This document shows, piece by piece, positions 1 through 64,000 of a stretch of 64,000 nucleotides of DNA (positions within the stretch are counted from its first letter, which is position 1; the number at the start of each line of letters is the position of its first letter). Where the stretch lies: NCBI GenBank assembly GCA_035548835.1, contig DASZSB010000168.1, positions 21,192 through 85,191 of the forward strand. The letters are read 5' to 3'. Made by a program: the position numbers and the translations under genes. The notes under the pieces were generated by a model. That model made no database searches and was not told the origin of the DNA. It was given only the letters and a program-made list of their open reading frames with translations. This DNA is from Gammaproteobacteria bacterium. Its GTDB lineage: Bacteria; Pseudomonadota; Gammaproteobacteria; Steroidobacterales; Rariloculaceae.

Positions 1-382
1 CGAGTACCGCATCATGCCGACGGACGGCCGCAAGCACGACAAGCAGCAGGCCCAGCAGACCAAGTACATGGGCTACACGGTCGGTCACTGGGAAGGCGAC
101 ACGCTCGTGCTGGATTCGATCGCGTTCAACGACTTCACGTGGCTCGCGCGCGGGGGCTTCTTCCACTCCGACGAGATGCGCGTGGTCGAGCGCTTCACCC
201 GCAAGGGCAACGAGATCCTGTACGAGGTCACGGTCGAGGATCCGCAGGTGCTCGTGAAGCCCTGGGTAATGACGCCGCGGATCCTGCGCCAGGCCACGTT
301 CCCCGACGCGGGCCTGTTGCCCGAGCGCGGCAACTGCGAGACCTACGAGACCGAGGACGTCGTCACGCAGATCCGTCACTAG
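1..382 (+). CDS. 3' part of a gene for a secreted protein of an uncharacterised family (here 'family A', GxWxGD/N-TLVV domain); the 5' end is outside the window
   Basis: The frame of ORF 14..382 stays open back to the window edge (codons 2..13 = EYRI, no stop). 'YRIMPTDGRKH...GYTVGHWEGDTLVLDS...MRVVERF' aligns with 'TRVIPLDGRPH...GDARGHWEGNTLVVET...LKLIERF' of 28040..29077. Confidence 0.8.
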   Translation, partial: EYRIMPTDGRKHDKQQAQQTKYMGYTVGHWEGDTLVLDSIAFNDFTWLARGGFFHSDEMRVVERFTRKGNEILYEVTVEDPQVLVKPWVMTPRILRQATFPDAGLLPERGNCETYETEDVVTQIRH

Positions 383-401
383 CCGGGGCGTACCGACCAC
401 G

Positions 402-442
402 AAACGCTGGCGCAGGTCCGGAAGACCTGCGTCAGCGTTTTT
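402..442. terminator. Intrinsic terminator hairpin between convergent genes
   Basis: AAACGCTGGCGCAGGTC (402-418) / loop CGGAA / GACCTGCGTCAGCGTTT (424-440) gives a 16-17 bp stem with one G-T pair, followed by a T run (438-442). The 3' arm overlaps the stop codon of the minus-strand gene 432..980. Confidence 0.6.
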
Positions 443-980
443 GCATTCGCTGCAGGAACACCTTGATGTAGGCAGGCTCCGGTGCCTGGTAGCCGGCCAC
501 CATCAGGAACACCGGCTCGAAGCTGCCCGGGTGCCGGGCCAGGAACGCCTTGATCCGGGGCTCGAACGTATCCATGAGAGCGCGATGCTCGTCCAGGCGG
601 GTCCCGCCCTCGTGTGCCATGGCGAGTCGGCACGACCTCGACCGGCATTCGACCGTCATCGCCCCGATTTCGGGCAGGGACTCACGCACGAATCGGGTCA
701 GCGTGGCGGTCCACACCCTGGACCAGGCCGGATCGGGGGGCTCGCCGTCGAACAGCCGATCGACGCGCAGGCGGTCGTGGACCATCGTCGACAGCGACAT
801 GTTCGTGACTTCCTCGCGTTGCTCGCGCGTCAGCTCGCTCGCGCCGACGTAGCGCATGACCATGTGGCCGTCGGTGTCCATGGCGACCCAGTCGCGCTCG
901 TCCTGGGCGAGCGCGAGCGGTGCGCCAATTCCCGTCGCGAGGGTGAGCGAAATGGCCAGGGCCAGCACTGCGAGACTCAT
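432..980 (-). CDS. Hypothetical secreted protein
   Basis: 182-aa ORF with a signal-like N-terminus MSLAVLALAISLTLATGIGAPLALA/QD and GC3-rich codons. I recognise no domain. Confidence 0.6.
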   Translation of the reverse strand: MSLAVLALAISLTLATGIGAPLALAQDERDWVAMDTDGHMVMRYVGASELTREQREEVTNMSLSTMVHDRLRVDRLFDGEPPDPAWSRVWTATLTRFVRESLPEIGAMTVECRSRSCRLAMAHEGGTRLDEHRALMDTFEPRIKAFLARHPGSFEPVFLMVAGYQAPEPAYIKVFLQRMQKR

Positions 981-1277
981 CGGGGTGGGTTCGGTCCGGT
1001 CGTGGTTCCGGCCCGCGATTGTGCGGCGTCACGCGGCTTGGTGCGAGAGCCGAGCCGGCGAGGCCGGGCTCGTGGCGGCCGCGGCGCACTTCGAGCCGCT
1101 GCTTCGCCGCTGCGAAACTCTGGCGAGCGACCGCGGCATGGGCCCTCTCGGCGGAGCCCTGCATGGCGAAGACGTGAATGGGTGGGCACGGCAGAATCAC
1201 CTATACTCTTCGCGCGCAGTTCCGACTGTAACGAGGTGCGACGAACTGCAACGCATGGCGAAAAGGGGGGGCTCTGC

Positions 1278-1724
1278 ATGCGCCGATCACTTGTGATTAG
1301 TCTGGCTGCGCTGTTGTCGTTGTCCGGCGTTCAGGGCTTCGCCCAGCGCCCCGAAGGGTTCAAGGCGCGGCTCGAGTGGGTCCCGATCGGCGGAGCCGAG
1401 CGCAAGGACGTGGCCGGAGAGGGGTCGGTCGAGGCGAAGCTCGCCGGCACGACGCTCACGATTACCGGCGCATTCTCGGGCCTGCCGGCGAAGGTCACGG
1501 CGGCCAGGTTGCACGCAGGCGTCGCCAAGGGCGCGCGCGGCGCCGGCCTCGCGATCGCCGACCTCGGCGTCAGTGGCGCCGCGAGCGGGACCGTGTCGGG
1601 CGAGGTCCATCTGACGGCGGATCAGGTCGCAGCGCTGAAGGCCGGCCGCCTGTACGTGCAGATCTATTCCGAAAAGGGTGTGCTGCCCGATCACAGCACG
1701 CTGTGGGGCTGGCTGCTGCCCTGA
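1278..1724 (+). CDS. Secreted CHRD-domain-like protein
   Basis: ATG at 1278 is preceded by AAAAGGGGGGG (1261-1271). Signal peptide [22 protein letters not shown]. '[15 protein letters not shown]' and '[12 protein letters not shown]...GWL' resemble the CHRD pattern (AHIH.G..G ... YVNVHT...G.IRG). The 441..1724 extension in the ORF track is antisense to 432..980 and is rejected. Confidence 0.65.
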
Positions 1725-1767
1725 CAACTCCCAACGCAACCGATCAACCAACGCGAGGGCGCTGCGC

Positions 1768-3891
1768 TTGATTCAGAACAGTGTCGGCTGCCGGATCCTT
1801 GTCGTCGCCGCGGCCACCGTCCAGCTGGGGCTCGCGCCGTATTCGGCCAGTGCCTTTACGGCAGAGCAGGCGGCCGGCGGGCGCGCCACCTTCGAGCAGA
1901 ACTGCGCGCAGTGCCATGGGGTCACGCTTCGCCAGCTGCCGGGCGCCGTCCTCGCGGGACCTGAGTTCGCCGCCAAGTGGGGCGAGCGCAGCACGAGCGA
2001 GCTGCTCGCGCAGGTCGGCGCCACGATGCCGCCCGATCGGCCCGGTGCGCTGTCGCAGGGCGAGTACCTGGGTGTGATTGCGTACATCCTGCAGTCGAAT
2101 GGTGCGGCGGCGAACGCGCAGGCGCTGACGGCGGCCACGGCCGCGAGCATCGGCGCCGGGCTGAATCCGCAAGCCGCGCTCGCGGCGGCCGCACAGCCCG
2201 CGGCGGCCCCCGCGCGGCGGCAGGAGCCGACCGGCGTCGTGGTCCACGGCACCGTCAGAAACTTCGTGCCGGTCACGGATGCGATGCTGCGCAATCCGTC
2301 CGACAAGGACTGGCTCATGCTGCGCCACGACTACAGCGCGACGAGCTACAGCCCGCTCAGGCAGATCACGGCGGAGAACGCGAAGCTGTTGCAGCTCGCA
2401 TGGATCTGGCCCATGCACGAGGGCGGCACGAATCAGCCCGCGCCGCTCGTCTACAACGGCACGCTGTACCTCGCCAACACGGGCGGCATCATCCAGGCGC
2501 TCGATGCCCGCACCGGCAATCTGATCTGGGAGCACCACGTCGGTGCCGACATCGCCCCGCGCGGCATCGTGCTGTACGGCAACAAGCTGATCTTCCAGAG
2601 CGCCGAGGAGTGGGCCCTGCGTCCGCAGGAGGCGCGGCTGATCGCGCTCGATGCGGCGAACGGCGAAACGGTCTGGAACGTCAAGATGCCGGACGTGTAC
2701 GCCACGAACAGTGGCCCGCTCGTGGCCAACGGTCTGCTGATCCAGGGCATGGGGACCTGCACCGTCTACGAGAACAACAAGTGCTTCATCAGCGCGTACG
2801 ATCCGCAGACGGGCGAGCAGAAGTGGCGGTTCCGCACGGTCGCGCTGAGCGGTGAACCGGGCGGCGACAGCTGGGGCGATCTGCCGGATCTGTACCGCGC
2901 GGGCGCGGAATCGTGGATCACGGGCAGCTTCGACCCGGAGCTCGGCCTCACCTACTGGGGCACCACGCAGGCGAAGCCCTGGATGCCGGCCAGTCGCGGC
3001 ATGAAGGGCACGGACGTCGCTCTCTACTCGAGCTCCACGCTCGCGCTCGATGCCGCCACGGGCAAGCTCGCGTGGTACTACTCGCACGCGCCGGGCGAGG
3101 CATTCGATCTCGACGTGGTCTTCGAGCGCGTGCTGATCGACGGTCCCGGCCGCGACAAATGGGTGCTGTCCGTCGGCAAGGACGGCATCCTGTGGAAGCA
3201 CGACCGCAGGAGCGGTGCCTATCTCGATCACGTCGAGACCGTGTTTCAGAACGTGTGGGCCAGCTTCGATCGCGAGAAGGGCACGCCGCGCTACCGCGAC
3301 GACATCCTGGCGGCGAAGGTCGGCGAGTGGGTGGATTCCTGTCCCAGCACTGCCGGCGGCAAGAACTGGCACCCGATGAGCTTTCACCGCCCGACCCGCC
3401 AGGTCATCATTCCGCTGTCGCAGACCTGCATGTCGCTGCGTGCGCAGGCCATCGAGCAGAAGCCCGGTGGCGGCAGCGGCGGTGGCGCGGATCGGCGTTA
3501 CTACGCAATGCCGGGCACGAACGGCAACGTCGGCAAGCTCGGAGCGTTCGACGTCGATACGTTCAAGGAGACGTGGTCCCTGCAGCAGCGCGCGGCCTTC
3601 CTGACCGGCGTGCTGTCGACGGCGGGCAACGTCGCGTTCGTCGGCGATCTCGACCGCAGCTTCAAGGCCGTCGATGTCCGCAGCGGCAAGGTCGTGTGGG
3701 AGACGCGCCTGGCGACCTCGGTGCAGGGTTTTCCGATCACGTTCGAGGTCGATGGGCGGCAGTACGTTGCCGTCGGCACGGGCCTGGGCGGCGGCAGCCC
3801 GCGCGGCGTGCCGTCGCTGGTCGAGCCCGAGATCCAGCCGCCGACGCGCGGTCACGCGCTGTACGTGTTCGCGTTGCCGAAATCCGAGTGA
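1768..3891 (+). CDS. Periplasmic quinohaemoprotein-type dehydrogenase: N-terminal cytochrome c domain + PQQ beta-propeller (copy 1)
   Basis: CAQCH haem motif at 1903-1917. PQQ-dehydrogenase blocks: [124 protein letters not shown]. About 60% identical by eye to 45295..47343. The start is uncertain: TTG at 1768 gives a signal-like [28 protein letters not shown], whereas the ORF-track ATG at 1678 overlaps the upstream gene. Confidence 0.85.
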
Positions 3892-3910
3892 CCTGCGCCC
3901 AGGCTCACCG

Positions 3911-4402
3911 ATGACGACGGCAGCCACGCTCGGTCCGGAGCACCTGGCATTTGTCCGCGGCGGCGTGTCGATCATCGTCGCGGCGCGCGACGGGCAGAAC
4001 GAGACCACCGTGTCGCGCGCGGTCGGCTGCCGCGTCGCAGACGACGGGCGGCGCATTACGGTGTTCCTGTCGGCGGCTCAGTCCGGCGTGCTGCTCGCGG
4101 ACGTGCGCGCGAACGGCGTCATCGCGGTCGTGTTCAGTCAGCCGACGAGCCACCGCGCGATGCAGCTCAAGGGCACGGATGCCGTCATCGCGCCCATCGA
4201 GGCCGGGGATCCTCACCTGCTCGCGGAGTACCGGCAGCGCATGGCCGCGGAGGTGGCGCCACTCGGTTACTCGGAAGCGTTCGTGCGCGCGTTTCTGCAG
4301 GCGTCGCCCGGCGATCTCGTGGCCGTTGCGTTCACGCCGTCGGCCGCGTTCGTGCAGACGCCCGGGCCGAATGCCGGCGCGCGCCTGGAGGCGCGATCGT
4401 GA
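3911..4402 (+). CDS. Pyridoxamine 5'-phosphate oxidase-like (split-barrel flavin/haem-binding fold) protein
   Basis: ATG at 3911, 19 nt after the PQQ gene stop. 163 aa with 'GGVSIIVAARDG...ITVFL...GVIAVVFSQPTSHRAMQLKG', typical of PNPOx-like families. Its stop overlaps the next start (GTGA at 4399-4402). Confidence 0.7.
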   Translation: MTTAATLGPEHLAFVRGGVSIIVAARDGQNETTVSRAVGCRVADDGRRITVFLSAAQSGVLLADVRANGVIAVVFSQPTSHRAMQLKGTDAVIAPIEAGDPHLLAEYRQRMAAEVAPLGYSEAFVRAFLQASPGDLVAVAFTPSAAFVQTPGPNAGARLEARS

Positions 4403-5748
4403 CCCTGACCGTCGACGCGATCCGCGAATGCCTGGAGGGCGCCATTCCGGCCGTCATCGCGACGTGCGCGAGCGACGGCACGCCGAACGTCTCGCACCTC
4501 TCGCAGGTCCAGTACGTCGACAGCGAGCACGTCGCGCTGTCGTATCAGTTCTTCAACAAGACGCGGCAGAACGTGCTGGCGGATCCGCGCGCGACGGTGC
4601 TCGTGGCCCATCCCGCGACAGCCGCGCGGTATCGCATGCGTCTGCGTTACCTGCGCACCGAAACGTCCGGACCGCTGTTCGAGAACATGAAGGCGAAGCT
4701 CGCCGGCATTGCGTCGCATACCGGCATGTCGGGTGTGTTCCGCCTGCTCGGCGCCGATGTCTACCGGGTGCTCGACGTGGAGACGGTTCCCGGCGACACG
4801 CTGCCGCCCGAGCCGCCGCGGCGCAACATGCTGTCGGCGCTGCGGGCGTGCGCGGAGGCGATGCGCGGCGCCCGCGGACTCGACGAGCTGCTCGACCGGA
4901 CGCTCGAGGTGCTGGACGTGCAGTTCCGGATCCCCCACAGCATGGCGCTGCTGCTCGATGCGGGCGGCAGGCTCTACACCGTCGCGAGCCGCGGCTACGA
5001 CGCCTCGGGCGTCGGCTCGGAGATACCGCTGGGACAGGGCGTGATCGGCGTGGCCGCGCGGGAGCGCACGCCGATCCGCATTGGTCACATGACGGCGGAG
5101 TACACCTACAGCCGGGCGATCCGGGCGAGCGCCACGCAGGGCGGAATGGCGGACATGCTCGAGACGGAGATCCCGCTGCCGGGTCTACCCGCGTCGCGCA
5201 GCCAGCTCGCGGTGCCGATCGTGGCGTTCGAACGCGTGCTCGGTGTGCTGTACGTCGAGAGCGAGCGGGACCTGCGGTTCAGCTACGACGACGAGGACGC
5301 GCTCGTGTCGGTCGCGGGCCAGCTGGGCGGCCTCATGCACGTGCTGCAGAGCGCGGCCGACGCCGAGGAGCTTCCGGCCGCGCCGACCGGTCCGGCGGAT
5401 GTCGGCGGCCCGCCCGTCACGATCCGTCACTACGCGGAGAACGACAGCGTCTTCCTCGACGACGACTACCTGATCAAGGGCGTGGCCGGTGCCATTTTCT
5501 GGGCGCTCGTGAACGACTGCGTGAACGAGAAACGCACGACCTTCAGCAATCGCGAGCTGCGTCTCGACCGCCGGATCCGCCTGCCAGACATCAGTGACAA
5601 CCTCGAGGCGCGCCTGATCCTGCTGCAGCGGCGGCTCGTGGAACGCAACGCGTGCGTGCAGATCGAGAAGACGGGGCGCGGCCGGTTCCGCTTGCGCATG
5701 AACCGGCCGCTGAAGCTCGAGGACGTGCGGGCGGGAACGCCTCGCTGA
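4399..5748 (+). CDS. PNPOx-like domain + GAF domain sensor protein with an uncharacterised C-terminal domain
   Basis: GTG start overlaps the upstream stop. N-terminus 'IPAVIATCASDGTPNVSHLSQVQYVDSEHVALSYQFFNKTRQNV' is PNPOx-like. The middle 'LDELLDRTLEVLDVQFRIPHSMALLLD..GRLYTVASRGY...PLGQGVIGVAARERTPIRI' is GAF. About 110 C-terminal residues are unassigned. Confidence 0.75.
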   Translation: MTLTVDAIRECLEGAIPAVIATCASDGTPNVSHLSQVQYVDSEHVALSYQFFNKTRQNVLADPRATVLVAHPATAARYRMRLRYLRTETSGPLFENMKAKLAGIASHTGMSGVFRLLGADVYRVLDVETVPGDTLPPEPPRRNMLSALRACAEAMRGARGLDELLDRTLEVLDVQFRIPHSMALLLDAGGRLYTVASRGYDASGVGSEIPLGQGVIGVAARERTPIRIGHMTAEYTYSRAIRASATQGGMADMLETEIPLPGLPASRSQLAVPIVAFERVLGVLYVESERDLRFSYDDEDALVSVAGQLGGLMHVLQSAADAEELPAAPTGPADVGGPPVTIRHYAENDSVFLDDDYLIKGVAGAIFWALVNDCVNEKRTTFSNRELRLDRRIRLPDISDNLEARLILLQRRLVERNACVQIEKTGRGRFRLRMNRPLKLEDVRAGTPR

Positions 5749-5751
5749 CGC

Positions 5752-6465
5752 TCAGGCGGCCAGCGCCGCGGGCAACGCCAGGGCGGCGGCGAGCTTGTTC
5801 CAGTCGCGCGGGCTCAGGTTGCCGCGCGCGATCGCGAGAGCTCCCTCGAACACCGCCTGCGGCGCGCCGTGGCGCATGCCCTGAAGCCACTCGACGCGCT
5901 CGGTGTGGTTGAGTCCGATCATGAACCAGCGTGCCGCGACCGCCATGGCGGCGGGCGGGACCGAGGCCACGATCGCGGCTTCGACGCGCTTCAGCTCCTC
6001 ATCCGTGTACTGCGCCCAGAGAACGGCCGTGTTGTCGCGCTCCTCGACTTCCATGTGCTCGAGGTTTTCCGCGACGAACACCGCGAGCTTGCGATACAGC
6101 GTCAGCGCCACGGGCGCGCGTTCGGGCGCCGGCGTCGAGGCTAGGCTCTCGATCAGCATCTTCAGTTCGCCGAGCGCGCACTCGTGCTCGACGTGGTCGT
6201 GCGTCGTGCGTGCCGCCGAGCCGGGCCGGCGTGCCTCCATGGCGACGTGGACGAAGCGGTTCTCGTCCTCGAGGTGGATCGTGAGGATCGCGAGCAGGCT
6301 GCGCGCCTGCTCGAGCGTCACGGTGACGTCGCCGTCATCGTTCGTGTCCATGCGCCCGACGGCGATCAGCGTGTCGCTCATGAAGGCGCGCAGCGCCTTG
6401 TGAATGGGTCGATAGGGCTCGAAACGCGGGGTAAGGACGGGTCCCGGGGCGGTGGCGAGTGACAT
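5752..6465 (-). CDS. Hemerythrin-like (HHE cation-binding) domain protein
   Basis: 237 aa carrying His/Glu ligand patterns in helical context: HKALRAFM, HLEDENRFVH, HDHVEHE, ENLEHMEVEE. Confidence 0.75.
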   Translation of the reverse strand: MSLATAPGPVLTPRFEPYRPIHKALRAFMSDTLIAVGRMDTNDDGDVTVTLEQARSLLAILTIHLEDENRFVHVAMEARRPGSAARTTHDHVEHECALGELKMLIESLASTPAPERAPVALTLYRKLAVFVAENLEHMEVEERDNTAVLWAQYTDEELKRVEAAIVASVPPAAMAVAARWFMIGLNHTERVEWLQGMRHGAPQAVFEGALAIARGNLSPRDWNKLAAALALPAALAA

Positions 6466-6590
6466 GGCGTTCTCCTGTCGAGTGAGTGGGTTGCGACAGG
6501 GGCCAGTCTAGGAACGTGCGCCTCGCACCGTTCGTAAAAACTCCTTCAGGCGATACTAAGAATTTCCTAACGGCCGCGGCGCAGCAGCGG

Positions 6591-7712
6591 TCAGGAGCGG
6601 CGGGCCTTCTTCGGCACGAAAGCGAGGAACCGCCGCGGATTGTCGACCGTGATGCGGTGCAGCGTGGCGTCGTCGAGCCCCGCGGCCTTGAGCTGCGGCA
6701 CGAACGCCGTCAGCGGTCGGCCGTACGCGCGCGACGCGTCGCCGGAGATCAGCACGTGGTCGGCGAAGCCGGCTTCCACGAGCGCGAGCACGAGCGGCAC
6801 CACGGCCGCATCGCCGCGGCCGCCCTGGCGGTCGAAGCCGACGTACGCGCCGCGCCGGCACAGCGTCTTGTGCACGTAGACGTTCGGATCGTTCAGGTTG
6901 CCGAGGTGGCCGATCGCGACGCGGCGCGGATCGACGCCGGCGTCCTCGAAGATGTCCAGCTGCTCGATGGCCGATTTTCCGGGAATGCCGGTGTGCGTGA
7001 AGATCGACAGGTTCGTCGCGAGGTGCGCCTTGCCGACCGCACGGAACACCTTGCGCTCGACTTTCGAGATCTCGTCCCAGGAGCCGATCTCGCCGAACAC
7101 GCCGGCGGGGTAGGTATCGACCTGGCGCAGCAGCGCGCGCACGAGTTGCTCCTCGCTCATGCCCGCGATCTCCTTCGGATAGAAGGGCTCGACGTAGAAG
7201 CCTGCGCCCTTGACGACCGGCAGGCCGGATCGCCGCGCAACCGTCCGGACGAACTCGAGGTCCATGCCCGAGCCCTCGAGCCCCGCGTCGACGAGGCAGG
7301 CTACACCTTCGCGCTGCGCAGTGCGCAGCTCCTCGACCATGAGGTCCACGCTGCGCATCGGGTCCGCGGCCGGTGGGGGCGGCGGCGCGGCGGCCTGCGC
7401 GGTCGGCAGCCCCTGCGCCGCGAGCACGGCGGCCGATGCCGCACGGAAGCGCTCGCCGAAGTCCGCGCCGAGCGACAGGTGCTCGTGGAACAGCGTGGCA
7501 CCGCCCGCGAGCTCTTCCGGTGCGTAGTCCCTGAACAGCGTGCGGATCACGGCGCCCTTCGGGAAGCTTGCCGTTTGCGCGGTTGCGGTCGAGCCGATTG
7601 CGATGGCGGCGATGCCGCTCCCCATGAGCCGCAATGCCTCGCGGCGATTCAGTGTCGTAGTCGTCACGGGAACCTCGTTCGTCGTGTTCTGGGTCCGTCC
7701 GGTGAGCATCAT
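6591..7712 (-). CDS. Phosphotriesterase-family (PTE/PHP, amidohydrolase superfamily) hydrolase with Tat signal
   Basis: Start ATGATG at 7712/7709. Tat motif 'NRREALRLMGSGIAAIAIGSTATA'. 'TLFHEHL' HxH metal motif; 'GEIG', 'IFTHTG', 'AIGHL' and 'LISGD' are typical PTE-family blocks. The start overlaps the upstream stop by 4 nt (ATGA). Confidence 0.85.
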   Translation of the reverse strand: MMLTGRTQNTTNEVPVTTTTLNRREALRLMGSGIAAIAIGSTATAQTASFPKGAVIRTLFRDYAPEELAGGATLFHEHLSLGADFGERFRAASAAVLAAQGLPTAQAAAPPPPPAADPMRSVDLMVEELRTAQREGVACLVDAGLEGSGMDLEFVRTVARRSGLPVVKGAGFYVEPFYPKEIAGMSEEQLVRALLRQVDTYPAGVFGEIGSWDEISKVERKVFRAVGKAHLATNLSIFTHTGIPGKSAIEQLDIFEDAGVDPRRVAIGHLGNLNDPNVYVHKTLCRRGAYVGFDRQGGRGDAAVVPLVLALVEAGFADHVLISGDASRAYGRPLTAFVPQLKAAGLDDATLHRITVDNPRRFLAFVPKKARRS

Positions 7713-8686
7713 TCCCAACCCGTCGGTGAGTTGTACGGAATGAAGATGCCGATGGCCTCGACCTCGTGGATCTGGCCGCCGGTGATCTTGAAGATGTGGG
7801 CCGCCGGCAGATCGTAGGGGTCCTTCTTCTCGGCCCACAAGACCTGCCTGCCGTCGGCCGTGATCATCGGCAGCGGGCCCTTGTTCATCGACTGGCGGAA
7901 GTGCGAGAGCCCCATGGCGAGCCCCTGCACGGGATCGACCGCGACGATGCGCCGGTGCTCGATCGTGTCGATGTACGCGAAGCGGCGCGAGCTCATCTGG
8001 CCGATGCAGTCGCGCGCGACCGGTGGCGGCGAGCGGCCCTGTAGGTCCACGCTGTCGAACGGTGCCGGCGGCAGACCGGGGCCCGCCGTGATCAGCATGT
8101 TCTCCTCGCGTTCGCAGTCGGCCGCGAACGGCGCCAGCTTGCCGTCGCTGTCGTCGAGCGCGTCGTAGTACGAGCCCGCGATGCGTGCGAGCTCCGCGCG
8201 CGGCATGCGCTCGCGCTCCGGCACCACGGCCACGAGGTGCGGACGCGGTGCCTCGAGTCGCTTCGGATCGGCGGCTGCCGGCACGTCGGCCACGATGTGC
8301 TCGGCCTCGGTGATCCTGCCGCCCTCGATCTTCAGTCGCACGGCGATCTGCGCTTTGACGATGCCGGTCGGGCCCCTGCGGTCGAGCAGCGTCATGACGC
8401 CGATGCTGCCCTGCACGGGGTCCGGGACATTGATGCGGAAGGCCGTCGCCTTGCCGGCCGCGGCGGCCCAGATGCCTTCGCCCGGTTTCAGGCGCTGCGT
8501 GTTCTCGACGAAGCGCACGTTGGCGGCGAGCGGCGCCCTGTCCGGGGCGTGTGCGGCGATGGCGGCGAGATAGGCGTCGGCGATGCCGATCAGGCAATCG
8601 CGATCGCAGGCCTCGGCCGCGTGCGCACCGGGCGCGTGGACGACCAGCCACGTGAGCGCGGCGGCGGCGAAAGCGGATTTGTACAT
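7709..8686 (-). CDS. Hypothetical secreted protein (uncharacterised family C; paralog of 37889..38755)
   Basis: ATG at 8686. Signal peptide MYKSAFAAAALTWLVVHAPGAHA. Mature N-terminus 'AEACDRDCLIGIADAYLAAIAAH' parallels 'APACTRAELKAATEAYVAAQTSG' of 37889..38755. The longer 7709..9133 ORF is rejected. Confidence 0.7.
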   Translation of the reverse strand: MYKSAFAAAALTWLVVHAPGAHAAEACDRDCLIGIADAYLAAIAAHAPDRAPLAANVRFVENTQRLKPGEGIWAAAAGKATAFRINVPDPVQGSIGVMTLLDRRGPTGIVKAQIAVRLKIEGGRITEAEHIVADVPAAADPKRLEAPRPHLVAVVPERERMPRAELARIAGSYYDALDDSDGKLAPFAADCEREENMLITAGPGLPPAPFDSVDLQGRSPPPVARDCIGQMSSRRFAYIDTIEHRRIVAVDPVQGLAMGLSHFRQSMNKGPLPMITADGRQVLWAEKKDPYDLPAAHIFKITGGQIHEVEAIGIFIPYNSPTGWE

Positions 8687-8837
8687 GACGATTCCCCGTG
8701 AACGCTGTCCGATTATCAGCACAACCTCGCGGCGATAGGAAGGCGCGCGGTCTGTGTGGCACGGGCATCGGTAGTAGTGGCGGTGCCGCTTGACCGCCGC
8801 CTTGCGCGCTACCCATGATCGGCGCGGGGGTGAGGCC

Positions 8838-10232
8838 ATGACGCAGAGCGAGCGGCCGGAAAGCGAACCAGAGAGCAACGGGCACGCGGCGGATGCTGCG
8901 GCGCCACGGCGAACGGGCGTGTCGCGGCGCGACATGCTGCTCGCCGCCGGTGCGGGGGCGGCAGCCGTCGTCACGCAGGCGGCCGCGCAGGAACGCCGGC
9001 GCGCCGGGCCGGCCGTGGCCACGAAGACGGTCAGGGGCCTGCCGTTTCGCGCGTTCGTGCGCCACGGCACGCAGGGCGAGGTGCTCGATCTCAAGCTGCG
9101 CGACATCACGCCGACGCAGGTCGTGGTGCGCACGCGCGGGTCGTGCGGCTGTTACACGGTCACGACGGCCGTGCTCGGCGACGCGCCGGTCGCCACGCCG
9201 AACATTCCGAATCACTCCGGCATGGGCATTGTCGAGGCCGTGGGTGCGCAGGTGCGGCGCGTGCGCGTGGGCGATCGCGTGCTCGTATCCGGCACGCCGT
9301 GGTGCGGCCACTGCCACCAGTGCTTGAGCGGCACGCCGGAGTGGTGCAATTACCTCGCGCCGAATGGTGTGCCGAACGATCCCATCGCCGACATGGCGGA
9401 CAAGACGGGCGTCATCGAAGCCGCCGTAATCGGCGGCTTGAGCGAGATCATCGTCGCCTACGAGGAATACTGCGTGCCGATCTTCTCCGACATCCCGGAC
9501 GAGCAGATCGCGATGCTCGGCGACACGGGCGCGGTGGGCATCGCGGCCACCGATGTCTACGACCCGGTGCAGATCGGCCAGAACGTGGTGATCTTCGGCG
9601 CGGGTCCGATCGGGCTCGCCGCGGTGCAGGGCGCGAAGGCGAAGGCGGCCGGCCAGATCATCGTCGTCGAGCCGGCCCGCGTTCGTCGCGACAAGGCGCT
9701 TGCGTTCGGCGCGACGACGGTGCTCGACCCCAATCAGGACACTAGCACGCTCGTCGAGCGCATCCGCGAGCTCTGCAAGGCGCGCACGGACCGGCTCGAC
9801 GCCGGTGGCCAGGTGCCCGGCAACAGCCGCTTCTCGATGCGCGGCGCCGACCTCGTCATCGAGTGCTCGGGCTTCGACCGGTTTCCGCCGAAAGTGGAGC
9901 CCGGCCCCGACCCTTCCGGGCTGCTCGCGCTGCGTCAGGCCTGGGAGGTCACGGCGCCGGGCGGCAGCCTCGTGACGCTGGCCGTGCAGAACGGCGACAT
10001 CGCGTTCCCCGGCGCCATCTTCTGCCTGTCGGGGCGGCGCATCTTCGGCGGCCAGATGGCCGGCATGAACGTCATGCGCGACACGCCGCGGTTCATCACG
10101 GCGATGGAGAAGGGGCAGGTGGACATCGGCGCGCTCGTGACGGCGAAGTATCCGCTCGAGCAGGTCAAGACGGGCTTCAAGGGGGTCGCCGACCGCACGG
10201 AGCTCGGCGTCGTGATCACATTCCCGACGTGA
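8838..10232 (+). CDS. Zinc-type medium-chain alcohol dehydrogenase family protein with Tat signal peptide
   Basis: ATG at 8838 follows GGGGGTGAGG. 'VSRRDMLLAAGAGAAAVVTQAAA' is a twin-arginine leader. Structural Zn motif 'CGHCHQCLSGTPEWC', 'NHSGMGIVEAVG', Rossmann 'VIFGAGPIGLAAV'. Confidence 0.85.
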   Translation: MTQSERPESEPESNGHAADAAAPRRTGVSRRDMLLAAGAGAAAVVTQAAAQERRRAGPAVATKTVRGLPFRAFVRHGTQGEVLDLKLRDITPTQVVVRTRGSCGCYTVTTAVLGDAPVATPNIPNHSGMGIVEAVGAQVRRVRVGDRVLVSGTPWCGHCHQCLSGTPEWCNYLAPNGVPNDPIADMADKTGVIEAAVIGGLSEIIVAYEEYCVPIFSDIPDEQIAMLGDTGAVGIAATDVYDPVQIGQNVVIFGAGPIGLAAVQGAKAKAAGQIIVVEPARVRRDKALAFGATTVLDPNQDTSTLVERIRELCKARTDRLDAGGQVPGNSRFSMRGADLVIECSGFDRFPPKVEPGPDPSGLLALRQAWEVTAPGGSLVTLAVQNGDIAFPGAIFCLSGRRIFGGQMAGMNVMRDTPRFITAMEKGQVDIGALVTAKYPLEQVKTGFKGVADRTELGVVITFPT

Positions 10233-10235
10233 CCG

Positions 10236-11633
10236 CTACGTGGGCGCGAGTCCGGCCACGATCTGGCGCGCGAGCGTGTCGTAGCCGCCGCCGAAGTGAT
10301 GCCCGCCGGGCAGGGCCACGGCCTGCACGTGGCCTGGCGGCACCTTCGGGCACAGCGAGTCGCCCTCGCTCTTGCCGTACAGACACAGCGTGTTGCGCGC
10401 GTCGAGGTGCGACACCTCGGGCATGATCGGCAGGCCGTCCGTATCGCCGCCGAGCCAGTTAGTGAAATGGAACTGGAACGACGCGTTCGCGCCGAGCCCC
10501 ATCATGACGGTGCGCTCGATGAGCGCGCGCGAGGCGGCCGGCAGACGGTTGACCGCGAACGGCAGCACGTCGGCGCCCTGCGAATAGCCCACGAGCACCG
10601 CGTGCGGCTTGTGCCACTGCGCGGCGTAGTAGCGCAGCACGCGGTCGAGGTCGCTCGCGAGCGCGTCCGGCGTGCGCGCGGTCCAGAAGTACCGCAGCGA
10701 GTCGAGGCCGATCACGGGGATGCCGCGCGCCGAGAGCGCTGCCGCGACGTCCTTGTCGAGCCCGGCCCAGCCGCCGTCGCCGGACAGCAGCACGGCGAAG
10801 GTGTCGCCGCCACCCGTGGCGGGCACCTCCACCAGCGGCAGGTCCGCCAGCGAGGCGGGCGGCGGGGGCAGCGCCGCGCGCGGATCCTGCGCGAGCGAGC
10901 GGAAGGCAGCCAGGAACTGCGGCATCCAGTTCTTCGGCACCGAGTAACCGTGGCCCACGTTCGGCAGCTCGACCAGCTTCGCGTTGTGCGTCCGAGCCAC
11001 GAACTCGCGCGTCATGGCGAGATTGCACACCTGGTCCTCGACGCCGTTCATCGCGATCCAGGGATTGCCGATCGTATTACTCGGCTGCACGTCGATGCCG
11101 CCGTCGTTCTTCCGGCGCCTGAACGTGAGGCCTTCGCCGCCGCAGAGCGGCTTCTTCAGCAGCAGGTCGGGGCAGAAGCCGAGCGACAGGCCGCCCGAGA
11201 AAGTGTTCGTCGGCGCCTGGGCGAGCATCGCGTAGGCGAGTGTCGCGCCCGACGAGTAACCCACGAGCACCGGCGCGTGATACGTCGGCAGATGGGCGTA
11301 GCTCTGCACGAAGTGCGAGAGGTTCTCGAGATCGCCGTCCGGCGACACGCAGCTCCCGCCGTCCGTCTCGAGGTTCGCGAGCAGCTTCGGCACGTCGATG
11401 CCCGCCACCATCGCGCCCTGGCCGGCCAGCGCCTGCGCCATGTCGACGACGCCGAGGTTCCAGCCGCCGTCCCCGGACAGGAACAGCACCACGGACTTCA
11501 CTTCGCCCGCGGGGCGGTACAGCGTGACGGACGCGAACCGGCCGTGCTCGAGCGTCTCCTCGCCATGCGCGGGGAGGGTTGCGAGAGTCGCGGCCAGAGC
11601 GCCTGCGAGCCAGATCGTGCGCACGTTCCTCAT
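10236..11633 (-). CDS. acvB: AcvB/VirJ-family protein (lysyl-phosphatidylglycerol hydrolase family), secreted
   Basis: 465 aa with a signal peptide. Two tandem alpha/beta-hydrolase-like halves, each carrying 'LSGDGGW' (VVLFLSGDGGWNLG / FAVLLSGDGGWAGLD), plus 'GYSSGA' and 'GYSQGA' nucleophile-elbow-like motifs. Confidence 0.75.
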   Translation of the reverse strand: MRNVRTIWLAGALAATLATLPAHGEETLEHGRFASVTLYRPAGEVKSVVLFLSGDGGWNLGVVDMAQALAGQGAMVAGIDVPKLLANLETDGGSCVSPDGDLENLSHFVQSYAHLPTYHAPVLVGYSSGATLAYAMLAQAPTNTFSGGLSLGFCPDLLLKKPLCGGEGLTFRRRKNDGGIDVQPSNTIGNPWIAMNGVEDQVCNLAMTREFVARTHNAKLVELPNVGHGYSVPKNWMPQFLAAFRSLAQDPRAALPPPPASLADLPLVEVPATGGGDTFAVLLSGDGGWAGLDKDVAAALSARGIPVIGLDSLRYFWTARTPDALASDLDRVLRYYAAQWHKPHAVLVGYSQGADVLPFAVNRLPAASRALIERTVMMGLGANASFQFHFTNWLGGDTDGLPIMPEVSHLDARNTLCLYGKSEGDSLCPKVPPGHVQAVALPGGHHFGGGYDTLARQIVAGLAPT

Positions 11634-11671
11634 GGACGGGGAGCATGCGCCGGCAAACCTGACTGAAACCT

Positions 11672-11703
11672 GAAGCCGCGCCGGCCAGGCGCGGCGCGGC
11701 TTC
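11672..11703 (-). terminator. GC-rich hairpin downstream of the amidohydrolase gene (possible terminator)
   Basis: GAAGCCGCGCCG (11672-11683) / 8-nt loop / CGGCGCGGCTTC (11692-11703) is a perfect 12 bp stem. On the minus strand only a weak T-containing tail (AGGTTTCAG) follows. Confidence 0.35.
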
Positions 11704-11718
11704 CAGGGGTGTTTCGGC

Positions 11719-12969
11719 CTACTTCTTGGCCTGGAACACGACCTCGCCGCCCTTGATCGTGGTCACCACGTGCAGCAGCGCCCGGGCGTCTTTCAGCGGA
11801 TCGCCGTCGACGATGACCACGTCGCCGAACTTGCCCGGCTCGAGCGTGCCGATCTCGGCTTGGTGCAGCGTCGAGTTCGCGGCGTTCTTCGTGATGATCG
11901 TGACGATCTCGGTCGGCGAGAACACGAGCTCGAGCTCGCGCAGCTCGTCGAGCAGCGTCTCCTTCGGCGGCCATTGCGTGTCGGTGCCGTAGCCGTAGCT
12001 CACGAGACCGTTGTTCCACAGCAGGCGTGCGTTGACCGGGCCCTGGCCGGCGCTCGACAGCGTGTGCCACGGGAACGGCTTGGCGTCGCGGAACAGCGGC
12101 GTGTCGTCGTGGCCGAAATGCGGCCCGAAGACCGCGAGGGTCGACGTCATCGGAATCTTTGCCTCCACGATCTTGCGGATCGCGTAGGGGTCCTCGTCGA
12201 GGCGGCCGATGTGCGGCGTGTGCACGAGCACGTCGGGGTGCGCCTCGATGGCGGTCAGCGTGTCCATGACGCTGACGGCGTGCACGATCGTGGGCATGCC
12301 GATCTTCTTGCCTTCCGCGACGATGAGCTTCAGCGTGTCGAGCTCCGGGCCGTTCGGCGTCGAGACCAGCACGACCTTCAGATAGTCGTAGCCGGCGCGC
12401 TTGGCGGCCTGCACCTGCTCGATCGTCTGCTCGTGCGCAATGGCCGGGGCCGGCGGACCGATGCGCGGACCGCGTGACGGATCCGTGCGTGCCGGGTCGT
12501 CGGTGCTGCGCGGGCCGGGCAGGGCGCCCGCCACCGGAATGAACGCGCCGGTGAACAGGCGCGGGCCCTTGAGCTTGCCTGCTTCGATGCTGCGCCGCGC
12601 CTCGAGGATTGGCGGCGGGTCGATGGCCGACAGCACCGTCGTGAAGCCGGCGTCGAGGAAGTCCTGCAGCTCCTTCGGCGCCACGTCGGTCAGCCATTTC
12701 GCCGGGTCGCCCGTGACGAGGTGACGGTGCGCGTCGATCAGGCCGGGCATCACGGTTTTGCCGGCCGCATCGATGCGGCGGCCGGCTGCGGCACCCGGTG
12801 CGCCGGCGGCGACGGAGGCGATCCTGCCGCCCCGGATCACGACCGAGCCGCGGTCGATCACGCGGCCGGTGCCGTCAATGATACGAGCGTTCGTGATCGT
12901 GAGGTCCTGCGCGTTCACGGCCGTCGTGCAGAGCGCGAGCAGGCCGAACAAGGTCAACGTGGTCTTCAT
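11719..12969 (-). CDS. Secreted amidohydrolase-family metallo-hydrolase
   Basis: ATG at 12969 is preceded by GGGGGA. Signal peptide MKTTLTLFGLLALCTTAVNA. 'ITNARIIDGTG...VVIRGGRI...GKTVMPGLIDAHRHL' is the classic amidohydrolase N-terminus with its HxH motif. Confidence 0.85.
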   Translation of the reverse strand: MKTTLTLFGLLALCTTAVNAQDLTITNARIIDGTGRVIDRGSVVIRGGRIASVAAGAPGAAAGRRIDAAGKTVMPGLIDAHRHLVTGDPAKWLTDVAPKELQDFLDAGFTTVLSAIDPPPILEARRSIEAGKLKGPRLFTGAFIPVAGALPGPRSTDDPARTDPSRGPRIGPPAPAIAHEQTIEQVQAAKRAGYDYLKVVLVSTPNGPELDTLKLIVAEGKKIGMPTIVHAVSVMDTLTAIEAHPDVLVHTPHIGRLDEDPYAIRKIVEAKIPMTSTLAVFGPHFGHDDTPLFRDAKPFPWHTLSSAGQGPVNARLLWNNGLVSYGYGTDTQWPPKETLLDELRELELVFSPTEIVTIITKNAANSTLHQAEIGTLEPGKFGDVVIVDGDPLKDARALLHVVTTIKGGEVVFQAKK

Positions 12970-13083
12970 GCGGGTCCCCCCAAAGAGCTCCGCGCGAGTG
13001 TAAGCAGCCGTTCGCCGATTCCGCAACGCGGCGGCGAATCCGACGGAGCGGTATGATGAGCACCCCTCACGCGACGCGAACCC

Positions 13084-14001
13084 ATGCGGCAGTCACGGCA
13101 CCTGTCCTCGCTCGGCCTCTTGCTCGGTGCGCTGGTACTCGTCTCGAGTGCGCCCGCGGACGTCCGCAATGGCGGGCGGTGGAAGGCGGGCCAGACGTTC
13201 CAGGAGTGCCGCCACTGCCCGGAGATGGTCGTCGTCCCTGCCGGTGCGTTCACGATGGGCTCCCCGCCCGACGAGCCGCTGCGTCGCGACAACGAGCCGC
13301 AGACGCGCATCACGATCGCGCGCGCATTCGCGATGGCGAAGACGCCGGTCACCTGGGACCAGTGGGAAGCCTGCGTGCGCGATCGCGCGTGTGACGGTAT
13401 TGCCGTGGACACTGCCCTGCGCACGCGCGAGAACGGCGAGCCGAACAAAGATTACAAGGACTGGGGGCGCGGGACACGGCCCGTGGTCGGGGTCAGCTGG
13501 TACGACGCCCAGGCGTTCGTCGGCTGGTTGAACCACAAGGCCGGCGCGGACGACCTGTACCGTCTGCCTTCGGAAGCCGAGTTCGAGTACGCGGCCAGAG
13601 CCGGCACGACGACGCCGTTTCCCTGGGGCACCGAGCTCGACCACGACCATGGCAACTTCGGCGCCGACGGCCACGAGCTCGGCGGCAAGGCCGAAGGCCG
13701 CGACGTGTGGGTCAACGAGACCTCGCCCGTGGCCTCGTTCCCGCCGAATGCGTTCGGCCTGTACGACATGCACGGCAACGTGTTCGAGTGGACCGAGGAC
13801 TGCTACGAAGCCGATCGCGCACATGCGCCGACGGATGGCTCGGCGAACAAGGAGGGCAACTGCGCGAACCGCGTGTTCCGCAGCGCCACCTTCATGAGCA
13901 ATCCCTACATGCAGCGCTCCGCGCGACGCGGCGCGCCGTATCCCGCCACGCAGCGCGGCCGCAACTACCTCGGCTTCCGCGTGGCGAAGACCCTGCCCTG
14001 A
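13084..14001 (+). CDS. Formylglycine-generating-enzyme (SUMF1/EgtB/PvdO) family protein, secreted
   Basis: 'FTMGSP', 'RPVVGVSWYDAQAFVGWLN', 'YRLPSEAEFEYAARAG', 'FGLYDMHGNVFEWTEDCY' and 'LGFRVA' are hallmark FGE-sulfatase domain blocks. Confidence 0.85.
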   Translation: MRQSRHLSSLGLLLGALVLVSSAPADVRNGGRWKAGQTFQECRHCPEMVVVPAGAFTMGSPPDEPLRRDNEPQTRITIARAFAMAKTPVTWDQWEACVRDRACDGIAVDTALRTRENGEPNKDYKDWGRGTRPVVGVSWYDAQAFVGWLNHKAGADDLYRLPSEAEFEYAARAGTTTPFPWGTELDHDHGNFGADGHELGGKAEGRDVWVNETSPVASFPPNAFGLYDMHGNVFEWTEDCYEADRAHAPTDGSANKEGNCANRVFRSATFMSNPYMQRSARRGAPYPATQRGRNYLGFRVAKTLP

Positions 14002-14045
14002 GACAGGGCGCAGACCAAGAACAAGAAATTCCCGAGGAATCGCGA

Positions 14046-15221
14046 GTGAAACGGAAAAGGACTTTGGTGGCTCTTGCCTGCGTCGCGTTCGCCGTCTCCG
14101 CCTGTGGCGGGTCGCAGGCGCCCGCGGGGCCGCGGGGGCCGGCGCAGGTGGGCGTGCTCACGGTCACGCCGCGTGACGTCGACATCGTGGACGAGCTGCC
14201 GGGCCGCACGCTGGCCTATCGTGTGGCCGAGGTGCGGCCGCAGGTGTCCGGCATCGTGCAGAAGCGCCTGTTCGAGGAGGGCGGCGAGGTCAAGGCGGGC
14301 GAGCAGCTCTACCAGATCGACCCCGCGACCTACACGGCGGCGCTGCGCTCGGCCGAAGCCGCGCTGCAGCGCGCGCAAGCCAATCGCGACAACGCGCAGC
14401 GCATACGTGACCGCTACGAGCCGCTCCGGGCCGCCGACCTGATCAGCAAGCAGGCCTACGACGACGCGCTCGCGGCGCTCGAGGCCGCCGAGGCGGACGT
14501 GGCGTCGGCCAAGGCGCAGGTGGAGTCGGCGCGCATCAACGTGGTGTACTGCCAGGTGCGCTCGCCGATAACGGGCCGCGTCGGCCGTTCGCTCGTGACC
14601 GAAGGCGCGCTCGTCACGTCGCAGCAGGCGTCGGCGCTCGCGGTGGTCCAGCAGCTCGATCCCATCTACGTCGACATCACGCAGTCGAGCGTCGACATGG
14701 CGCGGCTGCAGCGCGCGCTTGCGAGCGGCGAGCTGCAGCCCGACGAGCAGAATGCGGCCGAGGTCGGCCTGACGCTCGAGGATGGCACTGCGTACGCCGA
14801 GCACGGCAAGCTGCAGTTCGCCGAGGTGTCCGTCGATCCCGGCACGGGCGCCGTGGTGCTGCGCGCGCTGTTTCCGAATCCGCGGCGCGAGCTGCTGCCC
14901 GGCATGTTCGTGCGCGCGCGGCTCACGCAGGCCACGAAGCACGCTGCGCTGCTCGTGCCGCAACGCGCCGTCACGCGCAATCAGCAGGGCGATGCGGTGG
15001 TGCTGGTCGTCGGCGACGGCAACGTCGTCGCGGAGCGCCCGGTCACGGCCCCACGCACGATCGGCAACGACTGGCTCGTGACGGACGGCCTTAAGGCCGG
15101 CGAGCGCGTGGTCGTCGACGGCCTGCAGAAGGTCAGGGCCGGCACGCAGGTTGCGCCCGTAGAGGTTCCGGCGGCGCAGGCGCCGGCGGGTGCCGGGCCG
15201 GCCGGCGGCGCGCGGCGCTGA
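14046..15221 (+). CDS. RND efflux periplasmic adaptor (AcrA/MexA family) lipoprotein
   Basis: GTG at 14046 follows GAGGAA. Lipobox 'AFAVSAC'. '[43 protein letters not shown]' and '[15 protein letters not shown]' are typical. Confidence 0.9.
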
Positions 15222-15231
15222 GGGCTCCCGC

Positions 15232-18200
15232 GTGATCTCGCAATTCTTCATCGACCGCCCGGTCTTTGCCTGGGTGCTGGCCATCGTGCTGATGCTGGCT
15301 GGCGGGCTCTCCGTGTTCCGGCTACCCGTGATGCAGTACCCGAGCATTGCGCCGCCGCAGGTCTCGATCAACATCACGTATCCCGGCGCCTCGGCGCAGA
15401 CCGTGCAGGACACGGTCGTCCAGGTCATCGAGCAGCAGCTGAACGGCATCGACAACCTGGATTACCTGACCTCCGACAGCAACGCCGACGGCAGCGCCCA
15501 GATCACGCTGACGTTCGACCAGGCGACGAACCCCGACATCGCGCAGGTGCAGGTGCAGAACAAGCTGCAGCTCGCGATGCCGCTGCTGCCCCAGGAAGTT
15601 CAGCAGCAGGGCATCCGCGTGAACAAGCCCACGAGGAATTTCCTCGTGATCCTGGGCTTCATCTCGGCCAACGACAGCATGTCGAGCGAGGACATCGGCG
15701 ACTACGTGGCCACGAACATCCTGGACCAGCTGAACCGCACGCCCGGCGTCGGCGACGTGCAGATGTTCGGCTCGCAGTACGCCATGCGCGTGTGGCTCGA
15801 CCCCGAGAAGCTCAACAACTTCGGCCTCACGAGCTCCGACATCGCGGCCGCGATCCGCGCGCAGAACGCGCAGGTGTCGGCCGGGCAGATCGGCGGCCTG
15901 CCGGCCGTCGAGGGGCAGCAGATCACGGCGGCCATCATCGGCCCGACGCGGTTGTCCACGCCGGAGGAGTTCCGGCAGATCCTCGTGCGCGTGAACCCGG
16001 ACGGCTCGCGCCTCACGCTCGGCGACGTCGCGCGCGTGACGATGAACTCCGAGAACTACGCGCGCGACATCAAGATCGACGGCAAGCCGGCCGCCGGCAT
16101 GGCCATCCGGCTCGCCGTCGGCGCCAACGCGCTCGATACCGTCAATGCGATCCAGGCCACGCTCAAGAGGCTCGAGCCGTTCTTCCCGCCGGGGCTCCAG
16201 TCCACGTTCCCGCTCGATTCGACGCCGTTCGTGCGCGCGTCGATCGAGGAGGTCGTGTTCACGCTGCTCGAGGCCATCGGCCTGGTGTTCGTCGTGATCT
16301 TCGTGTTCCTGCAGAACCTGCGCGCCACGCTGATCCCGACGATCGCCGTGCCGATCGTGCTGCTCGGCACCTTCGGCGTGCTCGCCGCGTTCGGCTTCTC
16401 GATCAACACGCTGACGATGTTCGGCGTGGCGCTGTCGATCGGCCTGCTCGTGGACGACGCTATCGTCGTCGTCGAGAACGTCGAACGGCTCATGGTGCAG
16501 GAGCAGCTGTCGCCGAAAGACGCCACGCGCAAGTCGATGCGCCAGATCACGGGTGCCCTGATCGGCATCGCGCTCGTGCTGGCGGCCGTGTTCGTGCCGA
16601 TGGCGTTCTTCGGCGGTTCCGCCGGCGTGATCTACCGGCAGTTCTCGATCACGATGGTGTCGGCCATGACGCTGTCGGTGCTCACGGCCCTGATCCTGAC
16701 GCCCGCGCTGTGCGCCACGATGCTGAAGCCCGTGACGCCCGAGGCGCCGCACGCGCACGGCGGGTTCTTCGGCTGGTTCAACCGTGCATTCGGCGCCAGC
16801 GCGCGCGGCTACGACGCGGGTGTGGCCGGCGGTCTGCGGCGGCCGGTGCGCATGCTGTTGGTGTACGGCGGAATGGTGGCCGTGGTGGGATTCCTGTACG
16901 TGCGGCTGCCGACGTCGTTCTTCCCCGACGAGGATACGGGCATTCTGTATGGGCAGGTGCAGGCGCCGCCCGGGGCGTCGAAAGACCGGACCTGGCAGTC
17001 GCTCGACGCCATGCAGGACTACTTCCTCGGCAAGGAAGCCGATTCGGTCGAGCAGGTGCTGACCGTCGTGGGCTTCAACTTCGCGGGCACCGGCCAGAAC
17101 TCGGGGCTCGCGTTCATGAAGCTCAAGGACTGGAGTCAGCGCAAGAAGGCGTCGCAGTCCGTCAGCGCCGTCGCCGCGCGCGCCACGCAGTATTTCGCGA
17201 CGATCCGCGACGCGGTGGTCATCGCGTTTGCGCCGCCGCCCGTCATGGAGCTCGGCAACGCCACGGGCTTCGACATGCAGCTGCAGAACCGCGGCGGGCT
17301 CACGCACGACGAGTTCCTGGCCGCGCGCAACCAGCTGCTGGCCGAGGCCGCGAAGAGCCCCGCGCTCGTGGGCGTGCGCCCGAACGGCGTGGAGGATGCG
17401 CCGCAGATCAAGCTCGAGATCGACCGCGAGAAGGCCAGCGCGCTCGGCGTGTCGATCGCCGACATCAACCAGACGATCACGGCCGCCTGGGCGCCGAGCT
17501 ACGTGAACGACTTCATCGATCACGGCCGCGTGAAGCGCGTGTACCTGCAGGGCGAGGCGTACGCCCGCATGCAGCCGGAGGACCTGACGCAGTGGTACGT
17601 GCGCAATGCGCAGGGCGGCATGGTGCCGCTGGCCGCGTTCGCGACGGCGAAATGGACCTACGGCCCGCAGAAGCTGTCGCGCTTCAACGGCGTGCCTTCG
17701 TTCGAGATCCTGGGCGCGCCGGCGCCGGGCCACAGCTCCGGCGAGGCCATGGACATCATGGACAGCCTCGTCGCGAAGCTGCCGAACGGCGTGGGTCTCG
17801 AATGGACCGGCCTGTCGTACGAGGAGAAGCTCGCGGGCGCACGCGCGCCGCTGCTCTACGCGCTCTCGGTCGTGGTCGTGTTCCTGTGCCTCGCGGCTCT
17901 CTACGAGAGCTGGTCGATCCCGGTGACGGTGCTGCTCGTGGTGCCGATCGGCGTGCTGGGCGCGCTGCTCGCCACGTACCTGCGCGGCTTCTCGAACGAC
18001 GTGTACTTCCAGGTCGGACTGCTGACGACGATCGGGCTCGGCGCCAAGAACGCGGTGCTGATCGTCGAGTTCGCGAAGGCGAGCTTCGATCGCGGCACGG
18101 ATCTGAAGGAATCCGTCATCGCGGCGGCGCGGCTGCGGTTCCGCCCGATCGTCATGACGTCGCTCGCCTTCACGTTCGGCGTGCTGCCGCTCGCGATCGC

Positions 18201-18393
18201 GACGGGTGCAGGCTCGGGCGCGCAGAACTCCGTCGGCACCGGCGTCGTCGGCGGCATGATCGCCTCGACGCTGCTCGGCATCGTGTTCGTGCCCCTGTTC
18301 TTCGTCGTGATCCTGCGCGCGTTCAAGGTGCGGCCGACGAAGCTCGGCACGCCGGATCCGACCGCGGTGCCGCGCGCGATCGACGTGCCCTGA
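15232..18393 (+). CDS. RND multidrug efflux permease (AcrB/MexB, HAE1 family)
   Basis: GTG at 15232 gives '[21 protein letters not shown]', the canonical AcrB N-terminus. 1053 aa with family-wide blocks such as '[16 protein letters not shown]' and '[11 protein letters not shown]'. Confidence 0.95.
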
Positions 18394-18405
18394 TCTCCTG
18401 CCGGG

Positions 18406-18819
18406 TCAGGACGTCGGCGGCAGCGTCTCAAAGCGCGGCAGGCTCGGGTCGAGGTGGTCCCACGGCAGTGCGCTGCGCGCATACACGACGCTCTGCGGCT
18501 TGAAGGCTCGCGGATCGTCGAGCAGCGCGGCGTTCACGATCGTGATGCCCGGCATCGCGTCACCGGTGTCGAACACCATGCTGCCGCAGTTCGCGCAGAA
18601 GTTGCGGTAGATCGGCTTGCCGCTGTCGCCGTTCTTCCCATACCGGCGGGTCTCGCCGCTGACCTTCACGGCGGGCGAGGGCAGCCCGATGGCGGCATAG
18701 TGGCCGGCCCCGATCTTCCGGCAGTCGAGGCACTGGCAGAACCCCTGGAACAGGGGCTCCGCGGCCGCCTCGAACCGAACGTTGCCGCAGAGACAGGAAC
18801 CCTTGAGCGTGGCAGACAT
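18406..18819 (-). CDS. GFA-family (glutathione-dependent formaldehyde-activating / CENP-V-like) zinc protein
   Basis: 'GSCLCGNVRF', 'CQCLDCRK' and 'FCANCGS' are GFA-family Cys clusters. 137 aa. Confidence 0.8.
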   Translation of the reverse strand: MSATLKGSCLCGNVRFEAAAEPLFQGFCQCLDCRKIGAGHYAAIGLPSPAVKVSGETRRYGKNGDSGKPIYRNFCANCGSMVFDTGDAMPGITIVNAALLDDPRAFKPQSVVYARSALPWDHLDPSLPRFETLPPTS

Positions 18820-18861
18820 GCGCGATCCCCCTCGATGTCGATTGTGGAATGCGGATTGCGT

Positions 18862-19317
18862 TCACGCCGGCGGCGCGGCGATGGCGGCCATCGTGATGCG
18901 CGAGACGCAGGTCAGCTGACCGCGCTCGTTGCGGATCTCGATGTTCCACACCTGGCTCGACCTGCCAATGTGAACCGGCCGTGCCACGCCGGTCACGGTC
19001 GAGCCCTCGGGCACCGGCCGCAGGTGATTGGCGTTGATTTCCTGGCCGACGAAGCGCCGCGTCGGATCGTGGTTGGCCGCGTTCGCGGCCAGGCTGCCGA
19101 GCGTCTCGGCCAGCACGACGGACGCGCCGCCGTGCAGCACGCGCATGGGCTGGCAGGTGCGGTGATCCGCGTGCAGCATGCCCGCGATGAAGTCAGGACC
19201 GAGCTCCGTGAGCTCGATGCCGACGTGCTCCGAGAGCGTGCGGCGCATGCGCTCGCGCATGAAGTCGAGCGTCGCGTCGGGGCGCCAGAGGGGGCGGGCG
19301 GCGGTGTCGTTGGTCAT
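18862..19317 (-). CDS. PaaI-family hotdog-fold thioesterase
   Basis: 'HGGASVVLAETLGS', 'EINANHLRPV' and 'VHIGRSSQVWNIEI' are typical PaaI/YbdB-type blocks. 151 aa. Confidence 0.8.
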   Translation of the reverse strand: MTNDTAARPLWRPDATLDFMRERMRRTLSEHVGIELTELGPDFIAGMLHADHRTCQPMRVLHGGASVVLAETLGSLAANAANHDPTRRFVGQEINANHLRPVPEGSTVTGVARPVHIGRSSQVWNIEIRNERGQLTCVSRITMAAIAAPPA

Positions 19318-19392
19318 GTCACGAGCCTGGCGGGCGTGCGCGCATCTTAGACGACTCTCGCGGCGCGGGCATCGGGCGCGGCACGGCGCAGG

Positions 19393-20694
19393 TCATGCCA
19401 TGCCCGAGCGCCGCAGCAGCCGCCGCGTTTGCTGCGTGGCCTCCGCGAGCAGCGCGGGTTCGTCGAGCGTCTGCAGGACGTGGTCGTCCAGCAGGATCTT
19501 GCCGTCGACCATCACCGTGCACACGTCGGCCGCCTGCGCGGAGTACACGAGCAGCGCGATCGGGTCGTGCCGCGGGGCGAGGTGCGGTCGTGCGGCATCG
19601 AGCATCACGATGTCCGCCTGCTTGCCCACCTCGAGCGAGCCGATGCGCTCGTCGAGCCCGAGCGCCTTCGCGCCGTTGATCGTCGCCATGCGCAGCGCCT
19701 GACGGGCGGGCAGCGCAGTCGCGTCGCGCCGCAGCCACTTCTGCAGCAGCGCCGCGAGGTGCATTTCCTCGAACAGGTTCAGATTGTTGTTGCTGGCCGC
19801 GCCGTCCGTGCCGAGCGCGACGTTCACGCCGTCGTCGAGCAGGGCCTGGACCGGTGCGATGCCGTTCGCGAGCTTCAGGTTGCTGCCCGGGTTGTGGGCC
19901 ACGCTCACGTGGCCTGCGTGCAGCAGGCGCCGGTCGGCGGCGTCCACGTAGATGGCATGCGCCGCGATCGTGGGCACGCGGAAGCAGCCGAGGTCGGCCA
20001 GCAGCTGCACCGGGGTCACGCCGTGACGCTCGCGGCTCTCCCGGACCTCGCGCTCCGTCTCCGAGACGTGCACGTGCAGGCCGCACTCGAGGCGTTGCGC
20101 CTCGTGCAGGATCTCGCGCAGGTAGCCCGGGCTGCAGAGGTAGGCCGAGTGCGGACCGAGGCCCACGGTCACGCGGCCGTCGGCTTTGCCGTGCCAGCGC
20201 TCGTGCAGGCCCACGGCGGCGCGCAGCAGCGCCTCGCCCTGTCCCGAGTTGTCGAACAGCGCGCCGCACAGGCGGCCGCGCAACCCGGCGCGCGCGACCT
20301 CGTCGGCCACCTCGTCGAGCAGGAAGTACATGTCGTGGAAGCAGGTGGTGCCGCCACGGATGAGCTCGGCGATCCCGAGCCGCGCACCGCTGCGCACGTC
20401 CTCGGGTTGAAGGTGATCCTCGAGCGGCTTCACCCGTTCCATGAGCCACGGCCAGAACGCAAGGTCGTCGGCGTAGTTGCGCATCAGCGTCATCGACAGA
20501 TGCGTGTGCGTGTTGACGAGGCCCGGCAGCACGATGCGGTCGAGGCCGTCGAGCACGCGGTCGGGCACGAATCCCGCCGGCGCGGCGCCGACCCCGACGA
20601 TCCTGTCGTCGGCGATCGCGAGATCCGCGTCGTGCAACACGTCGTCGCGCGCGTTGACGGTGACGAGCGTGGCCTGCCGGATCAGCGTCCGCAT
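19393..20694 (-). CDS. mtaD: 5'-methylthioadenosine / S-adenosylhomocysteine deaminase (MtaD/DadD family amidohydrolase)
   Basis: ATG at 20694, 5 nt after the ahcY stop. 'LPGLVNTHTHLSMTLMRNYADD', 'HVHVSETEREV', 'AHAIY', 'HNPGSNLKLANG' and 'LGTDGAASNNNLN' are MtaD/TRZ-ATZ family blocks. The 904-aa ORF-track extension is rejected. Confidence 0.85.
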   Translation of the reverse strand: MRTLIRQATLVTVNARDDVLHDADLAIADDRIVGVGAAPAGFVPDRVLDGLDRIVLPGLVNTHTHLSMTLMRNYADDLAFWPWLMERVKPLEDHLQPEDVRSGARLGIAELIRGGTTCFHDMYFLLDEVADEVARAGLRGRLCGALFDNSGQGEALLRAAVGLHERWHGKADGRVTVGLGPHSAYLCSPGYLREILHEAQRLECGLHVHVSETEREVRESRERHGVTPVQLLADLGCFRVPTIAAHAIYVDAADRRLLHAGHVSVAHNPGSNLKLANGIAPVQALLDDGVNVALGTDGAASNNNLNLFEEMHLAALLQKWLRRDATALPARQALRMATINGAKALGLDERIGSLEVGKQADIVMLDAARPHLAPRHDPIALLVYSAQAADVCTVMVDGKILLDDHVLQTLDEPALLAEATQQTRRLLRRSGMA

Positions 20695-20699
20695 CGAGG

Positions 20700-21953
20700 T
20701 CAGACCTTCCAGTGCGCCAGGTAGTCCTGCTGATCGCCGGTCAGCGAATCGATCGTGACGCCCGCCGCGGCGAGCTTCAGCTCCGCCACGTGCGCGTCGA
20801 TCTCGGCGGGCACCGGGTGGCAATCGGGCGCGAGGGGCGTCGTGACGACGTGGCGTGCCGCGAGCGCCTGCAGCGCGAAGCTCATGTCCATGATCTCGGC
20901 CGGATGCCCGTCGGCGCAGGAGATGTTCACGATGTTGCCGCCCCCGAGCAGGTTCAGCCAGCGGCCGTCGGGCAGGCGAATCCCCTCGACGTTCGCGCGC
21001 AGCCCGCGTCTTTCGGTCGCGTGCTCCGCCAGTGCGGCGACGTCGATCTCCTCCCAGAAGTGGCCCGCATTCGCGAGCAGCACGTTGTCCTTCAGCAGCG
21101 GGAAGTGCTCGCGCCGCAGCGTGTGGCGCACGCCAGTCACCGTCAGCACGACATCGGCGACGCGACAGGCTTGCGCGAGCGGCAGCACGCGGCAACCGTG
21201 CATCAGCGCGTCCGCGGCCTTCACGGGGTCGACCTCGCAGACCACGACGTGCGCGCCCAGGCCCTGCGCGCGCAGGGCGCAGCCCTTGCCGCACCACCCG
21301 TAGCCGACGATGACCACGGTCTTGCCGGCGAGCACGAGATTCGTCGAGCGCATGACGCCTTCCCAGACCGACTGGCCGGTACCGTGCACGTTGTCGAACA
21401 GGTATTTGCAGCGTGCGTCGTTGACGAGCACCACCGGGAATTCGAGCCGTCCGGCCCTGGCGCGCGCCCGTGCGCGCAGCACGCCGGACGTCGTCTCCTC
21501 GCAGGCGCCCTGCATCTGCGCGCCGTAGGCGCGATGGGACTCGTGCAGCAGCTCGACGAGGTCGCCGCCGTCGTCGATCACGACGTGCGGCTCGATCTCG
21601 AGCGCGATACCCATGTAGCGACGCATCTCTTCCGGCGTGGCGCCATGGCGCGCATACACGTGCAGGCCGTCGGCCGCGAGCGCCGCGACGACGTCGTCCT
21701 TGGTGGATTCGGGGTTGCTGCCGGTGACGGCGACGCTCGCGCCGCCGGCGCGCAGCACGAGCGCGAGGTACGCCGTCTTGGCTTCGAGGTGAATGCACAC
21801 GGCGATTCGTTTGCCGGCGAACGGGCGCTCCGCGGCGAACCGCCGCTCGAGCTCGCGCAGGATCGGCATGTTGCGGCGCACCCAGTCGATCTTGCGCTGT
21901 CCCTCGGGTGCCAGTTCGGGAGCGGCGACGATGTTCTGCTGCATGGAGTCCAA
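20700..21953 (-). CDS. ahcY: Adenosylhomocysteinase, short archaeal/Thermotoga-type form
   Basis: About 415 aa, lacking the insertion of typical proteobacterial enzymes. 'GYGWCGKGCALRAQGLGAHVVVCEVDP' (GYGWCG rather than GYGDVGKG), 'ETTSGV', 'NDARCKYLFDN.HGTGQS', 'ANAGHF..EID'. The ORF start at 21953 is TTG; ATG at 21944 is an alternative. Confidence 0.85.
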   Translation of the reverse strand: MDSMQQNIVAAPELAPEGQRKIDWVRRNMPILRELERRFAAERPFAGKRIAVCIHLEAKTAYLALVLRAGGASVAVTGSNPESTKDDVVAALAADGLHVYARHGATPEEMRRYMGIALEIEPHVVIDDGGDLVELLHESHRAYGAQMQGACEETTSGVLRARARARAGRLEFPVVLVNDARCKYLFDNVHGTGQSVWEGVMRSTNLVLAGKTVVIVGYGWCGKGCALRAQGLGAHVVVCEVDPVKAADALMHGCRVLPLAQACRVADVVLTVTGVRHTLRREHFPLLKDNVLLANAGHFWEEIDVAALAEHATERRGLRANVEGIRLPDGRWLNLLGGGNIVNISCADGHPAEIMDMSFALQALAARHVVTTPLAPDCHPVPAEIDAHVAELKLAAAGVTIDSLTGDQQDYLAHWKV

Positions 21954-22117
21954 CCGGAGTTCGAATGCGGAAAGCTTGCACGGATGCGAAGTGCGCGCAC
22001 GTGCCTGCGATGACGATTAATGACTCACTGGTTGGGTATAGGCAAGCGGCAGCGTGCGACCTTTCCATCGACGTGCGGGCGGAGGCGTCGCGCGAGCGCC
22101 ACAGCAATGAATTTCTG

Positions 22118-22146
22118 TTGACTCGGTTTTAGTTCGGAGCTACGTT
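22118..22146 (+). promoter_or_regulatory. Candidate sigma70-type promoter for the TonB-dependent receptor gene
   Basis: TTGACT (22118-22123), a 17-nt spacer, then TACGTT (22141-22146), in the most AT-rich part of the 324-bp divergent intergenic region. This would give a leader of about 125 nt. Confidence 0.35.
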
Positions 22147-22277
22147 TCCGCACACTCTGCGAAACCACAAGCGCCACGCAGAAGTGGCCGCGCCGACGAC
22201 GCACGATTTTTGGGAGTAACTTTTAGTCCGCGTCTGCTCAGACGTACCGTCCTAACAACAGTCCGGGGGGAATCAAC

Positions 22278-25200
22278 ATGCCACGCCGCACGCGGGGCGC
22301 CGATCGGCGCTCATCGGGATTCATTGTCTCTTTCGAACGTAAGAAGCTCGCGGTCGCAGTAGCGACTGCGCTCGCGGTGCCGATGTTCGGCACACACACG
22401 GCCTCCGCGCAGCAGCAAACGGCGCAGCCGCAGCAGCAGCTCGAGGAGATCACCGTCACGGGTTCGCGCATCGTGCGGCGCGACTACGACGCGAACAGCC
22501 CCATTCAGACGGTGGACAAGGGCTCGTTCGAGCAGCAGAACTCGATCGCTCTCGAGACGGCGCTGAACAACCTGCCGCAGTTCGTCCCGGCCGCGCAGGG
22601 CATGACGCAGCTGCAGGACCAGAGCCAGATGACGGACAACTTCACGACGTTGACCGCCGGCGCGTCCACGATCAGCCTGCGCGGTCTCGGCGCGAACCGG
22701 AACCTCGTGCTGCTCGACGGCTACCGCGCCGTCCCGATCAACGCGACGATGGCCGTCGACCTGAACTCGATCCCGGCGGCGGCGATCGAGCGCGTCGAGG
22801 TGATCACGGGTGGCGCGTCGTCGGTGTACGGCGCCGACGCCGTGGCCGGCGTCGTGAACTTCATCCTGAAGAAGAACTTCCAGGGCCTCGACCTCGACAT
22901 TCAGACGGGCGCCATGCAGAACGGCGCGGGTGCGGAGTCGCGCGCCTCGGCCCTGTTCGGCGTGTCGAGCGCCGACAACCGCGGCAACATCATGGTGGGC
23001 ATGGAGCTCGCCAAGCGAGATCCGGTCCATGCGGACGACACGGCGTTCTGGCATGACGCCCTGCGTGACGGCACCACGTACCCGACGCAGCTGATCTACA
23101 CGGGCCCGTATTTCACCAGCAACGCGGCCAACCAGCCGAGCCGGGCCGCGGTCGACGCGATCTTCAACAAGCCCGGGGCGGCCGGCGTCGTGGGCGGAGT
23201 CAACGCCACGGATCCCACCAGGATCGGTGCAGCCACGAACTTCTACTGGAACGCGGACGGCACGCTGTACACGGGCGCCGCGTCGTTCAGCAACGGCACG
23301 ACCCCGGTCGGCCCCGGTGCCACGGCGGGTGCGTACCGCTACAACGGCCCGACGTATACGTCGCGGACCAACGCGAGCGTGCCGGGCGACTACCCGTTCC
23401 GCTACGTCAACAATGAAGGGCAGCTGATCCAGCACATCCTGCCGTTCGAGGCCACGATCCCGCTGGATCGCAGCTCCGTGTTCGGCCGTGCGAGCTACGA
23501 CATCTCGGACAACGTCAGCGCTTACGCGCAGTTCCTCGGCGTCTCATCGAAGACCCGGCGTTACTTCACGGACTCTCCGGCCGTCGCCGGCTGGGGCATG
23601 ATCGCGCAGCACGGCAACGGCGTGTATGCGCCGTCGCTGAACGCGGATGGCAGCACCAACGCGGCGTATCTGCCCGGCGGTCAGTACGGCCTCAATTGCG
23701 CCGCGATGGGCGGCTGCACGAAGTCCCAGGCCTTCCCGGTCTCTCCCGAGCTCGCGGCGCTGCTCGATTCGCGGCCGAACCCCGAAGCCGACTGGAGCTT
23801 CAACTACGGCATGGATTTCGGCGACTTCGGCGCGCCGGGCAACCTGTATCGCTCGGTGTTCAGCGAGTCGCGCACGAATCAGCTGTCGTTCGGCCTGAAG
23901 GGCAAGCTGGATGCCATCGACGGCACCTGGGACGTGGTCGCGTCCAAGGGCGCAGCGAAGCTCGACATCCACCTCGAGGGCTACGCGTCGCTGACGCGCG
24001 TGCGCACGATCATGGGCTCGCCGAACTGGGGCAAGGGGTTCTTCGCCCAGGGCAACTCCGGCGCACCGGGCTTCGGCTTCTCCGGCGGCATCGCGACATG
24101 CACGAGCGGCGTGCCCGTCTTCGGCGATCACGGCAACATCAGTCAGGACTGCCTGAACGCGATGTACGTGACGCTGAACCACCAGTCCGAGATGGATCAG
24201 AAGTTCATCGAGGGCAACGTGCAGGGCCGTGCGTTCAACATGCCGGCGGGCGAGGCCCGCTTCTCGGCCGGCGTCCACACGCGCACGAACTCGTACTACT
24301 ACATCTTCGATCCGCTGCAGACGGAGAACTCGTTCAACGACAATCCGGAGGGCTTCCCGGCCGACAACACGAAGGGTGAAACGTCGGTCAAGGAGATCTA
24401 CGGCGAAATGCTGCTGCCGCTCGTGAAGGACAAGACGGCGGCGAAGCACCTGAACCTCGAGCTCGGTTATCGCTACTCCGACTACGAGCTGCAGGGCGGC
24501 GTGGGGACCTGGAAGGCCCTGATCGACTGGGGCATCACGGATACGCTGCGCTTCCGCGGCGGCAAGCAGCTGGCCACGCGCGCGCCGAACATCGCGGAGC
24601 TGTTCCAGGCGAACACGCAATCCTGGTCGGTGCAGTTCGGCGGCGAGCCGTGCGCGACCAACAGCAACTTCACGTACGGCGCCAACCCGGCCCGCAACCC
24701 GAACGCCGCGGCCGTGCAGGCGCTGTGCTCGCAGATCATCGGCTCGGTCGCCTCGACGTACTACTCGCCGGCGCAGCAGGCCCAGATCAACCCGGTCGTG
24801 TGGCTGCCGTTCGTGGACGCCACGGGTAACCCGAAGGTCAACCCGGAAGAGGCGAACACGTTGACTGCGGGCTTCGTCTGGCGGCCGAACTCCAAGCACG
24901 AGAAGCTGAACGGGCTGAACCTGAGCGTCGATTACTACGACATCAAGATCACGGACATGATCTCGGTCGAGGGCGCGCTGACGGTGTACGAGAAGTGCCT
25001 GAGCGCGGCGTCGAACCCCACGTATGACCCGACGAACCCGGCGTGCCTCAAGATCCACCGCAACCCCGTCACGGGAACGGCCACCACCACGACCGTCTCG
25101 TACGTCAACGCGGCGTACGCCGAAGTGTCGGGCATCGACTTCACGGCGGATTGGCGCACCGACATGGCGGGCGGCAAGTTCGGCGTGAACTTCATGATCT

Positions 25201-25694
25201 CGTCGCTGCTGGACGAGAAGACGCAGGACACGGTGAACGCGCCGGTGATCGACTGGAAGGGCAGCTTGGGCCCGTCGGCGACGACGTCGCTGAACAACGG
25301 CGCCTACCGCTACCGCACGTTCACGACGGTCAACTACGGTCGCGGCGACTGGAACCTGGCCCTGCGCTGGCGCCATCTGCCGACGGCAATCGATGCCGCG
25401 CAGGCCGTCATCAACTCGAACATCAAGGCGGGTCTTGCCGCACCGGGGACGTTGGCCACGACGCTCGGCGCGGAGAGCACGTACGACGTGTTCGACTTGT
25501 CGGGCAGCTACGCGATCGGTCCGAAGACGAACCTCCGCTATGGCGTCGACAACCTGTTCGACCGGATGCCGGTCTGCACGGGAGGCCGGAGCGCGGCGGA
25601 TCCGCATCCGGCTCCGTGCGGTGGCGAGACGGAAGCGGGCTTCTACGACATCCTGGGCCGCAGCTTCTATGTCGGCGTGAAGGTGTCCTTCTGA
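22278..25694 (+). CDS. TonB-dependent outer-membrane receptor (large, 1138 aa)
   Basis: ATG follows GGGGGGAA. Signal peptide, then 'EEITVTGSRI' at the plug-domain start, 'LRGLGANRNLVLLDG', 'IERVEVITGGASSVYGADAVAGVVNFILK', and a C-terminus 'SFYVGVKVSF' with terminal Phe. Confidence 0.95.
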   Translation: MPRRTRGADRRSSGFIVSFERKKLAVAVATALAVPMFGTHTASAQQQTAQPQQQLEEITVTGSRIVRRDYDANSPIQTVDKGSFEQQNSIALETALNNLPQFVPAAQGMTQLQDQSQMTDNFTTLTAGASTISLRGLGANRNLVLLDGYRAVPINATMAVDLNSIPAAAIERVEVITGGASSVYGADAVAGVVNFILKKNFQGLDLDIQTGAMQNGAGAESRASALFGVSSADNRGNIMVGMELAKRDPVHADDTAFWHDALRDGTTYPTQLIYTGPYFTSNAANQPSRAAVDAIFNKPGAAGVVGGVNATDPTRIGAATNFYWNADGTLYTGAASFSNGTTPVGPGATAGAYRYNGPTYTSRTNASVPGDYPFRYVNNEGQLIQHILPFEATIPLDRSSVFGRASYDISDNVSAYAQFLGVSSKTRRYFTDSPAVAGWGMIAQHGNGVYAPSLNADGSTNAAYLPGGQYGLNCAAMGGCTKSQAFPVSPELAALLDSRPNPEADWSFNYGMDFGDFGAPGNLYRSVFSESRTNQLSFGLKGKLDAIDGTWDVVASKGAAKLDIHLEGYASLTRVRTIMGSPNWGKGFFAQGNSGAPGFGFSGGIATCTSGVPVFGDHGNISQDCLNAMYVTLNHQSEMDQKFIEGNVQGRAFNMPAGEARFSAGVHTRTNSYYYIFDPLQTENSFNDNPEGFPADNTKGETSVKEIYGEMLLPLVKDKTAAKHLNLELGYRYSDYELQGGVGTWKALIDWGITDTLRFRGGKQLATRAPNIAELFQANTQSWSVQFGGEPCATNSNFTYGANPARNPNAAAVQALCSQIIGSVASTYYSPAQQAQINPVVWLPFVDATGNPKVNPEEANTLTAGFVWRPNSKHEKLNGLNLSVDYYDIKITDMISVEGALTVYEKCLSAASNPTYDPTNPACLKIHRNPVTGTATTTTVSYVNAAYAEVSGIDFTADWRTDMAGGKFGVNFMISSLLDEKTQDTVNAPVIDWKGSLGPSATTSLNNGAYRYRTFTTVNYGRGDWNLALRWRHLPTAIDAAQAVINSNIKAGLAAPGTLATTLGAESTYDVFDLSGSYAIGPKTNLRYGVDNLFDRMPVCTGGRSAADPHPAPCGGETEAGFYDILGRSFYVGVKVSF

Positions 25695-25724
25695 GCGTAC
25701 GGCTCTAGGGATGTGCTCCGACGC

Positions 25725-25757
25725 GACGGCGAGCCTCTGGCTCGCCGTCGCCTTTTC
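25725..25757 (+). terminator. Rho-independent terminator after the receptor gene
   Basis: GACGGCGAGCC (25725-25735) / loop TCT / GGCTCGCCGTC (25739-25749) is a perfect 11 bp stem, followed by GCCTTTTCGG. Confidence 0.75.
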
Positions 25758-25880
25758 GGGGGTGCGGCCCCGGGGCGGGGCGCACGGGATTTCCGGCGCG
25801 CGCCGGATTGGTCCGCCCGGCGTCGTTGGGCCATAATCGATTTCGGATTTCTTCCTGCGAAACAGAGCCCTGCCGCCAAG

Positions 25881-26957
25881 ATGGCCAGCGTGCGCCAACC
25901 GTTGTCGTCCGACGTCCTGCGCTCCGAGCAGTGCGATGCCGCGGGCGCGCACGGCGATGCCATCACGCATCTCGCGACGGGCGCGCGCAAGCGCGACGTC
26001 GAAGCGATGACGCGGCTCGGCAAACGCCTGCTCGTCGGCGACCGCGCACCCTGCCTGCCGAAGGACGGAGCCGGTCTGATCGCCGACGCCAGTGCACGCG
26101 GCGGTGCGGAGGCGGCCGCGGTGCTCGCCGTGCTGTATGCCGTCGGCGCCAGCCGGGGCCACGGTGTCGCCGCGGCCCTGGAGCAGCTGATCCTCGCGGC
26201 CGAACGCGGCTGGGAGAGCGCCCAGGCCCAGCTGCGCGTGCTGGCTGCGGGGCCGGCGGACGCCGATCCGGCCGGGGAGCCCGAGACCGCCGCGGGCGGC
26301 ACGGGCGCCTGGCGCCTGCTCGGGCAGCGCGTCGATCTCGCGGCCTGGCAGACGCCACCCGCCGCAGTGGATCTCAGCGACAGTCCGCAGATTCGGTCGT
26401 ATCCGAAGTTCGTGAGCCCGCGCGCCTGTCGGTGGTTCATCGAGCGGTCGCGCGGCCGCCTGTCGCGAGCGCTGGTGTACGAGGCGCTGAGCCGGGAGGT
26501 CATGGCACGGCCGACGCGCACGAACACGGCCGCCGTGTTCAACATGACGGACACGGATCTCGTGTTCGTCTTCACGCAGCAGCGGATGGCGGCCTGTCTG
26601 GGCGTCTCGCTGCGCCAGTTCGAGGCGGCCACGGTGCTGCACTACGACGAGGGCGAGGAGATCACCGATCACTACGACTTCATCGATCCGAACATCCCCG
26701 ACTACGCGCAGGAAATCGCGCAGCAGGGCGAGCGGATCGTGACGTTCCTGGTCTATCTGAACGACGACTACGCAGGGGGCGAGACTGCGTTTCCGCGGCT
26801 CGGCATCGAGCACAAGGGGCAGTGCGGCGAAGGCCTGTTCTTCGTGAATGCGTTCGACGGGCGCGCGGACACGCGCACGCTGCACGCGGGCCGCACGCCC
26901 GCGGGCGGCGAGAAGTGGATCATTTCGCAATTCGTACGCAATCGCGCGCTGTTGTGA
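25881..26957 (+). CDS. Sel1-like repeat + prolyl-4-hydroxylase-type 2OG-Fe(II) oxygenase
   Basis: ATG at 25881. N-terminal 'VEAMTRLGKRLLVGD...GAGLIADASARGGAEAA..LAVLYAVG' is Sel1/TPR-like. C-terminal 'LHYDEGEEITDHYDF' (HxD), 'VTFLVYLNDDYAGGETAFP' and 'TLHAG..P..GEKWIISQF' match the P4H fold. Confidence 0.8.
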   Translation: MASVRQPLSSDVLRSEQCDAAGAHGDAITHLATGARKRDVEAMTRLGKRLLVGDRAPCLPKDGAGLIADASARGGAEAAAVLAVLYAVGASRGHGVAAALEQLILAAERGWESAQAQLRVLAAGPADADPAGEPETAAGGTGAWRLLGQRVDLAAWQTPPAAVDLSDSPQIRSYPKFVSPRACRWFIERSRGRLSRALVYEALSREVMARPTRTNTAAVFNMTDTDLVFVFTQQRMAACLGVSLRQFEAATVLHYDEGEEITDHYDFIDPNIPDYAQEIAQQGERIVTFLVYLNDDYAGGETAFPRLGIEHKGQCGEGLFFVNAFDGRADTRTLHAGRTPAGGEKWIISQFVRNRALL

Positions 26958-26992
26958 CGCGGGAGCGACGGGCTCCACAAGGGGGAATCGAC

Positions 26993-27994
26993 ATGCACGG
27001 CAAACACCGGATCGGCATCGCGCTCGCAATCATGGCCTTGGCGGCGACAGCCGGCGCCCAAGAGCCCGTGGGTCGAATCCAGTCGCTCTCGCATGCGATC
27101 CATGCGGTCAACGACCTCGATACGACGCTCGCGTTCTATCGCGACGTGTTCGGCATCGAGGGCAAGGCCGTCGACTTCCCGAACCCTGGCGTGCCGCTGC
27201 TGACGAATGCGCCCGGCGTCACATTGCGCCTGTCCATGGTCGCGCTGCCCGGCGGCACGCGCTTCGAGTTCACGCACTTCAAGGGGCTCGAGCGCCAGCC
27301 GGCCCAGGCGAAGTACACCGATCCCGGCGCCGCGAGCCTCGTCCTGTACGTGCGCGACATCGATGCAGTCGCGGCCGCCGCGAAGAAGGCGCACGCCGTC
27401 ATCGTGACCACGGGCGGCGCGCCGGTCGAGATCGCCACGCCACAGGGCAAGACGCGCTCGATCATCCTGCGCGACCCGGACGGGTTCTTCCTGCAGCTCG
27501 TGCAGGAGACGCCCGCGGCCGGTGCGCCGCAGGGCAGCATCCACCGCGTCACCGTGGCCTATACGATGGAAAGCGCCGACGCGACGAAACGCTTCTACAC
27601 CGGCATGCTCGGCGTCGGGCTCGAGGGCGGCGCGGCCTTCGTCAAGGACCCCGCGTTTGCGAAGCTCGTCGGCGCGCCCGACAACGTGGAGTTCCGCAGG
27701 CTGAGCGGCACGCTGCCGCCCGGAACCCGCGTCGATTTCACGGAGTTCCGCGGCGTGCCGCGCAGCAAGTTCCACCTGCGGGTCCGCGACCCCGGCGCGC
27801 CGGCCCTGGCCATCCAGGTGGAGAACCTCGTGGGCATGGTGGCGCAGATGAAAGGGGCGGGCGTGAACGTGATCTCGACGAACGGTCAGCTGGTCGACTT
27901 TGGCAACGGCGTCCACAACATCTTCGTGGAGGATCCGAACGGCATGAACCTCGAGCTGATCGAGCGGTCGCCGCCGCCAGGCGGCAGCAAGTAG
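26993..27994 (+). CDS. Secreted two-domain VOC (glyoxalase/bleomycin-resistance/dioxygenase) family protein (copy 1)
   Basis: ATG at 26993 follows GGGGGAA. Signal peptide. 'HAIHAVNDLDTTLAFYRDVFGIEG' and a second repeat 'VAYTMESADATKRFYTGMLGV', plus 'DPDGFFLQLVQ' and 'DPNGMNLELIE'. Paralog of 47369..48394. Confidence 0.8.
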   Translation: MHGKHRIGIALAIMALAATAGAQEPVGRIQSLSHAIHAVNDLDTTLAFYRDVFGIEGKAVDFPNPGVPLLTNAPGVTLRLSMVALPGGTRFEFTHFKGLERQPAQAKYTDPGAASLVLYVRDIDAVAAAAKKAHAVIVTTGGAPVEIATPQGKTRSIILRDPDGFFLQLVQETPAAGAPQGSIHRVTVAYTMESADATKRFYTGMLGVGLEGGAAFVKDPAFAKLVGAPDNVEFRRLSGTLPPGTRVDFTEFRGVPRSKFHLRVRDPGAPALAIQVENLVGMVAQMKGAGVNVISTNGQLVDFGNGVHNIFVEDPNGMNLELIERSPPPGGSK

Positions 27995-28039
27995 CATGGA
28001 TTTGCACAGAGACCACGAGCGGACGAGGGGCAGAGCAAC

Positions 28040-29077
28040 ATGAGACGGGTGTCGTGGGGAACTTGTGCGGCGGCCGCGGTCGTCGCGGCCGCTCTCGGCG
28101 CGCAGGCGCAGACGTCGGCGCCCATTCAGGCGAGCGACGTGCCGCAGCGCAAGAAGGTGGCGCCTCTGCCGCCGCGCGGCACCTACGTGCCGCCGAAGAC
28201 CTCGTGGGGCGACCCCGCGATCGCCGGCGCGTACAACAACAGCGACGAGAGCGGCATTCCGTTCGAGCGGCCGGCCGAGTACGCGGGTCGTACGCTCGAC
28301 AGCTTCACGCCGGAGGAGCTCGCGAAGATCACGAGGCAGCGCCAGGAGCAGACCATCGAGCGCAATCCGACGCTGTCCGAGTTTCCGGGCGCCACGAGCC
28401 CGATGCACTGGTTCGAGAACTACTTCGCGGCCAACAGCCGGGCGTGGCTCGTCTCCGATCCGCCGGACGGCAAGGTGCCCGAGCTGACGGACGAGGCGCG
28501 GCAGCGGGCGGCGGCACGCGAGGAGGCTCGCAAGGGACGCGGACCGGCGGATTCCTACACGGATCGCAGCCTGTACGACCGCTGCATCACGCGCGGCGTG
28601 CCGGGCTCGATGATGCCGGCCATCTACGGCAACTCGTATCAGATCATGCAGAGCCCCGACGCGGTGACCATCACGTACGAGATGATCCACGACACACGGG
28701 TGATCCCGCTCGACGGCCGGCCGCACGTCGCGCCCGCGATACGCCAGTACCTGGGTGACGCGCGCGGTCACTGGGAGGGCAACACGCTGGTCGTCGAGAC
28801 CACGAATTTCAACGACAGGGTGCCGTTCCGCGGCTCGAGCCAGGAGCTCAAGCTCATCGAGCGCTTCACGCCGCTCGGCCCGGACACGCTCGAATGGTCG
28901 GTAACCTTCGACGATCCGCACACCTGGGCGCGGCCGTGGACGTTCGCCATGAACCTCACGCACGACGAATCGCAGCCGCTGTTCGAGTACGCCTGCCACG
29001 AGGGCAACTACGGCCTGCGCAACATGTTGTCGGCTGCGCGCGCCGAGGAAGCGGCCGCGCAGAAGAAGGGCAAGTAG
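28040..29077 (+). CDS. Secreted protein of uncharacterised family A (full length, 345 aa)
   Basis: Signal peptide. 'SWGDP', 'DRSLYDRCITRGVPGSM', 'ITYEMIHDTRVIPLDGRPH', 'GHWEGNTLVVETTNFN', 'LIERF' and 'FEYACHEGNYGLRNML' are shared almost block-for-block with 51939..52937. Confidence 0.85.
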   Translation: MRRVSWGTCAAAAVVAAALGAQAQTSAPIQASDVPQRKKVAPLPPRGTYVPPKTSWGDPAIAGAYNNSDESGIPFERPAEYAGRTLDSFTPEELAKITRQRQEQTIERNPTLSEFPGATSPMHWFENYFAANSRAWLVSDPPDGKVPELTDEARQRAAAREEARKGRGPADSYTDRSLYDRCITRGVPGSMMPAIYGNSYQIMQSPDAVTITYEMIHDTRVIPLDGRPHVAPAIRQYLGDARGHWEGNTLVVETTNFNDRVPFRGSSQELKLIERFTPLGPDTLEWSVTFDDPHTWARPWTFAMNLTHDESQPLFEYACHEGNYGLRNMLSAARAEEAAAQKKGK

Positions 29078-29102
29078 GGCGGACGACGTGCGCCGCCGCC
29101 GC

Positions 29103-32057
29103 TCAGCCGCGGCGGTGTTTGCGGGCGGGCTTCAGCAGATCCACGAACGCGTCCGGGTGGCACGGCTTGCTGAAGAAGAACCCCTGCATCTCGTCGCAGC
29201 CGTTCTCGCGCAGGAACTCGTATTGGGCCGCGGTCTCGACGCCTTCGGCCACGACGCGCACGCCGAGCGCCTTGCCCAGCGTCACGACGGCCTTCGTGAT
29301 GGCCGTGTCGTCGACGCTCTCCGGTATGTCGCGAACGAAAGCTCGATCGACCTTCAGCGTATCGATCGGAAAGCGCTTCAGCTGCGACAGTGACGAGTAG
29401 CCGGTGCCGAAGTCGTCGATCGCGAGCCTGACGCCGAGCTCCTTGATCGCGGCCGCCTTCGCGGCGGCGATGTCGACGTGCTGCATGATCATGCTCTCGG
29501 TGATCTCGAGCTCGAGGAGCCCCGGCGCCATGCCCGTGTCCGCCAGGATCGCGGCCACGTCGCTCAGCAGCGCGGGATCCTTGAACTGACGCGGCGAGAG
29601 GTTGACCGAGATCACGACGCCCGGCAGGCCGCGCTTCTGCCACGCCACGTTCTGCTCGCAAGCGGTGCGCATGACCCACTTGCCGATCGCGACGATGAGC
29701 CCCGTGTCTTCCGCGAGCGGAATGAAATGCGCGGGTGGCACCGTGCCGAGATCGGGGTTCCACCACCGCAGCAGCGCCTCGGCGCCCCTGATTTCTCCCG
29801 TCGCAATGTCCACGCGCGGCTGGTACTGCAGCGAGAACTCGCCGCGTTGCAGCGCGTGCGCGAGGCGCACCTCGAGCTCGAGATCCTCGACGGACATCGG
29901 GCTCATGTCGGCAGAATAGAGCTGGAAGTTGTTCTTGCCCTCTTCCTTGGCCAGGTACATCGCCATGTCGGCGTGCTTCATCAGGGTCGTCGCGTCGCGT
30001 GCGTCCTGCGGATAGGTCGCGACGCCGATGCTAACGGTCACGCGGCACTCGTGGTCCATGACGGTCAGAGGCGCATGCATGCTGACCAGGATCTGGCGCG
30101 CGACCTCGCTGGCCGCCTCCGTGCCTTCCAGATCCTCGAGCAGAACGACGAACTCGTCGCCGCCCAGGCGACCGACGACACCGGCATCACGGACGCAGGT
30201 GCGCAATCGTGCGGCCACCTCCTGCAATAGCAGGTCGCCGGCTTCGTGACCGAGCGAGTCGTTGACGATCTTGAAACGGTCGAGGTCGATGAACAGCACA
30301 GCGCAACGCCGGTCGTGGCGCTTCGCGGTCTCGATGGCGTGCCCGAGCAGCTCGCCGAAGAGCGTCCGGTTCGGCAGGTCCGTGAGCTCGTCGTGGGTCG
30401 CGAGATAGTGGACGCGCGCCTCGGCCGCCTTGCGGGCCGTGATGTCCTCGACGATCGCAACGTCGTACAGCGGCTTGCCGTCGGCCGTGCGGCGGGTGGC
30501 GGCCGTGATGCGCATCCAGAGCGTGGTGCCATCCTTGCGCTGGCAGCGCTTCTCGAGGGTGACGGTGTCGATGTCTCCGGCGTGCAGGCGCGCGCGGTCC
30601 CGATCCGCCATCTGAGCGTCGTCAGGATGCGAGATGTCCCAGATCGTGAGCGCGAGCAGCTCCTCTCCGGCGTAGCCCAGCATGTCGCGCAGACGGCCGT
30701 TGCACCAGATGAACCTGCCGTTCACGTCGACGTGGGCGATGCCGACTGCGGCCAGCTCCACCGTGCTGGCGTAACGGGCTTCGCTCTCGCGCAGCCGATG
30801 CTCGAGGGCGCGCCGCTCCGTGATGTCGTGGATCGTGCCTACGATTGCGATGGGCCGCCCCTGGGGGTCGGTGCGTGCCTCCACGAGTTGCTCGACGAGC
30901 TTCTCGCGCCCCCCGGCGAGCACGAGCCGGCTCTCGGTCGGACGGTAGGCGTCCGGGCCGGCGGAGATCGTGCTCTGGCCTTCGATCAGGATCTGGCGGT
31001 CGTCGGGATGGACCTTCGCTAGGAAGTTGTCGAAGGTGGCGGGGTAGTGCTGCGGGTCCTCCTCGAGGATTCGATACAGCTCTTCCGACCACCAGCTCTG
31101 GTTGGTCGAGAGGTCCCACTCCCAGTTGCCGATTTTGGCGAGGCGCTGCGCTTCGCGGTAGCGCATCTCGGTGAGCCGCAAGGCCGCGTCGGTGGCGCGC
31201 TGCTCGGTGACGTCCTGCAGCGTGCCGTTCAGCTCAACGGCGCGGCCGTCGGCGTCGAGCAGCGCGGCGCCCTGACTCTGGAACACCTTCAGCGTTCCGT
31301 CCGGCAACACGATGCGCACGTCGATGGGCTCGATCTCCTGACCCTTGGCGACCTGCGCCGTCCGCTGCGCGATACGCTCGCGATCGTCGGGGTGGATCAG
31401 CGCGACGTAGCGTTCGAACGGCCGCTGCTCGATCGCCGGATCGAGCTGCAGCATCCGGTACATCTCGTCGGACCACCAGTGCTCGTCGGAGACGAGGTCC
31501 CAGGTCCAGCTGCCGATCCTGGCGATACGCTGCGCCTCCTTGAGGCGCGCTTCGATGCGTGCGCCGTGCCCGCGATCACGCGGCGGCGCGCTACGCAGCA
31601 CGCACACGGTGAACGCGACATCGAGGAGGTCGAGCGTGCCGGCGTCGGCGTGCACGCTGATCGAAGTGCCGTCCTTGCAGTGCACGGCGACTTCGCGAGG
31701 GGCGGGCGGAGTGCCGGCGCCTTCGGGCGCGGCGCCCTGCAGCCCCGCCGGCAGCAGGCGTCGCAGCGGGTGGCCCACGAGCTCGGCCGAGACGTATCCG
31801 AACCGGTGCACGACGTGACGGTTCACGAATACGATCACGCCGCGCGAATCGAGCAGGACAGCCGGATCGGTCAACGCCTCGAGCGTCGCGAATACGGCGG
31901 CGTGCTGCGCGGCAGCGACCGGTGTCTCCGCGGTCGCGCGAGGCGTGTTGCGAGCGTCCCCCATGACTCCTGCGGGGGCTTCCAAGGTCGCGGCGGGCGC
32001 CCGCCGCTGGCCCGTCGCCCGGTTCGCGACGGTGATGCCGCTCCTAAGACGGCTCAA
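29103..32057 (-). CDS. Multi-PAS sensor diguanylate cyclase/phosphodiesterase (PAS-PAS-PAS-GGDEF-EAL)
   Basis: Several PAS/PAC repeats (e.g. 'WSWDL/WEWDL...W.SDE/EEL'). 'RLGGDEFVVLL' is an intact GGDEF motif; 'GAEALLRW', 'DDFGTGYSSL' and 'LKVDRAFV' are intact EAL motifs. The ORF start at 32057 is TTG; ATG at 31964 (after AGGAG) is an alternative. Confidence 0.9.
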   Translation of the reverse strand: MSRLRSGITVANRATGQRRAPAATLEAPAGVMGDARNTPRATAETPVAAAQHAAVFATLEALTDPAVLLDSRGVIVFVNRHVVHRFGYVSAELVGHPLRRLLPAGLQGAAPEGAGTPPAPREVAVHCKDGTSISVHADAGTLDLLDVAFTVCVLRSAPPRDRGHGARIEARLKEAQRIARIGSWTWDLVSDEHWWSDEMYRMLQLDPAIEQRPFERYVALIHPDDRERIAQRTAQVAKGQEIEPIDVRIVLPDGTLKVFQSQGAALLDADGRAVELNGTLQDVTEQRATDAALRLTEMRYREAQRLAKIGNWEWDLSTNQSWWSEELYRILEEDPQHYPATFDNFLAKVHPDDRQILIEGQSTISAGPDAYRPTESRLVLAGGREKLVEQLVEARTDPQGRPIAIVGTIHDITERRALEHRLRESEARYASTVELAAVGIAHVDVNGRFIWCNGRLRDMLGYAGEELLALTIWDISHPDDAQMADRDRARLHAGDIDTVTLEKRCQRKDGTTLWMRITAATRRTADGKPLYDVAIVEDITARKAAEARVHYLATHDELTDLPNRTLFGELLGHAIETAKRHDRRCAVLFIDLDRFKIVNDSLGHEAGDLLLQEVAARLRTCVRDAGVVGRLGGDEFVVLLEDLEGTEAASEVARQILVSMHAPLTVMDHECRVTVSIGVATYPQDARDATTLMKHADMAMYLAKEEGKNNFQLYSADMSPMSVEDLELEVRLAHALQRGEFSLQYQPRVDIATGEIRGAEALLRWWNPDLGTVPPAHFIPLAEDTGLIVAIGKWVMRTACEQNVAWQKRGLPGVVISVNLSPRQFKDPALLSDVAAILADTGMAPGLLELEITESMIMQHVDIAAAKAAAIKELGVRLAIDDFGTGYSSLSQLKRFPIDTLKVDRAFVRDIPESVDDTAITKAVVTLGKALGVRVVAEGVETAAQYEFLRENGCDEMQGFFFSKPCHPDAFVDLLKPARKHRRG

Positions 32058-32210
32058 TAGCCAGTGTCTTTACGATCGGCCCGCGAGACTGTGATGCGGC
32101 TCACGATGGCGAGCGAGGGAGCGCCGGACGCCCGGTTCCGCGGCGCCACGCCCCATCCACGCGGGAGTCCGCTATGATCTGCTGACGAATCGGCCCCGGA
32201 GGGGAGCTCA

Positions 32211-33014
32211 ATGGTGACGAACCGTCGGAACTTCATCGCTGGATGCACAGCCGCGCTTGCGGCTTCGCAGCTCGGAGGCGGTCGCGCGGCGGCCGCGGAC
32301 AAGGTGCCCGTGCTCGGTCTCATCTTCCCGCCCGCCGATCGCGGCATTCCGGAGGAAGGGGTCGCGATGTACGGCGATCGTCTGAAGTTCGTCGTGACCG
32401 GTCTCGGCGTAGAGCGCATGACGCCGGAGGGCTTCGATGCCGTCATGGAACGCATCCCCGCCGCCGCCAAGAAACTCGCGGCGGCCGGCGCCGAGGCCAT
32501 CGAGCTCACGGGCACTTCGCTGACGTTCTACAAGGGCGAGGCGTACAACCAGAAGCTTCGGAAGACCGTCACGGACGCGTCGGGGCTGCCGGCGACCACG
32601 ATGAGCAATGGCGTGATCGAGGGACTCAAGGCCGTCGGCGCGCGCAAGGTCGCGGTCGCGACCGCTTACAACGAAGAGGTCAACAAGCGACTGCGGGCGT
32701 TCCTGATCGAGCACGGGCTCACACCCGTCGTCGTGACCGGGCTCGGCCTCGAAGCCATCCGCGACGTCGACCACGTGACGCAGGACGACCTGATCGCGTT
32801 CGGCGAGCGCGTGCGCAAGTCCGCCGCCGATGCGGATTCGCTGCTGGTCTCGTGCGGTGGCTTCCGCACGCTCGAGATCATCGCGCCGCTCGAAGCGCGC
32901 ACGGGCGTGCCCGTGATCTCGAGCATGCCGCACGGCCTCTGGGCCGGCGCGCGGCTGGTTGGCCTGAGCGGCGCGGCGCCAGGCTATGGCAGGTTGCTGT
33001 CGCGCAAGGCATAG
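32211..33014 (+). CDS. Asp/Glu/hydantoin-racemase-superfamily protein (maleate isomerase / arylmalonate decarboxylase-like) with Tat signal
   Basis: 'NRRNFIAGCTAALAASQLGGGRAAAA' is a Tat leader. 'ELTGTSLTF', 'VAVATAYN' and 'LLVSCGGFRT' are the family blocks. Only one catalytic-type Cys is present. Confidence 0.75.
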   Translation: MVTNRRNFIAGCTAALAASQLGGGRAAAADKVPVLGLIFPPADRGIPEEGVAMYGDRLKFVVTGLGVERMTPEGFDAVMERIPAAAKKLAAAGAEAIELTGTSLTFYKGEAYNQKLRKTVTDASGLPATTMSNGVIEGLKAVGARKVAVATAYNEEVNKRLRAFLIEHGLTPVVVTGLGLEAIRDVDHVTQDDLIAFGERVRKSAADADSLLVSCGGFRTLEIIAPLEARTGVPVISSMPHGLWAGARLVGLSGAAPGYGRLLSRKA

Positions 33015-33027
33015 CGGGCGCGCCTGC

Positions 33028-33813
33028 ATGCCGGGCCCGCGTCACCTCGGCTGTGTTGCGGGGCTGACGCTCGTCGCAGCGAGCGTCGTCGCCCAGCCTG
33101 CGGCGCCGCGGCCGGAAGCTACGGAGGTCTGGAAACCCGTACCTCCCGTCGTCACGCCGGGGCCGGCGCTCCCGCCGGCCGGGCCGCCGTCGGATGCCGT
33201 CGTGCTGTTCGATGGCACGACGCTCGCCGAGTGGGTCGACCCACGGGACGGCTCTCCCGCCAGGTGGACGGTCGGCGACGGCTGTCTGCGCGTCGAGAAG
33301 GCGGTCGGCAACATCGAAACGCGGCGTCGCTTCCGCGACTATCAGCTGCACCTCGAGTGGCGCATCCCCGCGGATGTCGCGGGGGCCGGGCAGGCGCGCG
33401 GCAACAGCGGCGTGTTCCTCGCGTCGACCGGCGCCGGTGACCGCGGCTACGAGCTGCAGATCCTCGATTCGTACCGCAACGAGACCTACGTGAACGGCAT
33501 GGCCGGCAGCCTCTACAAGCAGTCGCCGCCGCTCGTGAACGCGAGCCGTCCGCCGGGCGAATGGCAGACGTACGATGTCGTCTGGCATGCGCCGCGCTTT
33601 CATGCCGACGGCACGCTGGATGCGCCGGCGCGCGCGACGGTGCTCTTCAACGGCGTGCTCGTGCAGGACGACTTCGCGCTGCGCGGGGAGACGGTCTACG
33701 TCGGCACGCCGGCATACTCGGCGCACGGCGCTGCGCCGATCAAGCTGCAGGCGCACAACGATCCGAGCACCCCGATCTGCTTCCGCGACATCTGGGTGCG
33801 CCCGTTGCCGTGA
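33028..33813 (+). CDS. Secreted DUF1080 (3-keto-disaccharide hydrolase-like, concanavalin-type) domain protein
   Basis: ATG at 33028 and a signal peptide. 'VLFDGTTLAEW...W.VGDG.L', 'FRDYQLHLEWRIP....GNSGVFL', 'YELQILDS', 'GSLY' and 'PIKLQAHNDP....FRDIWVRPL' form the typical DUF1080 signature. Confidence 0.8.
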   Translation: MPGPRHLGCVAGLTLVAASVVAQPAAPRPEATEVWKPVPPVVTPGPALPPAGPPSDAVVLFDGTTLAEWVDPRDGSPARWTVGDGCLRVEKAVGNIETRRRFRDYQLHLEWRIPADVAGAGQARGNSGVFLASTGAGDRGYELQILDSYRNETYVNGMAGSLYKQSPPLVNASRPPGEWQTYDVVWHAPRFHADGTLDAPARATVLFNGVLVQDDFALRGETVYVGTPAYSAHGAAPIKLQAHNDPSTPICFRDIWVRPLP

Positions 33814-34796
33814 GACGCGTGCGCACGGCAACGCGAGTCGGTGTTCTGGCGCTGCTGATCGGCGTTGCGGCGCACGCGGCCGGGCCGACGCCACGTCACA
33901 TCGACGTCGGGGGCGTGCAGCGCGAGTTTCTGGTCGTGACACCGGAGGCCATGCCCGCGGGACCGCGGCCGCTCGTGCTCGTGCTGCACGGCCATCTCGG
34001 CACGGCGGCGAACGCACTCGGCGGCGGGATGGCCCCATCACCGCTGTCGGCCTGGCTCGACATCGCGGCGCGCGAGAAGGTGCTGGTCGCGGCCCTGCAG
34101 GGACTGACGGGCGCGGACCGGCGCACCGGGTGGCACGACTGCCGCAGCGATGCGACCGACAATCCGCGCGTCGACGACGTGGCGTTCGCTGCGGCGGTGG
34201 CGCGGCGGCTCGTTGCGGAGAGCCGCGCGGATCCGCAGCGCATCTATGTCATGGGCATGTCGAACGGCGCCATGATGACGCTGCGGCTCGCGCTCGAGAT
34301 GCGGCCGGCGCCCGCCGCCGTTGCCGCCGTGGCCGGCACGCTGGCCGCGCAGTCCGACTGCAAGGCCGCACCTGGGCGACGGGTGTCGGTGCTGCTGATC
34401 CACGGCACGGAGGATCCGCTGGTGCCGTACGAGGGTGGCGGAGTGGGCTTCGGCGAGCGGCGCGATCGCGGCCAGGTGCTGAGCGTGGCCGCGACGCGCG
34501 ATTTCTGGCTGCGTGCAGACGGACTCGACCGTGCGCAGCCAATCGAGTACTCGTTCCCGCATCGCGGCGACGACGCGACGCGTGCGCGCAAGGTCACGTA
34601 CGGCACGGACCCTGGGCCGCAGGTGGTCGTGATCACGATCGAGCATGGCGGTCACGTGGAGCCGAGCCGGCGCTTCCGCTACGGTGCGCTCTACAACCGC
34701 ATCGTCGGCGCGCAGAACCGCGACCTCGAGTCGGCGGAAGAAGCGTGGGCGTTCTTCAGGACCAAGAAAGCGGATGCGGCCGACGGCCCGAAGTGA
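33810..34796 (+). CDS. Secreted esterase of the PHB-depolymerase / LpqC family
   Basis: GTG at 33810 overlaps the upstream stop (GTGA). Signal peptide. 'RPLVLVLHGH', 'VDDVAF...', 'IYVMGMSNGAMM' (GxSxG nucleophile elbow) and 'VLLIHGTEDPLVPYEGG'. Confidence 0.75.
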   Translation: MRRVRTATRVGVLALLIGVAAHAAGPTPRHIDVGGVQREFLVVTPEAMPAGPRPLVLVLHGHLGTAANALGGGMAPSPLSAWLDIAAREKVLVAALQGLTGADRRTGWHDCRSDATDNPRVDDVAFAAAVARRLVAESRADPQRIYVMGMSNGAMMTLRLALEMRPAPAAVAAVAGTLAAQSDCKAAPGRRVSVLLIHGTEDPLVPYEGGGVGFGERRDRGQVLSVAATRDFWLRADGLDRAQPIEYSFPHRGDDATRARKVTYGTDPGPQVVVITIEHGGHVEPSRRFRYGALYNRIVGAQNRDLESAEEAWAFFRTKKADAADGPK

Positions 34797-34841
34797 GACA
34801 CTTCGACGCGATCCCCGCAGCGACACTCTGAACGGTGCAGC

Positions 34842-36422
34842 ATGGCGTTACCTCCCGGCGTTGCGCAACGCGACTTCTCGAAGGCCCTCGAAGAGTTCGG
34901 CAACGCGCTCGGGCGCGAATGGGTGTTCACCAGCGACGAGGATCTGAAGCTCTATCGCGACGCCTACTCGCCGTTCTTCGGCGAACCGGAGGATCGCGTG
35001 GCCTCCGCCGCCGTGGCGCCGAACAGCACGGAGCAGGTGCAATCCGTCGTCCGCATCGCGAACAAATACAAGCTCCCGCTCTGGACGATCTCGACCGGCC
35101 GCAATCTCGGCTACGGCGGCTCGTCGCCCGCGTATTCCGGCAGCGTGGTCGTCGATCTGAAGCGCATGAACCGCGTCATCGAGGTCAACGACAAGACGCA
35201 CTACGCCGTCGTCGAGCCCGGCGTGAGCTACTTCGATCTCCACCGCTACATCCAGGAGCACGAGCTCAAGGTCTGGATCGATCCCGCGGACCCTGGCTGG
35301 GGCAGCCCCGTGGGGAACTCGCTCGAGCGTGGCGGCGGGCGCACGCCGATGCGCGATCACTGGAACGCCGTGTGCGGCATGGAGGTCGTGCTGCCGAGCG
35401 GCGAGGTGCTGCGCACGGGCATGGGCGGGCTGCCGAACACGCAGGTGTGGCACCAGTACAAATACGGCTTCGGGCCGCTCGTCGATGGTCTCTTCTCGCA
35501 GTCGAACTTCGGCATCGTGACGCGCTTAGGTCTCTGGCTCATGCCGGCGCCCGAGGCGTATCGCGACGGCCGCGTGAGCGTGCCGCTGCACGACGACCTC
35601 GTGCCGTTCATGGAGCACTACGCGTACCTCATGAACTCCGACATCCTGCGGGGCACGATGCTGCTCGAGAGCCCGCTGCTGAATTACCACGCGTCGCAGG
35701 GCGGATCGTTCTTCGAGATGCCGGGCGGCCCGTCTACGCGTGAGCTCGACCGCATGGCAATCGATCGCAAGCTGCCGTACTGGAGCGCGGAGTTCCGCTT
35801 CTGGGGGCCACCGCGCGTGATCGACGCACAGTGGGAAACGGTGAAGGAGAGGTTCGGCACGATCCGCGGCGCCACTTTTCAGGACGGCCGCAATTACCGT
35901 TTCCCGACCCAAGTGGACCAGAGCGATCCGACGCTGACCGTCGCGCTCGGAGTGCCGAGCCTCGGCGTGTTCGGGCTGCTGCAGGGCGGCGGGCACCTGG
36001 GGTTCTCGCCGATCATTCCGATGACGGGCGAGGCCGTCTTCAAGGCGCAGAAGGTGTACGGCCAGCTGTACGCGGACATGAATCTGCCCGTGGGCAATCA
36101 GTTCGCGGCGCTGCCGTGGTCGTACAACCCGCGCGCGCTCGTGCTGCTGTTCGGCATTCCGATGTCGCACGACAAGGCCAGGAATCAGGATGGCCGGAAG
36201 ATCTTCGAGAAGCTGGTCGAAGTGTCCGCGGCCAACGGCTGGGCCGAGTACCGCACGCACGTGGCGTTCATGGACAAGGTGGCCGACGCGTACTCGTTCA
36301 ACAACCACGCGATGCGCCGCTTCCACGAGACGCTGAAGGATGCCATCGACCCGAACGGCATCCTGTCGCCGGGCAAGTCGGGCATCTGGCCGAAGCGCCT
36401 GCGCGGCAAGCGACCGGCGTGA
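34842..36422 (+). CDS. FAD-linked oxidase of the vanillyl-alcohol oxidase / p-cresol methylhydroxylase (PchF) family
   Basis: 526 aa. 'VAPNSTEQVQSVVRIANKYKLPLWTISTGRNLGYGG', 'VVDLKRMNRVIEVNDKTHYAVVEPGVSYFDL' and 'GNSLERGGG' are VAO/PCMH FAD-binding blocks. No signal peptide. Confidence 0.85.
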   Translation: MALPPGVAQRDFSKALEEFGNALGREWVFTSDEDLKLYRDAYSPFFGEPEDRVASAAVAPNSTEQVQSVVRIANKYKLPLWTISTGRNLGYGGSSPAYSGSVVVDLKRMNRVIEVNDKTHYAVVEPGVSYFDLHRYIQEHELKVWIDPADPGWGSPVGNSLERGGGRTPMRDHWNAVCGMEVVLPSGEVLRTGMGGLPNTQVWHQYKYGFGPLVDGLFSQSNFGIVTRLGLWLMPAPEAYRDGRVSVPLHDDLVPFMEHYAYLMNSDILRGTMLLESPLLNYHASQGGSFFEMPGGPSTRELDRMAIDRKLPYWSAEFRFWGPPRVIDAQWETVKERFGTIRGATFQDGRNYRFPTQVDQSDPTLTVALGVPSLGVFGLLQGGGHLGFSPIIPMTGEAVFKAQKVYGQLYADMNLPVGNQFAALPWSYNPRALVLLFGIPMSHDKARNQDGRKIFEKLVEVSAANGWAEYRTHVAFMDKVADAYSFNNHAMRRFHETLKDAIDPNGILSPGKSGIWPKRLRGKRPA

Positions 36423-36606
36423 CGAGTCTCGCAGTCGCCGCGTCGCGACGCTTGCGCCGGTGCCGGCGCGGCGTTAGCATGCCGCCCGCTATGAACAAAC
36501 GCGCCACGGCCATGCAACTCGTATATCTCCACTGGAGGTGGACTGCCTGATCGTGCGCGTTTAGCAGGAAGGGCAGTCGTCAGTAACCGCGACTGCCGAA
36601 CCAATG

Positions 36607-36647
36607 AAACCCTGGTCAGGCAGCCGCCTCACCGGGGTTTTTCGTTT
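36607..36647 (+). terminator. Terminator-like hairpin + T tract abutting the GNAT start codon (possible attenuator)
   Basis: AAACCCTGGT (36607-36616) pairs with ACCGGGGTTT (36631-40); an inner AGGC/GCCT stem follows, then TTTTTCGTTT directly precedes ATG 36648. Confidence 0.5.
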
Positions 36648-37157
36648 ATGAGCACGAGCAACGTCGAGAACATCCTGATTCGCCGCGTCGAGCCCGATGA
36701 TTTCCGCGGGCTGAAGAGCATCGCGGAGCAGCCGCTGGCCGTGTACGGCACGCTGCAGCTGCCGTTTCCGTCCGCACAGGCCTGGCGCCAGCGGCTCGAG
36801 CAGCAGACCGGTAACCACTACGGACTCGTCGCGTGCGCGCGCGACGCGATCGTGGGCAGCCTGAGCCTCTCGGTCCCGGAGCGTTCGCCGCGGCGCGCGC
36901 ACGTGGGCGAGATCGGTGTCGCCGTGCACGATCAGTGGCAGGGCCGGGGCATCGGCACTGCGCTCGTGCGCGCGGCCGTCGATCTCGCCGACCGCTGGCT
37001 GAACCTGCGCCGGCTCGAGCTCACGGCGTACGCCGACAACGAGCGCGCGCTGAAGCTGTACCGGAAGTTCGGCTTCGAGATCGAAGGCCTGCTGCGGCGC
37101 TACGCGTTTCGCGACGGCGCGTTCGTGGACGCCTACGTGCTGGCGCGGCTGCGATAG
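36648..37157 (+). CDS. GNAT-family N-acetyltransferase
   Basis: 169 aa. 'VAVHDQWQGRGIGTALVRAAVDLA' (the Q/RxxGxG/A acetyl-CoA motif), 'LELTAYADNERALKLYRKFGFEIEG'. Confidence 0.9.
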   Translation: MSTSNVENILIRRVEPDDFRGLKSIAEQPLAVYGTLQLPFPSAQAWRQRLEQQTGNHYGLVACARDAIVGSLSLSVPERSPRRAHVGEIGVAVHDQWQGRGIGTALVRAAVDLADRWLNLRRLELTAYADNERALKLYRKFGFEIEGLLRRYAFRDGAFVDAYVLARLR

Positions 37158-37164
37158 GCATTCG

Positions 37165-37202
37165 CGCCGGCGTCGGTACCGGGTTCGGTCTCGACGCCGG
37201 CG
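37165..37202 (+). terminator. GC-rich hairpin after the GNAT gene (no U tract)
   Basis: CGCCGGCGTCG (37165-75) / 16-nt loop / CGACGCCGGCG (37192-202) is a perfect 11 bp stem. No T run follows, so terminator function is uncertain. Confidence 0.3.
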
Positions 37203-37266
37203 CGGCGGCCATGCGAGGCAGGCGCGAGCGTCCAGCATGGCACTCGCGACACCTGTTGCGGCGCGG

Positions 37267-37292
37267 GTGACCATGGCAGCATTAATGGTCAC
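37267..37292. promoter_or_regulatory. Inverted repeat (candidate operator) upstream of 37319..37765
   Basis: GTGACCAT-N10-ATGGTCAC has perfect 8-bp arms and an AT-rich centre (GGCAGCATTA). It lies 27 nt upstream of the ATG. Confidence 0.3.
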
Positions 37293-37318
37293 ACGATCCT
37301 GTGACGAGGTGGCGGTCG

Positions 37319-37765
37319 ATGGCTCGCATCAAAATGGCTGCATGTACGTTTGCCGTGCTGGGGGCGGTATTCGCGGGAGGCGCGATTGCGCAGCCGCCGA
37401 AGCCGGGCGTCAAGGGGTACGAGGTGGAGTGGGTCTACCGCGTCCGCTACGGCTTCATCGACGAGTGGTGGGACCTGTTCCGCAAGTATCAGATCCCCGT
37501 GCTCGATCGCATGAAGCAGCAGGGCTACATCGTCGACTACCGCATCTACCACCCGCAGTTCCACGTCGACGAGGCCTCACGCTGGGATTACCGCGTCGAG
37601 ATCACCTATCGCGACCAGGAAGCCGGATCCCACGAAGAGGAGATTGCGCAGGAGCTGTTCAAGGACGCTGTCACGCGCAAGCGCGACGAGCTGCGTCGCT
37701 GGGAGCTCACGACCAATCACTGGGATCTGCCGATCTACCAGGTCGATACGACCAAGAGCCGGTAG
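37319..37765 (+). CDS. Hypothetical small secreted protein
   Basis: ATG at 37319 follows GAGGTGG. Signal peptide MARIKMAACTFAVLGAVFAGGAIA. GC3-rich. I cannot confidently recognise a domain. Confidence 0.65.
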   Translation: MARIKMAACTFAVLGAVFAGGAIAQPPKPGVKGYEVEWVYRVRYGFIDEWWDLFRKYQIPVLDRMKQQGYIVDYRIYHPQFHVDEASRWDYRVEITYRDQEAGSHEEEIAQELFKDAVTRKRDELRRWELTTNHWDLPIYQVDTTKSR

Positions 37766-37768
37766 GCT

Positions 37769-37801
37769 GCGCCGGAGCGGTGCGCCGGCCGGCGTTTTTT
37801 T
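37769..37801 (+). terminator. Rho-independent terminator
   Basis: GC-rich palindromic stem (GCGCCGG...CCGGCG) at 37769-37794, followed by seven T (37795-37801). Confidence 0.7.
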
Positions 37802-37888
37802 GGCTTTCATAGGTCCGAGAAAGAGCGTGTAAGTCGTTGATGGTAATTTGGTAGTAGGGTCCCGCAAGGACCGGTTGGAGGAGTGACC

Positions 37889-38755
37889 ATGCTGACAAGA
37901 GCCGTAGCCTTGAGTGTGTCACTGGCCGTGGCCGGAGGGGCTTTCGCACAGGGTCAGCCGCCGCCGCCCCCCGCCCCGGCGTGCACGCGAGCGGAGCTCA
38001 AGGCCGCCACCGAGGCCTACGTCGCGGCACAGACGTCCGGCGATGCCTCGAATATGGCGTTCGCCGACAAGGCCGTCTACCGCGAGAACATGGCGGACGT
38101 CGCCAAGGGCGACGGGCTCTGGAACAAAGCGCTGCCGATTGCCCTGTCCCGCAGCTTTCTCGATCCCGTGCGCTGCAAGACCTTCACCGAGGTCATCGTG
38201 ACGCAGGGTGGTCACCCTTATGTGATCGGCACGCGGCTCTATGTCGATCAGAGGAAGATCACGCGCATCGACAGTCTCGTGACGGACAAGGGCGATTGGC
38301 TGTTCAACGCCAACGCGTACCTGAAGTACTCGAGCGCCGAGGATTGGAGCCCGCCGAAGAAGTCGGCCCGTGCGTCCGGTCAGGAGCTCATCAACGCGGC
38401 GAACAGCTACCTCGACCAGTTCTCGGACAAGTTCGTGAAGACGCCTTGGGGGCGCCCGTGCGCGCGGCTCGAGGGCGGCGCCTACACGAACCGCGACGGC
38501 AAGAAGGATGCGAGCTGCGAGGTCGGCATTCCGCCCGGCGTGCTCTACATCGTGAACCGCGACTACGTGGTCGATGAGGAACAGGGCGTGATCAACGTGT
38601 TCTGCCGCTTCGGCAACAGCAGCACGGGCATGCCCGACTCGCATACGTTCCGGCTCGTGAACGGCAAGCTCGCGAACGTGCACACGCTCAGCGTGAACCT
38701 GAATCCGAATCAACCGTCGCCGCAGGCGGACGACAACGGCGCGATCATCCGTTAG
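37889..38755 (+). CDS. Hypothetical secreted protein (family C; paralog of 7709..8686)
   Basis: ATG at 37889 follows GGAGGAG (GTG at 37883 is an alternative). Signal peptide LTRAVALSVSLAVAGGAFA. 'APACTRAELKAATEAYVAAQTSGD' N-terminal block is shared with 7709..8686. Confidence 0.7.
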   Translation: MLTRAVALSVSLAVAGGAFAQGQPPPPPAPACTRAELKAATEAYVAAQTSGDASNMAFADKAVYRENMADVAKGDGLWNKALPIALSRSFLDPVRCKTFTEVIVTQGGHPYVIGTRLYVDQRKITRIDSLVTDKGDWLFNANAYLKYSSAEDWSPPKKSARASGQELINAANSYLDQFSDKFVKTPWGRPCARLEGGAYTNRDGKKDASCEVGIPPGVLYIVNRDYVVDEEQGVINVFCRFGNSSTGMPDSHTFRLVNGKLANVHTLSVNLNPNQPSPQADDNGAIIR

Positions 38756-40519
38756 TCAGACGATCTGATACTCGGGCGTGCTCATGACGAGATGCGCCGT
38801 CATGCGCAGCGGATCCTCGAGATAGGAACGCGCTCGCTCGAGATCCTCGGTGCCGATCTCCTTCGTCAGAAACGCGACGAATGCCTCGCGGGTCGCGCTC
38901 GCGAGCGGTACGCGCAGCAGGCGCGTGGCAAGGTGGTCGACGGCGTCCGCGGCCGTCTTCGCCCCGCTGCCGAGCACGAGCGCCGTGAGGTCGAAGCGGG
39001 CCGCATCGCGCGGCGTGGGAATCAGCTTGCGGGCAGCCTGCTCCCAGCCGATGTAGCCGGAGATCCGTGTGTTGAAGCGCTCGTCACGCTCGAGCGCCAC
39101 ACGATCGAACGTGCTCATCGTCGCGGGATCGCTCACGGCCGTGGCCGCGCCGATGTCGTAGCCGTCGCGCAGCCGCTGCCCGAGCACGTCGTCCGTGCCC
39201 GCCGTGAAGTTCCAGTCGCGGAAGCCCGTCATGTCGGGGATCAGCACGTCGCGCGCCACGTTGCCGCGCGCGATCAGGAGGCCCGGCGTGATCCACGCCT
39301 TGCCGCCGGCCCAGCCGGCGACCGACGGCGGATTCAGCAGGTGCTGTCCCATGGCGATCGTCGACTGGTTGAAATCCGGCACGCCGGGAACGGTGGCCGA
39401 CCCCAGTTGCCTCATCATGGCGATCATGTGCTCGACGGGGCTCTTGATGTGTCCGCCGTAGCTCGCCGCACTGTAGAAATCCTTCGACGTGAAGATGGCC
39501 GTCAGCAGCGCCTTCACGTCGTAGTCGGCGGAGCGCAGCACGGCGCCGAGCGACTTGCGGAGCTGCGGCGAGAGCTCTTCGCGCACGAGGAATCGATAGA
39601 TCTTGCCCGCCAGGAATTCGGCGGTGACCGGTTGCTCGAAGATGATCTCGATGACGTCCGCGCCGTCGAAGTTGCCGCGGCGACCGAGGAAATCTTTCGC
39701 GCCCGCGTCGTGCTTGGCCGGGTCGACGTGAAAAGCCAGATCGTCGAAGTACCAGCCCGTGAAGGCGCGCGCGCATTCGCGCACGTCCTTCTCCGTGTAG
39801 TTGCCGACGCCCATCGTGAAGAGCTCCATGACTTCGCGCGCGAAGTTCTCATTCGGCGCGCCCTTCACGTTGTACTGCGCGTCGAGGAAGTACAGCATCG
39901 CCGGCGTCTGTGCGACCTTGAGGGTCAGGTCGCGCACGTTGCCCGTGGCGTAGCGCTCGAAGAGCTCGATCTGCTGCAGCATCTTCCGGTAGTCGCGCAC
40001 CTTGTTCTCGTGGGTCGCGAAGTGCCCGTGCCAGAAGAGCGCCATCTTCTCCTCGAGCGGATGCGTGGTCGCGACCATGCGGTTGGCCCACCAGTAGCCC
40101 AGGCGCCGCGTCTCGAGCATTGTCGCGCGCAACCAGTAGAAGAACCGGTCCGATACGGGCTGCACCGGCCGGTTGCCCGCGGGCTTCGTGCTGACGCCCA
40201 TCGACTCGCCGTGCCGCTCCGCGCGGTCCGTCGCCTCGGGCCGGCTGTCCGGAAAGCCCGTGAGCGTAGGGTCCCAGAGACCGGACTCGACGAACGGGGT
40301 CAGCTTCGGGTTCGCAACGCGCTCGTAATGCACGAGGTGCGCAACGGCGCGTTCGAGGCCGAGATCCGCGAGCCTCCGGATCTCCTCCGGCGTTCCCCCG
40401 AAGCCCGCGTGGGCGAGCAGGTGGGCCGCACGGTCGTAGCTCCACTCGCTGCGCGGCAAGGGCGAAAGGTCGTCCTGCCAAGCGGCCTGGCCGGGCGACC
40501 ATGTGTTCTTCAGAATCAT
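38756..40519 (-). CDS. DUF1800 domain protein
   Basis: 587 aa. 'HLLAHAGFGGTPEEI', 'EKMALFWHGHFAT', 'ML.FLD...N.KG.PNENFAREVMELFTMGVGNYTEKDV.E.ARAFTGW' are DUF1800 hallmark blocks. Confidence 0.85.
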   Translation of the reverse strand: MILKNTWSPGQAAWQDDLSPLPRSEWSYDRAAHLLAHAGFGGTPEEIRRLADLGLERAVAHLVHYERVANPKLTPFVESGLWDPTLTGFPDSRPEATDRAERHGESMGVSTKPAGNRPVQPVSDRFFYWLRATMLETRRLGYWWANRMVATTHPLEEKMALFWHGHFATHENKVRDYRKMLQQIELFERYATGNVRDLTLKVAQTPAMLYFLDAQYNVKGAPNENFAREVMELFTMGVGNYTEKDVRECARAFTGWYFDDLAFHVDPAKHDAGAKDFLGRRGNFDGADVIEIIFEQPVTAEFLAGKIYRFLVREELSPQLRKSLGAVLRSADYDVKALLTAIFTSKDFYSAASYGGHIKSPVEHMIAMMRQLGSATVPGVPDFNQSTIAMGQHLLNPPSVAGWAGGKAWITPGLLIARGNVARDVLIPDMTGFRDWNFTAGTDDVLGQRLRDGYDIGAATAVSDPATMSTFDRVALERDERFNTRISGYIGWEQAARKLIPTPRDAARFDLTALVLGSGAKTAADAVDHLATRLLRVPLASATREAFVAFLTKEIGTEDLERARSYLEDPLRMTAHLVMSTPEYQIV

Positions 40520-40523
40520 GGTA

Positions 40524-41774
40524 TTACGCCTTCATCATGCCAAGGCTGTCGAACTTTGCGCCGAGGACTTTCGCGGCATCCGCACCGAGCCAGTCCCCGA
40601 TCAGCGTGGCGTACACGCGCCGGAAATCGGTGGTGCTCGCTAGATTGTCGCCGAGCACGAGGTCGGAGAGGCTCGGCGGCGCGCCGTACTGGCCGCCCTT
40701 GACCGCGTTGCCGATCACGAAGTTGATCTGGGCGGTGCCGTGGTCGGTGCCGAGACTGGTGTTCTCGGGTACGCGGCGGCCGAACTCGCTGTGCACGTAC
40801 AGCACCACGTCGTCGGCGCGGCCGATGCGCTGCATCTCCTGGAAGAAGCCCTCGATCGCGTCGGCGCAGTACTGCAGTTGCCGGTCGTGCGGAGCTGCCT
40901 GATTCACGTGGGTGTCGAACAGACTGCCGCGCAGCGGCACGTAGTACAGCTGCGTCGGAAAACCCGCTTCGATCAACGCGACGACCTTGTCGAGGTCGAG
41001 CAGACGCAGGTCCGCATTGGCCTTCGCCCGATACTGTGTCCACGCGGCGCGCACCGCTTCCGAGGCCTGCGCGGCGCTGCGGGTCACCTCGAGCAGGTAG
41101 CGGTGCGATTCCGTCACGGGCGCGGTCTGCGCCGCCAGCGTATCGACGGCGGATTTCTCCTGAGCGAACACGCCGCGCTTGAATGCGGCCGGGTCGACGA
41201 ACACGAGCGGCACGTGCTTCTCGGCTTTGACGGCCAGCGTCTGGTTCTCGGCGACGTTCACGATCAGGTTCGCACGCACGCCCTGCGGATCGAGCCCGGA
41301 CGCCGTGCGGCCGATCCAGCCGAACTCGTTGCCGCTGTTGGGCGCCGCCGTGTGCCAGAACGACATGGACGTGAAGTGCGAGAACGACGGCTGGTCGTAG
41401 CCGACGCCGTGCACGATCGCGACCTTGCCGTCGTCGTACAGGTTCTTCAGCGCGCCCAGGGATTTGTGCCAGCCGAAATGCGCGTCGATCTTCAACACGT
41501 CCGCTTCGCGGATGCCGATCGTCGGCCGGTGCCTGTAGTAGAGGGGGTCGCCGTACGGCACGATCGTGTTCAGGCCGTCGTTGCCGCCGAACCACTCGAA
41601 CACCACGAGTATCCTGCCGTTCGGGCTCGCGGCGACGCTCTTGCTGGCCTGTGCCAGCGCCGGGGGCGCCGCGCCGAGCCCGCCGGCGAGGCCGAAGCCG
41701 ATGCCGCCCGCACCGAGCCGCAGCAGATCGCGGCGCGAGAGGCCGCTGTCGCCGAAGGGATCTTTCGTGGGCAT
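40524..41774 (-). CDS. DUF1501 domain protein (sulfatase/alkaline-phosphatase-like fold) with Tat signal
   Basis: ATG at 41774 follows GGGGGAG. 'LSRRDLLRLGAGGIGFGLAGGLGAAPPALA' is a Tat leader. 'GGNDGLNT.VPY', 'SHF.S...W', 'SEFGRR..EN...GTDHG' are DUF1501 blocks. Only 4 nt separate it from DUF1800. Confidence 0.85.
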   Translation of the reverse strand: MPTKDPFGDSGLSRRDLLRLGAGGIGFGLAGGLGAAPPALAQASKSVAASPNGRILVVFEWFGGNDGLNTIVPYGDPLYYRHRPTIGIREADVLKIDAHFGWHKSLGALKNLYDDGKVAIVHGVGYDQPSFSHFTSMSFWHTAAPNSGNEFGWIGRTASGLDPQGVRANLIVNVAENQTLAVKAEKHVPLVFVDPAAFKRGVFAQEKSAVDTLAAQTAPVTESHRYLLEVTRSAAQASEAVRAAWTQYRAKANADLRLLDLDKVVALIEAGFPTQLYYVPLRGSLFDTHVNQAAPHDRQLQYCADAIEGFFQEMQRIGRADDVVLYVHSEFGRRVPENTSLGTDHGTAQINFVIGNAVKGGQYGAPPSLSDLVLGDNLASTTDFRRVYATLIGDWLGADAAKVLGAKFDSLGMMKA

Positions 41775-41894
41775 GAAGGCTCCCCCTGAGTTCGCGGTCC
41801 GGGGAGGCGTGCGCGAGGCAGCGGTGCCCGGACCGCGATCCGAGTATGCCGCGATTCGCGGCAAGCCGCACGCACGTGGGCGCGTCGCGTCAGC

Positions 41895-43361
41895 TCACTT
41901 GAACGTGAAGATGTCCTCGTCCGCGGGCTTCTGCATTCCCTGCTCGTGGTACTCCTGCCAGATCTGCGCCCACGGGCGGCCGAACATGTCGGGCACCTTG
42001 TACTGGATCACGGTTCCCGGTGCGACCGGCGTTGCGCGCCCGTTCAGCGGGTAGATCGTCGGCACGCACTCGATGAACTGATACGGCTCGCCGGCTTCGA
42101 CCTCGCTCGACTTCACGAGATTGCGGACCATGCGGATCGGCTGAACCAGCGCTTCCGGATCATAGAAGATGCCTTCGTGATTCAGGCCAACGACCTTGCC
42201 CGCGGCGTCGCGAGTGGGCGTATAGATCTCGATCGTCTGCAGCTTGCTCGAGAACTCGAAGTTGCCGTGCACCTTCCAGCCCTGGATGTTCGATGTCCAC
42301 GTGATCAGCACGTCCTTGTCCCAGAAGCCGACGGTCTCGCCGTACCACTTCGGCACTTCGGCGCCGAGGTGCGGCACGCTGCCGTTCACGTCGAAAGTGC
42401 GGCCTATGTTCACATGCGTGATGAAGTTGTCCGCGTCACCGGCGAGTATCTGCACGAGCTTCGGTGTCACGATGATCGAGTGCGCCTGATTCGTCACGCC
42501 GTGGTAATGCCAGCGGCGCATGAAGCCCTCGGGCCAGCAGTATTGGGCCGGCCACTGCGGCGCGTTCGTGTGGCCGTCGTGATACATCTCCTCGACCATG
42601 CGCGTCTGGTACTCGGGCGTCAGCAGCGACAGCACGGTCGGGATCTGCGTCCAGAAGATCTCCGCGTACCAGTTCTGGCCGCGTGGCCACAGATAGCGGC
42701 CGCTGATGTCGCCCGGCACCGTCGCGTAGGTGTGCTCGGTGGGACCGCCGCGGCGGCGCGTCTCCTCGAGCAGGGCCGCGTAGTGTTCGGCCGCGGTCTT
42801 GAACGGGTAGGGGCTCACGAGCGCCTCGCGCGGCAGGCCGCGATCGCAGTAACCCCACGCGGCCGAGCGCGGGGGATCGTCGCCGACCAGCGGCTTCACG
42901 TTGCCGCGTGCGGCCCACTGGGCCTCGAGAGCACCGTTGCTGTTGCAGCGGAAGTAGCGCGGGTCGCTCCAGAGCGCCTTGTCCTTGTAGAAGTCCGTCG
43001 ACGTGAAGACGTCGACCGGCAGCGGCTTGACGCCCTTCGGCACGGCGCCGTTCCACGCGGAGCCGTGGCGGGTCTCGACGGGCTTGCCGTCGGGGCCCGG
43101 CTTCGTCGCCCGGAACGGCCCCACCATCCAGTACCGCTCGGGCAGCCCGGGGATCTCCGCGGGCGGATAGGCTTCGATGTCGGGATTCGTCGGGTTCGGG
43201 ATGGCAACCGCGAGCGGCGCCGCGCGCCCGACACTCTTGAACCCGATGTCGGCGACCGCCTGCGCGCTGGCGGCCGGATCGAGAAGTGCCGCGACCGCGA
43301 GTGCTGCAACCAACTGGCAGAGCGCGGTCACGTTGACGAGAGGCGCGACGATCTTCGGCAT
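41895..43361 (-). CDS. Secreted protein, divergent long member of family A (488 aa)
   Basis: ATG at 43361 follows AAGGAG. Signal peptide. 'CWPEGFMRRW', 'IIVTPKLVQILAGDADNFITHVNIGR', 'PHLGAEVPKWYGETVGFWDKDVLITWTSN' align with the C..RG.P / ..I.Q.. / R.I.LDGR.H / G.W.GDTLVV.T blocks of family A. Confidence 0.75.
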   Translation of the reverse strand: MPKIVAPLVNVTALCQLVAALAVAALLDPAASAQAVADIGFKSVGRAAPLAVAIPNPTNPDIEAYPPAEIPGLPERYWMVGPFRATKPGPDGKPVETRHGSAWNGAVPKGVKPLPVDVFTSTDFYKDKALWSDPRYFRCNSNGALEAQWAARGNVKPLVGDDPPRSAAWGYCDRGLPREALVSPYPFKTAAEHYAALLEETRRRGGPTEHTYATVPGDISGRYLWPRGQNWYAEIFWTQIPTVLSLLTPEYQTRMVEEMYHDGHTNAPQWPAQYCWPEGFMRRWHYHGVTNQAHSIIVTPKLVQILAGDADNFITHVNIGRTFDVNGSVPHLGAEVPKWYGETVGFWDKDVLITWTSNIQGWKVHGNFEFSSKLQTIEIYTPTRDAAGKVVGLNHEGIFYDPEALVQPIRMVRNLVKSSEVEAGEPYQFIECVPTIYPLNGRATPVAPGTVIQYKVPDMFGRPWAQIWQEYHEQGMQKPADEDIFTFK

Positions 43362-43541
43362 GGTCGGCTCCTTGGCGGTCGCGCCACTCTGCCACAAGCC
43401 CGCGCGCGGGCACAGGCGCGATGCCTTGCGCGGCGGCGCCCGCAGCGCCGTCCGCCGTGGCGTCACACCACAGCCTCTAGTACGATCCCTGCGCTGCGGG
43501 TCGGTGGCCCGCACACCCAAAGAACAAGAAGGGGGGAAGCC

Positions 43542-44027
43542 ATGCGCGCGTTGTTGCTCGTCGGTGCAGTCGCCGTTGTGTCGTCGTCCGCCATTGCCCA
43601 GCAGCCCGCCGCCGGCTCGGGCAAGACCATGGTTTCCGCTGCCGACGTGGCCGCGCTGATCGCCAAAGCGAAAGCGGAGCGCAAGGACCAGCCGATCATT
43701 GCGCAGTCGATGTTGCAGATCGCGCCGTACAACGTGAGCCTCGAGTACCGTGCCTCCGTCGGCAACGCGGCCGTGCACGAGACCGAAGCGGAGTTGTTCT
43801 ACGTCGTCGACGGCTCGGCCACGCTGGTCACGGGCGGCAAGCTGACGGCCGAGAGGCGAACGAACGCCGAGAACCTCACGGGCACGGGCATCGAAGGCGG
43901 CGAGTCGCGTCACGTGGCCAAGGGGGATTTCATCCTGGTGCCCGACCACACGCCGCACTGGTTCAGCAAGATCGACGGCACGGTCGTACTGATGTCGTTG
44001 CACCTGCCATTGCATGCGGCGCACTAG
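43542..44027 (+). CDS. Secreted cupin-domain protein
   Basis: ATG at 43542 follows AAGGGGGGAA. Signal peptide. 'VHETEAELFYVVDGSATLVTGG' and 'GDFILVPDHTPHWF' are the two cupin motifs. Confidence 0.75.
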   Translation: MRALLLVGAVAVVSSSAIAQQPAAGSGKTMVSAADVAALIAKAKAERKDQPIIAQSMLQIAPYNVSLEYRASVGNAAVHETEAELFYVVDGSATLVTGGKLTAERRTNAENLTGTGIEGGESRHVAKGDFILVPDHTPHWFSKIDGTVVLMSLHLPLHAAH

Positions 44028-44072
44028 CGTGTCGGGACGGCCGGCCGTCCGGCAGACCCGGAGGGGACGTCG

Positions 44073-45218
44073 ATGACGCCCTTGAAGATCGTGCGCGGGC
44101 TCGCGATTGCCGGCACGCTGACGCTGGTTGCGGGCTCGCCGGCGCTCGCGCACCACGGCTTCGGGCTGTTCCAGATGGAGAAGCTCGCCGACTGGTCCGG
44201 CACGCTCACGAAGTTCGAGCTCGTGAATCCGCACTCGTATCTGTACTTCGACACCGTCGGCGCCGACGGTAAACCGCTGTCGATGCGCTGCGAGATGCGT
44301 GCGGCCACGTTGATCAAGCGCTCGGGCTGGAAGACGGAGGAGTTCGTTCCGGGCCGGCACGTCGACATCCACGGCCATCCGCATCGCGACGATCCCCACT
44401 CGTGCTACCTCGAGAGCGTCACGATCGGCGGCAAGACGTCGATCGATCGCAACGATCAGTTCACGCGCGCACCGGTCGACACTTCGAAGCGGCCGCTGCG
44501 ACTGGCGTCGGGCGAGCCGAACATCTCGGGCGACTGGGCCGTGGAGCAGGCCGTGCTGACGATTCCGCCGAGCGGCGGGCGCGGGGATCTCGTGCCGCGC
44601 AGCGTCCGCGAAGCGTACGCCGCGGGCAAGATCACGCTGGCCGAGATCCGTGCGCGCAATCCGGCGCCATCGAAGCCGCAATACACGCCGGCGGGTCAGG
44701 CGGCCGCGACGGCGTTCCGCATGTGGTCGCCGGAGGACAATCCGCGACTCTCCTGCAAGCCGACGAGCATCATCTTCGACTGGACGTTCGACTGGCCGGT
44801 CAATCGCATCACGCAGACCACCGTGAACGGCGAGAAGGTCATCGACATCGATTACGGCCTGTACAGCAACACGCGGCGCATCCACTTGGGTCTGGACAAG
44901 CATCCGTCGGGACTCGTGCCGAGCAACGCGGGCCATTCGATCGGCCGCTGGGACGGCGACACGCTGGTCGTCGATACCGTGGGCTTCACGGCGGGCGTGC
45001 TCGTGCCGCCGACGAAGAGCAGCGACAAGCTGCACGTCGTCGAGCGCTTCACGTTCGATCCGAAGACGTTCTCGCTGAAGCGCGAGTACACGGTCGAGGA
45101 CCCCGTGTACCTGGCGGCGCCGTACACGGGGCAGGACACGGTGCTGCTGTCGGACACGCCGTTCGAGAAGCAGCGCTGCTCGGAGCTGACGTACGAGTTC
45201 ACGCAGCCCGGCAACTGA
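44073..45218 (+). CDS. Secreted fusion protein: DUF6152-like N-terminal domain (family B) + family A C-terminal domain (copy 1)
   Basis: Signal peptide ending ALA, then HHGFG (His codons 44151-44156). '[11 protein letters not shown]...MRCEMRAAT...GHPHRDDP' matches 51492..51935. The C-terminal '[10 protein letters not shown]...NRITQT...RRIHLG..HP...[19 protein letters not shown]...LHVVERF' matches family A. About 60% identical by eye to 53090..54208. Confidence 0.8.
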
Positions 45219-45294
45219 CGCTTCAGACTGCGAGCTTTGGGGGTGGGCGCCGGCACGTTCCGGCGCGAGTTCGGGGGATTCGGGGCTGTCGATC

Positions 45295-47343
45295 ATGAGC
45301 CGGTTCAGGCATTTCCTGGTGCTCGCCGTGGCGAGCGTCGTCGCGTTGCAGTGGGCAGCTTCTGCACACGCCTACACGGCCGAGCAGGCTACGGCGGGGC
45401 GCGCCGCGTTCCAGGACGCCTGCGCGATGTGCCACGGCGCCAACCTGCGCAACCTGCCGAACGCCATTCTGGCGGCACCGGAGTTCGGCGCGCGCTGGAC
45501 GGGTCGCACGACCGCCGACCTGCTCCAGCAACTGAAGGCCACGATGCCGCCCGAGGCTCCCGGCAGCCTGCCGGAGGCCAGCTACCTTGGCATCATCTCG
45601 TTCCTGCTGCAGACCAATGGCTTTGCAGCGAACACGACGCCGCTGACCGCGGCCACGTCGGCGGTCATCGGCAGCGACGCGCTCGCGCCGGCGCGCCCGG
45701 CCGCCGAGCCTGTCGGCGTGACGGTGGCCGGCACCGTTCGCGACTTCGTGCCGCTGACCGAGCAGGCGCTGCGGAATCCCTCCGCCGGCGACTGGCCCAT
45801 GCTGCGCCGCGACTATGGCGCCTCGAGCTACAGCCCGCTGAAGGACGTCACGGCCGCGAACGCGCACCGCCTTACGCTCGCGTGGATCTGGCCGATGCGC
45901 GACGGCGGCACGAACGAGCCGTCGCCGCTCGCGTACCGCGGCACGGTCTACCTCAACAACACGCAGGGCATCGTGCAGGCCATCGACGGTCGCGATGGCT
46001 CGCTGATCTGGGAGCATCACGTCAAGGACACGGTCGCGAGCCGCGGCATGGCGCTCTACGACGACAAGCTGTTCCTGCAGGCCAATGGGCACCTGATCGC
46101 GCTGAACGCGCGCAATGGCGAGACGGTGTGGGACGTGCAGATGCCCGACGGCCACGCGAGCAGCAGCGGCCCGCTCGTCGCAAGCGGGCTCGTGATCCAG
46201 GGCATGGGCGCCTGCCAGACATACGAGCCGCTGAAGTGCTTCATCAGCGCGTACGACGCGAAGACGGGCGAGCAGAAGTGGCGCTTCCAGACGATCGCGA
46301 CCAGCGATCAGCCGGGCGGCAACACGTGGGGAAACCTGCCCGACCTCTATCGCGCCGGCGGGGAGACCTGGATCACCGGCAGCTACGACCCCGATCTCGG
46401 CCTCACGTACTGGGGCACGGCCCAGGCGAAGCCCTGGATGCCCGCGAGCCGCGGCATGGGCAGCCTGGATGCCGGGCTCTACACGAGCTCCACGGTCGCG
46501 CTCGACGTGCGCACCGGCAAGCTGGCATGGCACTACCAGCACGCGCCGGGCGAGGCGCTGGACCTCGACGTGGTGTTCGAGCGCGTGCTGGCCGACGGCG
46601 GCGGCCGCAAGTGGGTGCTGACCGTGGGCAAGGACGGCGTGCTGTGGAAGCTCGACCGGCGCACGGGCGAGTATCTCGATCACGCGGAAACTCTGTTCCA
46701 GAACGTCTGGGCGAGCTTCGATCGCGAGACGGGCCAGCCGCGTTATCGCGACGACATCCTGGCGCACAAGGTGAGCGACTGGATAGATGGCTGCCCGAGT
46801 TCGGAAGGCGGCCACAACTGGCAGGCCACGAGCTTCCACAAGCCGTCGCGCACGCTGCTGATTCCGCTGTCGCAGAGCTGCATCGCGATCCGCGCGCAGG
46901 CCATCGAGCAGAAGCCCGGCGGCGGCAACGCGGGTGGTGCCGACCGGCGCTTCTATGCGATGCCGGGCACGAATGGCAACATCGGCAAGCTCGCGGCGTT
47001 CGACATCGACACCATGAAGGAGAAGTGGTCGCTGCAGCAGCGGGCCGCGATCCTGACGGCCGCGTTGTCGACGGCCGGCGGCCTCGTGTTCATCGGCGAT
47101 CTCGATCGCAGCTTCAAGGCCATCGACGTGCGCGACGGCAAGGTGGTCTGGCAGACGCGGCTCGCGACCTCGGTACAGGGCTTTCCGATCTCGTTCGAGG
47201 CGGGCGGCAAGCAGTACATCGCGGTGACGACGGGTTTGGGCGGCGGCAGTCCGCGGCTCGTGCCGAATCTGCTGTCGCCGGAAGTTCAGCCGCCGGGGCG
47301 CGGCCAGGCCCTGTACGTGTTTGCGTTGCCGGACGAGCGTTGA
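45295..47343 (+). CDS. Periplasmic quinohaemoprotein-type dehydrogenase: N-terminal cytochrome c domain + PQQ beta-propeller (copy 2)
   Basis: Signal peptide [31 protein letters not shown] at 45421-45435. It carries the same PQQ-propeller blocks as copy 1, and '[10 protein letters not shown]' at 46561-46569 encodes D-L-D. Confidence 0.9.
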
Positions 47344-47368
47344 TTCCGATTCTCTTCGAGGGACCCTC

Positions 47369-48394
47369 ATGAAGCGCCTAGCATCGATTCTGCTGTTCGG
47401 ATTCCTGACGACCGCTGCGCACGCGCAGCAAGCGCCCGCACCGACGGGCCTCGTCGTCGGTAGCGGCAACTTCTTCAGCCCGATCGTGCGCGATCTCGAC
47501 AAGGCCGTGGCGTTCTACCGCGACGGGCTCGGGCTCGAGACGCAGGGCGAGCCAGGCAACGCCGACAAGAACGAGAACCTGCGCAGGATGTTCGGCCTTC
47601 CCGAGGCGAAGATCCGCTGGATGATCGCGCGCCCCGCCGGCATGCGCAGCGGGGTCGAGATCGTCGAGATCTCCGGTGTGGGCGGCAAGCCGCTCGTCCG
47701 GCGGCCGCAGGATTCCGGCGCGTACACGTTGATCGCGTTCGTGCGCGACATGGACGGGACGCTCGCGCGCCTCAAGGCGCAGGGTACGCGGATCGTGTCC
47801 GCGAGCGGCGCGCCCGTGTCGCTGCCGCTCGGTGCGGGACAGAACGGCCGCATGATCACGGTGGCCGACCCCGACGGCCACTTCGTCGAGATCGTGCAGC
47901 CGGACAAAGTGCCGGAGACGGCGGGGGCCTCGAACGTCTACGACGTGCGCGTGCGGCTCGCGGTGCAGGACGTCGAGAAGGCGGCGCACCTGTATCACGA
48001 CGAGCTCGGCCTCGAGCTCGTGAACCAGTCGACGTTCACGGACAACCCGACGGTCGCGGGCGCGCTCGGCGTCCCCGGCGCCCAGTTCCGCTTCGCGATG
48101 CTGAAGGTACCGACCACGGGCCTCGTGTTCGAGGTCATCGACTACAAGGGCATCGACCGCAAGGTCGTGCGCGGTGACCTCAAGGATCCCGGCTCGACGC
48201 GCATCCAGATGCAGGTGCGCGACATCGACGCGGCCGTGGCCGCGCTCACGAAGGCGGGCGGCGCTTTCGTGTCGACCGGTGGCAAGCCGCTCGAGCTGCC
48301 CGCGGGCAACAACGTGCTGAAGGTCGGCATCGTGCGCGAGCCGGACAACCTGTTCGTCGTGCTCATCCAGTCGCCGCCGCCGGCCGCGAAGTGA
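47369..48394 (+). CDS. Secreted two-domain VOC family protein (copy 2)
   Basis: ATG at 47369, 25 nt after the PQQ gene. Signal peptide MKRLASILLFGFLTTAAHA. 'VRDLDKAVAFYRDGLGLE', 'DPDGHFVEIVQ', second domain 'VQDVEKAAHLYHDELGLE', 'EPDNLFVVLIQ'. Confidence 0.8.
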   Translation: MKRLASILLFGFLTTAAHAQQAPAPTGLVVGSGNFFSPIVRDLDKAVAFYRDGLGLETQGEPGNADKNENLRRMFGLPEAKIRWMIARPAGMRSGVEIVEISGVGGKPLVRRPQDSGAYTLIAFVRDMDGTLARLKAQGTRIVSASGAPVSLPLGAGQNGRMITVADPDGHFVEIVQPDKVPETAGASNVYDVRVRLAVQDVEKAAHLYHDELGLELVNQSTFTDNPTVAGALGVPGAQFRFAMLKVPTTGLVFEVIDYKGIDRKVVRGDLKDPGSTRIQMQVRDIDAAVAALTKAGGAFVSTGGKPLELPAGNNVLKVGIVREPDNLFVVLIQSPPPAAK

Positions 48395-48488
48395 CACTCA
48401 GGTAACACGCGTGGCGCGTTTGACCCGGCCTCACGGCTTCGCTAGGGTCGGGCGCCACGTTCCTCTCGAACCCACAAGGAGAATCGGA

Positions 48489-49139
48489 ATGAATCGTATC
48501 CAGGCATTCGGCGTTTTGAGCATCCTCGCGCTCGGCGCCGGCGCGGCGCTCGCGCAGGCGCCCGCGGGCAATTTCAGCTTCTTCGTCTCGAGCAAGAATC
48601 CCGGCAAAGGTGGCGATCTCGGCGGTCTCGCGGGCGCCGACGCGCATTGCCAGTCGCTCGCGGCCGCCGTGGGCGCGGGCAGCAAGACGTGGCACGCGTA
48701 CCTGAGCACCGACAGGGTCAACGCCAAGGACCGCATCGGCAAGGGCCCCTGGTACAACGTGAAGGGCGTGGAGATCGCGAAGGACGTGAAGGACCTGCTC
48801 GGTGCGACGAACAACAAGATCAACGGCGAGACCGCGTTGACGGAGCAGGGCAAATTACCCAATTACCTCGCCGGCAATCCGCCCGCACCGAAGGCGCAGC
48901 CGCTGCAGCACGACATCATGACCGGCACCAACGACGACGGCACGGCCACGGCGAATACGTGCAGGAACTGGACGAGCGGCGCCGACGACGTGAAGACCAC
49001 GCTCGGCCATGCCGATCGGCTCGGCCGCAACCCCGGCGTGAACTCGTGGACCAACGCCCACGACTCGCAGGGCTGCTCGCTCGAGAAGCTGGCGCCCACC
49101 GGCAGCGCGGGCCTGATCTACTGCTTTGCCGTCAACTGA
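48489..49139 (+). CDS. Secreted endostatin / C-type-lectin-fold-like protein (DUF1554-like)
   Basis: ATG at 48489 follows AAGGAGA. Signal peptide. 'GGDLGGLAGADAHCQSLAAAVGAGSKTWHAYLS' resembles the endostatin N-terminal block (GG.RGIRGADFQCFQQARAVGL.GTFRAFLS). C-terminal 'CRNWTSG' and 'LIYCFA'. Confidence 0.6.
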   Translation: MNRIQAFGVLSILALGAGAALAQAPAGNFSFFVSSKNPGKGGDLGGLAGADAHCQSLAAAVGAGSKTWHAYLSTDRVNAKDRIGKGPWYNVKGVEIAKDVKDLLGATNNKINGETALTEQGKLPNYLAGNPPAPKAQPLQHDIMTGTNDDGTATANTCRNWTSGADDVKTTLGHADRLGRNPGVNSWTNAHDSQGCSLEKLAPTGSAGLIYCFAVN

Positions 49140-49162
49140 ACCGCACGCATCGGTGTGCCGAG

Positions 49163-49192
49163 AGCCCCGCCGCGTGCGGGGCTTTCTTTTTC
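49163..49192 (+). terminator. Rho-independent terminator closing the plus-strand cluster
   Basis: AGCCCCGC (49163-70) / loop CGCGT / GCGGGGCT (49176-83), followed by TTCTTTTTCT. Confidence 0.75.
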
Positions 49193-49989
49193 TAGCGCTT
49201 GCGCGCGCGCGTCAGCAGATAGTCCTGCTTCAGGTGGTTGTCGGCGAAGAACTGACCGATGAGCTGCTCGAGCTCGGCGCGGAACGTGGCGAGTCGCGCG
49301 GGGTCGGAACGACCGAGTGCCTCGACGAGCTTTGCCACGGGGCCCACGTTCGTCTCGAGGAACAGCCGCTGGTGCTGAATGCTCAGGATCTGGAAGTACA
49401 TGACGTCGCGGTCGAAGAAGAGATCGGTGACGGCGTTGCCGAGCCGTTCACGCACGACGTCCGGGTCGCCCCACTGGTGCGGCGGCGACGCGCCGGGCGG
49501 CGGTGGCGGCGCATAGCGGCCGATCAACGCGAACATGCGCCCCACCAGGAGCTCCGGCGGCCACGTCGAGAAGGCGACGGTGCCGCCGGGCTTCAGCACC
49601 CGCAGCATTTCGCGCACGGCGATCTCGGGGCGCGGCGCGAACATGTGGCCGAACTGGCTCACGACGACGTCGAACTCCGCGTCGGCATACGGCAGCGCTT
49701 CCGCGTCGGCCTCGCGCCAGTCGACGTCGAGCCCCATGATCGCGGAGTTTTCGCGCGCGCGTTCCAGCAGTTTCGGAGTGAGATCGCTGCCCGTGACCCA
49801 GGCCCCCGCGCGTGCCGCGGTCAGGGCGACGACGCCGGTGCCGCAGCCTACGTCGAGCACGCGCATGCCTCGCTCTATGCCCGCGAATTCCACGAGCCTC
49901 GGAGCCACGGAGCCCGTGGCCATCTCGGTCGGGGCGAACGTTTCCCACCCGGCGCGGGCTGCTTCCTTGAACTTGGCGATGGCATCCAT
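49192..49989 (-). CDS. Class I SAM-dependent methyltransferase
   Basis: 'RVLDVGCGTGVVAL' is SAM motif I; 'FDVVVSQFG' and 'LKPGGTVAF' are motifs II/III. 265 aa. Confidence 0.85.
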   Translation of the reverse strand: MDAIAKFKEAARAGWETFAPTEMATGSVAPRLVEFAGIERGMRVLDVGCGTGVVALTAARAGAWVTGSDLTPKLLERARENSAIMGLDVDWREADAEALPYADAEFDVVVSQFGHMFAPRPEIAVREMLRVLKPGGTVAFSTWPPELLVGRMFALIGRYAPPPPPGASPPHQWGDPDVVRERLGNAVTDLFFDRDVMYFQILSIQHQRLFLETNVGPVAKLVEALGRSDPARLATFRAELEQLIGQFFADNHLKQDYLLTRARKR

Positions 49990-50023
49990 CGGCGAACCCT
50001 CTTTGGCAATGTCTCGGAACGAG

Positions 50024-50875
50024 CTACTGCATTTCGGTGATGATGCCGTCGAGCCCGAGGTTGAACATGAAGCCGCTCCAGTGGAACTCGGTCTCGAGCA
50101 CCTTCTTGATCTCGTCGCGCGACTTCTTCGCCCGGTTCATGTCGCGCACCATGTCCTGAAGGCGGATCGTCTCCTTCAGATACCCTTCCATGTTTGCCCG
50201 ATCCGTCACGCCGCTGTGGCCCGGGATCACGGTATCGAAGTCGAGGCGCAGCGCACGCTCGAGCGACCGCGACCAGTCGCGGATGCTGCCGCCGGCCGCG
50301 TAGTGGATCAGGTGCATGTACGGGCCCCAGAGCGCGAACAGGTCGCCCATGATGACGACCTTCTCGGTCGGCAGGTGGATCACGATGTCGCCGTCGGTGT
50401 GACCGCGGCCGAAGTAGTACAGGTCGATCGGCAGCTTGCCGAGATAGATCCGCAGGTAGTCCCGCATCGCGAAGTTCGGCAGGCCCGGCGCTGCGGTCTC
50501 GACCATGATGCGCCGCGCGTTCTCCGAGGCGATGACCTGCGCGCCGAGCGCCTGCAGGGCCTGGTTGCCGCCCGTGTGATCGGCGTGCAGATGAGTGTTG
50601 ATCACGTACTTCACGGGCTTGTCGGTGATCGTCTTCAGCTGCGCCATCACGCCGTCATGCTCGTTCGCGAACTTCGCGTCGATCAGCGCGACGCTGTCGT
50701 CGCCGACGAGCACCGTGATGTTGCCGGACGCTGCGCTGCGAATCACGTAGATGTTGTCGCGAACCTTCGTGGTCGCGAGCGCGGCCGGCGCGAATCCGCC
50801 CTGGGCGTGCGCGGTCGGGGCGAGGGCGAAGGACGTCAGCAGCGCCGCTGCAACGACCATGGATCGGATCATCAT
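50024..50875 (-). CDS. Secreted MBL-fold metallo-hydrolase
   Basis: Signal peptide. 'VINTHLHADHTGGN' (HxHxDH), 'GRGHTDGD', 'IMGDLF', 'IPGHS'. Confidence 0.85.
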   Translation of the reverse strand: MMIRSMVVAAALLTSFALAPTAHAQGGFAPAALATTKVRDNIYVIRSAASGNITVLVGDDSVALIDAKFANEHDGVMAQLKTITDKPVKYVINTHLHADHTGGNQALQALGAQVIASENARRIMVETAAPGLPNFAMRDYLRIYLGKLPIDLYYFGRGHTDGDIVIHLPTEKVVIMGDLFALWGPYMHLIHYAAGGSIRDWSRSLERALRLDFDTVIPGHSGVTDRANMEGYLKETIRLQDMVRDMNRAKKSRDEIKKVLETEFHWSGFMFNLGLDGIITEMQ

Positions 50876-50903
50876 GGCGAGGCTCCAGTGTGGAAGGTCG
50901 GAG

Positions 50904-51476
50904 TCATGGTGCCGGCTCGATGCGCAGCAACGCGCCGGCCGTTTCGTCGGTCAATACGTACAGGAAGCCGTCGGGGCCCTGGCGCACGTCGCGCAGACGC
51001 TGTCCGAGCTCCGTCAGCAGCTTTTCCTGGGCGCCCGGCTTGCGCGCGCCGTCGAAGTCGATCCGCACGAGCGAGCGCGTCATGGTCGCCATGAAGAGAT
51101 CGCCGCGCCACGCGGGGAACCGACGGCCTGCGTAGAACGCAATGTTGCCGGGATTGATCGACGGCACCCAGTAGAGCACCGGATCGACCATGCCCGGCAC
51201 GTTCTCCGCGCCGCGCACGACGGGATCGCCGTTGTAGTGCTGGCCGTGCGTCGCCAGGATCCAGCCGTAGTTCTTGCCGGCTTCGATCCGGTTCAGCTCG
51301 TCCCCGCCGCGCGGTCCGAATTCCGTCGACCAGATCTCGCCGGTCGCCGGGTGCACGGTGAGGCCCGTGGGATTGCGATGGCCGAGGGTGTAGATCTCCG
51401 GCCGGAAGCCGTCCTTGCCGACGAACGGGTTGTTCCTCGGAATCGAGCCGTCGTCGCGGAGGAACCGGACCGGCAC
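50904..51476 (-). pseudogene. 3' fragment of a PQQ-dependent sugar (glucose/sorbosone) dehydrogenase gene; the N-terminal half is missing
   Basis: The 190 aa 'NPFVGKDGFRPEIYTLGHRNPTGL..HP.TGEIW.TEFGPRGGDELN.I..GKNYGW' plus the terminal 'DGFLYVLTD' correspond to roughly the last half of the ~370-aa six-bladed enzymes. There is no ATG (the ORF opens with an internal GTG), and the upstream gene's stop lies 16 nt away at 51492. Confidence 0.6.
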
Positions 51477-51491
51477 GGGGCGGTGGGCTCG

Positions 51492-51935
51492 CTACTGCGA
51501 CTCGGCCGGCTCGCTGCTGTCACCGGGCGCACCGGTGCCGGCCGAGCCCATGAACAAACGCGAGCCGTCAGGCAGGATCAGGTCGCGGCCGTTCGCACGG
51601 TTCGCACCGTTCTTGGCGCGATAGCCCTCGATCGTGATCTCGGTGCCGGGCTTCACGGCATCGCGCGTGTAGCCGCGCCGGAGCAGCGTGTTCGGCGTGG
51701 CTCCCTCGATCATCCATTCCGTCGTGGTGCCGTCGGGGTTCTTCACGGCGACGTGCAGCCAGCTGTGGGGGTTGATCCATTCCATGCGCACGATCTTGCC
51801 GTGCAGCGTGACGGGCTTGCTCGCGTCGAACTCGGCGGAGAACGAGTGATGCGCCGCGGCCGGTGGCACGATCCCGCCCAGACTCGCGGCGATGGCGAGG
51901 GGTAACAGGCAACGACGCGTTCTCATGCCGGACAC
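51492..51935 (-). CDS. DUF6152-like small secreted protein (family B, stand-alone)
   Basis: Signal peptide ending PAAA, then HHSFSAEFD (His codons 51846-51851). 'VTLHGKIVRMEWINPHSWLHV', 'EWMIEGATPNTLLRRG', 'GTEITIEGYRAKNG'. The start lies 3 nt after the stop of 51939..52937. Confidence 0.8.
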   Translation of the reverse strand: MSGMRTRRCLLPLAIAASLGGIVPPAAAHHSFSAEFDASKPVTLHGKIVRMEWINPHSWLHVAVKNPDGTTTEWMIEGATPNTLLRRGYTRDAVKPGTEITIEGYRAKNGANRANGRDLILPDGSRLFMGSAGTGAPGDSSEPAESQ

Positions 51936-51938
51936 CTC

Positions 51939-52937
51939 TCAACGCTTGTGCGCAGCCGCGGCGCGTTCCTCGTCGCGCGCGTTCTGCAGGATGTTGCGCA
52001 GACCATAGTTGCCTTCGTGGCACGCATACTCGTACAGCTCGCCGTCCGCGGGCCGCATCGAGTAGGCCACGGTCCAGGGCTGCGTCCACTGCGTGTCGTC
52101 CTCGAGCGTCAGGCGGAAGTCGATCTTGTCGTCGGCCGTGCGCCGATAGCGCTCCGTGAGCTTCAGGTTCGCGCCCGCGCCGCGAAACGGCGCTTTGCCG
52201 TTGAAGTTGCGGGACTCGACGACCAGCGTGTCGCCTTCCCAGTGCCCGCGCGATTCGCCGAGATAGCTGCGCACGCCGGTGAACGGGGAGCCGTCGAGCG
52301 GCACCACGCGCGTCTCGTGAATCATCTCGTGCACGATGGCCACGTAGCCCGGCGCCTGTGTGATGCGGATGTTGTTGTTGTACAGAGTCGGCAGGATCGT
52401 GGCCGGCAGCCCGCGCGTGATGCAACGCTCGTACAGCGGCCGGTCGCGATAGGAGTCCACCCTGCCGCCGGGCGGTGCACCGGCGGCCGCCGCGCGTGCC
52501 GCCTCCTGGCGCGCCTGGGCTTCGGGCGTCAGCGGCGGAATGCGCCCGGTCTTGGGCTCGACGATCAGCGACGTGCGATGCGCGTCGTCGAGGCGCCGGC
52601 CGGGGTCGGTCAGATACTCGGCGTGCACAAAGCCGCTGGCGGGCGCGTTGGGGTCCGGCGGCTTGTCCATGCGCCGAGCCGCACGACCCTCGAGCTCCGC
52701 GACCTCCTGCTCGGTGTAGAACTCGCGATCACCGAACTCCGGCCGCCGCTCGAGCGGTGTGATGGTGCGGTAGTCCCAGACGCCCTGCAGATCCGGATCG
52801 CCCCATGACGTCCGCGCTGCGGATGCGGCCGGCGGCTGCGGTGCGGCCGCCGCCGCGGATTGGGCAGGAACGTCACGAGAGAACGACCACGTTGCCGCGA
52901 GCAGTACGGCGGCCGGTGTCAGAACTCGGGCCCGCAT
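51939..52937 (-). CDS. Secreted protein of uncharacterised family A (332 aa)
   Basis: Signal peptide. 'SWGDPDLQGVW', 'DRPLYERCITRGLPATI', 'IVHEMIHETRVVPLDGSP', 'GHWEGDTLVVESRNFN', 'LTERY', 'YEYACHEGNYGLRNIL'. Confidence 0.85.
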   Translation of the reverse strand: MRARVLTPAAVLLAATWSFSRDVPAQSAAAAAPQPPAASAARTSWGDPDLQGVWDYRTITPLERRPEFGDREFYTEQEVAELEGRAARRMDKPPDPNAPASGFVHAEYLTDPGRRLDDAHRTSLIVEPKTGRIPPLTPEAQARQEAARAAAAGAPPGGRVDSYRDRPLYERCITRGLPATILPTLYNNNIRITQAPGYVAIVHEMIHETRVVPLDGSPFTGVRSYLGESRGHWEGDTLVVESRNFNGKAPFRGAGANLKLTERYRRTADDKIDFRLTLEDDTQWTQPWTVAYSMRPADGELYEYACHEGNYGLRNILQNARDEERAAAAHKR

Positions 52938-53089
52938 CCCGGAATCCCCCTGTGAGACGGCTGCTTCGATCCTAGCACGCTGCGGCGGTGCGAGAACCGT
53001 CCGGTTCGGTCCGGCCTTTCCGCCGCGAGGCGCGGCGGCAGCGCGTATACTGCGCGCCGAGCCGCGGACGGCTCGGAACGGAGACCAGA

Positions 53090-54208
53090 ATGAAACGTTG
53101 GGCCATCGCCCTGGCGGCGTTGACGGTGACGAGCGCTGCGCTCGCGCACCACGGTTTCGGCAACATCGATGCCACGAAAAACGTGACGCTCGAGGGTACG
53201 CTGACCGGCATCGACTTCGTGAATCCGCACGCCTACCTGTATTTCGACTCGGTGGGTGCGGATGGGAAGACGCTCAAGATGCGCTGCGAGATGCGCGCGG
53301 CCACCGTGTTGCGCCGCTCCGGGTGGTCGCCCGAGATGTTCGTTCCCGGCAAGCACGTCACGGTGAACGGCCATCCGAATCGCGCGGATCCCGCCTCGTG
53401 CTACGTCGAGGACCTGAAGATCGGCGATGCGCCGACGCTGGTTCGTTATCAGCAGCTCACGAGCAACGCGGGTGCGGCCAACGCGAATCGTCCGTTGCGC
53501 CGCCCGAGCGGCGAGCCGAACATCTCCGGCGACTGGGCGCAGGAGCAGTATCTGCTGGCCAAGCTGCCGAAGGGCCCCGGTGCGCTCGTGCCGAAGAGCA
53601 TGCTCGCGGCCGTCGAGGCCGGCACGGTGGCCGTCGCCGACGTGCCGAGCAACGGCTGGGCCGCGCGACCCGTGACATACACCGCCGCGGGACAGGCCGC
53701 TTCCGACGCGCTTAAGAAGGCGCGCCCGGACGACAATCCGCGGGCGCGGTGCGAGATCACGAGCGTGCTGTTCGACTGGGTCTTCGACGGCCCGATCAAT
53801 CGCATCACGCAGGACGCGGACACCATCACGATCGAGTACGGCCGCGGGCTGAAGCGCACGGTCTATATGAAGCAGGCGTCGCACCCGGCGGGCATCAAGC
53901 CGACGCGCGGCGGCCATTCGATCGGCAAGTGGGAGGGCGACACGCTCGTGGTCGACACGGTGGGCTTCGCGCCGGGCAGCCTGGCCGGGACCGTGCCGAA
54001 CAGCGACAAGCTGCACATCGTGGAGCGGTTCACGCTCGATACGAAGACGTTGGCGCTGCACCGTGACTATGTGGCCGAGGATCCGGTGTACTTCGCGAGC
54101 AAGTACACCGGCAGCGATACCGTGCTGCCCGCCGACGCCCCGTTTGCGGCGGACGAGTGCAAGGAGCTGACGTACCGCAACTACTCGCAGGAGACCCAGA
54201 AGAAGTAG
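53090..54208 (+). CDS. Secreted fusion protein: family B (DUF6152-like) N-terminal domain + family A C-terminal domain (copy 2)
   Basis: ATG at 53090 follows GGAG. Signal peptide ending ALA, then HHGFG (His codons 53147-53152). '[30 protein letters not shown]', 'NPRARCEITS...NRITQD...[19 protein letters not shown]...LHIVERF'. Confidence 0.8.
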   Translation: MKRWAIALAALTVTSAALAHHGFGNIDATKNVTLEGTLTGIDFVNPHAYLYFDSVGADGKTLKMRCEMRAATVLRRSGWSPEMFVPGKHVTVNGHPNRADPASCYVEDLKIGDAPTLVRYQQLTSNAGAANANRPLRRPSGEPNISGDWAQEQYLLAKLPKGPGALVPKSMLAAVEAGTVAVADVPSNGWAARPVTYTAAGQAASDALKKARPDDNPRARCEITSVLFDWVFDGPINRITQDADTITIEYGRGLKRTVYMKQASHPAGIKPTRGGHSIGKWEGDTLVVDTVGFAPGSLAGTVPNSDKLHIVERFTLDTKTLALHRDYVAEDPVYFASKYTGSDTVLPADAPFAADECKELTYRNYSQETQKK

Positions 54209-54215
54209 ACGGCGA

Positions 54216-54803
54216 TCAGCGCTGGATCTCCCAGCCGCCGACCTGCGTGCGGCAGGCCAACCCGGCGCGCGAGGAGCGCTGGCGGCCGCTGATCGTGGTC
54301 ATCGTGAACTCACGGCACACCGTGCCGTGGCGTTCACGGTTGGCTCCCGGCAGCAGCTCGTAGCGCACGGTGTCGTGGGTCCACACGACCACGCGGCCCG
54401 GCCGGCCGAGCTCCAGCGCATGGCCGAAGCAGCCGCGATCGGCTTCGTCGAGCTCGCGCCCGATGCGGTTGCCGATCAGCGCGCCGGCGACGGCGCCAAT
54501 GATCGTGGCGATCGCGCGATTCTCGGGGTCGCCAACGCGGGCGCCGATCACACCCCCGACGACCCCGCCGAGCGCGGCGGCGACGGCCTGGCGGTCGCAC
54601 CGCCCGGAGAGGACGGCGTAGTCGTTGTCCCAGCGCCTGCCTTCGTAGCCGACGTAACCGCGCTCGCGGTGCTCGTCGCGTTCGTGGTTACGCCGCCAAC
54701 CGTGGGCGGGGGCGTGGTCCGGCGGGTCAGCCGCCACGGAGCCGGCGGCGAAGACGGCCATGAGCGACGCGACGACGAGAGGCATTCGGCCGGGTGCGGG
54801 CAT
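54216..54803 (-). CDS. Glycine-zipper / 17-kDa-surface-antigen-like outer-membrane protein
   Basis: Signal peptide. 'AAALGGVVGGVIGARVG...IATIIGAVAGALIGNRIG' is a glycine-zipper repeat, followed by a C-terminal domain with Cys pairs. Confidence 0.7.
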   Translation of the reverse strand: MPAPGRMPLVVASLMAVFAAGSVAADPPDHAPAHGWRRNHERDEHRERGYVGYEGRRWDNDYAVLSGRCDRQAVAAALGGVVGGVIGARVGDPENRAIATIIGAVAGALIGNRIGRELDEADRGCFGHALELGRPGRVVVWTHDTVRYELLPGANRERHGTVCREFTMTTISGRQRSSRAGLACRTQVGGWEIQR

Positions 54804-54921
54804 GTTCAGGCTCCTGTCGGGGGCGGCCCATTGTCCGGTTTGTCCGTTCCTGAAGAGCGACTGGCGTCACAACTCGCGCCGAATGCCATAATTCCGGCTC
54901 CCGATTCCCGGAACTGACGCC

Positions 54922-55626
54922 ATGCAGCTTTCGCGCGAGCGCATCCACGGCGCGAGCACGCACATTCACCGCCACACCCTCGAACGCCTGCGGGCGGGGT
55001 GTTCGGCTGCCGACTGCGCGGACGTGTGCGGCACGCTCGCAGCCGTGCTCGACGAGGCGTTCGCCGCGGCCGATTCCTCGGCGGCGGGCATCGCCTGCGC
55101 CGCGGGTTGCGATTTCTGCTGTCACCTGCGCGTCAGCGCGTTCGCGCACGAGGCCGCGGCCGTGCTGCATCGGCTGCGTACGGCCGTGGCGCCGGCGGTC
55201 GCGGCAGATATCGAGCGGCGCATCGTCGCGACGGCCGGCCGGCTCGAAGGCATGACCGTGACCGAGCACTATGCGGCACGGATTCCCTGCGCGTTGCTGG
55301 TGGACGGCCGCTGCAGCGTCTATGCCGTCCGGCCCTCCGCCTGCGCCGCGCATCACTCGCTGAGTCGTGCGCGCTGCGAGCAGGCGTTCGAGCGCCCCGA
55401 GCAGCATGGCACGCCGCGCAACAGCCGGCCGGCATTGCTCGAGCTGCAGACGCTGGGCGACGCGCTGATCGCGGCGACGCAGTCCGCGCTGGAGCAGGGC
55501 GGCCGCGACGCGACGCGCCGTGAGTTGCATCAGGCGCTTCGCGACCTGATCGAAGGGCGTTCCGAGGCAATCATCGGGGGAGACCCGTCATGCGACGTGC
55601 ATTCGACATCATCATGCGGATCGTGA
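54922..55626 (+). CDS. YkgJ/UPF0153-type cysteine-cluster (putative Zn/Fe-chelating) protein
   Basis: 'CAAGCDFCCHL' and 'CALLVDGRCSVYAVRPSACAAHH' match the CxxCxxCC family layout. Confidence 0.7.
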   Translation: MQLSRERIHGASTHIHRHTLERLRAGCSAADCADVCGTLAAVLDEAFAAADSSAAGIACAAGCDFCCHLRVSAFAHEAAAVLHRLRTAVAPAVAADIERRIVATAGRLEGMTVTEHYAARIPCALLVDGRCSVYAVRPSACAAHHSLSRARCEQAFERPEQHGTPRNSRPALLELQTLGDALIAATQSALEQGGRDATRRELHQALRDLIEGRSEAIIGGDPSCDVHSTSSCGS

Positions 55627-55814
55627 GCAGCCTGATCGGCCTGGCGATGCTGGCAATGGGCTCGATCTGGATCATGCAGGGGCTGAACGTGGGGCCGGCG
55701 GCCATCCTGCAGGGCTTCATGGTCAACGACATCCGCTGGACGTACTACGGCACGATCCTGGCGCTCGTCGGGATCGCGCAGGTTCTGTGGACAAACACCC
55801 GCCGCATGAGCTGA
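55590..55814 (+). CDS. Small two-helix membrane protein (74 aa)
   Basis: ATG follows GGGGGAG with a ~7-nt spacer. Two hydrophobic helices (IVSSLIGLAMLAMGSIWIM; YYGTILALVGIAQVLW). GC3-rich codons. Overlaps the previous gene's 3' end by 37 nt. Confidence 0.55.
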   Translation: MRRAFDIIMRIVSSLIGLAMLAMGSIWIMQGLNVGPAAILQGFMVNDIRWTYYGTILALVGIAQVLWTNTRRMS

Positions 55815-55832
55815 TCGGCGCGACTCCGGCGC

Positions 55833-57305
55833 TCAGTGCGGCACGACGGCTGCGGCGGTATCGGGCTTGCGAATGAAGAGCGCGCAGAGCACGGCGCACA
55901 GCGACGCGATCGCGCCGCACAGAAACGCCGCGCGGACGCCTCCCGCGAGAGCTTCCAGCGCCGTGGCGCCGCCACCGAGCAGCCGCGTGCTCTCGGCGGA
56001 CATCAGCGCGACGAACAGTGCGACGCCGGCCGCGCCGGCGACCTGTTGCGTCGAGCCGAGCACGGCGCTGCCATGCGAATAGAGGTGCGGCCGCACGGAT
56101 GACAGGCTTACCGTGAACAGCGGTGTGAACAGCAACGCGAAACCGACGCTCATCACGAGGTGCCCCGTGAGAATATAGGGGATCGGGGTCTGCGAGCCGA
56201 GCAGCGTCATTGCCCAGAGAACGGCCGTCACGATCACCACGCCGGGGATCAGCAGCTTCGCCGGCCCGACGCGATCGTACTGCCGACCGACCGGCGGCCC
56301 GAGCAGACCCATCAGGAGCCCGCCGGGCAGCAGCAACAGGCCGGTTTCGAGCGTGCTCAGCCCGCGCACGTTCTGCAGATACAGCGGCAGCACGATCAGC
56401 GTGCCGAACAGCGCCATCATCATGATGGCCATCAGCAGCACGGAGACGCTGAAGTTTCGTGAGGTGAACGTCCGCAGATCGAGCAGTGCGCGGTCACGGC
56501 GCTGGAGCGCGAGCTGCCGTGCGACGAACGCGACGAGGCCCATGGCGCCGAGCGCCAGCGGTGCCCACGGCGGGAAACCCTGCGGAGCGCTCGGCACGCC
56601 GAGCAGGCTGAGTCCGTAGACGCCGCCTCCGAAGCCGCACGCCGACAGGAGCACGGAGCCGAAGTCGAGCGGCGCTTCGCGCGGCGTCGTCACGTTCTCG
56701 ATGCGGCGCAGGCCGTACAGCAACGCCGCGATCGCGATCGGGAGCACGAGCACGAACAGCCACCGCCAGGTCAGGAAGTTCAGGATGAGCCCCGAAATCG
56801 TGGGACCGACGGCGGGCGCCACCGAGATGACGATGGAGATGTTCCCCATGGTCTTGCCGCGCGATTCCGGCGGCACCAGCGTCATGACGGTCGTCATCAG
56901 CAGCGGCAGCATGATCGCCGTGCCCGAGGCCTGGATCACGCGCGCGACGACGAGAAGAGTGAGCCCCGGCGCGAGCGCGGCCACGAGCGTGCCGAGGCAG
57001 AACAGCGTCATGGCCGCGGCGAAGATCGCGCGCGTGTTCAGCCGCTGCAGCAGAAAGCCGGTGATCGGAATCACGACGGCCATGGTCAGCAGGAACGCAG
57101 TCGTGAGCCATTGCGCGGCGCCGGCATCCACGGCGAGGCTCGTCATGAGGCGTGGAATTGCGACGCCCATGATCGTCTCGTTCAGGATCACGACGAACGC
57201 GGAGACGAGCAGCAGATGAATGACCGTCGCGTGACGTTTCGTCAGCGCGACATCCGCGGGTGACACAGCGGTGCGCGCCGTCGCGTCGACGGGATTCGAT
57301 GTCAT
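55833..57305 (-). CDS. MFS transporter, DHA2 (EmrB/QacA-type, 14-TMS) family
   Basis: 490 aa. 'LLVSAFVVILNETIMGVAIP', 'AQWLTTAFLLTMAVVIPITGFL..R', multiple TM segments. Confidence 0.9.
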   Translation of the reverse strand: MTSNPVDATARTAVSPADVALTKRHATVIHLLLVSAFVVILNETIMGVAIPRLMTSLAVDAGAAQWLTTAFLLTMAVVIPITGFLLQRLNTRAIFAAAMTLFCLGTLVAALAPGLTLLVVARVIQASGTAIMLPLLMTTVMTLVPPESRGKTMGNISIVISVAPAVGPTISGLILNFLTWRWLFVLVLPIAIAALLYGLRRIENVTTPREAPLDFGSVLLSACGFGGGVYGLSLLGVPSAPQGFPPWAPLALGAMGLVAFVARQLALQRRDRALLDLRTFTSRNFSVSVLLMAIMMMALFGTLIVLPLYLQNVRGLSTLETGLLLLPGGLLMGLLGPPVGRQYDRVGPAKLLIPGVVIVTAVLWAMTLLGSQTPIPYILTGHLVMSVGFALLFTPLFTVSLSSVRPHLYSHGSAVLGSTQQVAGAAGVALFVALMSAESTRLLGGGATALEALAGGVRAAFLCGAIASLCAVLCALFIRKPDTAAAVVPH

Positions 57306-57406
57306 GGCAGTGCCTTCGGTCCGGCTGAGCGCGCAGGCAACGTCGGGGTCGGTGCGCGCGGGGAGCGAATTCTAGGCCAAGCGCCCGGAGGCCGGCCACC
57401 GTGGCG

Positions 57407-58027
57407 TCAGTCGCCGTCCTTGTCCTTCGTGAACACGAGCTCCGGCGCGAGCATGTCGCCGACCGGCGCTTCTTCCGCAGCCGCCACGTGGGCGTCGAGA
57501 TGGGAGTTGCCCTTCGGTGCGTCGCGATGCGTCTGCCAACCCGCGCCGGCCATCAGCTGGTTGATCGTCCCGTCGCTCGGAGCATCCGAATCCGACGTGG
57601 CCAAGGCGCTCGATGCCGAGCCGCTGCGGCGCGCCTGCGCGCGCAATTGATCGCGATCGAGCTTCAATTGCTCGAGCTCGGCGCGGGCCTCCTTCAGGAG
57701 CCTTATCGTCTGCTCGCGATCCGCGCCGTACGCGGCTTCGTTGGCCTTGTGCTCGGCGAGTGCCTGTTCCGCGGCGGCCAGACGCGCGCGCGTGTCGGCC
57801 AGTTGCTTCGCATAACTTTTCTCAAGCGTCTCGGTCTTGAAGCGCAGGCTGTCGGCGGTCTCGCGCAGCGCGTCGGCATGCCGGCGCTCCTCGGCGAGCG
57901 CGCGCTCGAGCTCCGCGATCCTTGCATCCCGTGCGGCCAGGGCGGACTGATCGGTCTGGCTGTCCGGGCCGGCTGCGCGCGCGTTCGCGTCGCCGGCAGG
58001 CTTCTTCGCGGGCCTCATGGAGAACAT
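57407..58027 (-). CDS. Hypothetical coiled-coil protein
   Basis: ATG at 58027. Long heptad-like Ala/Glu/Arg/Leu-rich segment (RIAELERALAEERRHADALRETADSLRFKTETLEKSYAKQLADTRARLAAAEQALAEH...). Acidic C-terminus. Confidence 0.55.
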   Translation of the reverse strand: MFSMRPAKKPAGDANARAAGPDSQTDQSALAARDARIAELERALAEERRHADALRETADSLRFKTETLEKSYAKQLADTRARLAAAEQALAEHKANEAAYGADREQTIRLLKEARAELEQLKLDRDQLRAQARRSGSASSALATSDSDAPSDGTINQLMAGAGWQTHRDAPKGNSHLDAHVAAAEEAPVGDMLAPELVFTKDKDGD

Positions 58028-58284
58028 GGATGCAAGGCTAGTGGCCCGGCGGGTCGCCCGGCGCGGAAACAGGTCACAGGTCGCGGCCGCGCGGCGGGCT
58101 GGCCCGGGCACACTGTGAGGTGCGTCTTGACCGCCGGCGCGACGGGCGTTTCTACTGAATGTCCAGGACTCCGGGGGGAGGGGGCAATGACCCAGTCGCG
58201 CGCAGCGATCGAGTCGACGGCGGGCGCCGCGATCAGGCCCGGCCGTCACGCGGGCCTGACGCCTTCGATGAGGATGTTCTGCAA

Positions 58285-59226
58285 GTGAATCCGAGCCGCC
58301 GGCACTTCCTGCGCACCGTGGGCACTGCGGGCGCGGCCGCGGCTCTGCTGCGCTTCGGCGGCGCGCAGGCGGCCGGCGCCGAGCTCACGGTCACGCAGCT
58401 GCGGGACGGCCTGCACCTGGTGGCGGGCGCCGGAGGCAACGTCGTGGTGCTCGCGAGGCCGGAGGGCCTGCTGCTGGTGGACAGCGGCGCGAGCGAGCGC
58501 GCCGGCGAGCTGCTTGCGTTGCTGGGGCAGCGGTTCGCGGGCGCACCCGTCGGTGTCCTGTTCAACACGCATTGGCACCTCGATCACACGGGCGGCAACG
58601 ACGCGATTGCGGCGCGCGGCACGAAGACCATCGTGGCGCACGAGAACACGCGGCTCTGGATGAGCACCAAGTTCTACGTGGAATGGGAAGACCGGTACTA
58701 TCCGCGGCGCGCCCCGGCGAGCCGGCCGAACAAGACCTTCTTCACCTCCGACAGGCAGCCGCTCGAGCTCGAATTCGGCGGCGAGCGCGTGGTGTACGGA
58801 CAGCTCACGGAGGCTCATACCGACGGCGATCTCTACGTGCACTTCCCCGACCGCAACGTGATCGTGGCAGGGGGCGCGGTAACGGCGGGACGCTACCCGG
58901 TGCTCGACTACATCACGGGCGGCTGGATCGGCGGCATGGTGGACGCCACCACGAAGCTGCTCGCGCTGGCCGATGCGTCCACGCTGATCGTGCCCGATGT
59001 CGGTCCCGCCCAGATGCGCGCGGACCTCGAGGCGCAGGCGGGCATGCTGTCCACGGTGCGTGAACGGATCGAGGCCATCGCGCTGCAGGGACGCGGCGTG
59101 CAGGACATGCTCGCCGAGCGCATCACGAGGGAGTTCGATCCGCGCTACGGCCCCGATTCCGCGCAGTTCATCAGCAACGCGTATAAGAGCATGTGGTGGA
59201 ACCGGTTGCGTGGAATCGTGGCATAG
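58285..59226 (+). CDS. MBL-fold metallo-hydrolase with Tat signal
   Basis: GTG at 58285 gives 'NPSRRHFLRTVGTAGAAAALLRFGGAQA', a Tat leader. 'LFNTHWHLDHTGGN' (HxHxDH), 'EAHTDGD'. Confidence 0.8.
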   Translation: MNPSRRHFLRTVGTAGAAAALLRFGGAQAAGAELTVTQLRDGLHLVAGAGGNVVVLARPEGLLLVDSGASERAGELLALLGQRFAGAPVGVLFNTHWHLDHTGGNDAIAARGTKTIVAHENTRLWMSTKFYVEWEDRYYPRRAPASRPNKTFFTSDRQPLELEFGGERVVYGQLTEAHTDGDLYVHFPDRNVIVAGGAVTAGRYPVLDYITGGWIGGMVDATTKLLALADASTLIVPDVGPAQMRADLEAQAGMLSTVRERIEAIALQGRGVQDMLAERITREFDPRYGPDSAQFISNAYKSMWWNRLRGIVA

Positions 59227-59233
59227 AGGCGCG

Positions 59234-61687
59234 ATGAAGCAGGGCAAACCGCATTGGCTGGCCGCACTGCTGCCGTTGCTCGCGACGGCCTGCAGCGAGC
59301 CCCCGGAGCAGGCGCTCGCCAGCCGCTGGCCGATGCTGAAGCGGTACTGCACCGACTGTCACAACGACGCCGAGCTCACGGGCGGCATGTCGCTCGAGCA
59401 CGTGACCACGGCCGACGTCGCGGCAAACCCGAAGCGCTGGGAGGAAGTCGTGCGCCGGCTTCGCGGCAGCCTGATGCCCCCGCCCGGAAATCCGCAGCCC
59501 GGCGCGGAACAGACGAAGCAGTTCGTCGCGGCGCTGGAGGCGAATCTCGACGCCGCGGCGGCGGCGCGCGGCGCCGTGCCGGGCCGAACGGTTCTGCACC
59601 GGCTGAATCGCGTCGAGTACGCGACGGCGGTGCAGGATCTGCTCGGCGTCAGTGTCGATCCGGCGAGGCTGCTGCCGCCCGACGCGACGAGCGATGGCTT
59701 CGACAACGTGGCGGAAGTGCTGCGGGTCACTCCGACGTACCTCGATCAGTACATCGCGGCCGCGCGCGAGATCAGCCTGAAAGCCGTCGGCAATCCGCAA
59801 GCGGCGCCCACGCGTGCCGAATACGTCGCGAAGAATCGGAATCACACGGCCCACGTCGAAGGACTGCCGCTCGGCACGCGCGACGGCTTGGTCGTGGAGC
59901 ATTACTTCCCGGCCGACGGCGAGTACGTCTTCAGGCTCAACGTCTCGTCGCGCCCCGGCGGGGAGCTCACCTATTACCCGCAAGGCTGGCTCGCGTACAA
60001 GCACACCGGCATCCTGACGATCGACGGCGTGCGCGTCTTCCAGGCCGATCTCGGCGGCGACGACGATCTGCGCGATCTCGACCGCTATCAGATCGTGACG
60101 GTCAACGCCATCAAGGACCGGTTCCGCGACATCCGCGTGAACGTGAAGGCGGGCTACCGCAAGGTTGGCGCGGCTTTCGTCGCACGCAGTCAGGCCGAGT
60201 CCGACTACGCGCTGCAGCGGTTCGTGCCCGGCGAAGGCTTCCCCGACGTGCCGTGGATGCTCGGTTTCGAGGTCGTGGGACCGTACGCGCCCACGGGCAT
60301 CGGCGCAGAGACGCGCAGCCGCGAGCACATCTTCACCTGTCACCCGCAGAGCGCCGCCGAAGAGCTGCCGTGCGCCGAGCAGATCCTCGGCCGGCTCGCG
60401 CGGCTCGCGTTCCGCCGGCCCACGACGGAAACCGAGATCGAGCGCCTGCTGGCGTTCTACCGGGCCGGACAGGCGAACGGCGGGTTCGAGACCGGCGTGC
60501 AGCGCGGCCTGCTCGCGATCCTGGCCAGCACGAATTTCCTGTACCGGGCGGAGCCCGGTGGAGTGCCGCAAGGCGTGGAACCCGGCGCCGTCTACGCGGT
60601 GTCGGACCTCGAGCTCGCCTCCCGGCTGGCGTTCTTCCTGTGGAGCGAGGGCCCGGACGACGAGCTTCTGAAAGCGGCCGACGCGAATCGCCTGAGCGAC
60701 CCCAAGGTGTACACGGAGCAGCTGGCGCGCATGCTCGCCGATCCGCGGTCGCGCTCGCTCGTGACGAACTTCGCGTTCCAGTGGCTCGGCGTTCGCGGAC
60801 TCGACGTGATCGAGCCGGATCCGAAGCTCTACCCGAACTTCGACGAGGAGCTGCGCAAGGCGTTCGTCGGCGAAATGGAGCGCTTCCTCGACAGCATCCT
60901 GCGCGACGAGAAGCGCAGCGTGCTCGAGCTTCTCGACGCGAAGTACACGTTCGTGAACGAGCGGCTCGCGCGCCACTACGGCATCGAAGGTGTTCGCGGC
61001 GACCGCTTCCGTCGCGTGGAGCTCGAGGACCCGCGCCGCTTCGGCCTGTTTGGCAAGGGCAGCGTGCTGCTCGCCACGTCCTACCCGGACCGCACCTCGC
61101 CCGTGCTGCGCGGCGCATGGATCATGGAGCACATGCTCGGTACTCCGCCGCCACCGCCGCCGCCTGGCGTGTCGACGAACCTGGCGCCGCTCGCAATGGA
61201 GCAGCCGCATTCGGTGCGTGAACGCCTGGCGCTGCATCGCACCCAGAGCTCCTGCAACGGCTGCCACGGCGTGATCGATCCTCTCGGCCAGGCGCTCGAG
61301 AACTACAACGCCATCGGCGAGTGGCGGACGTTCGAGCGCGACAGCGGTGCGCCGATCGACCCCACGGGCAAGCTTGCGAACGGCAAGCCGGTCAGCAGCC
61401 CGATCGATCTGCGCGAGGCGTTGCGCGCGGAGCCGGGCCAGTTCGTCCAGACCATCGTGCAGAATCTGATGACGTACGCGCTCGGCCGGCGTGTGGAGTA
61501 CTACGACATGCCGGCGGTGCGGGCGATCGTGCGCGACGCGGCGCGCAACCACTATTCGTTCGCGGCCATCGTCAAGGGTGTGGCGGGCAGCGTGCCGTTC
61601 CGCATGCGCACCGCGCCAGAGATCGTCAACGGGCAGGGCGAAACGGTTGCGGCTGCCGCGGCCGGCAATTCCGGAGGAGGGCACTAG
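59234..61687 (+). CDS. DUF1587/DUF1592/DUF1595/DUF1588/DUF1585-type multidomain protein with two CxxCH motifs (lipoprotein-like signal)
   Basis: ATG at 59234. 'LLPLLATAC' is lipobox-like. CTDCH at 59348-59362 and CNGCH at 61253-61267. 'LHRLNRVEYATAVQDLLG', 'SDGFDNVAEVL.V.P', 'LASRLAFFLWSEGPDDELL', 'FAFQWLG', 'TFVNERLARHYGI', 'RTSPV.RG.WI.E..LG' are typical of this planctomycete-type family. Confidence 0.85.
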   Translation: MKQGKPHWLAALLPLLATACSEPPEQALASRWPMLKRYCTDCHNDAELTGGMSLEHVTTADVAANPKRWEEVVRRLRGSLMPPPGNPQPGAEQTKQFVAALEANLDAAAAARGAVPGRTVLHRLNRVEYATAVQDLLGVSVDPARLLPPDATSDGFDNVAEVLRVTPTYLDQYIAAAREISLKAVGNPQAAPTRAEYVAKNRNHTAHVEGLPLGTRDGLVVEHYFPADGEYVFRLNVSSRPGGELTYYPQGWLAYKHTGILTIDGVRVFQADLGGDDDLRDLDRYQIVTVNAIKDRFRDIRVNVKAGYRKVGAAFVARSQAESDYALQRFVPGEGFPDVPWMLGFEVVGPYAPTGIGAETRSREHIFTCHPQSAAEELPCAEQILGRLARLAFRRPTTETEIERLLAFYRAGQANGGFETGVQRGLLAILASTNFLYRAEPGGVPQGVEPGAVYAVSDLELASRLAFFLWSEGPDDELLKAADANRLSDPKVYTEQLARMLADPRSRSLVTNFAFQWLGVRGLDVIEPDPKLYPNFDEELRKAFVGEMERFLDSILRDEKRSVLELLDAKYTFVNERLARHYGIEGVRGDRFRRVELEDPRRFGLFGKGSVLLATSYPDRTSPVLRGAWIMEHMLGTPPPPPPPGVSTNLAPLAMEQPHSVRERLALHRTQSSCNGCHGVIDPLGQALENYNAIGEWRTFERDSGAPIDPTGKLANGKPVSSPIDLREALRAEPGQFVQTIVQNLMTYALGRRVEYYDMPAVRAIVRDAARNHYSFAAIVKGVAGSVPFRMRTAPEIVNGQGETVAAAAAGNSGGGH

Positions 61688-63034
61688 ATGTTCATCACCA
61701 AGAAACACCTGTCGCGACGCACGTTTCTGCGGGCCGGCGGCGTGACAATAGGCCTGCCGCTCCTGACCGCGATGGTGCCGGCCGCAACGGCACTCGCGCA
61801 GACCGCCGCCGCCCGCAAGCCGCGGCTCGGATTCTTCTACCTGCCGCACGGCGCCATCATGGCGAACACGCGCTACGGCGAGGAGATGAACCGCTGGACG
61901 CCTGAGAAGATCGGCCGCGACTTCGACCTGAAGCCGATCCTCTCGCCGTTCGCGCCGCACCAGAAATACATGACCGTCGTCAGCGGACTGGGAAACCACA
62001 CCGCCGAGAGCCCGGCCGTGCACGCGATCCACCCCGGCACGTGGCTCACGTGCGTGGCGCCGCCGCGCTCGCAGACGCCGAACGGCGGCGTCTCGGTCGA
62101 CCAGGTGGCCGCGCGGCACATCGGCCAGGAGACACCGCTGCCGTCGCTCGAGCTCGCGACGGAGGAGAAGGGCGGCAGCTCCGGTTGCGATGCCACCTAC
62201 GGCTGCAGCTACGCGCGCACGATCTCGTTCCGCACGCCGACGACCCCGCTGCCGATGGAGGCGGACCCCGGCAAGGTGTTCGAGAAGATCTTCGGCCGCG
62301 GCAACAACACGCAGGAGCGCAACGACATCGCGAACGACTTCTCGAGCGTGCTCGACCTCGTGCTCGCGGAGATGAACGACCTGAACAGAGGGCTCGGCGC
62401 CGAGGACCGGGCGATCGTCCACGACTATCTCGACAGCGTCCGCGAGCTCGAGCGGCGAGTCCAGCTGCTGAAGTCGCGCGATCTGTCGAACGTGGAGCTG
62501 CCGACGATTCCGGTCGCGGCGCCGTCGTTCGACGAGCGCCTGCGGCTCATGTTCGACCTGCTGGCCGTCGCCTACCAGACGAACGTCACGCGGGTCGCGT
62601 CCTTCATGATGGTGGCGGAAGTCAGCAACCAGTCCTACGCGCACGTCGGCGTGCCGGACGCCTTCCACCCGCTGTCCCACCACGCCGACAACAAGGCGTC
62701 GATGGAAAAGCTCGTGATCGTGCAGCGGTATCACAGCCAGGTGTTCGCCGAGTTCCTGGCCAAGCTCGCGAAGACGCCGGACGGCGACGCGGGCTCGATG
62801 CTCGACAGCTCGATCTTCATGTACGGCAGCAACATGAGCAACAGCAACCAGCACGACTCGTTCCCGCTGCCGACCGTCGTGTTCGGCGGCGGCAACGGCA
62901 AGATCCGGGGCAACCAGCACCTGCGTTACCCGGATCACACGCCGATCGCGAACCTGCTGTACACGCTGATGCTGCGGGCCGGAGTGCCGGCCGAGAAATT
63001 CGGCGACAGCACCGGCGAGCTCACGGAGGTCTGA
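61688..63034 (+). CDS. DUF1552 domain protein with Tat signal
   Basis: ATG immediately follows the upstream TAG. 'LSRRTFLRAGGVTIGLPLL' is a Tat leader. 'PRLGFFYLPHG', 'SLEL', 'RSVLD.V', 'AYQTNVTRVASFM', 'HH.LSHH', 'SSIFMYGSNMSNSNQHD' are DUF1552 blocks. Confidence 0.85.
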   Translation: MFITKKHLSRRTFLRAGGVTIGLPLLTAMVPAATALAQTAAARKPRLGFFYLPHGAIMANTRYGEEMNRWTPEKIGRDFDLKPILSPFAPHQKYMTVVSGLGNHTAESPAVHAIHPGTWLTCVAPPRSQTPNGGVSVDQVAARHIGQETPLPSLELATEEKGGSSGCDATYGCSYARTISFRTPTTPLPMEADPGKVFEKIFGRGNNTQERNDIANDFSSVLDLVLAEMNDLNRGLGAEDRAIVHDYLDSVRELERRVQLLKSRDLSNVELPTIPVAAPSFDERLRLMFDLLAVAYQTNVTRVASFMMVAEVSNQSYAHVGVPDAFHPLSHHADNKASMEKLVIVQRYHSQVFAEFLAKLAKTPDGDAGSMLDSSIFMYGSNMSNSNQHDSFPLPTVVFGGGNGKIRGNQHLRYPDHTPIANLLYTLMLRAGVPAEKFGDSTGELTEV

Positions 63035-63039
63035 ACTGC

Positions 63040-64000
63040 ATGCGCGCGTGCCTCGCCACACTGACCATCGCCGCGCTCGCCGTCGCCTGCGTGCAGCCGG
63101 CGCGCGCCGGGGACCTGGTGGCGGCCGCCGAGCGCAACGATCGCGCCGAAGTGCTGGCCGAGCTCGGGAATGGCGCCGACGCCCGCAGCCGGTCCGCCGA
63201 CGGCACCACGGCGCTGCACTGGGCCGTGTTTCACGACGACACCGACCTGGTCGCGCGGCTGGTCAAGGCCGGAGCCGACGTCAACGCCGCGAACGACTAC
63301 GGCTCGACCCCTCTCGGCGAGGCCGCCGTGACCGGCAACGCAGTCGTCGTGAAGAGGCTGCTCGAGGCGGGCGCCAGCGTGAACGCGCCAGGCAAAGATG
63401 GCGAGACGCCGTTGATGGTGCTTGCACGCGGCAGTCACGTGGAGGCCGCCCGGCTGCTGATCGAGCACGGCGCCGACGTGAACGCGCAGGAAACCTGGCG
63501 CGGGCAGACCGCGCTGATCTGGGCGGCGGCGCAGAAGCAGCCCGCCATGGTGCGCCTGCTGCTCGCGCACGGGGCCAACCCGAACGCACGTTCGAAGGTT
63601 CCCGAGTGGGATCGCCAGGTATCCGCCGAAAGGCGGCGGCAATACCGGCCGTTCGGCGGCCTCACGGCCCTGATGTACGCGGCGCGCGAAGGTTGCGTGG
63701 AGTGCGCCCGGGCGCTCGTCGAGGGCGGCGCGGATCCCGATCTGCCCGGCTATCGCGGCATCACCCCGCTGATCATGGCCATCGACAACCTCAATTTCGA
63801 CACGGCCGCGTATCTGCTCGACGCCGGCGCGAGCCTCGACGTATGGGACTGGTGGGGGCGTACGCCCCTGTACATGGCCGTCGACATGAACACGCTGCCG
63901 CACGGCGGGCGACCCGATCGCGCCTCGACGGACAAGACCACGAGCCTGCAGCTGATCGAGCGCATGCTCGCGAAGGGCGCGAGTCCGGACTCACAGCTGA
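63040..64000 (+). CDS. Secreted ankyrin-repeat protein (3' end outside the window)
   Basis: This ORF is absent from the ORF track because the frame never closes. My translation from ATG 63040 reads MRACLATLTIAALAVACVQPARA (signal), then repeats: 'DGTTALHWAVFHDDTDLVARLVKAGADVNAAN', 'GSTPLGEAAVTGNAVVVKRLLEAGASVNA', 'GETPLMVLARGSHVEAARLLIEHGADVNA', 'GQTALIWAAAQKQPAMVRLLLAHGANPNA', 'LTALMYAAREGCVECARALVEGGADPD'. Confidence 0.85.
   Translation, partial: MRACLATLTIAALAVACVQPARAGDLVAAAERNDRAEVLAELGNGADARSRSADGTTALHWAVFHDDTDLVARLVKAGADVNAANDYGSTPLGEAAVTGNAVVVKRLLEAGASVNAPGKDGETPLMVLARGSHVEAARLLIEHGADVNAQETWRGQTALIWAAAQKQPAMVRLLLAHGANPNARSKVPEWDRQVSAERRRQYRPFGGLTALMYAAREGCVECARALVEGGADPDLPGYRGITPLIMAIDNLNFDTAAYLLDAGASLDVWDWWGRTPLYMAVDMNTLPHGGRPDRASTDKTTSLQLIERMLAKGASPDSQL

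Follow-up and report, generated by a model that had tools for sequence, protein, structure and literature searches.

Poly(vinyl alcohol) (PVA) dehydrogenase combines PQQ with a c-type haem, and its operon also encodes the enzyme that cleaves its product (PMC11644497, PMC6472588). A PQQ pyranose dehydrogenase donates electrons to an LPMO (PMC6472588). Electrons can leave PQQ enzymes via c-type cytochromes, quinones or azurin, and PQQ synthesis is often missing from Acidobacteria that have PQQ enzymes, the PQQ-binding protein PqqT being a precedent for capture of the cofactor (PMC12124388). As for the metal, a D-x-D motif is taken to mean a lanthanide, and D-x-A/T/S calcium (PMC11996626; bioRxiv 10.64898/2026.07.10.737718). 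Here I describe a locus in which a quinohaemoprotein gene with the D-x-D motif lies among genes of largely uncharacterised exported proteins. The whole stretch of DNA analysed (64 kb, hereafter the window) is from a soil bacterium.

Layout of the locus

As shown in Table 1, five plus-strand genes form an operon-like run around the haem c/PQQ dehydrogenase gene, as the initial annotation had proposed from spacing, domains and export signals. All ORF coordinates were reproduced exactly, and so were the gaps of 45, 76, 25 and 94 nt within the run. The intrinsic terminator said to close it was also found; it is a strong one, with 8 G-C among the 11 pairs of its hairpin (49160-49186), a loop of 5 and the tail TTTTTCT. 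A scan of the intergenic region between the divergent F488 and cupin genes gave no sigma-70-type consensus site. The F488 gene opens a minus-strand run, F488-DUF1501-DUF1800, and the order is identical in a relative (L010).

Table 1. Features of the focal locus and related genes elsewhere in the window
Feature	Position	Strand	Remark
A fragment	2-382		A-family similarity
Exported CHRD protein	1236-1724	+	Directly upstream of second haem c/PQQ gene
Second haem c (CAQCH)/PQQ dehydrogenase	about 1777-3891	+	65% identical to focal enzyme
Second VOC	26993-27994	+	30% identical to focal VOC
Stand-alone A	28040-29077	+	45-nt gap after second VOC
DUF1800	38756-40519	-	Pfam; 4 nt downstream of DUF1501
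DUF1501	40524-41864	-	Pfam; Tat-type SRRDLLRLG motif; 30 nt downstream of F488 gene
F488, exported, 488 aa	41895-43361	-	Divergent A superfamily member
Divergent intergenic region, F488/cupin	43362-43541		180 nt; sequence read directly
Exported cupin, 161 aa	43542-44027	+	Cupin_2
Exported DUF6152-A fusion (B-A), 381 aa	44073-45218	+	DUF6152 and unassigned C-terminal part A
Exported quinohaemoprotein, 682 aa	45295-47343	+	Pfam PQQ and cytochrome c
Exported two-domain VOC (glyoxalase-fold) protein, 341 aa	47369-48394	+	Glyoxalase, two stretches
Exported DUF1554 protein, 216 aa	48489-49139	+	DUF1554
Intrinsic-terminator-like hairpin and T-run	49160-49196	+	Between convergent DUF1554 and methyltransferase genes
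GSDH C-terminal remnant	50904-51476	-	Beside split A/DUF6152 pair
Stand-alone DUF6152	51492-51935	-	3-nt gap to stand-alone A
Stand-alone A	51939-52937	-	Precedes DUF6152 on same strand
Second B-A fusion	about 53090-54208	+	53% identical to focal B-A

Seven consecutive secreted proteins had been counted, but the segment 41895-49139 contains six genes for exported proteins; seven is reached only if the Tat-signal DUF1501 gene is added. All six products have a basic n-region, an AxA-type site and a hydrophobic core (mean Kyte-Doolittle value of 2.2-3.1 over 10 residues, compared with 0.9 for the methyltransferase and 0.35 for DUF1800 as cytoplasmic neighbours). Thus, every product has a Sec-type signal peptide as claimed, by this rule of thumb rather than by SignalP.

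The quinohaemoprotein

The assignment of the central gene to a haem c/PQQ dehydrogenase was borne out. In Pfam, the protein scores 198 bits for PQQ and 33 bits for Cytochrome_CBB3. A cytochrome c domain at the N-terminus, with CAMCH at residues 43-47 (45421-45435), precedes an 8-bladed PQQ propeller, in which D423-L-D425 (46561-46569) is in register with the catalytic Asp region. The best PDB matches were 4cvb (8.6e-89, aligned over residues 146-681), 9m2c, 7wmd and 4mh1, and the closest relatives of known structure are sorbose, alcohol and deoxynivalenol (DON) dehydrogenases of broad range. Since its relatives already carry public names such as "alcohol dehydrogenase (cytochrome c)" or "PQQ-dependent dehydrogenase", the word "undescribed" used for the system does not hold for the core enzyme. 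Judged from its sequence, the enzyme is of an ordinary, routinely annotated kind, and its predicted N-terminal haem c domain and D-x-D motif are the less common traits. Among 49 homologues matched by a motif regex, all have D-x-D and 48 have the N-terminal CxxCH. The motif indicates that the enzyme probably uses a lanthanide. A vicinal Cys-Cys is absent; the Cys pairs are instead Cys307/Cys315 and Cys500/Cys529. The loading of the cofactor is not certain, because the NCBIfam methanol/ethanol family score is below the cut-off (332 versus 480) and the protein matches the "acido-empty-quinoprotein" model (281 versus a cut-off of 650). No genes for PQQ synthesis, PQQ uptake or lanthanide uptake were found within the window.

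The accessory proteins

The cupin exceeds the Cupin_2 cut-off (37.1 versus 27.2 bits). The VOC protein matches Glyoxalase over two stretches (58.7 bits), its only PDB match being a weak one to a glyoxalase (6bu2, 4.8e-5). The last protein of the run had been called endostatin-like. However, the "endostatin-like LenF" NCBIfam model scored 17.5 against a cut-off of 400, while DUF1554 matches (31.4 bits; cut-off 27.5); there was no PDB sequence match.

In the B-A protein, residues 1-26 are the signal peptide, and the mature chain starts with His27-His28 (44151-44156). An OB-fold-like DUF6152 domain follows (residues about 29-130), and then an A domain predicted to be a lipocalin/FABP-like barrel (residues about 136-381). 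The Pfam match to DUF6152 covers residues 20-106 (60.9 bits). In the AF2 model (pLDDT 84.7, but below 50 at the N-terminus), Foldseek related the N-terminal part to OB-fold proteins and the C-terminal part to FABP/SAHS/CRABP, none of them with E < 1e-3. Invariant residues include H27, H28, N52-P53-H54, C73, C111, C228 and C369. The AxA|HH junction was found in 137 of 152 DUF6152 domains, with the invariant N-P-H about 25 residues after the mature His-His. This nearly constant N-terminus suggests a metal site. The A domain has a lipocalin-type G-x-W, a conserved Arg and nearly invariant Arg220 and Arg275; one member of the family bears an additional Lipocalin_5 domain, and there are fusions to VOC or terpene-cyclase-like domains.

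The initial annotation regarded A and B (DUF6152) as two unknown families, and they are indeed large and unstudied. The A superfamily comprises more than 21,000 clusters and has neither a Pfam or NCBIfam model nor a PDB sequence match, and DUF6152 was not mentioned in the literature searched. The F488 family likewise gave no Pfam, NCBIfam or PDB sequence match, and its more than 4,300 homologues are all named "hypothetical". F488 had been described as A-like. The likeness is not visible by BLAST, but an hhalign comparison with a diverse A alignment (probability 98.7%, E = 4e-16; residues 248-439 matching the A barrel) identifies F488 as a divergent member of the superfamily. The AF2 model of F488 is poor (pLDDT 63), and no significant fold match was found with it.

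Gene order and neighbours in other genomes

Is the gene order kept in relatives, the check that had been suggested initially? The exact order is, but only inside one clade of five closely related species-level MAGs, and it is lost at 50-76% identity, where the neighbours differ. Identity of the PQQ protein is 85-89% in four of these MAGs (L008-L011), whereas the remaining one, which contains L059 and L181, has about 54%. The five-MAG synteny is weak evidence, since it runs past the cluster through methyltransferase, MBL/GSDH, DUF6152, A and second B-A genes. Among 80 loci homologous to the enzyme, the gene directly upstream encodes CHRD in 40 and B-A in 5, and VOC, cupin and DUF1554 are not regular neighbours. 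Thus, what usually precedes a gene of this enzyme family is CHRD rather than the parts proposed earlier. Conversely, about 60 of 80 B-A fusions have no recognisable dehydrogenase within 7 kb; close B-A orthologues can stand alone, and those at 69-82% identity occupy unrelated contexts.

On the other hand, links to PQQ enzymes were found beyond this clade. The cupin shares 48% identity (E = 1e-44) with residues 421-573 of a GSDH-cupin fusion protein of 580 aa (L002), and the A part of a VOC-VOC-A fusion (P0305) is 42% identical to the A of the window (E = 1e-67). B-A directly adjoins GSDH or AA12-like genes in L002 (with a Pfam TrAA12 match), L006/L007 and L096, a cyt c-GSDH fusion in L088, and 8-bladed haem c/PQQ genes in L100 and L114. 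Several of these adjacent GSDHs have no cytochrome gene nearby. The order A, DUF6152, full-length GSDH is found in relatives (L168/L171), and a DUF1554 gene lies immediately upstream of an F488 orthologue in L006/L007. In unbiased ORF clustering of the 80 B-A loci, PQQ dehydrogenase was the sole unrelated family present in more than 10 loci (15/80). In summary, cupin, VOC, A and DUF6152 are linked to PQQ-type dehydrogenases or to one another by fusion or adjacency outside this genome, and both 8-bladed and 6-bladed PQQ enzymes adjoin DUF6152-A fusions in several lineages.

Paralogues in the window

The recurrences of the parts noticed at 1..3891 and 26993..29077 are real, and the split A/DUF6152 pair and the second B-A are further copies that had been missed. 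However, every paralogue sits in a different context: the second PQQ gene follows CHRD; the second VOC and its A end a run that opens with a TonB-dependent receptor (22278-25694) followed by a 2OG-Fe(II) oxygenase (25713-26957); and the split A and DUF6152 precede a GSDH remnant. Thus, co-duplication of the parts as a functional set is not supported. Since the families are highly multiplied, with six A-superfamily genes in the window, some proximity of A and DUF6152 is expected by chance.

A possible periplasmic oxidation module

I consider that 43542-49139 is most likely one transcription unit encoding a periplasmic oxidation module around the quinohaemoprotein, with a probability of roughly 0.6. 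What the analysis shows directly is how the genes are arranged, which domains and motifs they encode, their export signals, and the fusions and adjacencies; that the run is co-transcribed, which metal and class of substrate the enzyme uses, and what each accessory protein does are inferred. By homology, the propeller would bind PQQ and, in view of D-x-D, a lanthanide ion; the hydroxyl of an alcohol, sugar or polyol would be oxidised in the periplasm; and electrons would pass from PQQH2 through the enzyme's own haem c to the respiratory chain. The other four products of the run and F488 would be exported accessory proteins. The cupin and VOC proteins are likely to process either the carbonyl that results or the substrate ahead of its oxidation. 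DUF6152-A, a single protein here but two elsewhere, is probably a binder of two modules without catalytic activity, in which the OB-fold-like module would offer a putative metal site made of the free N-terminal His-His and N-P-H, and the lipocalin-like barrel would hold a small ligand. It may assist the dehydrogenase by carrying a cofactor or metal for it, or by exchanging electrons with it. A role of DUF6152 as a metallochaperone for the dehydrogenase's own metal is unlikely, since His-rich sites are ill-suited to lanthanide or calcium.

Alternatively, there may be no system, but a lineage-specific juxtaposition of independently acting exported proteins, whose apparent order results from the close kinship of the compared genomes and from the multiplied A, DUF6152, VOC and PQQ families. 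The order restricted to the closest clade, the flanking synteny, the differing neighbours of more distant relatives, the unrelated contexts of B-A orthologues and of the window paralogues, and the abundance of A genes are all consistent with this. However, copy number cannot account for the cupin-GSDH, VOC-A and DUF6152-A fusions. Moreover, B-A adjoins two structurally different PQQ propeller families on the same strand in Gammaproteobacteria and Acidobacteriota, its top unrelated neighbour cluster is PQQ dehydrogenase, and the run is tightly spaced with a single terminator. I regard mere juxtaposition as doubtful. The remaining alternatives concern function. It is rather improbable that DUF6152-A carries copper in a site like a histidine brace and takes electrons from the PQQ/haem enzyme. 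In that case it would be either the physiological acceptor, the part played by azurin with type II quinohaemoprotein alcohol dehydrogenases, or an activator of O2 or H2O2 on a second substrate. The latter arrangement would be a periplasmic equivalent, in bacteria, of the AA12 PQQ-dehydrogenase/LPMO couple of fungi. A His conserved at position 1 is a hallmark of LPMOs, CopC, PmoB and YcnI. The invariant His first after the predicted signal-peptidase site, the adjacency of B-A to AA12-like GSDH genes and to two kinds of haem c-fused PQQ enzymes, the GSDHs lacking a nearby cytochrome gene, and the precedent of the pyranose dehydrogenase favour such a role. In contrast to LPMO, CopC and X325, which are immunoglobulin-like sandwiches, DUF6152 is predicted to be OB-like. 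Copper-handling genes were not found among the recurrent neighbours, most B-A genes lack a dehydrogenase neighbour, and the metal site is read from sequence, the B-A N-terminus being modelled without confidence. An N-terminal His also serves nickel in NiSOD, so the metal of the putative site need not be copper.

An equally tentative idea is that the A barrels and DUF6152 are periplasmic carriers capturing PQQ or another small cofactor for apo-dehydrogenases, as functional analogues of PqqT in PQQ-scavenging bacteria. The association with PQQ dependence as such, across 8- and 6-bladed enzymes with different likely substrates, would fit, as would the "acido-empty-quinoprotein" match, the frequent lack of PQQ synthesis in Acidobacteria with PQQ enzymes, the PqqT precedent and the barrel prediction of A with its G-x-W, conserved Arg and Lipocalin_5 relative; Arg220 and Arg275 could bind carboxylates. 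However, sequence or fold similarity to PqqT-type binding proteins is absent, dozens of paralogues per genome are hard to square with a single cofactor, and the invariant His-His is left unexplained. The occurrence of A in the TonB-receptor/2OG-oxygenase run and in fusions with VOC or terpene-cyclase-like domains suggests diverse ligands. Finally, the cluster might degrade a 1,3-diol or polyol polymer as in PVA catabolism, the quinohaemoprotein turning secondary alcohols into beta-diketones or hydroxyketones that the cupin or VOC metalloenzyme cleaves. PVA dehydrogenase shares the PQQ and c-type haem and the operon with a cleaving enzyme; its haem domain is reportedly N-terminal, as in the focal protein, and cupin dioxygenases cleaving beta-diketones exist (Dke1). 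Nevertheless, this is very improbable: a serine-hydrolase (oxidised-PVA hydrolase) gene is absent from the cluster, the solved structures closest to the enzyme are those of sorbose, alcohol and DON dehydrogenases, and cupin or VOC genes do not regularly accompany members of its family.

Under the preferred reading, an oxidation module around the quinohaemoprotein, the accessory families would constitute a loose, shuffled toolkit that accompanies PQQ beta-propeller dehydrogenases in Gammaproteobacteria and Acidobacteriota of soil and sediment. The cluster thus pairs a known kind of enzyme with uncharacterised partner families.

The focal dehydrogenase

The haem c/PQQ enzyme of the plus-strand run matches the Pfam model PF01011 (PQQ) at 198 bits against a cut-off of 26.7, and carries the haem c motif CAMCH (residues 43-47) within a PF13442 cytochrome domain (residues 31-104, 33.4 bits against 27). 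Its 8-bladed propeller aligns over the full length with solved PQQ dehydrogenases. The top PDB match is 4cvb, a Pseudogluconobacter alcohol/sorbose dehydrogenase (E = 8.6e-89), other top matches are 9m2c, 7wmd and 4mh1 (sorbose dehydrogenase), and the type II quinohaemoprotein alcohol dehydrogenases (ADHs) and methanol dehydrogenases scored lower than these. In the NCBIfam search, TIGR03075 (methanol/ethanol family) gave 332 bits, below its cut-off of 480, and the 'acido-empty-quinoprotein' model 281 against 650. Close relatives are publicly named 'alcohol dehydrogenase (cytochrome c)' or 'PQQ-dependent dehydrogenase'. Thus, the enzyme is of a recognised kind, and the word 'undescribed' in the initial annotation does not fit the core enzyme.

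In the catalytic Asp region, W412 to D423 are in register with the 4cvb region WKHQTLPRDNWD, and the pattern W-x-x-Q-x-x-P-...-D is kept. The enzyme has D423-L-D425 where 4cvb has D-S-E. D-x-D was found in all 49 of the 49 homologues that could be aligned by a motif regex, and 48 of these 49 have a CxxCH upstream of the propeller, a layout that they share with the focal enzyme. In recent surveys, D-x-D is taken as a lanthanide signature and D-x-A/T/S as a calcium signature, and a clade with D-x-D throughout is placed beside the 4CVB-type sorbose dehydrogenases (PMC11996626; bioRxiv 10.64898/2026.07.10.737718). To judge from the motif, the focal enzyme is probably lanthanide-dependent. It shares the D-x-D with XoxF, ExaF/PedH and the predicted lanthanide-type sorbose/glucose dehydrogenases, but differs from these systems in that no lanthanide uptake or lanmodulin-like genes lie in the window. 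No PQQ synthesis or PqqU-like genes were identified within the 64 kb either.

How does the enzyme compare with known quinoproteins? With the periplasmic 4CVB/4MH1/7WMD (DepA) group it shares the location and the propeller, aligned end to end at E = 8.6e-89 to 7e-78. It also lacks, as does the sorbose dehydrogenase group, the vicinal Cys-Cys of methanol dehydrogenases and type I/II ADHs: there is no CC dipeptide in the sequence, and Cys307 and Cys315 are spaced as, and align with, the equivalent 4cvb pair. Unlike that group, it has an additional N-terminal cytochrome c domain. The type II ADHs (ADH IIB/IIG; 1KV9, 1KB0, 1YIQ) likewise combine a PQQ propeller and one haem c in a single, soluble, periplasmic polypeptide with intramolecular electron transfer from PQQ to haem, which is predicted for the focal enzyme. 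However, their haem domain is C-terminal and the similarity is weaker (E = 1e-51 to 1e-58). In poly(vinyl alcohol) dehydrogenase (PVADH; PvaA, EC 1.1.2.6), the haem domain is N-terminal, as in the focal enzyme. PVADH has PQQ, haem c and an operon partner (PMC6472588; PMC11644497); compared by description rather than by sequence, both systems encode a PQQ enzyme that carries a c-type haem, next to product-processing genes of the same run, this role being putative for the focal run. The difference is the oxidised-PVA hydrolase of pvaA-pvaB: no alpha/beta-hydrolase domain was found with Pfam in 41895-49139.

Layout of the gene run

Features of the window (coordinates are window positions)
Feature	Coordinates	Strand	Remark
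A fragment	2-382		window edge
ORF	432-980	-	coding-type composition, no Pfam match
CHRD gene	1236-1724	+	exported; directly 5' of second haem c/PQQ gene
Second haem c/PQQ gene	about 1777-3891	+	65% identical to focal enzyme
ORF	7709-8722	-	coding-type composition, no Pfam match
S-adenosylhomocysteine-hydrolase-like gene	20700-21953	-
TonB-receptor run	22278-29077	+	1,138-aa TonB-dependent receptor, 2OG-Fe(II) oxygenase-like protein, exported two-domain VOC, stand-alone A
Second VOC	26993-27994	+	A follows after 45 nt
Stand-alone A	28040-29077	+	last gene of TonB-receptor run
ORF	37286-37765	+	coding-type composition, no Pfam match
ORF	37847-38755	+	coding-type composition, no Pfam match; DUF8021 in public record annotation
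DUF1800 + DUF1501	38756-41864	-	'Planctomycete-type' pair
488-aa exported protein (F488)	41895-43361	-	divergent from focal run
Cupin	43542-44027	+	focal run
DUF6152-A fusion	44073-45218	+	focal run; 381 aa
Haem c/PQQ dehydrogenase	45295-47343	+	focal run
VOC	47369-48394	+	focal run
DUF1554	48489-49139	+	focal run, last gene
Terminator-like hairpin	49160-49186		11 pairs (8 G-C) + T-run
GSDH C-terminal part	50904-51476	-	190 aa; covers only 153-332 of the 332 positions in the GSDH profile
DUF6152 of split pair	51492-51935	-	3 nt from A
A of split pair	51939-52937	-
Second DUF6152-A fusion	about 53090-54208	+	53% identical to the focal fusion
PSD/PSCyt + DUF1552	58988-63034	+	'Planctomycete-type' pair; DUF1592/1588/1587/1595/1585, cytochrome c motif

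It was confirmed that all six ORFs of 41895-49139 are present as first described, with gaps of 45, 76, 25 and 94 nt in the plus-strand run and a terminator-like hairpin between the DUF1554 gene and a convergent methyltransferase gene. By a simple test for a hydrophobic segment and AxA, six of six N-termini are Sec-signal-like, and the cytoplasmic proteins adjoining the run fail the same test. The initial annotation had counted seven consecutive secreted proteins. The stretch holds six genes, and a seventh exported product is reached only by counting a DUF1501 protein (Tat-type motif) on the minus strand beyond F488. Since the DUF1501 gene follows F488 after 30 nt and a DUF1800 gene follows after another 4 nt, F488 heads its own three-gene run. 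The G+C content is 65-71% across the window, and the cluster has no compositional break.

The DUF1800/DUF1501 pair is the second 'Planctomycete-type' pair in the window beside PSD/PSCyt with DUF1552. Among the ORFs with coding-type composition and no Pfam match, signal-peptide-like N-termini were seen by eye in at least two (432-980 and 7709-8722). For the S-adenosylhomocysteine-hydrolase-like gene, the best matches among species-representative genomes come mostly from Firmicutes (50-57% identity), and only two proteobacterial matches are closer (71-85%); by these sequence identities, the gene is of an atypical or horizontally acquired family.

Conservation of the gene order

The comparison covered 80 loci whose enzyme homologues share 50-89% identity with the focal one. 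They come from Acidobacteriota (Vicinamibacterales and Bryobacterales) and from MAGs of Gammaproteobacteria, Candidatus Rariloculus among them, and all their six-frame ORFs were scanned with the families of the window. The full order, namely F488 on the minus strand, then cupin, DUF6152-A fusion, PQQ enzyme, VOC and DUF1554, then the methyltransferase on the minus strand, is confined to the four loci nearest to the window (85-89% identical) and a fifth genome (L181) reached via its VOC protein. In all five, synteny runs on for at least 5 kb beyond the cluster, which indicates that the conservation of the order reflects relatedness. VOC, cupin and DUF1554 genes are not regular neighbours of the enzyme family in the 80 loci. 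A gene for an exported CHRD protein lies directly upstream of the enzyme in 40 of the 80 loci, compared with 5 of 80 for the DUF6152-A fusion. This CHRD-quinohaemoprotein pairing spans Gammaproteobacteria and Acidobacteriota (loci L025-L087) and no part of the focal cluster is conserved nearly as well; the literature search found no paper with both 'CHRD' and 'PQQ-dependent'.

It had also been proposed that the parts were co-duplicated within the window as a functional set. The recurrences themselves were all found: the second VOC with its A gene at a 45-nt gap, the CHRD gene with the second haem c/PQQ gene, and the A fragment. Every paralogue has a different context, and thus the window paralogues are not copies of one set. 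The TonB-receptor run puts a member of the A family in an outer-membrane uptake context. Downstream of the focal run, the GSDH fragment begins 16 nt after the DUF6152 stop codon of the split pair, and a full-length GSDH gene stands at the same place in two close relatives (L168, L171); from its sequence, the fragment looks like a truncated GSDH remnant.

Cupin, VOC and DUF1554 proteins

The cupin matches Cupin_2 (PF07883) at 37.1 bits against 27.2. By eye, its first motif (A-V-H-E-T-E) has only one His where two are usual, and metal binding is uncertain. In two stretches, the VOC protein matches PF00903 as paired beta-alpha-beta-beta-beta modules (58.7 bits against 20.6). For the last product, called endostatin-like at first, the DUF1554 model is reached marginally (31.4 bits against 27.5), but the LenF model (NF047483) is not (17.5 against 400). 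Neither the cupin nor the DUF1554 protein has a match in the PDB.

The A superfamily and F488

A profile built from the four A copies of the window retrieved 21,211 cluster representatives (50% identity clusters) among 1.84 billion at E <= 1e-3; with the threshold set to E <= 1e-10, there were 10,507. More than 5,500 homologues were found for the DUF6152-A fusion and more than 4,300 for F488, the latter all labelled 'hypothetical' and without a Pfam domain. The A profile is likewise without a Pfam match; among 64 diverse A sequences, no lipocalin model matched at E <= 1, and the 64-sequence profile had no match among PDB sequences (best E = 0.23). F488 had been labelled 'A-like'. BLAST gave no match between F488 and A, and hhalign with shallow alignments gave a probability of 51%; against a diverse 200-sequence A alignment, F488 aligned to the A barrel region with a probability of 98.7% (E = 4e-16). 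The label is therefore correct. The AlphaFold2 model of F488 has a pLDDT of 63, and its Foldseek matches are not meaningful.

The C-terminal half of A is predicted to be an antiparallel barrel resembling the calycins FABP, CRABP and SAHS (Foldseek probability 0.9-0.99, target TM about 0.4-0.5, E 0.06-0.1). With the lipocalin/FABP barrels, A shares a G-x-W-x-G motif, within G-x-W-x-G-D-T-L-V-V, and a conserved, near-invariant Arg. It differs from them in an N-terminal extension of 100-200 residues, which has a P-D-L-x-G-x-W motif of its own and a pair of conserved Cys. In the representative library of A members, P0336 and P0364 have other arrangements: in one, a Lipocalin_5 domain comes after A, and in the other, A comes after a squalene-hopene-cyclase-like repeat region.

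DUF6152 and its predicted N-terminal histidines

PF19649 (DUF6152) covers residues 20-106 of the fusion (60.9 bits against 27) and matches the stand-alone copy of the split pair at 116.8 bits; the literature search found no paper with 'DUF6152'. The AlphaFold2 model of the fusion has a pLDDT of 84.7 overall and below 50 at the N-terminus. Foldseek with this model gave nothing with E below 1e-3, and the DUF6152 part groups with OB-folds (SSB, LysRS N-domain, Stn1/Ten1, OBody) at a probability of about 1.0 and a target TM of 0.5-0.6. A weak match of the stand-alone domain to the NanoLuc/LgBiT tag in the PDB (E >= 0.0035) was treated as chance.

Among the 152 DUF6152 domains whose N-terminus is covered, 137 have a predicted cleavage junction [AVST]-x-[AGS] followed by His-His after a hydrophobic leader, 94 of these being AxA|HH. 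An N-P-H motif about 25 residues after His-His and two Cys are invariant. The most plausible account of a His conserved exactly where the mature protein is predicted to start is that its free amino group and imidazole serve in a metal site, for which N-P-H would be a candidate second ligand. An invariant His as predicted mature residue 1 is also the feature of N-terminal-His copper proteins (LPMO AA9/AA10, CopC, YcnI/DUF1775, PmoB). In contrast to these, DUF6152 is modelled as OB-fold-like, not Ig-like or cupredoxin-like, carries a His-His doublet and has no CopD-type partner apart from two small DUF6644-like membrane proteins in Marinomonas. In the cultured strain Marinomonas rhizomae CECT 7377 (L156, 6932-9143), two paralogous small genes follow the fusion at 14 and 4 nt; by eye, their products have about four hydrophobic, membrane-spanning-like segments, one matches DUF6644, and L147 is a further case. 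The arrangement recalls a CopC/CopD-like binder with a membrane partner, but this idea was rejected, since the window has no DUF6644-like gene and such genes were seen in only 4-5 of about 190 loci. Identity with the small 'lanthanide cargo protein' was rejected from the description of that protein, which has no conserved domain and an Asp/Glu-rich site (bioRxiv 10.64898/2026.07.10.737718).

In loci L001-L167, split pairs are mostly in the order A then DUF6152 (31, against 11 in reverse), while fusions are nearly always DUF6152 then A (110 against 2). The two orders are opposite, and the fused form therefore does not come from plain read-through of a split pair in its usual order.

Association with PQQ enzymes and overall reading

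Are the accessory families linked to PQQ enzymes elsewhere? The window cupin matches the C-terminal domain of a GSDH+cupin protein of 580 aa at 48% identity (E = 1e-44), and one A member (P0305) is a VOC-VOC-A protein whose A part is 42% identical to a window A. In other genomes, the DUF6152-A fusion precedes a haem c/PQQ gene (L100 and L114), a GSDH/AA12-like gene (L002) or a GSDH with an N-terminal CxxCH (L088), follows a GSDH gene (L096), or is divergent from one (L006/L007, where DUF1554 followed by F488 and more A/DUF6152 pairs also occur). The order A, DUF6152, GSDH is found in L168/L171, and DUF6152 followed by F488 in L004/L005. Unbiased clustering of all ORFs in 80 loci of the fusion gave PQQ dehydrogenase as the largest unrelated neighbour cluster (15 of 80, a raw count), ahead of NHL/SGL propellers (9), PSD/PSCyt (7) and DUF1552 (6). 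The PSD and DUF1552 'Planctomycete-type' pair of the window thus recurs near fusions of other genomes (7 and 6 of the 80 loci).

The accessory families are tied to PQQ propeller enzymes by fusions and scattered adjacencies. PQQ enzymes of two unrelated propeller families are involved, which argues that the accessory proteins have to do with a trait shared by such enzymes (the cofactor, electron flow or reactive carbonyl products) and not with one substrate. A null reading, in which the genes are co-located through descent and high copy number, carries about a quarter of the probability. About three quarters of the fusion genes have no PQQ/GSDH-type dehydrogenase neighbour, some close orthologues stand alone, and the order in the five genomes that keep it goes with relatedness; the null reading is to be set against the GSDH+cupin and VOC-VOC-A fusions and the spread over both propeller families.

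On balance, the cluster most likely encodes a periplasmic module for oxidation by a quinohaemoprotein, a type already known, and the way in which accessory proteins are arranged around it is lineage-specific. The initial observation is confirmed, and its interpretation as a whole is partly supported. The leading ideas for the accessory role are that these proteins would serve as a metal-centred redox partner or as a cofactor or ligand carrier, or that the cupin and VOC proteins would process the product. A joint reading takes DUF6152 and A as a new periplasmic accessory class for PQQ beta-propeller dehydrogenases, in which a histidine-brace-like metal centre on an OB-fold would take electrons from the quinoprotein or quinohaemoprotein and a lipocalin-like barrel would present a second substrate or cofactor; it is an unlikely one, to which I give roughly one chance in ten. 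If true, bacteria would have an equivalent of the partnership between PQQ dehydrogenase and LPMO in fungi, and the N-terminal-His metal site would sit on a fold that is new for such sites.

PQQ dehydrogenases, many of them predicted lanthanide users, are increasingly seen as major periplasmic carbon oxidisers in soil, weathering rock and the ocean. Few of their partners for cofactor and metal supply, electron acceptance and product handling have been described, notably in uncultured Acidobacteriota and Gammaproteobacteria. The candidate partners here are the GSDH-fused cupin, the A-fused exported VOC, the CHRD protein upstream of half of the N-terminal-haem enzymes, and the DUF6152/A pair. If the link is false, the locus is just a further quinohaemoprotein gene, of the annotated sort, with hypothetical genes around it; if it is true, missing components would be added to periplasmic quinoprotein metabolism, and the His-His at the predicted mature N-terminus of DUF6152 offers a simple biochemical handle. 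The wider value lies in the attention drawn to the CHRD-quinohaemoprotein pair, to DUF6152, and to A and its 488-aa branch, very large families entirely missed by annotation. For A, whose clusters at 50% identity number over 21,000, there is as yet neither a Pfam model nor a solved structure nor a paper.

Follow-up and report, generated by a model that had tools for sequence, protein, structure and literature searches.

A DUF6152 protein and a family with a predicted calycin barrel are linked by gene order and gene fusion and may form a secreted metal- and ligand-binding module

The described proteins that come closest to those analysed here span several folds: LPMOs and CopC are β-sandwiches, ZinT/YodA is a bacterial example of the calycins, and TIMPs and serralysin inhibitors are small β-barrel proteins that insert an N-terminal residue into the active site of their partner. 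A conserved histidine that begins the chain after the signal peptide is a mark of metal-chelating proteins with several unrelated folds (PMC12537917, PMC10952591). Secreted metalloproteins of this kind include the histidine-brace LPMOs, CopC and YcnI, as well as the Ni-binding DUF4198, DUF6702 and the “anglerases” recovered by signal strapping (PMC12537917, PMC10952591, PMC8424229). They carry further conserved histidines and carboxylates and are often paired with a second protein (CopC–CopD, YcnI–YcnJ, anglerase–permease). According to the signal-strapping paper, anglerases and DUF6702 are β-sandwiches and DUF4198 has a divergent fold; its families do not include DUF6152. DUF6152 (PF19649) comprises small secreted proteins from Proteobacteria and Acidobacteriota and is represented in Pfam by an entry without function that covers only a ~98-residue domain. 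Our literature searches returned no paper naming DUF6152, PF19649, DUF6644 or PF20349, and none combining an OB fold with an N-terminal histidine, a periplasmic location and copper; the literature searched likewise describes no DUF6152 fusion, constant neighbour or invariant mature His-His of the kind reported below.

The window, by which we mean the whole 64-kb stretch of gammaproteobacterial DNA analysed here, contains a gene of a second secreted family (family A) followed by a stand-alone DUF6152 gene (family B), together with two genes that join the two families in a single reading frame. An ORF check located all four genes where the earlier note had placed them (Table 1). Beyond these, the window holds three further A-superfamily genes that the earlier note had not listed, one partial (matched at 14..382) and one only distantly related, giving six A-type paralogues in all. 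Family A is divided here into a full-length subtype (A-full) and a shorter one (A-short).

Table 1. Coordinates of the A, B and fusion genes and of selected neighbours in the window.
Feature	Coordinates	Strand	Details
Family A, full-length subtype	51939..52937	-	332 aa; ORF
Stand-alone DUF6152 (family B)	51492..51926	-	144 aa from ATG 51926, 147 aa if GTG 51935; PF19649 match; codons of mature His1 51849-51851, His2 51846-51848, His29 51765-51767, Glu49 51705-51707
Divergent intergenic region, A / fusion 1	52938..53089	.	152 bp; alignment with relative L001
Fusion 1 (DUF6152 + A-short-like)	53090..54208	+	372 aa; Pfam, BLASTP, hhalign; signal peptide residues 1-19; DUF6152 OB domain (predicted) ~20-111 (53147..53422), then linker; A-short-like part 129-362 (53474..54175); His1, His2, His28 and Glu48 at 53147, 53150, 53228 and 53288
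Fusion 2 (DUF6152 + A-short-like), fusion 1 paralogue	44073..45218	+	381 aa; Pfam, BLASTP
Second full-length family A gene	28040..29077	+	345 aa; 40% identical to A; no DUF6152 partner
A-short-type gene, C-terminal end	2..382	+	cut by window start; A-short HMM E 1e-33 vs A-full HMM E 1.2e-25
Secreted protein with distant A-type barrel segment	41895..43361	-	488 aa; motif GFWDKDVLITWTSN; no Pfam match; hmmsearch E 1.3e-7 (A-short profile), 1.3e-6 (A profile)
PQQ-dependent dehydrogenase, N-terminal cytochrome c domain	45295..47343	+	Pfam; directly downstream of fusion 2
PQQ dehydrogenase paralogue, 66% identical to 45295..47343	1678..3891		1.3 kb downstream of A-short fragment
Secreted VOC/glyoxalase-fold gene	26993..27994		45 nt upstream of 28040..29077

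Both fusions begin with a domain homologous to the stand-alone protein, as the earlier note had claimed. The DUF6152 model matches B (E 4.9e-34, 116.8 bits), residues 11–99 of fusion 1 (E 1.9e-20, 73.2 bits) and residues 20–106 of fusion 2 (E 1.3e-16, 60.9 bits), all above its gathering threshold of 27 bits. BLASTP aligns B with fusion 1 at E 2e-14, and the two methods place B on fusion 1 residues 11–111. The C-termini of the two fusions match A in pairwise comparisons over ~100 residues (E 3e-7 and 2e-7), and a shallow profile comparison scores 95.3% (E 2.3e-8). A deep-profile hhalign alignment spans A residues 34–311 and fusion residues 129–362 (99.2%, E 1.4e-19, 228 columns), so that the fusion consists of B plus essentially the whole of mature A. 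The homology between the fusion C-terminus and A thus stands, while its earlier restriction to the C-terminal half of A does not. The fused A part is most closely related to A-short, whose profile scores it at 87 bits, compared with 63 for A-full. The second fusion has the same architecture, also as proposed, and is 53% identical to the first. A and B therefore present the Rosetta-stone pattern, in which two separate proteins match non-overlapping parts of a fusion.

The B–A architecture occurs in more than 100 clusters at 90% identity, down to 67% identity, and the fusion-family clusters listed (at least 120) all share the same length and coverage. The window comes from a metagenome-assembled genome, a source in which assembly or frameshift artefacts could create such reading frames. 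That explanation has practically no chance of being right, and we reject it: the identical fusion protein is found on two independent contigs, homologous fusions are present in hundreds of independent assemblies, complete chromosomes included, and two paralogous fusions lie within this one window.

For the stand-alone gene, ATG 51926 is the most likely start codon and is also the one used by the public annotation; its GAGG Shine-Dalgarno sequence overlaps the stop codon of A. The direct succession of the two genes described in the earlier note is retained, with the start moved: the gap is 12 nt from this ATG, rather than the 3 nt measured from GTG 51935, and still amounts to tight coupling. 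A and fusion 1 are divergently transcribed across the intergenic region, as previously described, and the same layout recurs in an 80%-identical relative (L001) and on a second contig. Short islands within the intergenic region are conserved in that relative (GATCCTAGCA, CGAGAA.CGTC and TATACT) and presumably correspond to two putative promoters, one for A and one for fusion 1; a promoter and terminator scan of 51300..54400 gave no consensus (sigma-70) matches.

The association extends well beyond this locus. Among 80 metagenome loci picked by DUF6152 alone, 75 B genes could be tested; an A-family gene lies directly upstream on the same strand for 62 of them and directly downstream for 8 more (70/75, 93%), an adjacency with a binomial p < 1e-31 even supposing that A makes up 20% of all genes. 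A second sample, in which A guided the choice of 80 GTDB genome loci, contains 38 DUF6152 copies: 27 directly downstream of A, 3 fused to it and 3 with A at most 600 nt downstream (33/38), with domain-to-domain gaps of 20–190 nt. Acidobacteriota and Gammaproteobacteria are both represented. The Rosetta-stone reading, which the earlier note had staked on homology of the fusion N-termini to B and on co-occurrence of A and B beyond chance in other genomes, survives on both counts.

The link is asymmetric, as B is nearly always found with A and few full-length A genes are found with B. The A-centred loci contain 118 full-length A genes, of which just 21 (~18%) have a B partner; since the remaining 82% have none, A does not depend on B. 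A-short accompanies B most constantly and is present in the gene chain for 23 of the 31 B genes that have enough upstream sequence. Comparison of A-full proteins with B (n = 44) and without (n = 106) reveals no distinguishing conserved residue; the largest frequency gap is 0.39, and none of the gaps involves His, Cys, Asp or Glu. Such observations would suit two independent secreted proteins that are merely co-regulated, with the fusions as neutral accidents of rearrangement. We consider this very improbable, given that the fusion is kept in its many clusters and in two diverged paralogues of the window, that A adjoins B across two phyla and that the gaps between them are short, including the one seen here. 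A and B almost certainly work together.

In every fusion seen, B appears as the N-terminal part. The domain comes first in each of the three same-ORF fusions in our loci, and a search for fusions in A–B order found none: six long A proteins carry other or unknown domains at the C-terminus, in no case DUF6152. B was observed solely alone or joined to A. Family A itself is moderately promiscuous and is also fused, in single representatives each, to VOC, Lipocalin_5 and squalene-cyclase-like domains.

Although very large (>8000 homologues; 20,416 cluster representatives at 50% identity) and plentiful in the dominant soil phyla, family A has no entry in Pfam or NCBIfam and no representative in the PDB. 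Neither A nor 127 diverse members match a Pfam family when E values as high as 1 are allowed; searches of Pfam and NCBIfam likewise yielded no function for these members, A-short or B, and PDB sequence searches with A, A-short and B gave no relative. DUF6152 is a named family that is unstudied, and the earlier note's view that both families lack an assigned function is upheld. The A protein carries a signal peptide, and a confident AlphaFold2 model (pLDDT 88, pTM 0.83) gives it an N-terminal strap (motif SWGDPDLQGVW) and three helices as well as eight barrel strands (residues 189–296) and a C-terminal helix. Arg171, Cys172, Gly227, Gly231, Glu262, Cys306 and Glu308 are invariant in the 127-sequence alignment; the conserved cysteine pair corresponds to Cys221 and Cys357 of fusion 1. 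Foldseek returns only FABP, lipocalin and avidin-type barrels, with CRABP2, FABP6, Tp0751, NanoLuc and streptavidin as the best matches, all of them weak (best E 3.9e-3, TMt 0.4–0.48). The model thus predicts an eight-stranded antiparallel up-and-down barrel of the calycin (lipocalin/FABP-like) type, the architecture shared by lipocalins, FABPs, avidins and Tp0751, and one A relative bears an extra Lipocalin_5 domain. Unlike described calycins, A matches none of the Pfam families Lipocalin, Lipocalin_2–9, THAP4_heme-bd and similar, and its chain is extended at the N-terminus by ~150 residues that form the strap and helices and at the C-terminus by one helix, besides containing the conserved cysteine pair.

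The DUF6152 domain is also predicted to be a barrel, of a different kind. In the AlphaFold2 model of fusion 1, which is of moderate confidence (pLDDT 73) and of low confidence at the N-terminal histidines, it comprises strands 32–44, 47–55 and 61–69, a helix (70–75) and strands 89–97 and 103–111. Foldseek matches this domain to OB folds of the SSB, PriB and LysRS types (prob 1.00, TMt 0.56–0.64), consistent with a closed five-stranded OB-fold barrel whose third and fourth strands are separated by a helix. Assignment to the LPMO or CopC families, which are defined by an immunoglobulin/fibronectin-like or cupredoxin-like β-sandwich and a sequence signature, was rejected on these structural matches and because no LPMO (AA9–AA17) or CopC Pfam family matches B or the fusions.

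The N-terminus of the mature domain is strictly conserved. In stand-alone B the signal peptide ends in AAA and the mature chain begins with His-His; a short tail (LFMGSAGTGAP) follows the domain. His-His follows a hydrophobic signal sequence in all 119 DUF6152 copies examined. Of 118 scored copies, 116 have Ala (109), Gly (4) or Ser (3) at position -1, and 105 have Ala, Val or Leu at -3, a pattern that predicts signal-peptidase cleavage directly before His-His, with His as the first mature residue. A Pro-His pair places a third histidine at mature position 29 (28 in the fusions) in 117 of 119 copies, and His26, His27, His54 and Glu74 are invariant. In the model the third histidine opens strand 2 and the glutamate closes strand 3, the two strands being antiparallel neighbours. 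Judged by these conserved residues, His-His together with the third histidine and the glutamate is the signature of the secreted N-terminal-histidine metal chelators. DUF6152 differs from the proteins compared in that its mature chain opens with two consecutive histidines, in its predicted OB rather than β-sandwich or divergent fold, and in its partner, a soluble protein with a predicted calycin barrel in place of a permease.

An OB fold with a strictly conserved mature N-terminus, tightly coupled genetically to a protein with many invariant charged residues, could also describe a plug-type regulator or inhibitor whose His-His inserts into the barrel or active centre of A. TIMPs and serralysin inhibitors resemble B in being small secreted barrels with a processed N-terminal residue, which in their case is functionally critical. 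The N-terminal residue of B, however, is His and not Cys or Ser, no protease partner is evident, and the TIMP disulfide pattern is missing, as the mature chain of stand-alone B contains no cysteine. A zincin active site in A, suggested by its HEMIH sequence (residues 203–207), was rejected: the first histidine varies across the 127 aligned sequences, and the model places the segment in β-strands (198–203 and 209–213) and not in an α-helix. An inhibitor permanently fused to its own target would, moreover, be unusual, and the conserved His29 and Glu49 within B suggest a self-contained site. We therefore regard a plug function as distinctly improbable.

From the conserved residues and predicted folds we infer a biochemical function for the pair, which is probably a metal-holding tip on a ligand-holding barrel. 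Signal-peptidase cleavage would free the amino group of His1, which with its side chain, and with His2 and/or His29 and Glu49, would hold a divalent transition metal as a chelate; our first guess is Cu(II), our second Ni(II). The predicted calycin barrel of A, wrapped by the N-terminal strap and clamped by the conserved cysteine pair, would carry a small, probably hydrophobic, organic ligand. B would dock on A, above all on A-short, or be tethered to it in the fusions, bringing the metal site to the barrel, and the pair would act as a periplasmic metal-dependent unit for ligand processing or ligand hand-off beside PQQ dehydrogenases and VOC-fold enzymes. We propose that the fusions reverse the A-then-B order of the operon because the N-terminal histidine must be free. 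The canonical operon (A-short, A-full, B) would have been rearranged in the window, with A-full and B kept together and the A-short equivalent gaining a DUF6152 domain of its own and now being divergently transcribed. Taken whole, this account of A and B as one extracytoplasmic module with a metal site at a ligand barrel is tentative, and we give it slightly less than an even chance. Counting against it are the many full-length A genes that lack B, the absence of any residue that sets B-partnered A proteins apart, the weak Foldseek matches of A, the moderate confidence of the fusion model and the scarcity of classical metal-homeostasis genes among the neighbours.

The N-terminal histidine signature also occurs in characterised metal binders and transport accessories, and B might, with no part in catalysis, instead be a periplasmic metal scavenger comparable to CopC/YcnI or the anglerases, handing the ion on to nearby metalloenzymes or a protein in the membrane, with A serving only as a scaffold or docking partner. 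In 6 of 45 loci B is next to tandem DUF6644 membrane proteins, which weakly resemble DUF2214. Locus L009 contains a divergent Cu P-type ATPase, the one classical metal-homeostasis gene among 138 flanking ORFs. The DUF6644 genes, however, occur in a minority of loci and are absent from the window, and the regulators and transporters typical of metal uptake were not found among the same flanking ORFs. Scavenging also leaves unexplained why the calycin barrel family should have so many paralogues in one genome, such as the six in the window or the six tandem genes in locus L019. We consider the scavenger reading unlikely but credible.

The proposed module of a His-His tip on an OB domain set at a ligand-binding barrel makes two blank annotations experimentally approachable. 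Should the metal site prove real, the N-terminal-histidine metalloproteins, a small set to which copper chaperones and the industrially important LPMOs belong, would gain a new fold. It would also open a way to study how Vicinamibacterales, Bryobacterales and Steroidobacter-like bacteria, known mostly from metagenomes, process carbon in the periplasm.

Periplasmic oxidoreductases are enriched among the neighbours of A and B, and DUF6644 and the PQQ dehydrogenases stand out as families; the latter recur beside A/B clusters elsewhere (8–9 of 138 flanking ORFs), and in the window 76 nt separate the end of fusion 2 from a PQQ dehydrogenase gene. A bolder proposal, and a long shot, is that DUF6152 is an OB-fold histidine-brace copper domain not recognised until now. 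Docked on the barrel of A or fused with it, the domain would give rise to a new type of secreted oxidising enzyme that depends on copper and, in soil Acidobacteriota and Gammaproteobacteria, acts on hydrophobic small-molecule substrates in the periplasm alongside quinohaemoprotein (PQQ + cytochrome c) dehydrogenases. For the module proposed above, the fusions of A to Lipocalin_5, VOC and squalene-cyclase-like domains and the oxidoreductase-rich neighbourhoods hint at an organic or hydrophobic ligand. The VOC part of the VOC–A fusion (P0307) gives no BLAST match (1e-4) to the VOC proteins of the window, and a possible second link, between VOC and A, consists solely of a shared Pfam family and adjacency. 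The distant A-type gene of the window is divergent from a cupin gene and from fusion 2.

All four ORFs that the earlier note had placed in the window, which derives from a metagenome-assembled gammaproteobacterium of ~68% GC, are present, and A and fusion 1 diverge over 152 bp as it described. The note also had B begin 3 nt after A; the tight spacing stands, whereas the 3-nt figure probably does not. In the public annotation, B is a 144-aa protein whose start codon is the ATG at 51926, and in the sequence TGAGAGGTGTCCGGCATG a GAGG Shine-Dalgarno element overlaps the A stop codon 8 nt 5′ of this ATG, so a gap of 12 nt is more likely. That distance still indicates a single transcript with coupled translation. 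Profile searches of the window return six genes of the A superfamily and three copies of the DUF6152 domain. A 488-aa secreted protein at 41895..43361 (-), transcribed away from fusion 2 and a small cupin-like gene, carries a distant A-type barrel segment (E ~1e-7, A-short profile) and has no Pfam match. The antisense ORFs 41895..45296 (-), 23544..27029 (-), and 26768..28999 (-), of 743-1161 aa, were rejected as genes; they oppose real genes, the usual high-GC artefact. A 190-aa ORF at 50904..51476 (-), 16 nt downstream of B, has GSDH (glucose/sorbosone dehydrogenase) as its sole Pfam match and looks N-terminally truncated or a remnant, given that the GSDH gene in L082, a locus from another genome, encodes 427 aa.

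Features of the A/B loci (L-numbers are relatives' loci from other genomes or metagenomes)
Feature	Position	Strand	Length (aa)	Type
A	51939..52937	-	332	ORF
B	51492..51935	-	147 (as first read)	ORF
Fusion 1	53090..54208	+	372	ORF
Fusion 2	44073..45218	+	381	ORF
DUF6644 loci	L103:4539-5840; L138:1756-2763; L020:9951-11068; L041:9486-10582; L112:3090-3665; L004:11799-12284			
PSCyt/PSD-HXXSHH-metallo-beta-lactamase block, window	58285..62937 (L081 gene calls)	+		
PSCyt/PSD-HXXSHH-metallo-beta-lactamase block, L082	L082:11975-16793			

The homology of the fusion N-termini to B is borne out by Pfam, which matches DUF6152 (PF19649) in B (E 4.9e-34), in residues 11-99 of fusion 1 (1.9e-20), and in residues 20-106 of fusion 2 (1.3e-16). 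A itself has no match in Pfam or NCBIfam. BLASTP aligns it with the C-termini of both fusions over ~100 residues (E 3e-7 and 2e-7), and a profile-profile comparison limited to close homologues gives 95.3% (E 2.3e-8). With a deep A alignment of 127 sequences drawn from 50%-identity cluster representatives, A residues 34-311 pair with fusion residues 129-362 over 228 columns (99.2%, E 1.4e-19), and the motifs first seen by eye (G-PxxxG-W, RC, NxIxQ, GxSxGxWxGDTLVV, ERFT, DP, and CxE..Y) fall in register. On this alignment, the fusion comprises DUF6152 followed by essentially the whole mature A-type protein, rather than the C-terminal half of A to which the homology had been confined.

To set the A-B association against chance, we ran independent scans of two locus sets, each of at most 80 loci and biased to best matches; ORFs were called in six frames and classed by profile coordinates, the short/full split being heuristic, and E-values from local hmmsearch relate to small databases. 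In the A-centred scan (80 loci, GTDB species genomes), DUF6152 lies directly downstream of 21 of 118 full-length A genes. Among the 38 DUF6152 domains found there, 27 lie directly downstream of an A gene, three are fused in one ORF, three are followed by an A gene within 600 nt, and five stand alone. The B-centred scan covered 80 metagenome loci chosen solely by stand-alone DUF6152 alignment; eight of its 83 DUF6152 genes were set aside as too near a contig end. An A-family gene sits directly upstream on the same strand in 62 of the remaining 75, directly downstream in eight, and at neither position in five. Even if one gene in five belonged to family A, the chance of at least 62/75 would be ~3e-31, so the co-occurrence that the earlier note anticipated in other genomes goes well beyond chance. 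These scans show that A and B belong to one another genetically, although the association is asymmetric: B is almost always found with A, whereas 82% of A-full genes lack a B partner.

The DUF6152-A fusion architecture is retained in no fewer than 120 clusters at the 90%-identity level, with identities down to 67% and lengths of 361-390 aa throughout, and complete chromosomes are among its carriers. L001, the closest relative with flanking sequence (80% identity), repeats the divergent fusion / A-B layout of the window, as does a second public contig. This breadth and repetition exclude an assembly artefact as the source of the fusions. Adjoining genes might also be merely co-regulated, an explanation that we regard as very improbable for two families found both side by side and in one polypeptide. 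A and B are, in our judgment, very probably physical and functional partners.

Many operons contain a shorter A subtype, A-short (~265-300 aa), in which the C-terminal helix and the stretch inserted at profile positions 60-150 are missing. Counting gene order for the 31 B genes of the B-centred set whose upstream sequence extends 2.3 kb or more, we find A-short, B in 11; A-short, A-full, B in nine; A-full, B in five; other chains including A-short in three; and no upstream A in three. A-short is thus present in 23/31 chains upstream of B. The A part of the window fusions matches the A-short profile contiguously (87 and 84 bits) and the A-full profile in two pieces (63 and 68). Because of these higher A-short scores, the window locus resembles the usual set of three components, in which the A-short equivalent here has a DUF6152 domain of its own.

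The A model built from the deep alignment is confident (pLDDT 88, pTM 0.83) and comprises an extended strap at the N-terminus, helices at 76-91, 100-105, and 138-152, eight β strands within residues 189-296, and a C-terminal helix at 312-331. Foldseek against the PDB returns solely generic calycin barrels (CRABP2, FABP6, Tp0751, NanoLuc, and streptavidin; E 3.9e-3 or weaker, TMt 0.4-0.48), and a search of the PDB with the family-A profile finds nothing. The predicted fold class, a calycin-like barrel, is clear but without a close solved relative. R171, C172, G227, G231, E262, C306, and E308 are invariant in the 127-sequence alignment, and both cysteines are retained in the fusions (C221 and C357), which makes a disulfide staple joining the pair likely. 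No Pfam match occurs among 127 diverse members, placing this calycin-like fold outside every described sequence family. A saturated word-indexed search nevertheless gives at least 8000 homologues (8000/8000 candidates significant), and a 1.84-billion-protein library yields 20,416 cluster representatives at E ≤1e-3 and 9,343 at ≤1e-10. Genome hits fall mostly in Acidobacteriota (Vicinamibacterales, Bryobacterales) and Gammaproteobacteria, often as tandem arrays, with six genes in a row at relative locus L019. As had been supposed, neither family has an assigned function, and no paper found in our literature search mentions DUF6152 or family A.

In the fusion model, which is of moderate quality (pLDDT 73), the strands of the N-terminal domain follow the OB-fold order, a helix separating strand 3 from strand 4, and the domain-level matches are SSB, PriB, RPA, and the LysRS N-domain (prob 1.00, TMt 0.56-0.64); DUF6152 is therefore predicted to be an OB domain. 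Across the two scans, His-His directly follows the hydrophobic signal sequence in every one of the 119 DUF6152 copies. The residue before His-His is Ala in 109 of 118 scored copies and Gly or Ser in seven, consistent with the rule for signal peptidase I. Pro-His is present in 117/119, its His being mature residue 29 (28 in the fusions). His1, His2, His29, and Glu49 are invariant in a 30-sequence DUF6152 alignment, as are H20, H21, H47, and E67 in the fusion family. In the model the third His stands at the start of strand 2 and the Glu at the end of strand 3; since these strands are antiparallel neighbors, the two side chains should be adjacent.

The copper histidine brace is characterized by a conserved His at the start of the mature chain, a feature that more generally marks secreted metal chelators of several folds, including DUF4198, which binds Ni (Kd 18 nM), DUF6702, and the anglerases (PMC10952591, PMC12537917). 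Neither paper mentions DUF6152, and we liken B to these families in working mode, not as a member. B was rejected as an LPMO or CopC on its predicted OB fold. B belongs to DUF6152, and for a putative N-terminal-His secreted metal-binding domain with a partner protein, its predicted fold and its partner are new. We give metal binding by B about an even chance of being correct.

In operons A precedes B, yet B comes first in every fusion seen, and we found no DUF6152 at the C-terminus of long A proteins; a domain that needs a free α-amino His would be restricted to the N-terminus, which would explain this otherwise odd order. A role for B as an N-terminal plug regulating A is, in our view, quite improbable. 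Stand-alone B ends in LF(M/L)GSSGTGAP beyond the Pfam domain (window 51492..51560 (-), for example), and a linker replaces this tail in the fusions. Speculatively, the tail may be a docking peptide. We propose that mature B would chelate a transition metal through His1 (amine and imidazole), His2 and/or His29, and Glu49, that the A barrel would bind a small, probably hydrophobic, organic ligand, and that docking of B on A-short or A, or tethering in the fusions, would bring metal and ligand together. This combined picture of a metal-holding B on a ligand-holding A is tentative, at slightly under even odds. Linked pairs of domains of unknown function are common; here the genetic link is solid, the prediction lends itself to direct testing, and family A is very large and without annotation.

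Genes flanking A/B loci are variable. Among 138 flanking ORFs from 45 loci scanned against Pfam, the commonest family is DUF6644 (10/138), small multi-pass membrane proteins that adjoin B, usually as tandem pairs, in 6/45 loci; none occurs in the window. They weakly resemble DUF2214, which belongs to the CopD-like group of membrane proteins. PQQ dehydrogenases follow (8-9/138, three with cytochrome c). In the window, one (45295..47343) lies 76 nt after fusion 2 and precedes a secreted two-domain VOC protein; another (1678..3891), 66% identical to it, lies 1.3 kb downstream of an A-short fragment at the window start, and both carry a cytochrome c domain at the N-terminus. A VOC/glyoxalase-fold gene for a secreted two-domain protein (26993..27994) ends 45 nt upstream of a B-less A paralogue (28040..29077). 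Elsewhere, A is fused to VOC, Lipocalin_5, or squalene-cyclase-like domains, in single representatives each. Family A may have a second domain-fusion link, to VOC; in the 587-aa VOC-A fusion P0307, a family-A representative, the VOC portion has no BLAST match to the window's VOC proteins. Only one copper ATPase was seen near the A/B loci. From these neighbors and fusions, A keeps company with periplasmic oxidoreductases and hydrolases, rather than with genes for metal homeostasis. Metal trafficking by B with A merely a scaffold, to which the putative metal site would lend itself, is unlikely in such company.

Upstream of the VOC / A-paralogue pair are a 1138-aa protein at 22278..25694 (+), TonB-dependent receptor-like by eye from its translation, and a 414-aa ORF at 25713..26957 (+). 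Near the fusion gene lies a block of PSCyt/PSD multi-domain (DUF1587/DUF1592-type), HXXSHH (DUF1552), and metallo-beta-lactamase-fold genes. The block is conserved between the window and a complete 5.45-Mb chromosome and provides another pair of secreted proteins without assigned function that accompany the locus.

Follow-up and report, generated by a model that had tools for sequence, protein, structure and literature searches.

The DNA analysed here, referred to as the window, is a 64,000-nucleotide stretch of a Rariloculaceae genome (Gammaproteobacteria; GCA_035548835.1, contig DASZSB010000168.1, positions 21,192 to 85,191 of the forward strand). It contains three genes for proteins with a DUF6152 domain (Pfam PF19649, an entry with no recorded function). 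One of them encodes a stand-alone domain, and the other two encode proteins in which DUF6152 is fused to a second domain, here called the partner (Table 1). The Pfam scan returned PF19649 as the sole family for these DUF6152 proteins, with E-values of 4.9e-34 (116.8 bits) for the stand-alone protein, 1.3e-16 (60.9 bits, residues 20-106) for the 381-residue fused protein, and 1.9e-20 (73.2 bits) for the 372-residue one; the gathering cut-off of the family is 27 bits. The initial annotation started the stand-alone gene at GTG 51935, but ATG 51926 is the likelier start, because a GAGG found by direct reading of the sequence lies 8 nt upstream of it and the homologue P0001 begins at the matching position.

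A separate partner gene lies upstream of the stand-alone DUF6152 gene. The TGA stop of this partner gene, 3 nt ahead of GTG 51935, overlaps the DUF6152 ribosome-binding site. The partner gene product and the C-terminal part of the fused proteins are homologues (E 2e-7), and the partner HMM matches residues 124-355 of the 381-residue protein (E 2.2e-38) as well as the 372-residue protein (E 2e-32). Two genes for PQQ-type enzymes adjoin the DUF6152 genes. The glucose/sorbosone dehydrogenase (GSDH) product covers only positions 153-332 of PF07995, and the PQQ dehydrogenase matches PF01011 (E 3e-58) and PF13442 (E 5.8e-8). In the related locus L021, a full 425-aa GSDH gene stands in place of the half gene; the partner-DUF6152-GSDH order is kept there, as is the order of the fused gene followed by the PQQ/cytochrome c dehydrogenase.

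Table 1 Features of the window, with positions counted from its first nucleotide.
Feature	Position	Strand	Length	Remarks
Stand-alone DUF6152 gene (PF19649)	51492..51935	minus	147 aa	if GTG 51935 is used
Same gene, likelier start	ATG 51926	minus	144 aa	mature chain ~119 aa
Sec-type signal peptide	51852..51926	minus		positive n-region, hydrophobic core, AxA; ends A-A-A (signal peptidase I site)
Predicted mature His1-His2	51846..51851	minus		codons CAT CAC, directly after GCC GCG GCG (A-A-A)
N-P-H block	51765..51773	minus		mature His29, codon 51765-51767
Fused DUF6152 + partner	44073..45218	plus	381 aa	HH at 44151-44156; NPH histidine is mature His28, codon 44232-44234
Second fused DUF6152 + partner	53090..54208	plus	372 aa	HH at 53147-53152; NPH histidine is mature His28, codon 53228-53230
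Partner gene	51939..52937	minus	332 aa	own signal peptide; partner HMM E 3.3e-105
PQQ-type glucose/sorbosone dehydrogenase, C-terminal half	50904..51476	minus		directly downstream of the stand-alone DUF6152 gene
PQQ dehydrogenase with N-terminal cytochrome c domain	45295..47343	plus		directly downstream of the fused gene 44073-45218

Export and conservation of the histidine motif

The codons confirm that two histidines directly follow an A-x-A in all three window genes, exactly at the coordinates in Table 1, and that the later conserved histidine is that of the NPH block, both of which had been claimed in the initial annotation. The 4.35-Mb genome as a whole carries 70 DUF6152 paralogues above the PF19649 cut-off in an HMM search. 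DUF6152 and the partner, counted together, are its largest protein family. We note that 70 copies per genome would be odd for a metal-trafficking role.

The predicted cleavage site was judged by the simple (-3,-1) rule on the sequences of the 70 paralogues. A cut directly before the two histidines is permitted in 70/70 copies, with Ala at -1 in each of them and a small residue at -3 in 69; the next-best offset, +5, is permitted in 63 copies, and all other offsets in 51 or fewer. The earlier prediction of cleavage at this site is thereby upheld: signal peptidase I is predicted to cleave after the conserved A-x-A, leaving a mature chain that starts with His1-His2. At the sequence level, the proteins are predicted to have histidine as mature residue 1, as in LPMO, CopC and X325, where this feature marks membership. 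The start positions of the DUF6152 domains cluster at 18-40 residues from the beginning of the proteins. We examined and dismissed two other export routes. Cys at +1 is absent from every copy, and a lipobox-like string occurs upstream in only 2/70, which speaks against lipoproteins; a twin-arginine-like string occurs in only 6/70 copies, which speaks against Tat export.

All 70 paralogues have HH at +1/+2, Ser, Gly or Ala at +3, and a further histidine at +28/29. The last of these is read as NPH in 59 copies and as SPH, ANH, PNH, GPH or PSH in the rest. In an alignment of 68 paralogues (A2), which are 18-61% identical with a mean column identity of 24%, the columns of H1, H2 and H29 are the only invariant ones, and His2 is as invariant as His1. 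The conservation extends across the DUF6152 family, which comprises 14,248 clusters at 50% identity. The motif is kept in 133 of the 150 representatives inspected, and all but two of the 17 without it are fragments or miscalled genes. In the two exceptions Asn or Ser replaces His1 and His2 is retained; both look degenerate, one having a frameshifted tail and the other a partner deletion. The motif is also present in all 85 readable DUF6152 domains from 80 other genomes (Gammaproteobacteria and Acidobacteriota) and in 16/16 distant single-copy relatives. Histidine is the first mature residue in 2.6% of the secreted proteins in the SignalP 6.0 training set (PMC12537917), and the His-His/His pattern is far beyond chance.

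Fold of DUF6152 and comparison with known systems

The AF2 model of the stand-alone protein (mean pLDDT 88.2) has an OB-fold topology of beta1-beta2-beta3-helix-beta4-beta5, with His29 at the end of the beta1-beta2 loop (L12). Among the top 50 Foldseek PDB matches of this model there are only OB-fold proteins (LysRS, SSB, PriB, RPA); LPMO and CopC are absent. The fused protein 44073..45218 is modelled with a mean pLDDT of 90.8 and a pTM of 0.87. In both models, confidence is lowest over the first ten residues (mean pLDDT 80 and 70). Coevolution analysis of 303 non-redundant sequences (mean-field DCA, zero-sum gauge, gap state excluded) recovers the strand ladders of the OB-fold. Residues 7-10 couple to the beta4-beta5 loop (78-81) and to W31, which is two residues past His29, at ranks 15-42 of 4465 pairs, and the N-terminal tip therefore appears to emerge beside the NPH loop. 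The couplings 1-28 and 2-28 connect invariant columns and were disregarded as invariance artefacts.

Profile searches of the PDB gave 0 matches at E <= 1 with the DUF6152 family and no match with the fused family, and none of the four proteins searched matched an NCBIfam entry. A likeness to the NanoLuc/LgBiT fusion tag in a single-protein PDB search (E ~0.004) is gone when the family profile is used and is regarded as chance. Because DUF6152 is modelled as an OB-fold and shows no sequence or structural relation to LPMO, CopC or PmoD-type proteins in Pfam, PDB and Foldseek searches, it falls outside the known histidine-brace families, with which the initial annotation had compared its His1.

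The resemblance to these copper proteins (LPMOs AA9-AA17, CopC, X325/Bim1 and the PmoB CuB site; PMC10952591) lies in other features, namely export, a His1 exposed by leader cleavage (predicted in the case of DUF6152) and a further invariant His downstream. In LPMOs, PQQ or cytochrome partners act as reductants (PMC5960967, PMC8981238), and DUF6152 modules adjoin PQQ/cytochrome c dehydrogenases. However, histidine-brace proteins are Ig-like or cupredoxin-like beta-sandwiches, whereas DUF6152 has an OB-fold, an extra invariant His2, a separate barrel partner and tens of paralogues per genome. The invariance of His2 is not accounted for by a classical brace.

The "signal strapping" families DUF4198, DUF6702, Ang-1 and Ang-2 also have a conserved His1 after the leader and are periplasmic (PMC12537917; PMC12663993); DUF4198 is linked to Ni, and Zcp binds Zn (PMC12537917; PMC12663993). 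DUF6152 is not named in PMC12537917, and the Pfam scan gives it no membership in DUF4198, DUF6702 or Ang-1/2. A link to a small membrane protein may be a further parallel, HupE/UreJ being attached or adjacent in part of the signal-strapped families and DUF6644 lying beside part of the DUF6152 genes. The signal-strapped families are beta-sandwiches present in one or few copies, in contrast to the OB-fold, the His-His start and the soluble barrel partner of DUF6152.

CusF, a periplasmic OB-fold chaperone for Cu(I)/Ag(I), has an internal His/Met/Met/Trp site. DUF6152 resembles it as a small periplasmic OB-fold, and metal on the barrel face is a feature of CusF. No conserved Met or Trp ligand set of the CusF type is found in alignment A2, and there is no Pfam CusF match. 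The literature searched makes no mention of DUF6152 or DUF6644, and mentions DUF2214 in passing only; relative to it, the His triad, the OB-fold, the partner domain and the links to PQQ enzymes and DUF6644 are new.

Partner domain and genomic neighbourhood

The partner matched nothing in sequence searches of Pfam, NCBIfam and the PDB. Its C-terminal ~120 residues are modelled as a multi-stranded antiparallel barrel, and Foldseek with the fused model returns CRABP/FABP-like barrels besides OB-fold proteins. The best non-OB matches of the partner (CRABP2, FABP5/7 and SAHS) are weak, with E-values of 3e-3 to 8e-2 and TM of ~0.45-0.5. The likeness to the iLBPs/calycins FABP, CRABP and SAHS is therefore a weak one of barrels, and the partner differs from them in being exported, in being about twice as long, and in its conserved disulfide pair C172/C306. 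Glu262 and Asp280 of the partner are invariant and Arg210 is near-invariant.

In 74 of the 80 related loci, which were collected with a single protein as query, the partner lies upstream of DUF6152 on the same strand. Unfused pairs occur in either order, 24 partner-first and 16 DUF6152-first. DUF6152 comes first in all 15 fusions of the genome and in 27/27 fused representatives, and the fusions stem from at least three independent fusion or fission events. Three true tandem proteins contain an internal second domain that lacks either HH or the NPH histidine. The DUF6152-first fusions and the triad loss in internal copies are consistent with the predicted mature chain requiring its N-terminus to be free. 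The distance matrices of DUF6152 and the partner correlate with r = 0.56, a value reached in 0 of 5000 permutations; judged by this correlation, the two are cognate, co-diverging pairs.

The periplasmic redox neighbourhood proposed in the initial annotation is borne out in this genome. Genes within 3 kb of a module include 36% of the 44 PQQ dehydrogenase genes (p = 1.4e-5) and 44% of the 18 GSDH genes (p = 4e-4), compared with 11% of other genes in each case. This PQQ enrichment could mirror a general clustering of periplasmic catabolic genes. PQQ dehydrogenases are found in 15/80 related loci. GSDH is found in 3/80 and is rejected as a general neighbour, its link being limited to the closest relatives and this genome. 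CxxCH proteins and PepSY-like membrane proteins recur in the related loci.

A second type of neighbour is DUF6644. In a minimal, distant single-copy subfamily (A/HHGW), a DUF6644-like 4-TM protein with an invariant His is encoded directly beside the DUF6152 gene in 15 of 17 loci and is the only conserved neighbour. In this genome, 6 of the 9 DUF6644 genes are within ~2.5 kb of a DUF6152 gene, and 24/80 related loci contain one. The idea that this protein is CopD-like is unsupported, as hhalign gave a probability of 0.08 for a 12-sequence alignment against the genome's own CopD, used as a single-sequence template.

A candidate metal site and its alternatives

These observations suggest that DUF6152 may be an exported OB-fold domain, matured by signal peptidase I to a His1-His2 start, in which His1, His2, probably the free alpha-amino group, and His29 would form a site for a single transition-metal ion. 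Such a site would occupy the face of the OB barrel that usually binds ligands. We regard a candidate metal site of the three histidines at the free N-terminus as slightly favoured. Four other exported families, regardless of fold, chelate Cu, Ni or Co through a free N-terminal His (PMC12537917). Copper as the metal is a tentative choice with the chances against it: no Met-rich motif and no copper-homeostasis neighbour was found in or around DUF6152, and nothing specific favours copper over Ni, Zn, Co or Fe. A true T-shaped histidine brace is somewhat more doubtful still. To our knowledge, the OB-fold is a scaffold that has not been seen to carry a histidine brace.

Together with the partner domain of ~250-300 residues, DUF6152 makes up a two-part periplasmic module; the C-terminal part of the partner resembles a barrel of the fatty-acid-binding-protein type, which presumably holds a small molecule. 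In the mechanism we prefer, the site would be a redox-active centre, with copper as first choice, that would exchange electrons with the adjacently encoded PQQ dehydrogenases and act on the molecule held in the partner barrel; the large paralogue sets would mirror substrate diversity. A PQQ pyranose dehydrogenase is known to reduce histidine-brace LPMOs (PMC5960967), and priming by PQQ or cytochrome c dehydrogenases would resemble the priming of fungal LPMOs by this enzyme. Dozens of co-diverging pairs per genome may likewise be compared with the repertoires of P450s or ring-hydroxylating oxygenases. Taken to its full extent, this reading describes a new class of two-part periplasmic metalloenzymes, in which an OB-fold, histidine-brace-like Cu centre, primed by PQQ or cytochrome c dehydrogenases, would oxidise small hydrophobic or aromatic molecules held in the calycin-like barrel and the pairs would form a substrate-specific repertoire. 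We consider this full version speculative and, as a whole, quite unlikely.

The same histidines may instead serve metal capture and hand-off without catalysis, the tip handing Cu, Ni, Zn or Co over to either DUF6644 or the partner in an "anglerase"-like or CopC/YcnI-like manner. The flexible, low-pLDDT tip would suit a capture arm, and the DUF6644 gene occurs beside the A/HHGW genes, near DUF6152 in this genome and in the related loci at the frequencies given above; Ang-1, Ang-2 and CopC also join an N-terminal-His domain to a permease (PMC12537917). However, most genome copies lack a DUF6644 neighbour, neither a metal-responsive regulator nor a transporter was seen in the vicinity, and DUF6644 has no relation to CopD detectable by hhalign with a single-sequence template. 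Unlike metal homeostasis systems, moreover, the 70 paralogues in 4.35 Mb each co-diverge with their own barrel. We hold this role to be unlikely, albeit the least so of the alternatives. Another reading has the three histidines bind without the alpha-amino group, as in a Zn hydrolase-type site, a non-haem Fe(II) 3-His site or axial haem ligation, for which the OB-fold haem chaperone CcmE is a model; the proximity of the cleavage site would then be incidental. Exactly three invariant His with nothing else invariant is the classical count of 3-His Zn/Fe sites, Glu262, Asp280 and Arg210 of the partner could complete an active site, and the recurrent CxxCH and PepSY-like membrane proteins are compatible with this reading. 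It leaves unexplained why the His are always exactly at +1/+2 of A-x-A, why DUF6152 is first in every fusion and why the triad is partly lost in internal tandem copies, and we regard it as distinctly improbable.

It is also conceivable that no metal is involved, and that the His-His tip and His29 act as a pH-sensitive latch, as a general acid/base, or as a plug docking into the partner barrel or the PQQ enzyme. The tip is flexible in the models while the domain arrangement of the fused model is fixed (by its pTM), the pairs co-diverge, and metal-related neighbours were not seen. Yet strict three-His invariance across ~14,000 clusters, including members without a partner, is far more characteristic of metal ligands than of docking contacts, and in a periplasm that is oxidising and contains metal, Cu(II) or Ni(II) would bind to a free N-terminal His anyway, as argued in PMC12537917. 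A metal-free role is very improbable in our view. The slimmest chance is given to cleavage elsewhere, for example after HHS-F-A/S, which would remove the histidines or leave them away from the N-terminus. The (-3,-1) rule is also satisfied at this +5 offset in most copies, but offset 0 fits every copy, each with Ala at -1, and there is no reason for discarded leader residues to be invariant; such a cut would imply a c-region of unusual length and charge, and the clustering of the domain starts also argues against it.

Processed N-terminal His metal sites underlie LPMOs as well as bacterial copper and nickel trafficking, and families that contain them are actively sought (PMC12537917). The triad of DUF6152 looks like an undescribed candidate metal-binding site of this type on a small barrel fold. 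With its 14,248 clusters the family is far larger than the N-terminal-His families described so far, from which it also differs in its fold, its stricter motif and the ligand-type barrel dedicated to it. Its members abound in uncultured soil Gammaproteobacteria and Acidobacteriota with a wealth of periplasmic PQQ dehydrogenases. If a redox metal is bound, the histidine brace would not be tied to beta-sandwich folds, and the DUF6152 modules would represent a layer of oxidative metabolism in the periplasm of major soil lineages that has so far gone unrecognised.

Invariant histidines of the DUF6152 family

All three DUF6152 proteins of the window match Pfam PF19649 (E 4.9e-34, 1.3e-16 and 1.9e-20) and none matches NCBIfam; they are members of this Pfam family and of no other described family, and DUF6152 is not mentioned in the literature searched. 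The start of the small gene is likely ATG 51926, since GAGG lies eight nucleotides upstream, overlapping the TGA stop of the partner gene, and since P0001, the nearest homologue at 93% identity, has the same start. The initial annotation placed His-His directly after a predicted A-x-A signal-peptidase site in all three domains, and this is confirmed by the CAT CAC codons of the small gene and by both plus-strand genes.

Features of the window discussed in the text (partner HMM E values where obtained)
Feature	Position	Strand	Details
Small DUF6152 gene	51492-51935	-	Product MSGMRTRRCLLPLAIAASLGGIVPPAAA then HHSFSAEFD...INPHSW...; predicted cleavage directly before HH
His-His codons CAT CAC	51851-51846	-	Immediately 3' of GCC GCG GCG
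Fused DUF6152 gene	44073-45218	+	...SPALA then HHGFG...VNPHSY; partner HMM 2.2e-38
Fused DUF6152 gene	53090-54208	+	...SAALA then HHGFG...VNPHAY; partner HMM 2e-32
Partner gene	51939-52937	-	332 aa, own leader; ends 3 nt before small DUF6152 gene; partner HMM 3.3e-105
GSDH, C-terminal half only	50904-51476	-	PF07995 positions 153-332
Metallo-beta-lactamase gene	50024-50875		
Partner-domain gene without own DUF6152	~28040-29074	+	Partner HMM 8.5e-104
Partner-domain gene without own DUF6152	41895-~43360	-	Partner HMM 1e-13; divergent from the cupin and fused-gene cluster

In the assembly (4.35 Mb, 97% complete), 70 DUF6152 matches exceed the Pfam cut-off. Around the predicted cleavage site, all 70 carry Ala at -1, His-His at +1/+2 and Ser, Gly or Ala at +3, followed by His at +28 or +29; the residue at -3 is small in 69. 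When 68 mature paralogue domains are aligned (18-61% identical to the window protein; mean column identity 24%), the histidines H1, H2 and H29 are the sole invariant columns. A profile search of 1.84 billion representatives gave 14,248 clusters at E <= 0.001, and the full motif is found in 133 of the best 150. Truncation at the N-terminus or miscalling accounts for fifteen of the 17 without it; the remaining two, with Asn-His or Ser-His in place of His-His, look degenerate, since the tail of one is frameshifted and the partner part of the other has lost a large segment. Among 87 domains from 80 related loci of named genomes (uncultured Gammaproteobacteria and many Acidobacteriota of the Vicinamibacterales and Bryobacterales, at 53-68% identity), 85 start with HH, after Ala (82) or Gly (3), and a frame break and a hit in the wrong frame account for the two others. 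In an even sample of the phylum, DUF6152 is present in 26 of 301 genomes, mostly as one distant copy, and all 16 distant copies readable in frame keep an HHGW start after Ala and an xPH. The His-His...His motif is the defining feature of the DUF6152 family, and the conservation of His1, His2 and the NPH histidine, which the initial annotation saw in the three window domains, holds family-wide.

Modelled OB-fold

An AlphaFold2 model from the 68-paralogue alignment (mean pLDDT 88.2, pTM 0.78) contains a short N-terminal turn, beta1, beta2, beta3, a helix, beta4 and beta5, and predicts that the DUF6152 domain is an OB-fold. Foldseek against the PDB returned OB-fold proteins only (lysyl-tRNA synthetase anticodon domain, SSB, PriB and RPA; E >= 1e-3, TM about 0.45-0.6), with no LPMO, CopC or cupredoxin among the matches, and no PDB sequence matches the window protein or the family profile. 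Mean-field coevolution on 303 non-redundant sequences recovered the beta1-beta2, beta2-beta3, beta1-beta4 and beta3-beta5 ladders, which supports the model independently. A homologue 80% identical (P0100) bears the JGI record name 'DNA/RNA endonuclease YhcR with UshA esterase domain', probably an automatic match to the YhcR OB-fold, in agreement with the predicted fold. The initial annotation had suggested a possible histidine-brace-type metal site; by this model and these searches, DUF6152 has neither the fold nor the homology of any histidine-brace or N-terminal-His metalloprotein family, and appears from its sequence to share with them only the principle that cleavage of the leader exposes a chelating His.

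In the model, His29 is located at the end of the beta1-beta2 loop. Residues 7-10 are coupled by coevolution to the beta4-beta5 loop (78-81) and to Trp31 (ranks 15-42 of 4465 pairs), which places the exit of the chain from the barrel beside the NPH loop, on the face where OB-folds classically bind ligands. Such an exit is compatible with a shared putative His1/His2/His29 site. Confidence is lowest over the first ten residues, both in this model (mean pLDDT 80) and in the fused-protein model (70).

Predicted barrel partner and redox neighbourhood

The partner, an unnamed domain with a predicted barrel, matches neither Pfam nor NCBIfam in the case of the 332-residue protein, which is homologous to the C-terminal part of both fused proteins. 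An iterative search found 97 partner-domain ORFs in the genome. Fifteen of the 70 DUF6152 copies are fused to a partner (14 by frame test plus the window gene 53090-54208, a fusion mislabelled by that test), 40 have one within 600 nt on the same strand and five on the opposite strand, and seven have none on their own contig, these contigs often being short. Counted together, DUF6152 and the partner are the genome's largest protein family, with 115 linked genes. Distances between DUF6152 copies correlate with those between their partners (r = 0.56, a value reached in none of 5000 permutations; r = 0.58 when only unfused pairs are taken). In 23 of 53 pairs the nearest paralogue is the same for both members, so that whole modules duplicate and diverge together. 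Apart from OB-folds, the fused-protein model (pLDDT 90.8, pTM 0.87) has weak Foldseek matches to CRABP2, FABP5/7 and SAHS barrels (E 3e-3 to 8e-2). The invariants of 27 full-length partner paralogues are a Cys pair (C172/C306), Glu262, Asp280, two Pro, Gly and Val, with no invariant His, so all candidate histidine ligands would come from DUF6152.

The closest relatives outside Gammaproteobacteria are Acidobacteriota (among loci L044-L123; Vicinamibacterales, Bryobacterales and Terriglobia), all uncultured MAGs. They carry the same partner-DUF6152 operon at 53-68% identity, which suggests its transfer between phyla.

Downstream of the small DUF6152 gene come the C-terminal half of a PQQ-type glucose/sorbosone dehydrogenase (GSDH), a metallo-beta-lactamase-fold gene and a methyltransferase gene; the GSDH fragment shares its reading frame with the DUF6152 gene, and a single TAG separates the two. 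Upstream of the fused gene at 44073 is a cupin gene, and downstream of it are genes for a PQQ/cytochrome c dehydrogenase, a VOC protein and a DUF1554 protein. The whole arrangement is kept in a relative (L021, 77% identity), where a full 425-residue GSDH lies 15 nt after the DUF6152 gene; the metallo-beta-lactamase gene is absent at the corresponding place. Within its 4.35 Mb, the genome has 44 PQQ dehydrogenase (PF01011) and 18 GSDH (PF07995) genes, which is unusually many for periplasmic quinoproteins. The redox neighbours listed in the initial annotation (cyt c/PQQ, cupin, VOC) are thus present, and genome-wide a DUF6152 or partner domain is found no more than 3 kb from 36% of PQQ dehydrogenase genes and 44% of GSDH genes, compared with 11% of other genes (odds ratios 4.5, p = 1.4e-5, and 6.3, p = 4e-4).

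A cluster-based scan of flanking genes returned these two families again, plus DUF6644 membrane proteins, and no further large family stood out. Across the 80 related loci, the genes that recur nearby encode DUF6644 (24 loci), PQQ dehydrogenases (15), an unnamed membrane protein (14) and a 182-residue protein ending in CxxCH (10); GSDH occurs in only three. This 182-residue exported protein (L073:1234-1782 and nine other loci) has a single C-terminal CxxCH, adjoins DUF6644/DUF6152 modules in Acidobacteriota and has no Pfam match; it could be a c-type cytochrome that is still unclassified.

The distant single-copy HHGW subfamily (L025-L039, 17 loci of other Pseudomonadota) has one conserved neighbour only, a DUF6644-like four-helix membrane protein (15 of 17 loci) with invariant Tyr, His, Arg, Lys, Ser, Trp and Arg, and the HHGW copy of the window's own genome (G000:C40:15153-15976) likewise has one. 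The branch signature is A/HHGW...GNPH...YDxYPDR (slash, predicted cleavage), and the DUF6644-like gene after DUF6152 makes a conserved two-gene unit without the partner domain. No relation of DUF6644 to CopD was detected.

Predicted exposed N-terminus and candidate metal site

The plain (-3,-1) rule permits cleavage immediately before His-His in all 70 copies. The next best offset, +5, is permitted in 63 and the remaining ones in at most 51. The sequence by itself leaves room for cleavage at +5, which would throw away invariant residues. Lipoprotein identity is ruled out, as none of the 70 copies has Cys at +1. Mature chains begin with His in only 2.6% of secreted proteins (PMC12537917). Unfused pairs occur in both gene orders (24 partner-first, 16 DUF6152-first); DUF6152 comes first in all fused proteins (15/15 in the genome, 27/27 among representatives), and the fused state changed independently at least three times on the tree. 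The starts of first domains cluster between residues 18 and 40, a distance that matches one leader. In the three true tandem DUF6152-DUF6152 representatives, the internal second domain is always short of part of the triad (P0125 without HH, P0195 with FPNAT instead of NPH, P0198 with KPRS). Fusion order, leader-length starts and triad loss in tandems are evidence, read from sequences, that a free N-terminus would matter for DUF6152. We note that the canonical CopC of the genome (L042:271-1872, G000:C93), followed by CopD, matures to AAA/HTPLES with an N-terminal His; it serves well as a positive control, from within the genome, for this cleavage logic.

With cleavage before His-His, the three histidines and the alpha-amine would be candidate ligands of one transition-metal ion. 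An N-terminal X-His chelates Cu(II) well in peptides such as Gly-His-Lys, which would explain the invariance of His2. We infer binding of such an ion from the invariance pattern, the N-terminus dependence and the demonstrated metal behaviour of four other exported families with conserved His1 (PMC12537917). Copper is ranked first among the candidate metals because of this X-His chelation and because of the periplasmic redox-enzyme neighbours, a PQQ pyranose dehydrogenase being a known reductant of histidine-brace LPMOs (PMC5960967). The main rival reading, kept in play by the DUF6644 link in the minimal subfamily, is a capture-and-hand-off role for DUF6152. The large co-diverging paralogue sets speak for a substrate-specific function of the DUF6152 proteins and against metal homeostasis.
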